32,000 bases of DNA from Ignicoccus pacificus DSM 13166 (GCA_025340205.1 CP006868.1:330001-362000); one strand, 5' to 3'; positions 1 to 32,000 are shown, counted from the first letter of the stretch. Made by a program: numbers and translations. Notes: generated from the sequence alone by a model not told the origin.

Positions 1-337
1 CCCCAGCACCCTTACCTCGCTTTCCTCTTTCATGAGGATTTCAATGAAAAAGTGCCATATCTTTCCTAGGAGCATCCTCACCTTTTGCTTCAGAGTAACC
101 TCTTTGGCTAAGTGAGTTTCGAAGAACAGCAGCCTCGGGCAGAACGCTAAGGTCCTTAACTCGGAAGGCCTCACCCTCATCCCTTCTCGAACTCCCCTTC
201 CCTCTACCCCGCGAAGGGGGTCATGAAGGATAGGAAGCGATGGTAATATTGAGAAAGTTGAGGTTGAACAAAAACCTCAAGGAGCAGTTTCACCTAGTTC
301 TCTATTGTAATTACCTCTAGGAAGATGGATAACAACG

Positions 338-408
338 ACGGGCGGAGATGATGAGCGACCGACCTCTCGACCGATGAGAGAAGGGCTGGTCTCTGGCCCG
401 ACCCGCCT
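338..408 (+). ncRNA. candidate C/D box sRNA (weak)
   Basis: There is a perfect box C AUGAUGA at 348-354. A 12-nt spacer (355-366) is followed by the D'-like UCGA at 367-370. A C'-like CGAUGA sits at 372-377. A terminal stem GGCGG (341-345) / CCGCC (403-407) brackets the element. Box D is only degenerate (CUGG 393-396 or CCGA 398-401) and the second spacer is too long. No ORF of 60 aa or more lies in this region. Confidence 0.3.
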
Positions 409-510
409 TCGTGGGAGAGTGCTACTCGAGAATTTAATAATTGTACTTCCCCCACGTCCACCTCCTTCCGGCCTCTAAATTATTCCGCGAAAAGTACGGA
501 GGGGTAGGAG

Positions 511-771
511 ATGGGTTACACAGTTCAATTAACGAAGAGGGCAGCTAAGGGAGCTCTATTACTCCCAAGGACCTACAAGGAACTTCTGAAGCAGCTAATC
601 GAAGAGTTAAAGAAAGATCCTCTTCCCAAGAACTTTGATATAAAGAAGCTGAAAGGATACAGGAGCACTTACAGAGTGAGGTTAGGAAGCTACAGGGTGA
701 TTTACGTAGTTGATGAAAAGAACAAGGTGATCACTCTAACCTACGTAGGGCCTCGTGGAGAGGCATATTGA
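511..771 (+). CDS. relE: RelE/ParE-family type II toxin (mRNA interferase-like)
   Basis: The 86-aa ORF has a GGAGGGGTAGGAG Shine-Dalgarno-like run directly upstream. Its C-terminal half, KLKGYRSTYRVRLGSYRVIYVVDEKNKVITLTYVGPRGEAY, matches the RelE/ParE pattern (YR.R.G.YRviY...d....i.i..v.hR...Y). No antitoxin ORF is found upstream. Confidence 0.75.
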   Translation: MGYTVQLTKRAAKGALLLPRTYKELLKQLIEELKKDPLPKNFDIKKLKGYRSTYRVRLGSYRVIYVVDEKNKVITLTYVGPRGEAY

Positions 772-904
772 GGAGTTCCTCGAACTCCTCCAAACTAACG
801 ACTTCTGCTTTACCGCTCAAGAACTCCTCGATCGCCTCCACTTCGTCGGGCAGAGGCTCGACCTCTTCTATTACTTCCCTAGCAGCTCTACTCAACTTTC
901 CCAA
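731..904 (-). pseudogene. antitoxin-like remnant, convergent with and overlapping the relE 3' end
   Basis: The minus-strand frame reads LGKLSRAAREVIEEVEPLPDEVEAIEEFLSGKAEVVSLEEFEELLNMPLHEALRRLE*. It has only TTG starts (904 or 895), and an in-frame ATG-TAA lies immediately upstream (916-911). It shares the EVEPLPDE[LV]EAIEEF motif with the + strand ORF at 1024-1206. At 57 codons it falls below the ORF-track cutoff. Confidence 0.35.
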
Positions 905-959
905 CCCCTCTTACATAACATTAATACCGTATAATAGCTCGCCCTCTCAAAAGTAGCTG

Positions 960-1206
960 ATGCTCAGAGAGCTTCTGAACTCCGACACAGTTCCCAATAC
1001 GGGAATTGGATTGCTGACCCAAGATGAGCTTCGGGAGATCAAGAGGCTCCTGGAGAGGGTGGAGGAACTCTTGGAGATATCTCTTCAAGGAGGTTGAGCC
1101 CTTACCAGACGAGCTGGAAGCAATCGAAGAGTTCAAAAAGGAGAAGGATAACTTGGAGCTAATCCCCTTAGAGGAGGTCGAACGTGAGCTCAGTAACTCT
1201 AACTAG
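960..1206 (+). pseudogene. frameshifted antitoxin-like gene
   Basis: Frame 3 from ATG 960 gives MLRELLNSDTVPNTGIGLLTQDELREIKRLLERVEELLEISLQGG* with its stop at 1095-1097. Frame 1 continues the plausible sequence as ..FKEVEPLPDELEAIEEFKKEKDNLELIPLEEVERELSNSN*, ending at 1206. The N-terminal part of the listed ORF 1024..1206 (MSFGRSRGSWRGWRNSWRY) looks like out-of-frame noise. A 1-nt indel near 1075-1090 would join the two halves. Confidence 0.4.
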
Positions 1207-1382
1207 GAAGGCTCTGAAGGAGCTCGAGGACTTCCCTTTCGTGAGACTCGACATAAAGAGGTTAGCTGGGAAGAGGAACCACTACCGCTTGAGGGTTGAA
1301 CTGATCAGAGTCCTCTTTTACTACGAAAGGGATTAAGGCGATCGTCTACGCGATAAGGCCGAGAGCGCGTATTGACTTGTAA
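1184..1382 (+). pseudogene. decayed RelE-like toxin (internal deletion plus frameshift)
   Basis: GTG 1184 overlaps the end of the preceding antitoxin-like frame. It gives VSSVTLTRKALKELEDFPFVRLDIKRLAGKRNHYRLRVELIRVLFYYERD* with its stop at 1334-1336. The +1 frame continues KGIKAIVYAIRPRARIDL*, ending at 1382. This aligns by eye with the intact RelE at 511-771 (TVQLTKRA..., DIKKLKG..YRVRLG.YRVIY, ..VITLTYVGPR), but the middle segment is missing and the G.YR motif is lost. Confidence 0.45.
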
Positions 1383-1557
1383 GGCCTAACTTAAGGTTAT
1401 TCTAAATTAAGGAAATCTGGGAAAGATCTGTTAGTAAACTCTAGCGAAGTTCTCATAGAAATGAACGATACTTCTGATCGAGAATCATCCAACCGCGCGT
1501 CCTATCAGGCTTGAGAAGAGCTGATAAAATCTTTCAAGCGCATCTCGACGGAGACCG

Positions 1558-1749
1558 ATGAAGCTGGGAAAGCGGGATCCTCAAGGATACTTCGTGATAC
1601 TAGCTGATCCGAGGGCCAAGGAAACGCTTCCCGAAGGAGTTGAAACGATGGATGAAGGAGACGTTTTAATCATAAGGGTGAAGTCGAGATCCCTTGCCAC
1701 TAAGATTGTCAGAAAGCTCGAGAGGGAAGGACTGTTAAGAGGTGCCTAG
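1558..1749 (+). CDS. small hypothetical protein (63 aa)
   Basis: The ATG ORF has a GGAGA run 4 nt upstream and codon/GC style like the core genes. No motif is recognised. It is followed by a GC-rich hairpin cluster. Confidence 0.35.
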   Translation: MKLGKRDPQGYFVILADPRAKETLPEGVETMDEGDVLIIRVKSRSLATKIVRKLEREGLLRGA

Positions 1750-1940
1750 GGGCGCCAGGGCAGTTCACCGACCGCCCTCGGCGGCCTCCAGCCCTGGAGG
1801 GCCTCTTGACGCTTTCCTCAGCACCTTCTTATTAGTTGTAGTTGCGCAATTGATCAATAATTAAGTGTTTGCATTTTTAACTCTGTTCAAAAGCATACAT
1901 TTGACTACTTAAATAGCTGATATCTATTAACTTACCCTGG

Positions 1941-2423
1941 ATGATAGGAATGGAGGAAGAAGCTTTGTTAGAGTATTACAAGCACGAAGGAATCGTGCTA
2001 GATAAAGAGATATTCATCGATATGGTAGAGAAGATGATTAAATATCCCCTTATAAAGAAAATGATGTTCAATTACTTCAAGAGCTTAGGGGAGATAATGG
2101 CCAGGAAGTTAAAGGAAAAGGGAATACTAGGCAACGACGATCCCCTCGTGGAGACCTTGGAGCTCTGCAGGGTAAGCGGCTACCTAGATTCTTACAAGAT
2201 CCTAGAGCAGAAGGAGGACTTCGCTTCAGTCAGGGTAGATGGAGCTATGTTCGGAGAGACCTTCAGGAGGAAGGGTATTGAGAAGAAGAAGGCTGACGAG
2301 CCCTTAGCTTGCTACATGGAGGGAGTGTATCAAGAACTGACCAAGAGGAAGGTGAAGGTAGAGGAGGAGGCTTGCGTAGCTGAGGGAGCCCCCTACTGCG
2401 TCTTCAACTTCCACATCAAATGA
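1941..2423 (+). CDS. V4R-domain protein (small-molecule-binding domain family)
   Basis: In this 160-aa ORF the C-terminal half, LCRVSGYLDS...ACYMEGVYQELTKRKVKVEEEACVAEGAPYCVFNFHIK, fits the V4R pattern (C..e.G......v.v.E..C.a.G...C.F.i). Confidence 0.6.
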   Translation: MIGMEEEALLEYYKHEGIVLDKEIFIDMVEKMIKYPLIKKMMFNYFKSLGEIMARKLKEKGILGNDDPLVETLELCRVSGYLDSYKILEQKEDFASVRVDGAMFGETFRRKGIEKKKADEPLACYMEGVYQELTKRKVKVEEEACVAEGAPYCVFNFHIK

Positions 2424-3081
2424 CTCCTCTCTCGAGCAAGCTCATCTTGAGCGCTCTGTTCTTTCTCAAGGCGTTGTGGAGCGCCTCTTCGACGCTCCCG
2501 TAGAACTTTATCTTAATGAAAACTCCCGTCCTTCCCTTCTCCCTTCTTCTGCTGAGCAGCCTGACCCTCTCCTCTACGGTCTCCTGACTTATTCCCAAGA
2601 GCTTCGCTACCTCTCCTTCCTTCCCTATTATGCTCTCCTCCCAGTGACCCTCATCCCTCGGAAGGATCAGGAAGAGCCTCTTGTCCACTCCCGGCACCCT
2701 CTTGCCTTGAAGGAGTCCATTTAGGTCAAGCTGGCCTCCAAAGGCGTAGAACTCGAACTCTCTAGGAGAGAGCTTGGCGAGGGGAAAGGACACCATAACT
2801 TCTTCCTTGTAATCGAGGGCCAAGTAGACCTTGGGGGTGCTGGCGGGAGTTGCTTGAATTATGTACCCATGGGAGAAGGATCCTAAAGCTACCTCTACCG
2901 AGAGGGGGGAAACGGGGAAGGTAATCGCTATATCTATGTCGCTTTCCTCGTTGACATCTCCTCTAGCTACTGAGCCGTGAACTACAGGGGAGAACTGAGC
3001 GAGCTTCTTCATGATGCTTATTGCCTTCTCTCTCTTCCTCTTCAGTATCTCCCAGCGCCTCTTATCATAGACTATGAGCAT
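2416..3081 (-). CDS. Pol-beta-superfamily nucleotidyltransferase domain protein
   Basis: The 221-aa ORF carries the N-terminal motif HGSVARGDVNEESDIDIAI, which fits the minimal NTase signature (GS..RG...SDhDh). Its C-terminal extension has an HTH-like stretch, LLGISQETVEERVRLL. It lies 36 nt downstream of the DUF1152-like gene on the same strand. Confidence 0.7.
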   Translation of the reverse strand: MLIVYDKRRWEILKRKREKAISIMKKLAQFSPVVHGSVARGDVNEESDIDIAITFPVSPLSVEVALGSFSHGYIIQATPASTPKVYLALDYKEEVMVSFPLAKLSPREFEFYAFGGQLDLNGLLQGKRVPGVDKRLFLILPRDEGHWEESIIGKEGEVAKLLGISQETVEERVRLLSRRREKGRTGVFIKIKFYGSVEEALHNALRKNRALKMSLLERGVI

Positions 3082-3117
3082 TACCTTTCCTTCCCCTTTC
3101 CCAGTCGTCTCTAGAAC

Positions 3118-4197
3118 TTATGAGCACTTCCTTTTCATTAAGACCCTCCTCTTAGCTTCCTCCAAGTTCTCCTTGCTCCAGCCACCCAAGGTCTTCAGCT
3201 CCTTCTCCAGCTCGTACTCGCTGGTGGAGCACCTCTCCAAGAGCTTTGTGCTGGCCTCCTCAACGCTCTCAGTGCCCCTGACCGCTTCGGCCAGCTCGCT
3301 CTCCACCTTGGAGGCATCCAAGTGGAATATCGAAGCCAGAACGGGGCTGAGGAAGAGGGTTCTAGATCCTCTCCTTATCTTAACTTCACCGTAGACGCCC
3401 TTCGCTGCCTCTATCACCATTTTGGAGGCCTCAGTGTGCATGAAACTCATCGCCTTTTCGCACTCGGAAGCCAAGCTTCTGGATATAATGAAGCCTCCTT
3501 CGTTCCCTCCCCTTCTCCAGACCTCCGCTATCCTCTCTAGGACCTTCTGGGTAGGTAGCTCTCCGTCACAGCCGGGACCCGCTATGGATAAGATGGAATT
3601 TTCGAACTCCTTCAAGGCTGCTAGGCCAACTGAGTCGGCCAGGGGACTCCAGACCTCCTCGTCTCCGGGCTTGGCTAGGACGTCGCCTCCAGCATCAACT
3701 CCAATCACGATCTCAGCTTCAGTGAGTTCCAAGGCTTCCTTCAAGCCGTTGAGCATACCCTTGTAGCCCGATTTAAGGTCTAAGACTATTACCTCTATTC
3801 CCGCGGCTTTAGCCAAGAGGGAGGCTTGAGGCTCTACTTTCTTTCCCTCTCTTAGGGCATATTCTCCTCCCCTCACTATCCCTATCCACTTTCCCAGTTC
3901 CGTTCCCACTAATTCCTTAGGAGAGATGGGTCCGGGGACGGGATCTCTTACCATTCTCTCCCAGATTATGCTCGCCAAGTAAGGCTGGGCCCCTATCGCC
4001 CTGAGCCATCGGTAAACGCAGAAGGCAGAGGCCACGTCGCCTCCTCCGCCTATCCCAACCACCAAGACCTTCCTTCCCTTCACCCTCTCCTCTAACATCT
4101 CAAGCTCCGAACGAAGGGAACGGTAGAAGTCAATAAGGCTGAGCTGAAATACCTCGGAATCCGAGGTATATTTGGTGAGTTTATGCTTGGATCCCAA
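3118..4197 (-). CDS. conserved archaeal protein, DUF1152-like (GIGGGGD motif)
   Basis: This is a long ORF of 359 aa. VLVVGIGGGGDVASAF plus a second GVDAGGDVL motif matches my recollection of the DUF1152 family. The start at 4197 overlaps the divergent PadR start, so the internal ATG at 4098 (MLEERVKGRKVLVVGIGGGGD) is a plausible true start. Confidence 0.55.
   Translation of the reverse strand: MGSKHKLTKYTSDSEVFQLSLIDFYRSLRSELEMLEERVKGRKVLVVGIGGGGDVASAFCVYRWLRAIGAQPYLASIIWERMVRDPVPGPISPKELVGTELGKWIGIVRGGEYALREGKKVEPQASLLAKAAGIEVIVLDLKSGYKGMLNGLKEALELTEAEIVIGVDAGGDVLAKPGDEEVWSPLADSVGLAALKEFENSILSIAGPGCDGELPTQKVLERIAEVWRRGGNEGGFIISRSLASECEKAMSFMHTEASKMVIEAAKGVYGEVKIRRGSRTLFLSPVLASIFHLDASKVESELAEAVRGTESVEEASTKLLERCSTSEYELEKELKTLGGWSKENLEEAKRRVLMKRKCS
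4151..4167. promoter_or_regulatory. perfect 17-bp palindrome, candidate PadR operator overlapping a TATA-like element
   Basis: The sequence is ACCTCGGA-A-TCCGAGGT, with 8-bp arms and a 1-nt centre. It is immediately followed by ATATTTGG and the PadR start codons (TTG 4172, GTG 4175, TTG 4187). Confidence 0.5.
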
Positions 4198-4495
4198 GAG
4201 GGAGTTCTGGAAGGGAACGTACTATCTTCTGATATTGAAGATGATAAAGGAGTCGGGAACGAGCTACGGCTACGAGCTGAGGAAGGCTTTGAAGGAGCTG
4301 AAGCCGAGCGAGAGTACGATATACGACACTTTGAAGAAGTTGGAAAAAGGAGGGTACGTGAAGGGGGAATGGGTAAAGGTGAAGGGGAGGGCAAGGAAGA
4401 GGTATCAGCTAACGGAAAGGGGAGAGGAGCTCTTGAGGGAATTGGAAGAGGAGGCAAGGCTCTTGTGCTCCTTCCTTACTGGCCCAAGGAAGTGA
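4172..4495 (+). CDS. PadR-family winged-helix transcriptional regulator
   Basis: WKGTYYLLILKMIKESGTSYGYELRKAL...STIYDTLKKLEKGGYVKGEWVKVKGRARKRYQLTERGEELL matches the PadR pattern (yGYel......g.lY..L.rLe..G.v......grprk.Y.lT..G). The exact start is uncertain (4172, 4175 or 4187). Confidence 0.75.
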   Translation: MVSLCLDPKREFWKGTYYLLILKMIKESGTSYGYELRKALKELKPSESTIYDTLKKLEKGGYVKGEWVKVKGRARKRYQLTERGEELLRELEEEARLLCSFLTGPRK

Positions 4496-5136
4496 CGACG
4501 CTTCTGTTCATAATAAATTTAATAGTCTCGATCTCTATGATGCTTAGCGATAAGCTAAAGCTTAATAGATACAAAGCAGTGACTAAGATTCCTTATAAGA
4601 ACTTGAAGGTAATAGGTGCATTGATGTTCCTAATAAATTTCGTTGACCCGTTAATAGCAGATATATTCATGGGCACCTCATTAGTTTTGAGTTTCGCTCT
4701 TACCTTGAAGGAAATAGAAAGAAGAGGAGAGCTGGAAGGGCTCTTGGAAGGAGGGGAGGGGGAGACAATAAAACCCTTCGAACTCGGAAAGGTTCTCTTC
4801 ATTACCTCGGTATCGTTAATGATAGCGTCGATAGCTCTGCTAATCCTAGCTTACCCCATCCTCCCTCAAAGGGTGGTCGTTCACTTTGGAATTGACATGA
4901 AGCCGAACGGATGGATGGATAAGGTGGGCTTTGCGATAATGTACTTGGTTAATGTGCTAATGATGGGATTCTTCAGCGCTTTGATAAGCTGGATGAGCTT
5001 CAAGGAGCCCGGAGCCCTCTACTCACTATCGAAAAACGATGAGAGGAACCTCAAGGCGTTCGTAGCTCTTATGTTCGCAACGCAATTGATAGCTACATTT
5101 GCAATGATCTACTTGCTCTGGTACAACTTGACGTAA
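4492..5136 (+). CDS. multi-pass membrane protein, DUF1648/SdpI-like
   Basis: GTG 4492 overlaps the PadR stop (GTGA) and is in frame with the listed ORF 4183..5136. There are 5 hydrophobic segments. VVVHFGIDMKPNGWMDK resembles the DUF1648 motif (Hf...G.pdgw..k). The first roughly 100 codons of the listed ORF overlap padR out of frame and look spurious. Confidence 0.6.
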   Translation: MTTLLFIINLIVSISMMLSDKLKLNRYKAVTKIPYKNLKVIGALMFLINFVDPLIADIFMGTSLVLSFALTLKEIERRGELEGLLEGGEGETIKPFELGKVLFITSVSLMIASIALLILAYPILPQRVVVHFGIDMKPNGWMDKVGFAIMYLVNVLMMGFFSALISWMSFKEPGALYSLSKNDERNLKAFVALMFATQLIATFAMIYLLWYNLT

Positions 5137-5178
5137 CCCTCCTATTACCCCCATGCCCTTTTCCCTCGGGGTAAGAGC

Positions 5179-6324
5179 TTGCCAGAGGCCTTGGAGAAGA
5201 GCACGGATTATGAGAGATTGATAAAGGTATTCGGAGTTAGCAAGCTCACTGAGGAAATAATTAATGAGCTGCCCGAGGTCCACAAATTATTCAAAATTGG
5301 ATACTTCTTCGCTCACAGGGACTTCGATAAGATCGTAAAGAGGTGGAAGGAGGGAGAGACCTTCGCTATATTGACCGGGAGGGGTCCCTCGGGAGGCCTT
5401 CACTTGGGTCACTTGCTCATCTTCGACTTCGTCCTCTGGATGCAGAAGACCTTCAAGGTACCGGTGTTCATCCCTCTGAGCGACGATGAGAAGTATGTCT
5501 TCAAGAAGGTAAAGAACTTGAGGGACTCGGAGTTCTACGCTTATGATAACGCTTTGGACATAATAGCCCTAGGCTACGACGAGAGGTGGACAAACTTCTT
5601 CATTTCCACGAAAATGCTCGACGTCTATCAGTTAGCCGTAACCCTCTCCAGACACGTCACCCTAAACGAGGTCAAGGCAGTCTTCGGCTTCACAGACAGC
5701 GACAACCCCGGCAAGTACTTCTACGCGGTAGTCCAATCCGCTCACATACTCTATCCGACTTGGAGGAAGGGCTTCGTCTCCTTGGTACCCATCGCGATAG
5801 ACCAAGATCCTTACATAAGGCTGAGTAGGGATATAGCCGAAAGGGTGAAGCTCCCCAAGCCGGCTGCTTTGCACAGCAAGTACTTACCCGGTTTGACGGG
5901 AGAGCCTATGAGCGCCAGCAAACCCGAAACCGCAATCTTCCTAACTGACAAGCCTAAGGAGATAAAGAAGAAGATATGGCAAGCGTTGACGGGAGGACAG
6001 CCTACCATAGAGGAGCAGAGGGAGAAGGGAGGCAATCCGGAGAAGTGCGTCGTCTTCCAGTGGCTCGAGACCTTCTTGTTGGAGCCAAAGGAAGCTCAAG
6101 AGCTTAAGGAGAGGTGCAAGAGGGGAGAGCAGCTCTGCGGGGACTGTAAGAAAATGCTCTACAAGGGTTTAGTAAAGAAGCTGAAGGATCATCACAAGAG
6201 GAAGATAGAGGCAATAGACAAGGTTGAGAGGTACTTCATGCATCCAGTTGATCTAGGAGTTATGGATAAGATAAGGGAGAGGGAGGAGGAGCTTCTGAAG
6301 GAGTTCGAGAAGGTCAAGCTATAA
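5179..6324 (+). CDS. trpS: tryptophanyl-tRNA synthetase (archaeal/eukaryal type)
   Basis: The ORF is 381 aa. TGRGPSGGLHLGHLLIF is the HIGH region. IPLSDDEKYVFK is the TrpRS-typical DDEK segment. PMSASKP corresponds to KMSAS. DYERLIKVFGV lies near the N-terminus. It has a TTG start. Confidence 0.9.
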   Translation: MPEALEKSTDYERLIKVFGVSKLTEEIINELPEVHKLFKIGYFFAHRDFDKIVKRWKEGETFAILTGRGPSGGLHLGHLLIFDFVLWMQKTFKVPVFIPLSDDEKYVFKKVKNLRDSEFYAYDNALDIIALGYDERWTNFFISTKMLDVYQLAVTLSRHVTLNEVKAVFGFTDSDNPGKYFYAVVQSAHILYPTWRKGFVSLVPIAIDQDPYIRLSRDIAERVKLPKPAALHSKYLPGLTGEPMSASKPETAIFLTDKPKEIKKKIWQALTGGQPTIEEQREKGGNPEKCVVFQWLETFLLEPKEAQELKERCKRGEQLCGDCKKMLYKGLVKKLKDHHKRKIEAIDKVERYFMHPVDLGVMDKIREREEELLKEFEKVKL

Positions 6325-7329
6325 CATCCTTCTAATTTCCTTAGAGAACTTAACAAGCAAGTCCGGCCTCCCCGGAGCCATCACGTGCACCCCGGGAAGC
6401 TCCAAGGAAAGTATCTCCTCGAGCACCTCCAAGTTCTTGTCTATCACGTACTCGTCTGCCTCCCCCTTCTCCTTAGCCCTCTTCAGTCCTTCCTCGTAGT
6501 CCTTCGGAATAGCCACTCCTTTTTCCTCTAGGAACTTGACTACCTTCCTGCTCGTAGTTATGAGCAAGCTGGGGAGAGTGGGCAATGGAAAATCCTTGAA
6601 CTTTTTTAATACCTTCATCTCGAAGACTGGCTGGCTTTGAGCGAACTGAGCCCCAGCCCTGACCTTCCTCAGGAGCCTCTTTTCTTCATAAGGGAAGTAA
6701 GGGTTCGCTGCGACTCCCGGATGTATGGAGGCCTTTGGAACCTTCCTTCCCTCCCAGTCCAATCCTTGGTTGAGTAAGGAGATCAAGCAGACCAATCTGA
6801 CCGAGTCCAGATCAAAGGTCGAATTGGGAGCCCAGTCGCCGGTCAAGGCTAGCACGTTCCTCACGCCAGAAGCCCACAAGGCGAGCAAAGAGGAGAAGAG
6901 GGCCTCTCTAGTCCTAGCCCTTGTGGTAAGCTGGGCTATCACCTCCACTCCCCTCTCCTTGAGCCAAGCGGAGGCGAAGGTGACGTCGATGTGGGGAAGG
7001 CCTAGGGGGTTGTCGGTTACGTTTACCGCATCGTAGAGCCTAGCTATTTCCATGAATCTCTCGAGCTCCTCGAAGCTCCAAGGCTCCACTTCCGTAGTAA
7101 CGACGAACTTCTCGTTCAGCATGTTCATGAATTCGGAGGTCTCCTCCGGCCGTTTGGGTTTGCATTCGACCTTGAAACCCCTATCCAATATCGGCCTCAA
7201 GTAGCTATCGTTCCTCAAGTTTTCAAATGCCTTCAAGAATGGACACTCGAAGTCATCGACCTCGCAGAGCCTTCCTCTGAGACCTCCGCAGGGGCCGTTG
7301 AGCATCCTCTTCGGGCACTTGATCCTCAC
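6319..7329 (-). CDS. methylenetetrahydrofolate reductase-like protein with N-terminal Cys-rich NGPCGG module
   Basis: The N-terminus CPKRMLNGPCGG...CEV..FECPF resembles the Zn-ribbon-like module known from MetV / the MTHFR C-terminal domain. The body (VNVTDNPLG, IAQLTTRARTREAL, VRNVLALTGDW) resembles the MetF/MTHFR TIM barrel. The stop overlaps the trpS stop by 6 nt (convergent genes). Confidence 0.7.
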   Translation of the reverse strand: MRIKCPKRMLNGPCGGLRGRLCEVDDFECPFLKAFENLRNDSYLRPILDRGFKVECKPKRPEETSEFMNMLNEKFVVTTEVEPWSFEELERFMEIARLYDAVNVTDNPLGLPHIDVTFASAWLKERGVEVIAQLTTRARTREALFSSLLALWASGVRNVLALTGDWAPNSTFDLDSVRLVCLISLLNQGLDWEGRKVPKASIHPGVAANPYFPYEEKRLLRKVRAGAQFAQSQPVFEMKVLKKFKDFPLPTLPSLLITTSRKVVKFLEEKGVAIPKDYEEGLKRAKEKGEADEYVIDKNLEVLEEILSLELPGVHVMAPGRPDLLVKFSKEIRRML

Positions 7330-7397
7330 TATTCGGATCCCTCACGCCCAGCAAGGGGTGAAATAAATCCCTATCACGCACCTCTGGGGGCATTCGT

Positions 7398-7790
7398 ATG
7401 CTGTACATGACCTTGGACGTCTTAGCTTGTCCTTATTGCAAAGACGAAGGTTTTCCCTTGAAGCTTTATGTCATTGAAGAGAAGGAGGTGAAGAACAGGA
7501 GAAAGCCCAACATGGAGAAGCCCTACTGCGAGCTCTACTGTGGCTTCAAGGGGAAGTTCTTAAAGGAAATGAAGGAGGAGCCTCCGTGCGATGAGTGCAT
7601 CAAAAGGGAAATCGTCACCGGAGTCCTAGTGTGCCCCAAGTGCGGGAGATGGTTCCCAATAATCGAGGAGATACCTCACATGCTCCCCGATGAGCTGAGG
7701 AACAAGGAGGACGACTTGAAGTTCTTGAGGAAGTACAAGGACAAACTTCCAGAGGAGGTGCTTAGAGGGAAGCCTTGGGGATTGGAATGA
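7398..7790 (+). CDS. Trm112-like methyltransferase activator protein with Cys-rich insertion
   Basis: The 130-aa ORF has LDVLACPYCK near the N-terminus and VCPKCGRWFPIIEEIPHMLPDE near the C-terminus, which is the Trm112/UPF0434 signature. The insertion carries two more Cys pairs (CELYC and CDEC). Confidence 0.7.
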   Translation: MLYMTLDVLACPYCKDEGFPLKLYVIEEKEVKNRRKPNMEKPYCELYCGFKGKFLKEMKEEPPCDECIKREIVTGVLVCPKCGRWFPIIEEIPHMLPDELRNKEDDLKFLRKYKDKLPEEVLRGKPWGLE

Positions 7791-7825
7791 TGTTTTTAAT
7801 GGGAGGAGGGTCTTGGCGGGCCTTG

Positions 7826-7902
7826 TGGTGGGCCCGCGGGGATTCGAACCCCGGACCACCGGGTTATGAGCCCGGCGCTCTGCCTGGCTGAGCTACGGGC
7901 CC
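7826..7902 (-). tRNA. tRNA with CAU anticodon (elongator Met type, or Ile2 if C34 is modified), CCA encoded
   Basis: The reverse complement folds as GGGCCCG-TA-GCTC-AGCCAGGCA-GAGC-G-CCGGG-CTCATAA-CCCGG-TGGTC-CGGGG-TTCGAAT-CCCCG-CGGGCCC-A-CCA. All four stems are fully Watson-Crick paired. It is 74 nt plus CCA. The G1-C72 pair argues against an archaeal initiator. Confidence 0.95.
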
Positions 7903-7929
7903 TCCGTTCCCCATCCCAGCTCCTCACCC

Positions 7930-7940
7930 TTATAAATTTT
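7930..7940. promoter_or_regulatory. shared AT-rich TATA element between divergent tRNA(CAU) and THUMP methyltransferase genes
   Basis: TTATAAATTTT reads as TATA-like on both strands. It lies about 28-38 nt upstream of the tRNA 5' end (7902, minus strand) and about 30-40 nt upstream of the TTG start at 7970 (plus strand). Confidence 0.45.
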
Positions 7941-7969
7941 TCCTGAAGGTCTCTTGGCGGTAGGAGTGA

Positions 7970-8971
7970 TTGAAGGTAGTGTTTACCACCAATCCGGGCT
8001 TGGAGGACGTAGCTGCTGAGGAGGTTAGCGAGTGGGGTGTGAAGATCCTTAGCTTGGAAGAGGGGAGGGCAGAAGGCCTCTGGGAAGGGGACCTCGAAGA
8101 TTTGGTTTGGAAGCTGGAGAGATCCAATACCATACACAAGGCCTTTGCTTTGTTTTATGAGGGGGATTTCGAGAAAGTTGATTTGAGCTGGGTGAAGGAG
8201 TTCATTACCCCACATGCGGACTTCGCAGTGAGGGCCCAGAGGATAGGAGAAGGTCCCGAGTCTCCCGAGATAGCTAGAATAATCGGAGAAAAGGTTATCG
8301 ATGAGGTAAAGAAGTTCTACGGCTCTCCTCCGAAGGTGAACTTGGACTACCCTTCGATAGTGATAGTCGCCGAGTGGAGGTTTGGGAAGCTCAGGGTAGG
8401 CTTGTTGCTCAGCGGCGAGGAGTCTTTACATAGAAGGTATTATAGGGTATATGAGCATATGGCCAGCTTGAAGCCCACCATAGCCTATTCCATGTTAAAG
8501 ATGGGGGAGGCTGAGAGGGCCCAAGTCCTAGTGGATCCCATGTGCGGATCTGGAACCATAGCCATAGAGGCGACTAAGTTTTTGGTCCCCAAGATATACT
8601 GTTTTGATATAAAAGAAAAGTACGTTAAAATAGCAAAGATGAACGCCAAGGTAGCCTTAGTAGATAAAATGATAGAGTTTGACGTGTGGGACGCGAGGAG
8701 GCTACACGAAAGAGTTGAGGGAGTTGATTTGATAGTCACTAATCCACCTTATGGAGTCAGGATGGGAAGTCCCAAGAAGGTATTGAAGCTCTACGAGGAG
8801 TTCGCCTTCTCCGCCTTTAACGCATTAAAGGAAAAGGGTAAGGTAGTGATGATAACCCCCTTAAGAGAAACAGAGGAAATCTTTGAGGAAAGGGGCTTTG
8901 AGATCGTCGAGAAGAGGAATGTCTATCATGGAGACCTTTGGGTAAAGCTCTTCATCTTTAAGAAGCCTTGA
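7970..8971 (+). CDS. THUMP-domain SAM-dependent RNA (guanine-N2) methyltransferase, UPF0020 family (Trm14/TrmN/RlmL-like; Trm11 not excluded)
   Basis: The ORF is 333 aa. An N-terminal THUMP-like region is followed by DPMCGSGTIAIEA (SAM motif I) and VTNPPYGVRMG (the NPPY catalytic motif). Confidence 0.8.
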   Translation: MKVVFTTNPGLEDVAAEEVSEWGVKILSLEEGRAEGLWEGDLEDLVWKLERSNTIHKAFALFYEGDFEKVDLSWVKEFITPHADFAVRAQRIGEGPESPEIARIIGEKVIDEVKKFYGSPPKVNLDYPSIVIVAEWRFGKLRVGLLLSGEESLHRRYYRVYEHMASLKPTIAYSMLKMGEAERAQVLVDPMCGSGTIAIEATKFLVPKIYCFDIKEKYVKIAKMNAKVALVDKMIEFDVWDARRLHERVEGVDLIVTNPPYGVRMGSPKKVLKLYEEFAFSAFNALKEKGKVVMITPLRETEEIFEERGFEIVEKRNVYHGDLWVKLFIFKKP

Positions 8972-8972
8972 A

Positions 8973-9503
8973 TTATACGTTTTCCAAAACCTTCCTCAAG
9001 TCCTCATCTAAGTACTTCTCGAAGTACTTGCTTATGTATTCCTTCCACTTCCTCAAGAGCAGTTCTAAGTGATCCTTTGCATCTTCCTTATCCACTGGCC
9101 CTCCCCATAGCCCCTCCGGATCCGGTCCATGGTATTGGTAGGTATGCAGACGTAGCGCTTCTGAGGTAACGTAGGCTACGTCCTTTACACCGACCTTCTC
9201 GAGCAAGCTGCTTAACGGACTTAACCTTGAACTAGGAGCGTATACTCCTTTCTTTAAGAACCACTCTTTCTGCCTTTCATCCTTCAATAGCTTTAAGATA
9301 TTGTCCTTCTTCAAGTAAAGGAGAGCTGAAATTAGGTCCTTCCAAGCTTGGAATGCCTTTCCGCATGCGTTCCTAATGAGACCCTCCTCAGCTAGCTTCT
9401 TCGCTAGGAATGCCTCGTAGATGGAGTCCTCGACTTTCTTTTTGATAAAGTTGTCCTTTGCTGGTTCCTCTAGCTTTTCCTTTGCCTTTTCGAGAAGGTT
9501 CAT
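8973..9503 (-). CDS. PaREP1-like (HEPN-superfamily-like) helical protein
   Basis: The 176-aa ORF is all-helical in character. EEGLIRNACGKAFQAWKDLISALL and ALRLHTYQYHG resemble the PaREP1 pattern (kG....A.eK.w.A......A ... LH..fY.g) as I recall it. Confidence 0.45.
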   Translation of the reverse strand: MNLLEKAKEKLEEPAKDNFIKKKVEDSIYEAFLAKKLAEEGLIRNACGKAFQAWKDLISALLYLKKDNILKLLKDERQKEWFLKKGVYAPSSRLSPLSSLLEKVGVKDVAYVTSEALRLHTYQYHGPDPEGLWGGPVDKEDAKDHLELLLRKWKEYISKYFEKYLDEDLRKVLENV

Positions 9504-9784
9504 TCGTTAGAACCCCACTTAAGGTATTCGTCTTCCTTGAAAAGCTTAGATTAATGTTTATTGGTAATCATCAATTTCGTCCCACTCTCCTTGAGCTAAA
9601 TTACTAGTACTTGAACAGATGGGACGTTAGCTTGAAGGAAGCGTTATTTCAGTAGCGGATCAGCCTTCTTGGGACGCGATGAGGAGAGCCGGCGTGAGGA
9701 TCGAATGACTTCAGGATCACCGGACCGAGCTTCTCATGGAGCATTGATATACGAGCTGGCCAAGCTCTCAGAGGGGTTCAAGCT

Positions 9785-11470
9785 TTGGAGGTAATTGGAC
9801 CTTACGACGTAGTAGTGGTGGGAGGAGGACTAGCGGGCCTGAGAGCTGCCATAGAGGTGAAGAGGCTGGGAGCCACTGTTCTAGTAATAGCTAAGTCCCA
9901 CCCCTTGAGGAGCCACTCCTCCGCCGCCGAAGGGGGTATTGCTGCTTACATAGAAGGGGCCTCCGATCCAAGGGACTCTCCCCTCCAGCACGCTTACGAT
10001 ACCGTGAAGGGTTCCGATTGGCTAGCTGATCAAGACGCAGTAGAGCTCATGACTAGGGATGCGGAGAGGGCGATAATAGAGCTTGAGAAGTGGGGATGCC
10101 TTTTCTCCAGGGATCAAGAGGGAAGGATAGCTAGGAGGCCCTTCGGAGGACACACCTATCCCAGAACTAGGTTCGCTGCGGATAAAACTGGAATGTGCTT
10201 GCTCCACACGGTCTTTGAAAGGGCCTTAGCAGAAGGGGTGGAGATGCTCTACGAGTTCTACGTAACCGACTTGGTTAGTGACAAGGAGAGGGTTTACGGA
10301 GTCTACGGCTTCGACCTTAGGAGCGGGGTCGATTACTTCATAAAGAGCAAAGCAGTGGTAATGGCTACGGGCGGAGGAGGCCTAATGTACAAGTTCTCCA
10401 CCAACAGCTATCTTAATTCCGGAGATGGGTACGCGATAGCCGCTAGAGCCGGAGCTAAGCTAGCCGACATGGAGTTCATCCAGTTTCACCCCACCGCTCT
10501 GTATCCAACTAACATCTTGATTACAGAGGCCGCCAGAGGAGAGGGAGGATACCTAATCAATAAGGAAGGAGAGAGGTTCATGAAAAGGTACGCTCCAGAG
10601 AGGATGGAGCTGGCTCCTAGGGACGTGGTCGCTAGGGCAATAGTGAACGAGATCAAGGAGGGAAGAGGCTTCGAGGGAGGTTACGTCCTCTTGGATCTAA
10701 CTCACTTGGGAGAGGCGAAGATCATGGAGAGACTGCCATTGGTAAGGGAAGTGGCCATGAAGTTCGCTAAGGTGGATCCGGTGAAGGAGCCCATACCCGT
10801 TAGGCCCGCTGCCCACTATACCATGGGAGGAATCAAGACAGACTTGGACGGAGCAACCAACGTGAAGGGGTTATTCGCAGCCGGAGAGGCCGCCTGCGTC
10901 AGCGTCCACGGAGCTAACAGGCTAGGAAGTAACTCCTTGTTGGAGACCTTGGTCTTCGGAAGGAGGGCCGGAATGGCTGCAGCAGCTTATGCTAAGGACA
11001 GGGGCTACATGGAGCCCCCGAAGGAAGCGGTGAAGGAAGCTGAGGCTAGGCTGTGGGCTCCCACTACCTTGGAGACCGGGTTGAAGTTCGGAGACTTGAG
11101 GAAGAAGGTAGGAGAGATAATGTGGGAGCACGTTGGAATAGAGAGGAATGAAGAGGGACTGAAGAAGGCAGTGGAGGAGCTAACCAATCTGTACAGGTTA
11201 ACCAAGAGCTTGAGCGCTAGTGGAGGTCCCGGGGCCTATGAACTAATGGCCGCCCACGAGACCATAAACATGATAATGAACGCCTTGGCAACCGCTCAAG
11301 CAGCCCTCTGGAGGACCGAGAGCAGGGGAGCCCATTATAGGATAGACTACCCGAAGAGAGACAACGAAAACTGGTTGGTCCACACCATAATGACTTGGAA
11401 GGGAGGATGGGAGCTGAGCAAGGAGCCGGTCACCATAACCAGGTGGCCTCCTGAAGAGAGGAAGTACTAA
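9785..11470 (+). CDS. sdhA: succinate dehydrogenase / fumarate reductase-type flavoprotein subunit
   Basis: The ORF is 561 aa. [15 protein letters not shown] is the FAD fold. [13 protein letters not shown] contains the covalent-FAD His position. Also present are [27 protein letters not shown], and the C-terminal [23 protein letters not shown]. No Fe-S or membrane subunit genes are adjacent. Confidence 0.8.
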
Positions 11471-12024
11471 TCCATCCTCCTACTTGTAAAGAATTTTCTA
11501 ACATAGATGCACTTGTTCTTAATGTTTAAAGTGTTACAGCATTCTAATATTCCTCTATCCTCTGTCACAGCAATATATGTACAACGTGTCGCTAATTCGA
11601 GGATCTTCTTATCTATTGTACTCAAGGGATTGCCTTTCTTAGGTTTACAATCGATATGAGGGACGTAATCCTCACCAAAGGGATCTAGCAGTATTCTTTC
11701 GTATCCTATAATCTTTTCAATGCTTAGTCTTACTAATGCCTTTATCTTTCTGAATATACATATGTTATTACGTACTATTATCATCCCTCTCTTTTTTGAT
11801 TCCATTTTAACTGAGTCATACAAGAATTCGACAACCCGTGAGGTTAACGGATCATACTCCTTTGGATTACGTTCTGTGATGAGATATTGGCATATGTACC
11901 CAGCCATCGACTTGGAGTATTCATCTATGATCGTGTTCAGTATGACCCAATCCTTGTGTTTGGGCTTATACCCTAGTAGGAGATAGGTTATACAGTTAGC
12001 ATCCAGAAGAATGGGTATGCTCAC
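11467..12024 (-). CDS. PIN-domain nuclease with large internal insertion (toxin-like)
   Basis: The ORF is 185 aa. The N-terminal [14 protein letters not shown] supplies the first PIN Asp. [27 protein letters not shown] gives the D...A and T.D motifs at the C-terminus. The region is AT-rich (18/60 G+C in a hand-counted sample at 11471-11530). An ATGA overlap links it to the upstream ORF. Confidence 0.65.
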
Positions 12025-12485
12025 TCATCGAGCACCCCATAGGCTATAGCGTAATCTTCAGCTTCCTCTAGGGATTCCTCTATTATTTCTCTTAGTAGTT
12101 CCTTTCCCTTTTTGTCCTCCAATTCTTCTAGGAGCTTTATTTTTGCTATTGCGTGATATAGGGGTGCGAGTATTAATGCTCTTTCGTCTTCGTTGAGGTT
12201 CTCCCATTTGGGAGAGCATTGAGCTCTAAGCACTTTTAGTATCTTGTTGGTAAGAGGGTCTGGGTCCGTCAGCTCTGACTCTTTGCACAATACTTCTCTC
12301 ATTTTCTTCCAGTATTCCTTTTCAAATTTGGATAGCGAAGTTATGTATTCTTTAGTAATGTTTATTGCCTCACTCAGCTTTACCTTCCCAATCAGTTTGC
12401 TTAGCACTTCCATCAGCTTCTCGGGATTTCCGGATCCAATTATATCGCTCCGTGCGACATCTGAGGGGCTAATCACTATAATCAC
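12021..12485 (-). CDS. hypothetical helical acidic protein, putative cognate partner of the PIN protein
   Basis: The 154-aa ORF is translationally coupled to the PIN gene by a 4-nt overlap and shares its AT-rich composition. The C-terminus is acidic ([19 protein letters not shown]). No DNA-binding motif is recognised. Confidence 0.5.
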   Translation of the reverse strand: MIIVISPSDVARSDIIGSGNPEKLMEVLSKLIGKVKLSEAINITKEYITSLSKFEKEYWKKMREVLCKESELTDPDPLTNKILKVLRAQCSPKWENLNEDERALILAPLYHAIAKIKLLEELEDKKGKELLREIIEESLEEAEDYAIAYGVLDE

Positions 12486-12562
12486 CTTCTATAGAAGGAT
12501 CTTCCTAACAGACCCAATTAGTGGATAGGTTCGGGAAAATATAAGATTTAGTCTTTACACGA

Positions 12563-12919
12563 TTACTTCACGGTCAATCTGAATTCCTCCTTCTTCCCCT
12601 CCTTATCAAATATCATGACCACGAACTCCCTCTTCCTCTCTTGCACGAGCTCTGCCGGCTTTATGGTAACGACATAGCTTCCATCCTCTAGTTGATGGTA
12701 GTTCTCGACCACGTATTCCCTCCCGAGCCTTTCGGATATTGAAAATGCCATGTCCTCAAAGTAGTCGTAGGCTCCGCAAGTGAAGCATATGTGGCCCTTG
12801 AAGAGTATCTTTATCTCATCCTCCTTGGCCTCTAGCACTTCACACTCCGCCGAGAACCTCTCATTGAACTCCTTGACCGCCTCTTCAACAGCTTTCCTCA
12901 CGTCCATAGCTGAACCCAT
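12563..12919 (-). CDS. hypothetical protein (118 aa)
   Basis: The ORF has core-like composition and lies downstream of the methyltransferase gene on the same strand. It contains HICFTCGAYDYFEDM. No family is recognised. Confidence 0.5.
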   Translation of the reverse strand: MGSAMDVRKAVEEAVKEFNERFSAECEVLEAKEDEIKILFKGHICFTCGAYDYFEDMAFSISERLGREYVVENYHQLEDGSYVVTIKPAELVQERKREFVVMIFDKEGKKEEFRLTVK

Positions 12920-12944
12920 GTTAACGGTGTAAAATAGGAGCTTA

Positions 12945-13481
12945 TTAAGCTGGATACTTGAAGCAGGCGAACCACTCCAAGTCGCAAACCTTCCCCCAAT
13001 CCTTAAACTGGTCCTTGCTCAAGAACTTAGAATACTTGTATATGGGATGGCCCTTCCTCCCCCTCTCCTCGTACTTCTTAGCTAGCCCGCTTTCCTTGGG
13101 AATTATACAAGCTACTACGCTCTTGCTGACCCTCTCGGCCTCCTTCAACGCTTTCTTCACATCGTTTACAAAGCAGAGGGAGGTTACGAAGAAGGAGGAG
13201 TCGAAGGAGTTTGAGCGGAAAGGTAACATCTCAGCTATTCCCAAGATCGCTTCCACGTCCTTCCTCTTTGCGACCTTTAGAGCCCCTAAAGCGGGATCTA
13301 GGTTTACAGCTCCGAGAGGGGAGGAGAATGCTCCGGTTCCCCCTCCTACTTCCAATATCCTCTTCCCTTGGATCCCCTTCTTAACGCACTTGAGCTCCTT
13401 CTTGTAAATTTCTTCCTTCTCCTCGTACCACTTATCATATTCCTCGGCTACCTGAGAAAACACCTCGAAGCTCATCTTCAC
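12945..13481 (-). CDS. class I SAM-dependent methyltransferase
   Basis: The ORF is 178 aa. RILEVGGGTGAFS is SAM-binding motif I, and there is a downstream acidic-loop pattern. The start overlaps the srp54 stop by 4 nt. Confidence 0.75.
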   Translation of the reverse strand: MKMSFEVFSQVAEEYDKWYEEKEEIYKKELKCVKKGIQGKRILEVGGGTGAFSSPLGAVNLDPALGALKVAKRKDVEAILGIAEMLPFRSNSFDSSFFVTSLCFVNDVKKALKEAERVSKSVVACIIPKESGLAKKYEERGRKGHPIYKYSKFLSKDQFKDWGKVCDLEWFACFKYPA

Positions 13482-14803
13482 TCTCCCATCTGGTTCATGA
13501 GCTTTGCCAACAGACCCTTCTTCCTCTTCAATTGCTTTATCATCTTCTTTGTCATGTTATATTGTCTCAGCAACTCCTCAACGTCCCTTACGGAGGTACC
13601 GGAGCCTATAGCGATCCTCCTCATCCTCGACCTGTTTATTATGCTTGGCTTTTTCAGTTCCTCCATTGTCATTGAGTTTAGTATCGCTAGCCACTTATCC
13701 AAGACCTTGTCGTCAACTTGCCCCAGTATCTTGTCGCTCATAGCTAGGCCTACTCCGGGAAGCATCTGCAGAAGCTTCTTCAGCGATCCCATCTTCTTAA
13801 CAGAGATTATTTGGTAGTAGAGGTCTTGGAGGGTGAACTCTCCTTTTTCCATGATCTTCTCGCTTAGCTCCTCTAGCTTCCCTCCCTCCTCTATCTCCTT
13901 CAGCCTTTCTAGGAGGCCCTCCAAGTCTCCTAGGCCGAGTATCCTTGCTACGAACTTCTTGGGCTTGAAGACTTCCAGCTCATCCAGCTTCTCTCCAGTT
14001 CCTATGAACTTTATGGGAGCTCCGGTGACCGCTACCGCGCTTAAGGCACCTCCTCCCTTTGCCGTTCCATCAAGCTTGGTTATTACAATAGACCCTATGG
14101 GAGTAGTTTTGTGGAACGTCTCTGCCAGAGGCTTCGCTTGCTGACCTATGCTGGCGTCAATTACGAGCATGACCTCGTCAGGATTTATCTCCTTTGCGAT
14201 GTCTTCCATTTCCTTTAGCAAGTCAGCTTCCTTTCTGTGCCTTCCAGCGGTGTCAACAATGATTATCTCAGCACCCTTCTTCTTTGCCCATTCCACCCCC
14301 CTCTTCGCTATTCCTACCGCGTCATCTCCCGGCTCGGTGTAGAAGAGAACTCCGACCCTTTCCGCTAGCTGCCTAAGCTGGTCCTTCGCTCCGGGCCTGT
14401 AGGTGTCGGCGGCAACCAAGGCTACTCTGTATCCTCTCACTTTATAGAACCTGGCCAGCTTTCCGGTAGTGGTGGTCTTACCGGATCCTTGAACTCCGAC
14501 CATCATTATGACCCAAGGTATCTTCTTAGGCTTCACGTCCGGCTCAACGTCGCCTCCGAAGAGGTTCGCCAACTCCTCGTATACTATCTTGATGAACCAA
14601 TCCCTCCTCGACGCTCCGGGCGGGGGCTTCTCCTTGAGGGCCCTCTCCTTTATCCTCCTGGTAAGCTGGAGCACTAGCCTCACGTTTACGTCAGATTTTA
14701 TCAAGGTCTTCTGTAGCTCCTTGACGAACATGTTAACCGAGGTCTCGTAGTCTGCCGAAGACCTCAAGAACTTCCTCACGGCGTCCCTAACGCCTTCTAG
14801 CAA
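13478..14803 (-). CDS. srp54: signal recognition particle protein SRP54
   Basis: The ORF is 441 aa. It has the NG domain with GVQGSGKTTTTGKLA, DTAGR and TKLDG, and a Met-rich M domain (KKMGSLKKLLQMLPGVGLAM). It has a TTG start. Confidence 0.95.
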   Translation of the reverse strand: MLEGVRDAVRKFLRSSADYETSVNMFVKELQKTLIKSDVNVRLVLQLTRRIKERALKEKPPPGASRRDWFIKIVYEELANLFGGDVEPDVKPKKIPWVIMMVGVQGSGKTTTTGKLARFYKVRGYRVALVAADTYRPGAKDQLRQLAERVGVLFYTEPGDDAVGIAKRGVEWAKKKGAEIIIVDTAGRHRKEADLLKEMEDIAKEINPDEVMLVIDASIGQQAKPLAETFHKTTPIGSIVITKLDGTAKGGGALSAVAVTGAPIKFIGTGEKLDELEVFKPKKFVARILGLGDLEGLLERLKEIEEGGKLEELSEKIMEKGEFTLQDLYYQIISVKKMGSLKKLLQMLPGVGLAMSDKILGQVDDKVLDKWLAILNSMTMEELKKPSIINRSRMRRIAIGSGTSVRDVEELLRQYNMTKKMIKQLKRKKGLLAKLMNQMGE

Positions 14804-14920
14804 GCGTCCTACCCACTATTCGGATTGAGCGAGGGTTTAATGTTAGGACGACGCCCAGCGTCTTAAGGGACTCTATATTGATTAAAAGCTGGCCCGGAGC
14901 CATACAGACGGTAGTGAAGC

Positions 14921-15835
14921 GTGCCGCTATTCGGGAGGAAGAAGGCCAGTAAGAAAGAGGAGAAGCACATTGAGCCCCCGCCGAACAGCATAGGCATAGT
15001 GGGCTTCAAGGGAGGAGTCGGAAAGACTGCAACGGCAATAGAGCTCAGCTTCTTGGTGGCGAGGAGAGGGATGACTCCTTCCTTGATAGACTGGGATCCC
15101 TACAACGCGAGAGCTACTATAAGAATCCTAGGAAGCAACTGGGAGGTGCCTTGCGGCGCTTGGGACTACGTGGCCGGAGACTGCTCCAAGGGCCCTTCGG
15201 AGGCCGCGATAAGGGTGAAGGTGAAGAGGGAGGAAGGAGGAAAGCCTCTGAACCTCTTCCTCTCTCCACCCACTAGGACATACGGAGCGGTGACGGACAA
15301 GATACTCGAGGCCTTAGGAAACCCGGATTACCCCAAGAGGGCGGAGAGGGCCAACGAGCTGGCTAGGTATATGGGCAACATAGGAGACATAGTGTTCAAC
15401 GACTTCCAAGTCCCCTCGTGGATGGGGCTTCAAGCGTTCAAGGAGATAGTGGACGTGACCTCCAGATGGCTAATAGTTGTGGTTGATCACTTACCCCAGA
15501 GCTTCCAGCAGACGGAGCACTTGACTAAAATGCTCTTCCCCAACAAGGTCCTAGCCTTAATCGTAAGCAAGGTTCCCCCCGCCCTCTTGGCTAATCCTCA
15601 AGAGAATAAGACCATAATGGCTAACGCAAAGAAGCTCCAGAATAGCATAGGTGCTAAGGTTCTGGCAATAGTTCCCTTCGACGCGGCCTTATACGACCAG
15701 ACCACCAGAGGAGCAGCCGCTTCCGTAGCCGCATCCAAGGATCCATCTAAGGTCAGGAGTCTGAGGATACTCAACAGATTGCTCAACGTGATAATAGACG
15801 AGGTGCTCAAGAACAAGCCCGGAGTAGGAATATGA
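14921..15835 (+). CDS. ParA/MinD-superfamily P-loop ATPase with N-terminal basic PLFGRKK extension
   Basis: The ORF is 304 aa with a GTG start. The deviant Walker A GFKGGVGKTATA is present. The 23-residue N-terminal extension MPLFGRKKASKKEEKHIEPPPNS precedes the ATPase core. An AT-rich TATA-like stretch lies at 14873-14888. Confidence 0.8.
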   Translation: MPLFGRKKASKKEEKHIEPPPNSIGIVGFKGGVGKTATAIELSFLVARRGMTPSLIDWDPYNARATIRILGSNWEVPCGAWDYVAGDCSKGPSEAAIRVKVKREEGGKPLNLFLSPPTRTYGAVTDKILEALGNPDYPKRAERANELARYMGNIGDIVFNDFQVPSWMGLQAFKEIVDVTSRWLIVVVDHLPQSFQQTEHLTKMLFPNKVLALIVSKVPPALLANPQENKTIMANAKKLQNSIGAKVLAIVPFDAALYDQTTRGAAASVAASKDPSKVRSLRILNRLLNVIIDEVLKNKPGVGI

Positions 15836-15888
15836 GATGAGAGAGGTAGAAACCCCGACTGAGCGGTGATGAGGGAGTTTTCGGTCGA

Positions 15889-16692
15889 TCAGACTATCCA
15901 AGTGCCCTCCCTGCTCTCTATTACGGAGAGCGGATCATCCTTGGTACCGTCAGCTATTACCACCTTAGTTCCCTCCATGGCAACCCTTCCAGCCATTATC
16001 ACCTTAATGTTCATTCCAGGTCCTATCTTGCTCTTAGCGAACTCTTCCGCCTCTTGAGCTCTTATCTCCTTCACTACCTCCCTATCTACCAGAACTCCGG
16101 GGACGTCCGTGAGGAGTAACAAGTAGTCGGCCTTCAGAGCCTTAGCTATTTCAGCTGCCATCTGATCTCCGTTGACGTTCAGGAGCTCCCCCTCCTTTCC
16201 GAGGGCTATTGGGGCTACCACTGGAACCATGTCGCTGTTCAAGAGGGCCTCAAAGGGCTCCTTCCTCACCTCAACTATCTTCCCGGTATAGCCTCCGGGA
16301 ATGGCCCTCTTCCTCTCCCTCTCTCCGACCTTCTCTTTAACGATAACCCTCCTCTTCCTCTCCGCTATTACCGAAGGTCCGTCGGCTCCGGTCATTCCGA
16401 AGGCGTTCCTTCCCTGCTTGTAGAACTCGCTCACTATCTTCTTGTTGAGAAGGCCACCCAGAACGGCCACGAAGACCTCCAGCTCCTTCTCATCAGTATA
16501 ACGGAACTTGACTCCGGAGGCGGAGATCTTGAACTGAGGCTCCATACCCATCCTCCTCTCCCACTCGTCCACTAGATCCCCTCCTCCGTGGACGAATATT
16601 ACCTTCCAGTCCTTCCTCTTAACTATGCTCTTCACAATGTTCTCCATGTTGTTCATTAAAGTCCTTCCTCCGGCCTTAACTACCACGAGCAC
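15889..16692 (-). CDS. argB: amino-acid kinase family: acetylglutamate / [LysW]-aminoadipate kinase-like
   Basis: The ORF is 267 aa. Motifs present are VVKAGG, VIFVHGGG, GVKFRYTDEKELEVFVAVLGGLLNKKIV and NVNGDQMAAEIA. It has a GTG start, with the TATA-like GATATATTCC on the minus strand at about 16721-16733. No other arg/lys genes are in the window. Confidence 0.75.
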   Translation of the reverse strand: MLVVVKAGGRTLMNNMENIVKSIVKRKDWKVIFVHGGGDLVDEWERRMGMEPQFKISASGVKFRYTDEKELEVFVAVLGGLLNKKIVSEFYKQGRNAFGMTGADGPSVIAERKRRVIVKEKVGERERKRAIPGGYTGKIVEVRKEPFEALLNSDMVPVVAPIALGKEGELLNVNGDQMAAEIAKALKADYLLLLTDVPGVLVDREVVKEIRAQEAEEFAKSKIGPGMNIKVIMAGRVAMEGTKVVIADGTKDDPLSVIESREGTWIV

Positions 16693-16747
16693 AACTCATC
16701 CCCATCGCCTTCCAGTCAAGGAATATATCTGGCTTTCCGAGGGTAGA

Positions 16748-16808
16748 GGGGCAATGATGGACCGCATCCTTGGCCGAGGGATGAGGCACAAACCCCGGAC
16801 TGAGCCCT
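16748..16808 (+). ncRNA. candidate C/D box sRNA
   Basis: The element lies in the intergenic space between divergent genes. Box C is AUGAUGG (16754-16760) and box D is CUGA (16800-16803). A terminal stem pairs G16748-C16752 with G16804-U16808 (4 Watson-Crick pairs plus 1 G-U). Internal D'-like CCGA (16774-16777) and C'-like GGAUGA (16779-16784) are present. The overall length of about 60 nt is typical for archaeal C/D sRNAs. The spacers are 13 and 15 nt rather than the canonical 12, and D'/C' are nearly abutting. Confidence 0.45.
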
Positions 16809-16913
16809 TCAAGCCCTTTATTGTTCGAATTTTCTGATCATGTGGAAAAACGTTCTCTTTTGCTTACCCTCTGCTTTAATTGAGGTCCTCTCTACCTTTC
16901 ACGGGTCGCAAGG

Positions 16914-17480
16914 ATGGAGGGAACTAAGGAGTACACCCCAGAGACCATAAAGATATTGGAGTTGCTCGCCTACTTCTATCAGACCTACTTCCGTTCCATA
17001 ACCTTCTCCGCCCTTCCAGCAGAGCTGGAGGCGATACTGGGAGACGCCGCTTACGGCGTAATAGTTCGAATAGTTGCGGGGGCGTCTGGAAAGGCAGTCC
17101 CTACTATGGCAAAGAACATGGGCTATCAGTTGGAAGATGAGGACAAGCTAGCTGCTTTGGCCAACCTCAACAAGAAGTGCCACGTCGAACTGTACCAAGA
17201 GACCTCGAAGATAAAGGGTCTGGGAGACATAGGCTTAATCCCCGTTGAGTACAACAAGGAGAAAGGGAGAGTGCTCTTCCAGCTGGACAAGTGTCCTAAG
17301 AACATAATCGCAGCCGCTCCCTTCGTGGGAATAGTCGTTGGAATCTCAAGGGCTTTGGGGCTTAAGGTAACTGCAATAAGAACGCCGGAGCAGAAGCAGA
17401 TGATAAAGGAAGGATTCGTGGTGTATCCGATACTCAAGAAGGAAGAGGGCAAGTGCTACATAGCGGTCGAAAGGGTCTAA
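16914..17480 (+). CDS. hypothetical protein (188 aa)
   Basis: The ATG ORF has core-like composition, with a TTTAATT box about 35-40 nt upstream. No motif is confidently recognised. The stop overlaps the reverse gyrase stop by 4 nt (convergent genes). Confidence 0.6.
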   Translation: MEGTKEYTPETIKILELLAYFYQTYFRSITFSALPAELEAILGDAAYGVIVRIVAGASGKAVPTMAKNMGYQLEDEDKLAALANLNKKCHVELYQETSKIKGLGDIGLIPVEYNKEKGRVLFQLDKCPKNIIAAAPFVGIVVGISRALGLKVTAIRTPEQKQMIKEGFVVYPILKKEEGKCYIAVERV

Positions 17481-20400
17481 TCTAGGGGACTTCCCTCTAC
17501 AGGTATTTTCTTCGTCTCCTCAATTACTCCCCTAACCACTTCCCAATAGCTCCTCTTGCCTTCCGCTATCTCATCCATGGTCTTCTCGAGCTCCCTGGTC
17601 CTCTCCTCGCTGACGAGCTTGGGATACTTGGATGTTAGGTACTGGTAGACTGCTCTTCCCTTCTTAGTAGGTATCAGCTTTCTGACGTTCTTGCTTTCCA
17701 TGATATATCTCCTCTGAAGCAAGGTCTCTACTATCTTAGCGTAGGTGCTCGGCCTTCCCAATCCCCTTTCCTTCATCAGCTTGATCAAGTCAGCTTGAGT
17801 GTAGAGAGGAGTGGCGTGCCTAGTCGTTATTATAACCTTCTTCACCTTGTACGTCCCTTCTGGAATCGGTTGAACTATTCTGACTATTGGATACACCTTG
17901 AGAAAGCCTTCCTCAGTAACTTCAATCGGAACCTCCTTCTCTACCTTGACGTTCTCGAAGTCTCCGAGAGTTACCTCAAACTTCAAGTACTTTACCTTGG
18001 CTTCCCTCATCTGGCTTGCCATGAACCTCTGGAATATCAAGGAGTAGAGGGCAAAGTGCCTCCTGGTCAGCTGCTTTGGAGTTGTAATTAGTCCTTCCTC
18101 GATCATCTTCCTTAAATCGTCTGCCGTCAGAGGCCTAGTGGGCCTTATCGCCTCGTGAGCTCCCCCCTCTCCCCACCTCCTGGGGACGAACTCCTCCTCT
18201 CCGAAGTTGTTCGCTATCCATTCCTTAGCAATAGCTATTCCTACGTCCGAAACTCTGGTGGAGTCTGTTCTGTGGTAGGTGATGAATCCCATCTCGAAGA
18301 GGTCTTGGGCTATCCTCATCGTCTCCTCAGCTCCCATCCTGAGCCTCTCGTTGGCCTCCTCTAGCATCGAGTCGGTCGTGAAGGGAGGTCTGGGCTTTAG
18401 CTCCTCTTCCCTCTCCTCTAAGTACTTGACTACTACTTCAGTTAGCATCAAGTCCTTCCTGCTAGGCCTTCCCCCGAAGAGGTCCTCGGGGAAGCTCTCG
18501 CTCCAGTCCTCTCCGAAGTAGATTATGTAGAACCTCTTCTTCGATCTGAGGTACTCCTCGTACCTCTCTATCACCCACCCGAGGACCGGGGTCTGGACCC
18601 TTCCCGCCGAGAGGTTCCTGGAGATCAAGCAGTTGTTCCCTATGTGTTCCTTACAAAACTTAGGCCAGAAGTCGAGCCATAGCTTGGGGCTTAAGGTGAA
18701 CCCTATTAGCCTGTCTTCTACCCTCCTCATCATTTGAGCTTCCACTAGGTGCATGTCGAATTCTCTAGCTCCTTCTATGGCTTCCAATATAGCCCTCTTG
18801 GTAACCTCGTGGAACTCCACCCTCCTCATCTTCTTTGAGAAGGGTCTAAGCAAGTTCGCGACGTCCCACCCTATCTTCTCTCCTTCCGTATCAGGGTCGG
18901 TTCCTATAAGGACCTCATCCACTTCCTCCGCTATGAGCCTTAGTCCTTCGATCACGTCCCTCGAGTTCTTGAGGAACGGGGAGGAACACCTTATGCACCT
19001 CTCCGAGTCCTCGCTGAACTGAGTTCCGCAGACCATGCACCTCTTTATGGAAGTTAAGACCGTCTTCCCCGTTCCGTAGACTCCATAGTACAGGCACTCC
19101 TCCCCCTCTTGAGCTACGCAAAGGGGATCGCTCTCCCCTACCAGGTCGTAGGTGTGGCCTCCAGAAGCGGCTACGTAGAGCAGCTTGTCTCCAATGCTTA
19201 TTTCGTAAACCCTGGCCCCTCCTACGTTCCTCACCGAAGGCCTTCCGAAGAAATTGGTGATTGTCCTCGCCTTGTTGGGAGACTCAACTATTAGGAGTAC
19301 CGTCTTAAGGAGCTTCTTCACCTCTTCAGCCGTCAGTTCCCCCCTCATCACCTTCAAGACCTTCTTTCTGTCCTCATCTATCTCCTTGAGGAGCTTCTGA
19401 AGATCTAAGCTCTCGAACTCCACCCATTCATCAATGACCCATCTGAGCCTCTTCCTGAGGCCTCTGAACAAGGGCTCCGAGTCCACTATGATTACTGAAA
19501 GACCCTTGGTAACTCCTCCAGCGTAAAGCCTCGAGGTCCTTCCCGAGGCTTGAAGGTAGGTGGCCGAGTCGGGGACCAGGAGATAGGCCTCCCCTTCCTC
19601 TACCCTTACCTCCAGCTCTCCGCTCTCCTCTATCCTCCTCAAGAACTCCTCTGATCTAGCCAACTCCCTCACCTTTAGGAAGGCCTCGTAGAAGTCCTTC
19701 TCCGCCTGGGTTTCCACCTTCCCCTCCTTCAGTCTCTCCTCTAACGTCTTGATCGCTTGAGGGGAGAGCCTCTTCATCCATCCCCTTATCTTGGCATAAA
19801 GCCTCTCCAGCTCCTCGTCCTCCATGAGTTCGACGGCTATGCTGAGAATTCTGTATATGGTCATAGGGGACGGCTCCTCCAGCCTAAGCTTGAACTTTAG
19901 CCTCGGCACACCCTTGAAGACCGCATACCTTATCACGTGAGGTAAGTCTATTCCCCTAACGAGGACTCCATAGTGAGTAGCGACCCCAACTAGAACCTCT
20001 ACCTCTCCTCTCTCGAACTCTTCAATGGATTTCGTGTTCTCTGATGTCACCAAGGCTGCCTTTATTCCCTCCTCGTTGAGCGCCTCTACTACCTTCCTAG
20101 CTCCCTCCACCCCTTCATCTACGGGAACGTAGACCAGTCCGCCCTTTCCTAGGAGCCTCACCAGCTCGACCAACTCCTTCCTCTTGGTATAGGAGTCCAC
20201 GACGTTCCTTACTCCCTCTCCCCCTCCTCCCGGTTCGAAGCCGAGCAACGTCTTGAACAACCTTACCCTGTCAGTCCTTACCCTCCCGGTTGCGGAGCTT
20301 ACTATGAGAATTCCGCTGACCTTCTTCTTCATCTCCTCGACTTTTCTCCTAGCCTCCTCCAGCTCCTCCAGGAACTCCTTCCTCCTCTCGGGGTCGTTGG

Positions 20401-21148
20401 TCCTAGTCAAGTAAGCTATTAATCTTCTTTCTTTATTTGTTATTTCGAAAAGCTCTTGAATATCGTCTTCCTCCAATCCTAAGAGGAGGAGGAGCCTGTC
20501 CACGTTCTTGGGACTCTTAAGGACCGAATCAACGTCGTCTACGAAGATTATCGAGTACTTGAACCTCCTCAGTTGTTCCAACCTATTAATGAGGAAGCGG
20601 GAAGTCGTGATCAGGATATCGAACTCTCCTTCCTCGAACTTCTTTTCCATTTCCTTCTTGACTGAGGGGCTCAGCTTTGAGTGAACGTAAACTAACCTCA
20701 AGTTGAAGAGGTCGGCGAAGGGTTGCACCTTCTTGGCCATCATTTCTACCAAGGGTGTAGTGGGGACCACTATGTACGCCTTCCCCCTTCCCTTGCCCGC
20801 TAAGTAGGACGTTATGGCGGCTCCGAAGGTACTCTTCCCCATTCCCGTAGGCGCTATTATGGAAAAGCTTTCCCCTCTAAGGGCTCTGATTGCCCATGCC
20901 CTCTGGGCGCTCCAGAAGACGCTTCTGGTGACCTCCTTGAAGGCGCTTTCAAGCTTCCTAACCTCCTCCATGAGCTTCTTGTACTTGATGTAAGGGGAGT
21001 TCGGGTACTTGCGCTCGAGCTCCTTTAGGGCTATTTCAAGCATCTCCTCTTTTGGTAAACACATCTTACAAGGGAGTCCCTTGGAGAGCCTCTCGTCGCT
21101 GATCGGTCCTCCGCAGACGGGGCAAGCGCCCCGGTACTCTGCGTACAA
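17477..21148 (-). CDS. rgy: reverse gyrase
   Basis: The ORF is 1223 aa. It has an N-terminal Zn finger (CPVCGG...CKMC). The SF2 helicase module carries APTGMGKST and FVDDVD. The C-terminal topoisomerase IA module carries TOPRIM IGTDPDTEGEKI and the catalytic-Tyr motif ITYHRTDS. It has a TTG start, with TTTAAATAA on the minus strand at 21188-21196. Confidence 0.97.
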   Translation of the reverse strand: MYAEYRGACPVCGGPISDERLSKGLPCKMCLPKEEMLEIALKELERKYPNSPYIKYKKLMEEVRKLESAFKEVTRSVFWSAQRAWAIRALRGESFSIIAPTGMGKSTFGAAITSYLAGKGRGKAYIVVPTTPLVEMMAKKVQPFADLFNLRLVYVHSKLSPSVKKEMEKKFEEGEFDILITTSRFLINRLEQLRRFKYSIIFVDDVDSVLKSPKNVDRLLLLLGLEEDDIQELFEITNKERRLIAYLTRTNDPERRKEFLEELEEARRKVEEMKKKVSGILIVSSATGRVRTDRVRLFKTLLGFEPGGGGEGVRNVVDSYTKRKELVELVRLLGKGGLVYVPVDEGVEGARKVVEALNEEGIKAALVTSENTKSIEEFERGEVEVLVGVATHYGVLVRGIDLPHVIRYAVFKGVPRLKFKLRLEEPSPMTIYRILSIAVELMEDEELERLYAKIRGWMKRLSPQAIKTLEERLKEGKVETQAEKDFYEAFLKVRELARSEEFLRRIEESGELEVRVEEGEAYLLVPDSATYLQASGRTSRLYAGGVTKGLSVIIVDSEPLFRGLRKRLRWVIDEWVEFESLDLQKLLKEIDEDRKKVLKVMRGELTAEEVKKLLKTVLLIVESPNKARTITNFFGRPSVRNVGGARVYEISIGDKLLYVAASGGHTYDLVGESDPLCVAQEGEECLYYGVYGTGKTVLTSIKRCMVCGTQFSEDSERCIRCSSPFLKNSRDVIEGLRLIAEEVDEVLIGTDPDTEGEKIGWDVANLLRPFSKKMRRVEFHEVTKRAILEAIEGAREFDMHLVEAQMMRRVEDRLIGFTLSPKLWLDFWPKFCKEHIGNNCLISRNLSAGRVQTPVLGWVIERYEEYLRSKKRFYIIYFGEDWSESFPEDLFGGRPSRKDLMLTEVVVKYLEEREEELKPRPPFTTDSMLEEANERLRMGAEETMRIAQDLFEMGFITYHRTDSTRVSDVGIAIAKEWIANNFGEEEFVPRRWGEGGAHEAIRPTRPLTADDLRKMIEEGLITTPKQLTRRHFALYSLIFQRFMASQMREAKVKYLKFEVTLGDFENVKVEKEVPIEVTEEGFLKVYPIVRIVQPIPEGTYKVKKVIITTRHATPLYTQADLIKLMKERGLGRPSTYAKIVETLLQRRYIMESKNVRKLIPTKKGRAVYQYLTSKYPKLVSEERTRELEKTMDEIAEGKRSYWEVVRGVIEETKKIPVEGSPLD

Positions 21149-21252
21149 TTACTATTCTCCCTATGTGTTCACTAGCCCTCCTTCCGGTTATTTAAAGGAG
21201 TTGGTCGTAGTAGCTCAAAGGATTGCTCTTTCCGGTTTTACCGTTTCATCTC

Positions 21253-21262
21253 TATATATTAA
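21253..21262 (+). promoter_or_regulatory. TATA-like box for the six-gene cluster
   Basis: TATATATTAA lies about 45 nt upstream of TTG 21303. A GGGAGAGG Shine-Dalgarno-like run sits 5 nt before the start. It lies in the divergent intergenic region shared with rgy. Confidence 0.45.
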
Positions 21263-21302
21263 TCTTCGTATCAATAGAAACCAATGAGAAAGGGAGAGGA
21301 CG

Positions 21303-22250
21303 TTGACAGCGTACGCTGTGGCGATGGTACAGAGAAGCGAAGCAAGTAGGAAGAAGAGGACAAGGTACTGTGAGTTTTCAGAGGATGAATGGAAAAAAGC
21401 TAGCGAAGAGGCACTCAGGTTACTAAGAAATGACATAGTAAGCAGCAACGCCGTACTTGAACCCTATCGGTGGACGGATAGGTACGATCAGATAATCAAA
21501 ACCCTCAACGACGGAATAGTTAGAATAAGAAACGACATAGGAACGATCGCTCGAATACGCCTTAATACACAAGCTGAAGCGAAACCAATAGTTGAGATAA
21601 ACCCTGTTGAACTTGATTTCGTCTTGAATAGCGTTCTAGGCAGCATGGTAGAAAAGTACAGAGGAAAGTTCGTGCCGAATTACTATGACTGCGCTTTAGC
21701 AGCTGTTGCCATAGCTATCTTCGTTCTAGCCCACGAGCTTTACCACATGGTATTCAAAGCAGAGGATTGGGTTTCAAAGTTCAAGAAAACGGTCATAGAA
21801 AGGTTAAGACAGGAGCTAGGTGAGGAAGCCAATATAAACGATCAATGTATTGAAAGGTTCTCTAAGGTGATGATAAACTACCTACAAGATCCTTATGCGA
21901 ACTCAGCCGCGTTCCTCAAACTGTTTGAGATAATCAACAAAGAAATAGGCCTTCACGGACCCTATGGAGTACTCGTAGGTACAATTCATGAAGTAATGGC
22001 AGATAATGGCTACTTAACAATGGATAAACTTGACGACTTCTTAGATGTAGCGTTAAAGGGAATTCTAAGTGACTATGAACGAAAGGAGCTCAAAGCAATC
22101 ATGTCAAATCCCTTTGTCAGCAACATGGAACAAATAGTTAGCATAACGGCGAATGCAGTGGCGAGGAACAAGAGATTTCAGAGATGTGTTGACAAGAAGA
22201 ACCTTAACGATTGTTGGAGTTGCATTGAGGCATTGCTTCAGCTAGGATGA
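21303..22250 (+). CDS. cluster gene A: HExxH (zincin-like) putative metallopeptidase
   Basis: The ORF is 315 aa, with TTG 21303 as start and ATG 21324 as an alternative. HELYH lies at 21732-21746 (residues 144-148). It is preceded by the hydrophobic helix AAVAIAIFVLA, as in zincins. No canonical third-ligand motif, TM segment or signal peptide is seen. Confidence 0.55.
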   Translation: MTAYAVAMVQRSEASRKKRTRYCEFSEDEWKKASEEALRLLRNDIVSSNAVLEPYRWTDRYDQIIKTLNDGIVRIRNDIGTIARIRLNTQAEAKPIVEINPVELDFVLNSVLGSMVEKYRGKFVPNYYDCALAAVAIAIFVLAHELYHMVFKAEDWVSKFKKTVIERLRQELGEEANINDQCIERFSKVMINYLQDPYANSAAFLKLFEIINKEIGLHGPYGVLVGTIHEVMADNGYLTMDKLDDFLDVALKGILSDYERKELKAIMSNPFVSNMEQIVSITANAVARNKRFQRCVDKKNLNDCWSCIEALLQLG

Positions 22251-22271
22251 AGGCGACGAAGGGGTGCTCCT

Positions 22272-23219
22272 ATGAGAGGCATTCCCCTTTTCGGGGGGAG
22301 GAAAAAGAGAGACAAAGACGACGAAGGAAGCCCTTCTAAAGAGCTTCCCGTGAAGGATTTCAACCTGAGAAGTCTAGCAGCGCAAGGGAATTTAAGTAAG
22401 GTAGATTCCCCTCCCTTAAGCGTTGAGACTTTCGAATTGCTCACCCAAAGGATAAACCTCGAAACCTATAAGGAAAAGGCCTTCAAGCTTCTAAGCGACT
22501 TGAAAGAGTTAAATTATAAAGAGGTAGCTTCCTTCGTAGACTTGAACACAGAAGAGATCGTAAGGGATATCGTATTCAATAGCATACCTCGGAGACAGAT
22601 AGCTATTAGTTTAGAAGAAGGATATGACACCTATGCGTTTCCTTGGAGATATATTCATGCACCGAGGATCTCTCTATATGTATTTATCGAAGACAGACTC
22701 CTCGGTGGTACGAACGTCTCAAAAATCAAGGAAATCATCGATATAATTAGAAGTGCATATGAGAATTTCTCTATAAACGTCCTTTCGTTAAATTACGAAA
22801 AAGTAGAGCTCCTTTTTAAGGAGATCGATATCAATGATTTTCATCAAATTAGAAGGGAGGTTAAATTCGAAGATCTTATAGAGATAGTGTTGAATGATAT
22901 GAATGACCCTCTTACCGGAGGCATAATACTCTTAAGTATCCTTACAGAAAAGTATTATAATAAATATTTGGATTGGTTCATCAAATCGGACACTAAGAGA
23001 AATGAACTGGTGGAAACTCTATTATGGAGGTTTGAAAGAGAAAAAGTCGTCAGGAAAGTCTTCCTCATAGTTGAGGGTACTATTCAGCTTGGAGGGCAAT
23101 GCGTATCTCAAGCTTCTGACAGTAAGCCTTTGATGCCTCTCGAGGGGACCTTAGGTTGGCTGTTGGAATCTGGACCTCCCGAGAGATTCTATCTAGAGTG
23201 TACACAAAAATACCCTTAA
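22272..23219 (+). CDS. cluster gene B: hypothetical protein with basic, probably disordered N-terminus (PLFGGRKK motif)
   Basis: The 315-aa ORF starts 21 nt after gene A, with AAGGGGTG upstream. The N-terminus is MRGIPLFGGRKKRDKDDEGSPSKE. No catalytic motif is recognised. Confidence 0.6.
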   Translation: MRGIPLFGGRKKRDKDDEGSPSKELPVKDFNLRSLAAQGNLSKVDSPPLSVETFELLTQRINLETYKEKAFKLLSDLKELNYKEVASFVDLNTEEIVRDIVFNSIPRRQIAISLEEGYDTYAFPWRYIHAPRISLYVFIEDRLLGGTNVSKIKEIIDIIRSAYENFSINVLSLNYEKVELLFKEIDINDFHQIRREVKFEDLIEIVLNDMNDPLTGGIILLSILTEKYYNKYLDWFIKSDTKRNELVETLLWRFEREKVVRKVFLIVEGTIQLGGQCVSQASDSKPLMPLEGTLGWLLESGPPERFYLECTQKYP

Positions 23220-23240
23220 CTCCATGTAAACTAACGATAA

Positions 23241-23885
23241 GTGATGAACGACTTGGTGAACTTGTCAGACATTGTGATAGAAGCACTAGGGGGAGTAATT
23301 GTAGTAAAGGATGCAGAGATCTCTTGTTCTACCTTTGAAGCATATGCTGATAGTGAAAGAATCTTTGAAGTTGACAGAAAGGTAACCGAGTTCGCTAAAG
23401 TTACTAAAAATGAGAATGATAAGATAATGACCTTTGGAACGCTCACTGGAATAAACCAAGAGCACTTTAAAGAGATAGTGGAACGCCAGCCCCCTAATTT
23501 CGTGCTCTACGACATCGTGGCAGTGGATGACGAAGGGAACCCTCTGAACTCAAGGGTACAGATCCTTCTGCAAAGTTCGGTTCCTACAGCGTTCAGACAA
23601 GTAACTATAAAGGCAAAGGTAAGAAATAGATACATAAAAGAAGTAGATTATGGCGATGAGAAAAAGAGAATCGTAAAGAACTTGTACTTAGCTACGTGTA
23701 TGTTAATCAAGGGAAGCTACGATAAAGAGACATACGAGTCCTTCCTAAATCTTATCCTTAACAAGTTGAGTGCTTCTACGTATAGAAGCAAGGAAAGGAT
23801 ACTCTTCGTCACTAACTTCCTTGAAAAAGAAATATATCATATGGTCTGGTACTCGTACTTGAGGACAGAGGTAGTAGAATCATGA
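23241..23885 (+). CDS. cluster gene C: hypothetical protein
   Basis: The ORF is 214 aa, starting at GTG 23241 or ATG 23244, 21 nt after gene B. Its stop overlaps the gene D start (ATGA). No motif is recognised. Confidence 0.6.
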   Translation: MMNDLVNLSDIVIEALGGVIVVKDAEISCSTFEAYADSERIFEVDRKVTEFAKVTKNENDKIMTFGTLTGINQEHFKEIVERQPPNFVLYDIVAVDDEGNPLNSRVQILLQSSVPTAFRQVTIKAKVRNRYIKEVDYGDEKKRIVKNLYLATCMLIKGSYDKETYESFLNLILNKLSASTYRSKERILFVTNFLEKEIYHMVWYSYLRTEVVES

Positions 23886-24820
23886 TAATCAACACAGAGG
23901 AGGAACCGCTATCAGCTGCTGTAAAGGATGGCCATCTTCTCTACATCGATAGTAAAGGCTTGTTGAAGATCGTGGAACTCAAAGTGGGCGCTACTAGGGA
24001 TGCGTTCAAAGTGGTGCCGGAGGAAACAGAGATAGACCTCGGAAAGGAAATCATTGCTCTTGGTGCGGATAAAGACGGAGTAGTAATGCTTACTAAAGAC
24101 TCATCAATGTGGTATGGTAGTATAGAAGACTTGAAGAAAGGGAATGTTGCCTTTAAGTCGGTGAAGGGAAACGAGAACATAGAGTTTCCCTTCTCGCCTT
24201 ACACTGAACCTATGGCTAGCGTCATCATTCCGTTTGAATACGGGGGAAAGAAGTTGTTCTTTCTGAAAGGTGTGTGGAGGAAGTACTTTGAGATAATAGA
24301 CGAAAGCGGTAAGAGACTCTGGAAGGCTTGCTGCGGCAACGTACTAGGCCCCTCCTACTGGCCGAAGCCTGGACTCATCTATACATACTTGGATACGGCT
24401 TTTATAGCAAGGATGAAAGAGATAGTCGAGGAGAGGTTCTGTAACGATAATACACCCATATCATGTAGCGAGAGGCTAAACGTTAAGGACTTCGACTTCC
24501 TTTGGGCCTCACCGAGCGTAGTAGCCAAGATGAGCGCTTCTGGGAGCGAAGTAGAAGTAACCTTGTTGAACAAAGAGGAAAAGATATCCTTTGATTTAAG
24601 CCCCCTCGGAGATGCAAGGGGCATGACCTACCACGGCTTCGCTTGTTCCGAGAACGTAACCCTTCTGCTCACCGATACCGGCATGATCCTAATCAGTCGT
24701 TCTAGTCCACAAACCTTCAGCTTCGATAGAGCTGAAGGGATGAAAGTAGCGGTACCTTCGGACAACTCATTCATAGTGTTCTTGAGGAAAAGATCGCTTT
24801 TGGGAATATACTCTTCATGA
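23882..24820 (+). CDS. cluster gene D: soluble beta-propeller-like repeat protein
   Basis: The ORF is 312 aa. It has repeated strand-turn patterns (GHLLYIDSKGLLKIVEL, DGVVMLTKDSSMWYG, FEIIDESGKRLWKACCG, VTLLLTDTGMILISR, SDNSFIVFLRK) typical of PQQ/WD-like blades. It shares the hexapeptide DNSFIV (24761-24778) with gene F. Confidence 0.5.
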   Translation: MIINTEEEPLSAAVKDGHLLYIDSKGLLKIVELKVGATRDAFKVVPEETEIDLGKEIIALGADKDGVVMLTKDSSMWYGSIEDLKKGNVAFKSVKGNENIEFPFSPYTEPMASVIIPFEYGGKKLFFLKGVWRKYFEIIDESGKRLWKACCGNVLGPSYWPKPGLIYTYLDTAFIARMKEIVEERFCNDNTPISCSERLNVKDFDFLWASPSVVAKMSASGSEVEVTLLNKEEKISFDLSPLGDARGMTYHGFACSENVTLLLTDTGMILISRSSPQTFSFDRAEGMKVAVPSDNSFIVFLRKRSLLGIYSS

Positions 24821-24864
24821 AAGTTCTATATCCGAGCAGAGTACGTTATTTCAGGTAAGAGGCT

Positions 24865-26814
24865 TTGGGCGTTAGCGCGCTGACACCCAAGGATATAATA
24901 TTCTATGTAATGGAATATGTCTTCAAGTACCCGCTATCTCAGAGCGCTGTTCCCTTATTTATAGGTCCTCCTGGAATCGGAAAGAGTGCCTCTGTATACG
25001 AAGGATTTGAAAAACTAACCGATATGCTTGCCTTGTATTACTGGAAGAATCTAGGTAAGGAAAAAGCGGTTGAGGATTGGGAAAAATTAGTTGAAAATGC
25101 ATCGCAAAGGTGCAAAGAGGATGAGATTTGTAACACTTTCTATAAGATGTTACTGAAAAGCGCTGAGAGATCGGACGTGCTCAAGAAATTATTGGATGAT
25201 TACGCCTCCACCGTTCCGGACGCTGCGAGGAAGGCCATGGAGGCTCATAGGAAACTGGGGAAGGAGGGTCTGCCCAGAAGCTTAGTCATTACCTATGATG
25301 CCACACTCCAAGATGTAGAAAAATTCTTTAAGGACGCATTCGTATTTGTAAAGATAGACGTTAGCATCCACGATCCCACGGACCTCCTCGGAATACCTTA
25401 CGTTGATCGGAAAAGGGAAGTGACAACCCATCTTCCCTTACACTGGGCCTTAGCTTTAAGGGAATCGAAGTTAGGCTTGTTGTTATTAGACGAGTTCACC
25501 AACAAGATGCACGTTCTCTTAGAAAGCGCACTCTACGAAATAACGCTGGACAAGAAGGTCGGTAACATATACTTCAACAAGCCAGTGGTGGCGACTGGTA
25601 ACGACATGGACAGCTCGATACTGGTAAGGAAGTTACCGGGCCCACTGGTTACGGGCAGAATCAACGTAATACCGACGGATGCCCCTCTCATTGAAGACTG
25701 GATCAAATACATGATTGATAGGCACAGGACGGAGTGGTTCGTACCACCAGTTTTCCTCTTACTCATCATGTCTCGCTATAGCAGAGCGCTAAAGGTTGGT
25801 GCGGAGAGGGGAGGTCTGCCACATTCTAAAATACGAGATTTGTACAGAGCGGTCTTCTCTGAGGACCCCTTCCTTCCCAGTTCCGAGAAGCTCAAGGAGT
25901 ACTCAGCCATAGAGCTCCGTATCAGCGGTTCGGAGGAGGGGGTGAGAGAGGACTTTGTAGGTAGTTTCCCAAGCCCTAGAGTATGGGAGAAGCTCCTTGT
26001 GGATCTCTATTATTCCTTAAATTTCCTCGACTCTAAAGAATCTACGAAGGATCAAATAGAGAATATGTTGCTGACTAAGATCAAGTCGTACTTGGGTTTT
26101 AAAGACCTAAGTGAGATGGTATATGCTATGGCCATTGAATTTAGAGAAAAGGGATTAACAGAGGGTTTACTTAAGTTCATTGCTGAAGAGGCTCCTCAAG
26201 ACAGAAAGAAAAAACTAGTGCCTCTTAGCGAGGACAAACTCTCACAACTCTCGCTTAACGATGCTAAAAAGATGAGGAAAGATATAGTTGACAGCATGAA
26301 GAATTTCGTCTATTCTAGTTTAGAGCTTGAGAAGATGAATAAGATCATAGAAACTATAATCAGTACATCCGCTCCAGAGGAAGAAAAGAAGGAAGCCATT
26401 AAGGAATTTAAGAAAACCTTGAGCAAAGCTTCACTCACGTTTGCGTTGACGACAAAAGCAGTTGAGCTTCTACGTAAACGTAGCGAAGACAAATCCGTTG
26501 AAGGAACTACAGATATCGTCTTCAGATATCTAACCTTAGCGTTCCTGGAGGGATTGCTCGAAGGATTTGAAGAACTCTCAGATCAATTTGAAGAGAAAGA
26601 TATTAGAAGACTAATATGGGGCTACGTGATCTTACATGCAACGGCTACAGTACTTAGAGAGTTCACGATAAGGGCCGGTTTCTCTCCAGCTAGAAAGTAT
26701 GGCTCAAACATGGAAGGGGAGAGAAAAGAGGAAACAATGGCGTGGGTCTCATCTGTATTAAACGATATACAAAAAGAGCTAGAGGAAATAGAGGAAGAAC
26801 TACAGACTCCATGA
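24865..26814 (+). CDS. cluster gene E: MoxR/AAA_5-type AAA+ ATPase with large insertion and long helical C-terminal region
   Basis: The ORF is 649 aa with a TTG start (ATG alternative near 24910). Walker A is GPPGIGKS (residues 34-41, 24964-24987). Walker B is LLLLDEF (D209 at 25489). The sensor-1-like VVATGND and the pre-Walker-B segment FVKIDVSIHDPTDLLGIPY fit the MoxR/dynein-related clade. The Walker A to Walker B spacing is 169 residues. The C-terminal roughly 350 residues are E/K-rich and helical. Confidence 0.7.
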   Translation: MGVSALTPKDIIFYVMEYVFKYPLSQSAVPLFIGPPGIGKSASVYEGFEKLTDMLALYYWKNLGKEKAVEDWEKLVENASQRCKEDEICNTFYKMLLKSAERSDVLKKLLDDYASTVPDAARKAMEAHRKLGKEGLPRSLVITYDATLQDVEKFFKDAFVFVKIDVSIHDPTDLLGIPYVDRKREVTTHLPLHWALALRESKLGLLLLDEFTNKMHVLLESALYEITLDKKVGNIYFNKPVVATGNDMDSSILVRKLPGPLVTGRINVIPTDAPLIEDWIKYMIDRHRTEWFVPPVFLLLIMSRYSRALKVGAERGGLPHSKIRDLYRAVFSEDPFLPSSEKLKEYSAIELRISGSEEGVREDFVGSFPSPRVWEKLLVDLYYSLNFLDSKESTKDQIENMLLTKIKSYLGFKDLSEMVYAMAIEFREKGLTEGLLKFIAEEAPQDRKKKLVPLSEDKLSQLSLNDAKKMRKDIVDSMKNFVYSSLELEKMNKIIETIISTSAPEEEKKEAIKEFKKTLSKASLTFALTTKAVELLRKRSEDKSVEGTTDIVFRYLTLAFLEGLLEGFEELSDQFEEKDIRRLIWGYVILHATATVLREFTIRAGFSPARKYGSNMEGERKEETMAWVSSVLNDIQKELEEIEEELQTP

Positions 26815-26851
26815 CGTGTGAAAATGATCTACAACAAGTAGAGGTAGGAAT

Positions 26852-28555
26852 ATGCTAAAGGAGATAGCTATATTGTCATTATTCTATGTCCCTCTTCTCT
26901 TCATTTCACCCAACTTGTTCTTGAATTTTCCACTTTGGGGTTTGCTATTTCTTGCACTTACAATAACTTATGTCCTAGCTAGGAAAAAGGACGCACTGCT
27001 GTTTCTTCCCGAGATACTGAAAAAGAAGGAAGTAAAGGAGAACGTATTCTACGCTATATTGATAGAAGCAATTTATAGAGGCTATCTTTGGTTAATTCTG
27101 ATTAACTATGGTTACATCGTCGCGGTTGTTGGTGAGCTAGTGATTCCGATACTTGTAAGAGCAATTGTTTCCTATTCCTTTGGAATACTCCCAAACTCTC
27201 TCTATTCAGTCAAAAAAGAAAGAACAGGAGAAATCGATAGTATGTTTGTCAAGGTTGGCTTCCGCTTGGTGAGACCTTTAGAGAGATTGACTATAATGCC
27301 CTCAACCTCCTTTAGGAAAATAGATTTGATCGGCTATGTTTCTAATACAGTTTTCCCTACCCTACTTATCTCCCTCTCTGACTCGTTGAGCTTGACGTTA
27401 ATAGCAAAAATGTCGTTATTCATACTAATTCTTTTAAATTATCATTATAAGGAAAACTGTGAAAGGAAGGGAAATGCTGTAATATGCAAAATACCTTCCG
27501 GTACGGTAAGGGTATCTTCAAGAATCAAGATTACTGGTTGTCATGGTGATCCCGGGCAATTTATTGAGGTCAGAAATTGTAATGCTCAATTAGAAGTGAT
27601 TACAAGTGAGCTAGGAATCGAAACTTCTTCAGAGAAAGTTGAAGTTGAGATGAAAGGTCTTGGTGGTTATACTAAGAAAGAGTTAGAAGTTAATGAAGAG
27701 GACTTACTGATTTATCCTATTTGGGTAAAAAAGAGAATAGGACATTTTCACATCCGCTCTCAAGGAACTTTCGCAATAACCTCTTCACCCTACTTGTATA
27801 TACTTACCCCTAGAGGGGAAGTAGAGTTTGGATTAATGAATAGTAGAATTGGTGATGGTATTTTACATAACAATTTTCTCTTTTATACGATATGGCCTGA
27901 TTCCATAATAGTTAGAAATATGGAGAGCCATATTGAGAGAAAAATATCCAATAGGAGATCGTCTACGTTCCTAATTAGACTGATCGGCGACTATCTAATC
28001 GTCTGCTGGAGGGGCTGTACTGCCTTTAAGGTGTATTTAGACAAGTTCGATAAGTTCGACAAATCAATTGTCGAGGAACTATGGCATTTGTCATTCTATG
28101 GTCTCGTAGATAAAAGGATAGAGTATAGAGAGGGTCTCCTTTACATGCCTGTGGTACTCGGAGATTTACTTATAACAGATGTTGAGAGTGGTAGAGTACT
28201 CAATAGGTTGAAGTTCGGCAAGTATAATACTCCCATGAGCGTTGCACTAAGAGAAAACGAACTCTATTTGCTTCTGACTCGTGAACTAAGGGTTTACGAT
28301 ATTAGCTCTCCAGAAGAACCTAAGCTACTATGGAAGAAAAAGTTACCTACAGAAGCCATCGACGTAGCTGTTTCAAACAGAGGTGAGATAGCAATAACCT
28401 TTAGCGGCGACAACTCGTTTATAGTATTAGATCCCGAAGGCAACACCATTTTCAGAAAGAGAGTGAGTTATACAATGCAAGGTGTTGCTTGGCTAGATGA
28501 CATATTGCTCGTCGGGGTACTTCCAGATCAACTCCACGCCTACAAAAGGCTCTAA
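26852..28555 (+). CDS. cluster gene F: multi-pass membrane protein with C-terminal beta-propeller-like domain
   Basis: The ORF is 567 aa, with GAGGTAGG 5 nt upstream of the ATG. About 5 hydrophobic helices lie in residues 1-200. The C-terminus has repeats of the form LY....(D/G)..L...D...G..(L/I)(W/F) (GLLYMPVVLGDLLITDVESGRVLNRL, ELYLLLTRELRVYDISSPEEPKLLWKKKL, GEIAITFSGDNSFIVLDPEGNTIFRKRV, DDILLVGVLPDQLHAY). IEAIYRG (27065-27082) resembles a degenerate CPBP motif 1. Confidence 0.6.
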   Translation: MLKEIAILSLFYVPLLFISPNLFLNFPLWGLLFLALTITYVLARKKDALLFLPEILKKKEVKENVFYAILIEAIYRGYLWLILINYGYIVAVVGELVIPILVRAIVSYSFGILPNSLYSVKKERTGEIDSMFVKVGFRLVRPLERLTIMPSTSFRKIDLIGYVSNTVFPTLLISLSDSLSLTLIAKMSLFILILLNYHYKENCERKGNAVICKIPSGTVRVSSRIKITGCHGDPGQFIEVRNCNAQLEVITSELGIETSSEKVEVEMKGLGGYTKKELEVNEEDLLIYPIWVKKRIGHFHIRSQGTFAITSSPYLYILTPRGEVEFGLMNSRIGDGILHNNFLFYTIWPDSIIVRNMESHIERKISNRRSSTFLIRLIGDYLIVCWRGCTAFKVYLDKFDKFDKSIVEELWHLSFYGLVDKRIEYREGLLYMPVVLGDLLITDVESGRVLNRLKFGKYNTPMSVALRENELYLLLTRELRVYDISSPEEPKLLWKKKLPTEAIDVAVSNRGEIAITFSGDNSFIVLDPEGNTIFRKRVSYTMQGVAWLDDILLVGVLPDQLHAYKRL

Positions 28556-28591
28556 ACGATTTCCCCAAACCAGTTCAGCGGTCAGTTCGAG

Positions 28592-29827
28592 ATGCCTTCC
28601 TTGAGGGAACTCGCTGAGACCTTGGGAGCTGAGCATCTAGGAACTATCAAGAAAGATCAAGTGACGGAGATTATAAAGAAGTACGAGAAGCTGGGTAAGC
28701 CAATAATCTACAAAGTTGAAGGATCAGACGTAGAAGTACTCTCGGCCCTCTACTCAAGCAGGGAGGCCGTCTGGAAGGCCTTGGACTCGAGAAGCGATGA
28801 GGAGGCTTACAGGAAGCTCTTAGAGCTGAAAAAAGGAGAACTGAAAGAAATTCCCTTCAAATTCAGGGAATTAGATAGCCTAGATTCCATACCTTGGGTC
28901 AAGTTCTATCCTAAGGACGGAGGAGAGTACCAAACCGCTTCCATCTTCATTGCCTGCAGAAAGGGGATATGCAACTCCTCCTTCCACAGGGTAATGAAGC
29001 TCGACGCAAAGAGATGTGCGGTAAGACTCGTCCCAAGGCACCTCTACACTATGCATAAGGAGGCCGTAGAGGAGGAAGAGGAGCTCCCGGTAGCCGTGGT
29101 AATAGGCGCTCCCAGCGAGGTGGAGTTCGCCTCTGCATTAAGCGTTCCTTTCGGAACGTTCGAGCTGGAGATAGCTGCCGGGATAGCGGGAAGCTTGGAG
29201 ATAGCCAAGACTCCCCTCTACTCCCTCCCCGTCCCAGCTAGGTCGGCGGTAGTGATGGAGGGAAGGCTGACCAAGGAGAGGGTCAAGGAAGGACCCTTCG
29301 TGGATCTCCTCCATACCTACGATAAGGTTAGGGATGAGCCTGTCTTGGTAATTGATAAAGTTTACTGGAATCCATCCGAGCTCTTCCACTTGATCCTTCC
29401 TGGAGGGAGGGAACACCAGTACCTAATGGGATATCCCAGGGAGGCGAGCATTTGGGACTCTGTGAGGAAGGTGGTTCCTAAGGTCCACAAGGTTAGGTTG
29501 ACTCCAGGCGGAGGGATGTGGCTTCACGCTGTGGTAAGCGTCACCAAGGCAAGCGACGGGGATGCCAAGAACGCTATCATGGCTGCCTTTACTGGTCATC
29601 CATCCCTCAAGCACGTGGTAATAGTGGACGAGGACGTGGATCCGGACGACCCGGAGCAAGTGGAGTGGGCGATAGCGACCAGGTTCCAAGCGTGGAGGGA
29701 CTTGGTAGTGGTCAACTACGCCAGAGGATCTTCCTTGGATCCCAGCGCTGAGGGGTATACCTCAAAGGTAGGAATAGATGCCACTGCTCCTATTAAAGAG
29801 AAGGAGAAGTTCGAGAGAGTGGAATGA
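28592..29827 (+). CDS. UbiD-family (prenylated-FMN-dependent) decarboxylase, short archaeal form
   Basis: The 411-aa ORF has overall UbiD-like landmarks (GGEYQTASIFIA, NSSFHRVM, RLVPRHLY, VVIGAPSEVEFAS, GPFVDLL, VVIVDEDVDPDDPEQVEWAIATRF). Its composition returns to core-like G+C (33/60 in a sample at 29101-29160). Confidence 0.8.
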   Translation: MPSLRELAETLGAEHLGTIKKDQVTEIIKKYEKLGKPIIYKVEGSDVEVLSALYSSREAVWKALDSRSDEEAYRKLLELKKGELKEIPFKFRELDSLDSIPWVKFYPKDGGEYQTASIFIACRKGICNSSFHRVMKLDAKRCAVRLVPRHLYTMHKEAVEEEEELPVAVVIGAPSEVEFASALSVPFGTFELEIAAGIAGSLEIAKTPLYSLPVPARSAVVMEGRLTKERVKEGPFVDLLHTYDKVRDEPVLVIDKVYWNPSELFHLILPGGREHQYLMGYPREASIWDSVRKVVPKVHKVRLTPGGGMWLHAVVSVTKASDGDAKNAIMAAFTGHPSLKHVVIVDEDVDPDDPEQVEWAIATRFQAWRDLVVVNYARGSSLDPSAEGYTSKVGIDATAPIKEKEKFERVE

Positions 29828-29866
29828 AGGTCAGGGGGACTTGCCGCTCCTCACCTCTCGGAACCC

Positions 29867-30373
29867 CTAACCCCTCATCACACCTTCTCTATACAAATTG
29901 GAAATCAAGTCCGCCAGCTCTATGCCCCACCTCTTGAGCTTCTTCCTCCTTTTACACTTGCACAACACCCTCTTCCCAGCCGCTTCCCTAATCTTACACT
30001 CAACCTTGTACCTCCTCTTTACCTCTCTCACGAACTCCTCGAAGTTTCCAATGATAAGACCGTCGTCGAGCACCATCTCCGTAGGCCTTACTGAACTGTA
30101 AACCCTTGAGATGATCTTTTCCGCGAGCTTTCTTTTCGTTTCGCCTAGCTTATGAGGAACGTAAGCGCCCCGCTCACAGAAGTAGAGCAGCCAGCCTATC
30201 GCCCTCTGAGGGTCAAAGGAGGAGCACTTGAACCAATGGCGGGCCTTCTCCGGACAGCAAGAGCACTCCATGACCCTCTTTAGCTCGTAGTACGCCTTCT
30301 CATCATCCTTTACGCAAACGGCGCACACCGCCACGAGCTTATCATCGAACGATTCGTCCATGAAACACATCAA
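29867..30373 (-). CDS. DUF3800-like Cys-rich protein
   Basis: The ORF is 168 aa. MDESFDD near the N-terminus and IELADLISNLY near the C-terminus resemble the DUF3800 DESG...ADl motifs. TTAAAAG on the minus strand (30384-30390) lies about 26 nt upstream of the internal ATG at 30361. This suggests a leaderless start at MDESF. Confidence 0.45.
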   Translation of the reverse strand: MMCFMDESFDDKLVAVCAVCVKDDEKAYYELKRVMECSCCPEKARHWFKCSSFDPQRAIGWLLYFCERGAYVPHKLGETKRKLAEKIISRVYSSVRPTEMVLDDGLIIGNFEEFVREVKRRYKVECKIREAAGKRVLCKCKRRKKLKRWGIELADLISNLYREGVMRG

Positions 30374-30411
30374 CGCTATCTAACTTTTAAGGCATTGGAG
30401 ATAGGTTTTAA

Positions 30412-30450
30412 TGGCCGATGAGGCCACCGGATGCCCCCCCGATGAGGGGG
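30412..30450. other. twin GC-stem hairpins with identical GAUGA (plus strand) / UCAUC (minus strand) pentaloops
   Basis: The hairpins are TGGCC-GATGA-GGCCA (30412-30426) and CCCCC-GATGA-GGGGG (30436-30450). Each contains the 9-mer CCGATGAGG. They lie between the stop of the antiporter gene (30471) and the DUF3800-like gene promoter. Confidence 0.4.
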
Positions 30451-30470
30451 TCGAAGGAGGGGCGAGGCAG

Positions 30471-31826
30471 CTACTTCCCTTCAAACAGCTTGTAGACGTT
30501 GAGGAATCCCCTGTACTTCCCGTTCTCAACGACTGCGATTATGGGAGCTCCTAACTCCCACCTTGAAGATATCACCTTCCATAAAGGAGTGGAGCACTCG
30601 AAGGTAGGGATCCCCTCCTCCATTACTTCCTCAACGGTTGCACTGGGATTAACTATGAGATCTATTGCTGAGACCCAGCCTATGGGCTTCTCCCCTTGGA
30701 CCACCGGAACCGCTGGCCTCTCCTTGCTCAACACCTTCAAAGCTTCCTCGGCCTTCTGCCAAGGCTCGACGTAAGTGGGATCCAGAGGAAGCTCTCCGAG
30801 CCTTAAGGGACTTCCCATTCTCCCCCTAAAAGCCAAGGAGGGGATCAAAGCTCCCAAGACTATTGCAACCAGAGGAGCGGAGTAGAGGTCTCCCCTCAGT
30901 CCGGAGGAGAGGAGCAAGGCGCTGTCGGCCCCTCCCTTGACCGCTCCGGCTAGAGCCTTCTTAGCATCTTTGAAGAAGAGGAAGGAAAGAAGAATCTTCG
31001 TGCCTATTACCATTCCTCCCAAGAGCCAAGGGTAAGGATCTAAGGAGAGGCCCCCGCTACCGACGCTCAAGAAGAAGAGGGGTTCCAAGAAGGTCTCGCT
31101 TATGGCCTTGAGTCTCCTCTTTGTCCAAGGCCTTTCGTTGAGATAATCGCTCATGAAGATACCCAAAGCTAAGGCTAGTACCACGTAACTGAATCCATAG
31201 AGCTCTGGAATGAAGGAAATCAAGATGAGGAGGGCTAGAAACGTAGCAGCGACTACTGAAGGACTGTGAGCATGATCATCGAAGCTAAGCATGGTCTTGA
31301 GGGCTTTTTCTCCTAGCTTCAAGGAAACCAACGCCACGAGCACGCCAAGGGCCACTTCAGCAGCTCCTCCCTTGAAGCCGCTAAACACAATTATTCCTAC
31401 AGCCTCTGCAAAAGCTAAGGAAATGAGTAAGTCTTCCATCCTCGCTCCCGGCTTTTCCTTAATCAGCTTGGCGAGAACTCCGACCCCTGGAAGGGAAGCT
31501 ATTATCGCCGCTTCCAGACCCCTGGGCTGGGGCACCAGAAGCCAGAACAGCGCTGTAGGGACCAAGAGTATTACCAATCCCCTGAGAGCGCTTTGGTAGC
31601 CCATCCTCGACTGGCCTACCTCCTCTACTCCCGCGAAGAAGACGAGGAGGGCCCCTCCAAGAGTTGCTAAAGGAGCTATTGGGTGGAGATCGATCTTTCC
31701 AGCTAATAGAATGCCGGCCACCAGCGGACCGACCATTCCCGGGAGCCCTAGCCACCTGGCAACGCTCTCGCTCACTCCCCCCACGAGGAGGGCAATGCCT
31801 AAGGTCAGTAGTTCAGCAACGTTCAC
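30471..31826 (-). CDS. cation:proton antiporter-like membrane domain fused to a C-terminal CBS pair
   Basis: The ORF is 451 aa with a GTG start. About 10 hydrophobic helices begin LLTLGIALLVGGVSESVARWLGLPGMVGPLVAGILL, which is typical of Na+/H+ (Kef-type) exchangers. The C-terminal roughly 110 residues show two CBS-like repeats (PVVQGEKPIGWVSAIDLI and IAVVENGKYRGFLNVYKLF). Confidence 0.75.
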   Translation of the reverse strand: MNVAELLTLGIALLVGGVSESVARWLGLPGMVGPLVAGILLAGKIDLHPIAPLATLGGALLVFFAGVEEVGQSRMGYQSALRGLVILLVPTALFWLLVPQPRGLEAAIIASLPGVGVLAKLIKEKPGARMEDLLISLAFAEAVGIIVFSGFKGGAAEVALGVLVALVSLKLGEKALKTMLSFDDHAHSPSVVAATFLALLILISFIPELYGFSYVVLALALGIFMSDYLNERPWTKRRLKAISETFLEPLFFLSVGSGGLSLDPYPWLLGGMVIGTKILLSFLFFKDAKKALAGAVKGGADSALLLSSGLRGDLYSAPLVAIVLGALIPSLAFRGRMGSPLRLGELPLDPTYVEPWQKAEEALKVLSKERPAVPVVQGEKPIGWVSAIDLIVNPSATVEEVMEEGIPTFECSTPLWKVISSRWELGAPIIAVVENGKYRGFLNVYKLFEGK

Positions 31827-32000
31827 CCTCGAAGCCTTGTTCTGCCTCTAAGCCCTCCCTTAACTCGCTTACACTTAGCAAGAAGTTCTTTATTACAGAC
31901 TGAACGAACTCCAGCTCCCTCTCATTTGAAGGCTTATGACCCATCCCCTCCACTATTACCAAGTCGCAGTTCTTCACCTTCTTACAGAACCTCACGCTCT
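31813..32000 (-). CDS. partial CDS (C-terminal end), alpha/beta-hydrolase-like; the start lies beyond the window
   Basis: The frame is open to the window edge. NCDLVIVEGMGHKPSNERELEFVQSVIKNFL fits the catalytic-His region and C-terminal helix of alpha/beta hydrolases. The stop overlaps the antiporter start by 14 nt. Confidence 0.4.
   Translation of the reverse strand, partial: SVRFCKKVKNCDLVIVEGMGHKPSNERELEFVQSVIKNFLLSVSELREGLEAEQGFEGERC

Follow-up and report, generated by a model that had tools for sequence, protein, structure and literature searches.

What does a run of six AT-rich genes between the reverse gyrase gene and a UbiD-like gene of Ignicoccus pacificus DSM 13166 encode, and how could the MoxR-like ATPase among them act when the vWA partner of such motors is missing? 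We addressed this in a window of 32,000 nt, the whole stretch of DNA analysed (GCA_025340205.1 CP006868.1:330001-362000). The six genes, here A to F, correspond to IPA_02015 to IPA_02040, all annotated as hypothetical, and the features of the locus are as follows.

17477..21148, minus strand: reverse gyrase gene (rgy), 1223 aa; left flank, native composition, GC3 0.68; outside the system
21149..21302, no strand: divergent intergenic region between rgy (minus) and A; left compositional boundary of the island
21191-21196: TTTAAA, in a placement that suits rgy
21253, plus strand: TATATA element, about 50 nt 5' of the A start
Within 21149..21302: GGGAGAGG run, directly 5' of the TTG start of A
21303..22250, plus strand: A, IPA_02015, 315 aa; TTG start; zincin-like HExxH protein
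22272..23219, plus strand: B, IPA_02020, 315 aa; acidic, soluble
23241..23885, plus strand: C, IPA_02025, 214 aa as started here; its last 4 nt are shared with the beginning of D
23882..24820, plus strand: D, IPA_02030, 312 aa; soluble
24865..26814, plus strand: E, IPA_02035, 649 aa; predicted divergent AAA+ ATPase, dynein-related/MoxR-like
26852..28555, plus strand: F, IPA_02040, 567 aa from this ATG; the NCBI start lies 23 codons later
28592..29827, plus strand: UbiD-family decarboxylase-like gene; right flank, native composition, GC3 0.63

All six reading frames were recovered exactly where the first-pass annotation had placed them, on the plus strand and with spacings of 21, 21, -4, 44 and 37 nt, and the TATA-like box that it had proposed ahead of them was found as the TATATA at 21253. 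It had also credited every gene with an SD-like run; A, B, D, E and F do have GA/GG-rich runs, and C does not. No T-run of five or more nucleotides occurs in any spacer from A through the UbiD-like gene. The arrangement is operon-like, and A to F are probably a single six-gene operon. The expected AT-richness of the block was borne out, with a GC content of 0.37-0.47 over 21-28.5 kb vs 0.51-0.54 in the flanks. Per-gene GC3 is 0.39-0.55 in A to F, compared to 0.63-0.68 in rgy and the UbiD-like gene and 0.60-0.70 in the other Pfam-assigned genes of the window, and CAI, with the housekeeping genes of the window as reference, is 0.49-0.58 vs 0.66-0.80. The compositional break coincides with the operon ends, falling in the rgy/A spacer on the left and between the F stop and the UbiD-like start on the right. 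Homologous clusters in four other genomes are likewise lower in GC than their flanks. This composition, together with the absence of close homologs, suggests horizontal acquisition of the block.

Two further hyperthermophilic archaea have an operon of this type (loci L002 and L007). The gene order in L007 is an F-like gene, an A-like gene, three unknowns and an E-like gene; L002 has a TM protein, possibly F-like, followed by an A-like gene, two unknowns, a D-like gene and an E-like gene. Homologs of A, D, E and F thus do cluster elsewhere, in keeping with the earlier proposal that these genes form a multi-component system, and in a neighbour-joining tree E forms one clade with its counterparts P0005 (L002) and P0013 (L007). 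The surroundings of these operons bear on the suggestion that E is a maturation chaperone for one enzyme, comparable to NorQD, CbbQO, CoxDE or MoxR, with the product of a neighbour such as the UbiD-like decarboxylase as its client. Most characterised MoxR-class ATPases do serve a single dedicated enzyme, by cofactor insertion or activation (PMC9976466, PMC13036017), and the UbiD-like gene, on the same strand, begins 36 nt past the F stop without an intervening T-run terminator, so that read-through is possible. However, composition breaks exactly at this junction (GC3 0.39 vs 0.63), and the L002 and L007 operons have no UbiD neighbour, being followed by genes for an M20 peptidase and shikimate dehydrogenase. 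Loci of the simpler ATPase/partner type described below have unrelated neighbours, and the comparison yields no conserved enzyme partner. We therefore give the maturation chaperone little credence.

By profile homology and predicted structure, E falls within the dynein-related/MoxR-like AAA_5 ATPases, in a divergent branch from archaea. The features that define the AAA+ superfamily (Walker A and B, sensor-1, arginine finger, core and lid) are all present and its ATPase motifs are intact: Walker A is GPPGIGKS (residues 34-41), Walker B is D209-E210 within LLLLDEF, and these, sensor-1 N246 and arginine R265 are nearly or fully invariant among 68 family members. The AF2 model (pLDDT 84.5, pTM 0.87) has a canonical AAA+ core, with pLDDT >90 for the five-stranded core and the lid (residues ~294-347), and a helix-2-insert hairpin at residues 177-190 (strands 177-181/186-190) ahead of helix 193-200. 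Beyond this core, E has an insertion of four helices at residues ~64-135, with C83-x5-C89, an invariant FPSPRxW motif at residues 368-374 and a helical C-terminal domain (residues 371-649).

The MoxR/AAA_5 label of the first-pass annotation stands transitively, through profile relatives and the AF2 model; a direct Pfam match is absent, as E matched neither AAA_5 nor AAA_3 even at E<=1. Its profile relatives (E about 1e-20) do pass AAA_5, at 27-30 bits vs a cut-off of 22, and the UniRef name of E is 'ATPase dynein-related AAA domain-containing'. Exhaustive profile searching with HMMER returned 475 relatives at E<=1e-3, including a close family of 18 at E<1e-30 (540-700 aa); the other relatives among the best 150 of the 475 are mostly ATPases of ~340-400 aa. 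The scanned members of the wider family lie at or near the Pfam AAA_5 threshold, which three phage-locus ATPases pass. Ranked by Foldseek probability, the best PDB matches of the E model are NorQ (1.00), NorQD (0.99), CbbQ2 (0.98) and the MoxR-type structure 2r44 (0.97), although matches to solved MoxR structures are weak (E-values 0.03-0.12, TM(target) 0.25-0.45) and LONP1, MCM and dynein score alongside.

The closest significant structural matches of E are phage proteins, with 26 BFVD matches at E<=1e-3 to phage 'dynein-related AAA' ATPases, and E also matches phrog_1297 at 9e-18. Such matches, and the foreign composition, would fit a virus or plasmid from a hyperthermophilic archaeal host, integrated and now decaying. 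E would then serve virion morphogenesis as a chaperone, in the manner of p618 of Acidianus two-tailed virus (ATV), with virus structural or membrane proteins encoded by the remaining genes. The putative likeness to ATV p618 (a MoxR-type ATPase) and p892 (a vWA protein) lies in a hyperthermophilic archaeal setting and an ATPase of ~600 aa; a vWA partner is also present in the pair-type relatives of E. This precedent is cited in PMC7159879. Unlike such an element, the locus has no viral hallmarks. There is no integrase-like ORF in 21-28.6 kb, flanking direct repeats do not exceed chance-level 15-25-mers, and no tRNA gene lies at either border, the only one in the window being at 7826-7902. A to D and F have no PHROG match; B, D and F have no relative in INPHARED, a tblastn search of 50,697 phage/virus records giving no match, and the matches of E in that collection are weak and confined to bacterial phages, with no archaeal virus among them. 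IMG/VR contains no relative of the A, D or F family, all six ORFs are intact and tightly spaced, and in L002 and L007 the same type of operon lies amid housekeeping genes, including ribosomal protein genes. The provirus or ATV-like origin raised in the first-pass annotation thus found no backing, and we regard it as very improbable.

Gene pairs of AAA_5 (PF07728) and DUF2201 (PF13203, DUF2201_N; PF09967, the vWA-like DUF2201) occur commonly among tailed phages and bacteria and in some archaea, and no functional characterisation of them is known. The DUF2201-type partner consists of a zincin-like HExxH N-domain and a C-terminal vWA domain. It adjoins the ATPase in 11 of 15 close-family loci (the window included) and in all eight phage loci, and has the vWA half in 8 of the 11 close-family loci that possess it. 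Bona fide DUF2201_N + DUF2201/VWA proteins lie beside the ATPase in L009, L011, L025, L026 and the eight phage loci, while L005, L010, L014 and L016 are weaker, consistent cases; the L016 partner was assigned by the A-family profile only, has no Pfam match in its own scan and has a degenerate MIDAS. A vWA/MIDAS feature is present in the partners of L005, L009, L010, L011, L014, L025, L026 and the phage loci. One protein, P0166, is an AAA_5 domain fused to DUF2201_N. No partner was found in four close-family loci (L001, L003, L012 and L013), and the pairing is therefore not obligatory.

The HExxH motif that had been noted in A is intact, as HELYH at residues 144-148 (nt 21732-21746), and a second conserved motif follows at N192..D196..A199-N200. 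The downstream motif of the A family, N..(H/Q)D.(Y/F)AN, is similar, not identical, to the A-x-D-x-x-x-N region of DUF2201_N. In Pfam, A matches nothing above threshold, DUF2201_N included, and its alignment to profiles of bona fide DUF2201_N members spans just 14 columns at HExxH (25% probability); the link therefore runs through intermediate sequences and gene position. A matches L007:2847-3908 (BLASTP 7.6e-11; many of the E-values for neighbour homology come from small local databases). By hhalign, a profile of A, L007_353 and L002_430 aligns with the L005, L016 and L014 partners (97.5%, E 6.4e-12), whose C-termini in turn match the DUF2201 vWA domain (96.2%, E 2.6e-9). On this chain of profiles, A is a homolog of the N-domain alone of the vWA-bearing partner.

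The missing half was not detected elsewhere in the operon. As previously reported, D-x-[ST]-x-[ST] is absent from all six proteins; no vWA Pfam match was obtained for A to F at E<=1, and B, C and D gave hhalign probabilities of <=0.2% against a vWA profile built from the partners of relatives. The adjacent MIDAS-bearing vWA protein that makes a MoxR-vWA couple is thus missing from A to F, and in the sub-lineage of I. pacificus, L002 and L007 the partner has no vWA half. DUF2201-type proteins regularly accompany ATPases of the E family, and A corresponds to one of them without the vWA part. The lack of vWA is therefore, as far as sequence can tell, a secondary loss, or possibly a gene fission, within a recognisable module and not the mark of another kind of ATPase. 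Had the partner gene been split in this putative way, B would hold the place of its vWA portion.

The earlier statement that the gene set matches no known system needs correction for the ATPase/partner pair, which is a recognisable family module. E belongs, as a distant member, to the ATPase family of the AAA_5/DUF2201 pairs, A shares the HExxH N-domain and its place beside the ATPase, and the archaeal intermediates L005, L014 and L016 tie A to vWA-bearing proteins. Unlike those pairs, E and A fall under Pfam thresholds, A has no vWA, the unit includes B, C, D and F, and E has almost double the length and contains both a helical insertion of ~70 residues past the helix of Walker A and a helical C-terminal domain of ~280 residues. 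NorQ-NorD, CbbQ-CbbO, RavA-ViaA and CoxD-CoxE share with the modelled E an AAA+ core that has, in E, a putative helix-2 insert, and these MoxR-class pairs resemble the E family in having an adjacent partner gene, whose product in relatives of E has a MIDAS-bearing vWA; NorQ, CbbQ2 and 2r44 rank highest among solved structures by Foldseek probability, at weak similarity (E 0.03-0.1, TM(target) 0.36-0.45). They differ in that the partner of the E family has a zincin-like domain, which is not known from NorD, CbbO or ViaA, and in that the A-F locus has no apparent dedicated client enzyme. MoxR-class ATPases are thought to act via the vWA adaptor, and in NorQD a vWA 'finger' inserts in the pore of the ATPase ring while the MIDAS binds the client (PMC13036017, PMC9976466). 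With no vWA in the A-F operon, coupling of the NorQD type cannot work there as described.

We also considered an NTP-dependent conflict or defence system centred on the MoxR-like ATPase, which the first-pass annotation had likened to the locus. E would be a thresholding chaperone, A a processing peptidase, D and F sensors, and B and C variable sensors or effectors, all carried on a mobile island. The conceptual precedent is the MoxR-vWA ternary conflict systems (Kaur et al. 2020, PMC7159879), of VMAP, iSTAND, FtsH and beta-propeller types, which combine a MoxR-vWA couple with a specific third component and effector or EAD domains, and which in the beta-propeller type have the propeller fused to the vWA protein. 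Several features are consistent with this, as A to F combine a MoxR-like ATPase and a peptidase with conserved and variable components in a mobile-looking neighbourhood. The AT-rich island is sharply bounded and its counterparts in the four other genomes are also GC-poorer than their flanks; distribution is patchy, with singleton proteins, and divergence among the middle genes is extremely fast. Phages and contigs resembling mobile elements carry relatives of E, and distant relatives weakly match the bpMoxR model of the MoxR-vWA-beta-propeller systems. However, the defining vWA component is missing, and neither a third component nor a recognisable effector was detected in A to F, nor any effector-associated domain or any nuclease, caspase or STAND module. 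A search of PADLOC-DB v2 gave nothing significant (best A/PDC-M69B, E 0.0048, located at the HExxH motif, and B/REase_II, E 0.011; none for C, D, E or F), and no defence genes neighbour the operon within the window. The described ternary systems are also bacterial, and enriched in multicellular bacteria (PMC7159879). The resemblance remains speculative, and we consider a conflict system unlikely.

The beta-propeller ternary type does not fit A to F, in which no vWA was detected, and the beta-propeller-like character once attributed to D and F found no support. Neither protein has a Pfam, NCBIfam or PDB sequence match, and internal repeats do not rise above shuffled controls (z -0.8 to 1.3). 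A lone hint of a propeller comes from the F-like L007 protein, which matches Beta-prop_ACSF4 at E 0.003, far below the cut-off.

Given these results, the locus is probably a six-gene operon built on a conserved ATPase/partner core of recognisable kind that has lost its vWA half in one sub-lineage. There the pair shares its operon with a membrane protein (multi-pass, possibly F-like), a D-like protein and two or three small proteins that evolve fast. By analogy with the MoxR-vWA pairs NorQ-NorD, CbbQ-CbbO and RavA-ViaA (PMC13036017, PMC9976466, PMC7159879), E would assemble into a hexameric ring, and ATP hydrolysis would pull or twist an adaptor so that a client protein is remodelled. With the vWA adaptor gone, B, C, D and/or the soluble domain of F may couple E to the client, on which A might act as a zinc peptidase or substrate clamp, and F would place the assembly at the cytoplasmic membrane. 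Our literature search found no experiment on any DUF2201-type pair, and this mechanism is thus drawn wholly by analogy. More tentatively, A to F could constitute a distinct, hitherto undescribed membrane-associated AAA+/zinc-peptidase machine of hyperthermophilic Thermoproteota in which new subunits replace the vWA adaptor, the link between motor and client in all MoxR-class cases known to have been characterised. It might act in regulated, ATP-dependent proteolysis or as a mobile module for conflict, and might have spread horizontally among Desulfurococcales; we think this possible, and somewhat doubtful.

Having retained the motor and the zincin half, dropped the vWA domain and gained a membrane protein and several new subunits, the I. 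pacificus lineage offers a natural experiment on how MoxR-class motors can be re-coupled. The analysis is also an entry point to the far larger AAA_5/DUF2201 pair family of phages, bacteria and archaea, and provides a context for six 'hypothetical' genes in Ignicoccus, a genus with unusual cell architecture. Practical value is limited at present, Ignicoccus having no known genetic system.

The proteins that might take over the coupling differ in how far they can be traced. B has no detectable relative or recognisable domain and C no detectable relative, and both are without homologs even in the syntenic L002 and L007 operons. D has its homolog in L002, in residues ~259-464 of a 551-aa protein whose gene lies immediately upstream of that for the E homolog (BLASTP 4.9e-25; hhalign 98.8%), with the conserved Cys motifs W-x-A-x-C-G and F-C-x-D-x-x-P-I-S-C-S-E. 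The membrane anchor proposed for F was recovered as about five N-terminal hydrophobic/TM segments (residues 1-197, nt 26852-27442), followed by a C-terminal domain of ~370 aa. F is collinear with the 545-aa product of the first gene of the L007 operon, at 24% identity, and its TM3 has a conserved E-x-x-x-R-G-x-L-W motif.

The block between the reverse gyrase gene (rgy, − strand) and a UbiD-like gene (+ strand) contains six ORFs, A to F, arranged as an operon, whose positions, strand and spacing (gaps of 21, 21, −4, 44 and 37 nt) agree with the first-pass annotation. The ORFs and the signals ahead of them are:

21191-21196: TTTAAA, at a position that suits rgy better
21253: TATATA, about 50 nt 5' of the TTG start of A
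Directly 5' of the TTG start of A, within the rgy/A spacer: GGGAGAGG run
21303-22250 (+): A (IPA_02015), zincin-like HExxH protein
22272-23219 (+): B (IPA_02020)
23241-23885 (+): C
23882-24820 (+): D (IPA_02030)
24865-26814 (+): E (IPA_02035, 100% identity), AAA+ ATPase
26852-28555 (+): F (IPA_02040), membrane protein with a soluble C-terminal domain

A, B, D, E and F carry the annotation 'hypothetical protein', and each remains a singleton when approximately 15 billion proteins are clustered at 90%. The existence of homologs excludes the possibility that A-F are chance ORFs. The divergent genes rgy and A are separated by a 154-nt spacer, in which the previously noted TATA-like box is indeed present. 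SD-like runs had been described for every ORF; GA/GG-rich runs do lie ahead of five of the six, with C the exception. No T-run of at least five occurs in any spacer from A through the UbiD-like gene, which makes a single A-F transcript plausible, and transcription may possibly read through past F into the UbiD-like gene. A bacterial sigma-70/terminator scan was disregarded as not meaningful for an archaeal host. Two of the gene models differ from those at NCBI: F is 567 aa from its first ATG (26852) versus 544 aa in IPA_02040, the longer start adding most of the first hydrophobic segment, and for C the NCBI protein is not the same as our GVG-start translation. Elsewhere the window carries archaeal housekeeping genes, including those for reverse gyrase, SRP54, a TyrRS/TrpRS-type synthetase, a succinate dehydrogenase flavoprotein, a MinD-like ATPase, an amino-acid kinase, the UbiD-like protein and tRNA-Met.

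The AT-rich character of the block, previously judged from small samples, proved to be real and sharply bounded, with sliding-window GC of 0.37-0.47 inside versus 0.51-0.54 outside. GC3 is 0.39-0.55 for A-F, compared to 0.68 (rgy), 0.63 (UbiD-like gene) and 0.60-0.70 (other genes with an assignment), and CAI (with the window's housekeeping genes as reference) is 0.49-0.58 versus 0.66-0.80. In all four of the other chromosomal loci examined, cluster GC3 likewise lies below that of the flanks, by 5-9 points as compared to approximately 20 points in the window. A-F could be read as the remnant of an ATV-like provirus. Against this reading, the locus has no integrase and no tRNA target, att-like repeats flanking the block were sought and none were found, A-D and F are without viral matches, and the A, D and F families are without IMG/VR relatives.

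Searches of A-F against Pfam, NCBIfam, PADLOC and PHROGs returned a sole match, that of E to phrog_1297 ('ATPase'; 8.9e-18). E matched no Pfam model, the AAA models included, even at E<=1, and sequence searches of the PDB with E, A, the A-family profile, B, C, the D pair and the F pair yielded nothing significant. A word-indexed homolog search recovered E itself and one homolog (P0002, from a hydrothermal-vent metagenome, 33% identity), and the same type of search with an E-family profile was dominated by generic AAA_5 proteins. Exhaustive HMMER with a two-sequence profile against 1.84 billion representatives identified 475 relatives of E at E<=1e-3. Eighteen of them, at E<1e-30, constitute a close family of 540-700 aa, again without a Pfam match; beyond these, the best 150 of the 475 are mostly ATPases of approximately 340-400 aa. 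Scores at the AAA_5 gathering level were obtained for the distant relatives scanned and for the phage ATPases, with some signal for AAA, AAA_3 and bpMoxR as well.

The GPPGIGKS Walker A motif reported for E is present, and E retains all catalytic AAA+ residues. Invariant or nearly invariant across the family alignment are Walker A, P-x-D-L-x-G-x-P, W-A, Walker B (LDEFTN), sensor-1 (GN), L-P-x-P-L-x-x-R, W-x-x-x-M and FP[ST]PRxW. An AlphaFold2 model from two sequences was unusable (pLDDT 39), and a 68-sequence alignment gave pLDDT 84.5 and pTM 0.87. The latter model shows a canonical AAA+ core, with four helices (~64-135) inserted after the helix of Walker A and a hairpin (177-190) at the helix-2-insert position, as well as a lid and a long helical C-terminal domain (371-649). 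It matched no solved structure at E<=1e-3; the matches of highest probability were of the MoxR class, namely NorQ, the NorQD complex, CbbQ2 and the MoxR-type 2r44. Among predicted viral structures there were 26 matches at E<=1e-3, and those with names were mostly ATPase or AAA-domain proteins, several of them labeled 'dynein-related AAA'. Because of these family-profile, motif and structure-match results, we assign E, on transitive evidence, to the dynein-related/MoxR-like AAA_5 group, of which it is a divergent member of the long form. The MoxR/AAA_5 label given at first pass is therefore right in kind, but without a direct Pfam match to carry it. E has just two cysteines, which make up a C-x5-C motif (CKEDEIC; residues 83-89, 25111-25131) inside the helical insertion; this motif, which could be a metal or disulfide site, is kept in one subclade (P0005, P0011, P0013, P0014, P0017 and P0018) and absent from the other.

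We then considered the genes adjoining E-family ATPases in a small sample of 15 close-family loci and eight phage loci, drawn from fetched contigs with close-family members, four genome loci and eight IMG/VR loci. A bona fide partner was defined by Pfam as having DUF2201_N, a domain of putative HExxH metallopeptidases, together with a vWA domain, either DUF2201 or another. Such a partner adjoins the ATPase in all eight phage loci, and also in L009 (a Desulfurococcales MAG), L011 (a Sulfolobales MAG), L025 and L026. In L005, L010, L014 and L016 the neighbor is a protein of 520-605 aa with the same layout, on weaker evidence: the first three have weak vWA or DUF2201 matches in Pfam, and that of L016 has no Pfam match and was assigned through the A-family profile. 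MIDAS motifs read DVSPS in L014, DFSAS in L005 and DVSGS in L010, and the motif is degenerate in L016. The C-terminal halves of the L005, L016 and L014 partners matched the bona fide DUF2201 vWA profile (96.2%, E 2.6e-9). Across the sampled loci, many neighbor homologies were scored on small local databases. No partner gene was found in the subclade of L001, L003, L012 and L013; hence the pairing is not universal. In P0166, an ENA metagenome protein of 647 aa, AAA_5 and the DUF2201_N zincin-like domain are fused in one polypeptide, a Rosetta-stone case in favor of these families being functionally coupled.

A carries the HExxH motif attributed to it, as HELYH. By BLASTP it is related to proteins encoded at L007:2847-3908 (7.6e-11) and L002:5812-7104 (8e-4). 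Independently, a profile of A with these two homologs matched a profile built from the L005, L016 and L014 partners (97.5%, E 6.4e-12, 146 columns), and two motifs, HExxH and N..(H/Q)D.(Y/F)AN, align across A, its homologs and these partners. Direct comparison of the A family to bona fide DUF2201_N profiles is the weakest step in this chain, with the HExxH region alone aligned (25%). Judged by these profile and motif comparisons, A is a member of the partner family reduced to its N-domain, and the comparative data establish an evolutionary coupling of the A/E pair. Consistent with the earlier reading, the MIDAS pattern D-x-[ST]-x-[ST] is absent from all six proteins.

Co-localization of homologs elsewhere had been proposed as a check on the block, and it was observed at two loci. 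In L007, a JGI hydrothermal metagenome contig on which ribosomal protein genes also occur, a 545-aa protein is followed by an A-like protein of 353 aa that lacks vWA, then by three proteins (300, 156 and 288 aa) and a 658-aa E homolog. F and the 545-aa protein are collinear over the TM region and C-terminal domain (24% identity; hhalign 79% for the C-terminal domain). In L002 (MAG GCA_054016855.1), the cluster opens with a multi-pass membrane protein of 221 aa, followed by an A-like protein of 430 aa without vWA, proteins of 51, 322 and 551 aa, and an E homolog of 667 aa; D is homologous to residues 259-464 of the 551-aa protein (4.9e-25; hhalign 98.8%). In an NJ tree of the ATPases, E clusters with exactly P0005 and P0013, the L002 and L007 homologs. 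Taken together, these gene orders and the NJ clade indicate that one clade of the ATPases is accompanied, as a set, by the vWA-less partner, the membrane protein and proteins of the D/F type. A further possibility is that A-F form a dedicated enzyme-maturation chaperone, for which the product of the downstream UbiD-like gene is the obvious candidate client; the composition break between F and that gene, and the different neighbors in L002 and L007, both speak against it. I. pacificus also has a second E-family copy outside the window, IPA_06615 (P0014; 539 aa, 27% identical to E), which groups in the NJ tree with pair-type members, whose partner has a vWA domain. IPA_06615 is an anciently diverged copy of the E-family ATPase.

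For B and C, no relative was detected anywhere, the genes at the corresponding positions in L007 and L002 included. The idea that B is a diverged vWA remnant is unsupported, with no signal by hhalign against the relatives' vWA profile, by PDB search or in Pfam. The beta-propeller-like labels once given to D and F were not confirmed, as neither has a family match or internal repeats above shuffled controls. The membrane anchoring of F does hold, with approximately five N-terminal hydrophobic segments; a word-indexed homolog search with F recovered only itself. D (residues ~147-199, 24320-24480) and its homolog at L002:8303-9958 share two strictly conserved cysteine motifs, W-x-A-x-C-G-x-x-x-G-P-x-x-W and F-C-x-D-x-x-P-I-S-C-S-E, which suggest a metal or disulfide center. 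In the third TM segment of F (residues ~67-83, 27050-27100), Y-x-I-L-x-E-A-x-x-R-G-x-L-W is conserved with L007:1174-2811 and recalls motif 1 (EExxxR) of CPBP/Rce1-type intramembrane proteases. F has neither the first Glu of EExxxR nor the His motifs, and no Pfam match, and this reading of it was set aside.

The first-pass observation as a whole was essentially correct; its statement that the gene set matches no known system should be replaced, since the block belongs with AAA_5/DUF2201 pairs. It is a vWA-less, operon-expanded archaeal branch of these (zincin plus vWA) pairs, themselves part of the MoxR-vWA world, and we consider it likely that it represents a derived AAA_5/DUF2201-type module in an expanded operon. 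Our literature search found no paper on DUF2201 pairs or on this operon, DUF2201 being merely mentioned in passing. A conflict or defense system would fit the foreign composition of the block, its patchy occurrence, the hypervariability of its middle genes and the existence of relatives in phages; however, PADLOC was negative, no effector is recognizable, and the defining vWA component is absent.

For the AAA_5/DUF2201-type module, known MoxR-vWA pairs suggest how A-F might work. In NorQD, the vWA domain inserts a finger into the NorQ hexamer pore, the client is held by the MIDAS face, and a linker in NorD is twisted and stretched by ATP hydrolysis (PMC13036017, PMC9976466). Kaur et al. generalized MoxR-vWA to a chaperone/co-chaperone couple (PMC7159879). 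By analogy, E would work as a hexameric motor, with an adaptor through which it remodels a client. In the A-F operon form this adaptor can no longer be a vWA domain, so that B, C, D or the soluble part of F would have to take the role. A, with its HExxH kept, might act as a zinc peptidase on the remodeled client or as a non-catalytic clamp, and F would place the assembly at the membrane. This specific mechanism is tentative at best, and the broader notion of a membrane-associated AAA+/zincin machine with new subunits in place of the vWA adaptor is, in our view, conceivable but rather doubtful.

Several other E-family contigs have unusual gene content. L003, L012 and L013 are almost devoid of Pfam matches, and may be mobile elements or poorly known lineages. 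The metagenome contigs L012, L013 and L014 (47-87 kb), which carry the other E-family subclade and have almost no Pfam matches, have very large ORFs (2098 and 1010 aa); a PrimPol-like protein, a KaiC-like ATPase and an XPB-like helicase are encoded there too, as are a TFIIB-like zinc ribbon and a topoisomerase. These three contigs may be large mobile elements, viruses or poorly sampled hydrothermal-vent archaea. In L003/L008 (Desulfurococcales MAG JALWJF010000012.1), a TnpB/Cas12f-like fragment (Cas12f1-like_TNB, 776-1099) lies 1.6 kb upstream of the E-family gene among small ORFs without Pfam matches, which suggests that this upstream region is variable or mobile.

Within the window, a second, smaller AT-rich islet (11467-12485, sliding-window GC minimum 0.396) lies between a succinate-dehydrogenase-flavoprotein-like gene and a methyltransferase. 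Its two − strand ORFs (11467-12024 and 12021-12485; 185 and 154 aa) overlap at their stops, with GC3 of 0.42 and 0.45, CAI of 0.49-0.56 and no Pfam match. A 317-aa ORF with DUF1648 (4183-5136, +) also falls below its neighbors in GC3 (0.50) and CAI (0.57). Finally, a PaREP1/PaREP8-family gene (8973-9503, −; E 8e-20), of a family typical of crenarchaeal genomes, adjoins tRNA-Met and a THUMP methyltransferase.
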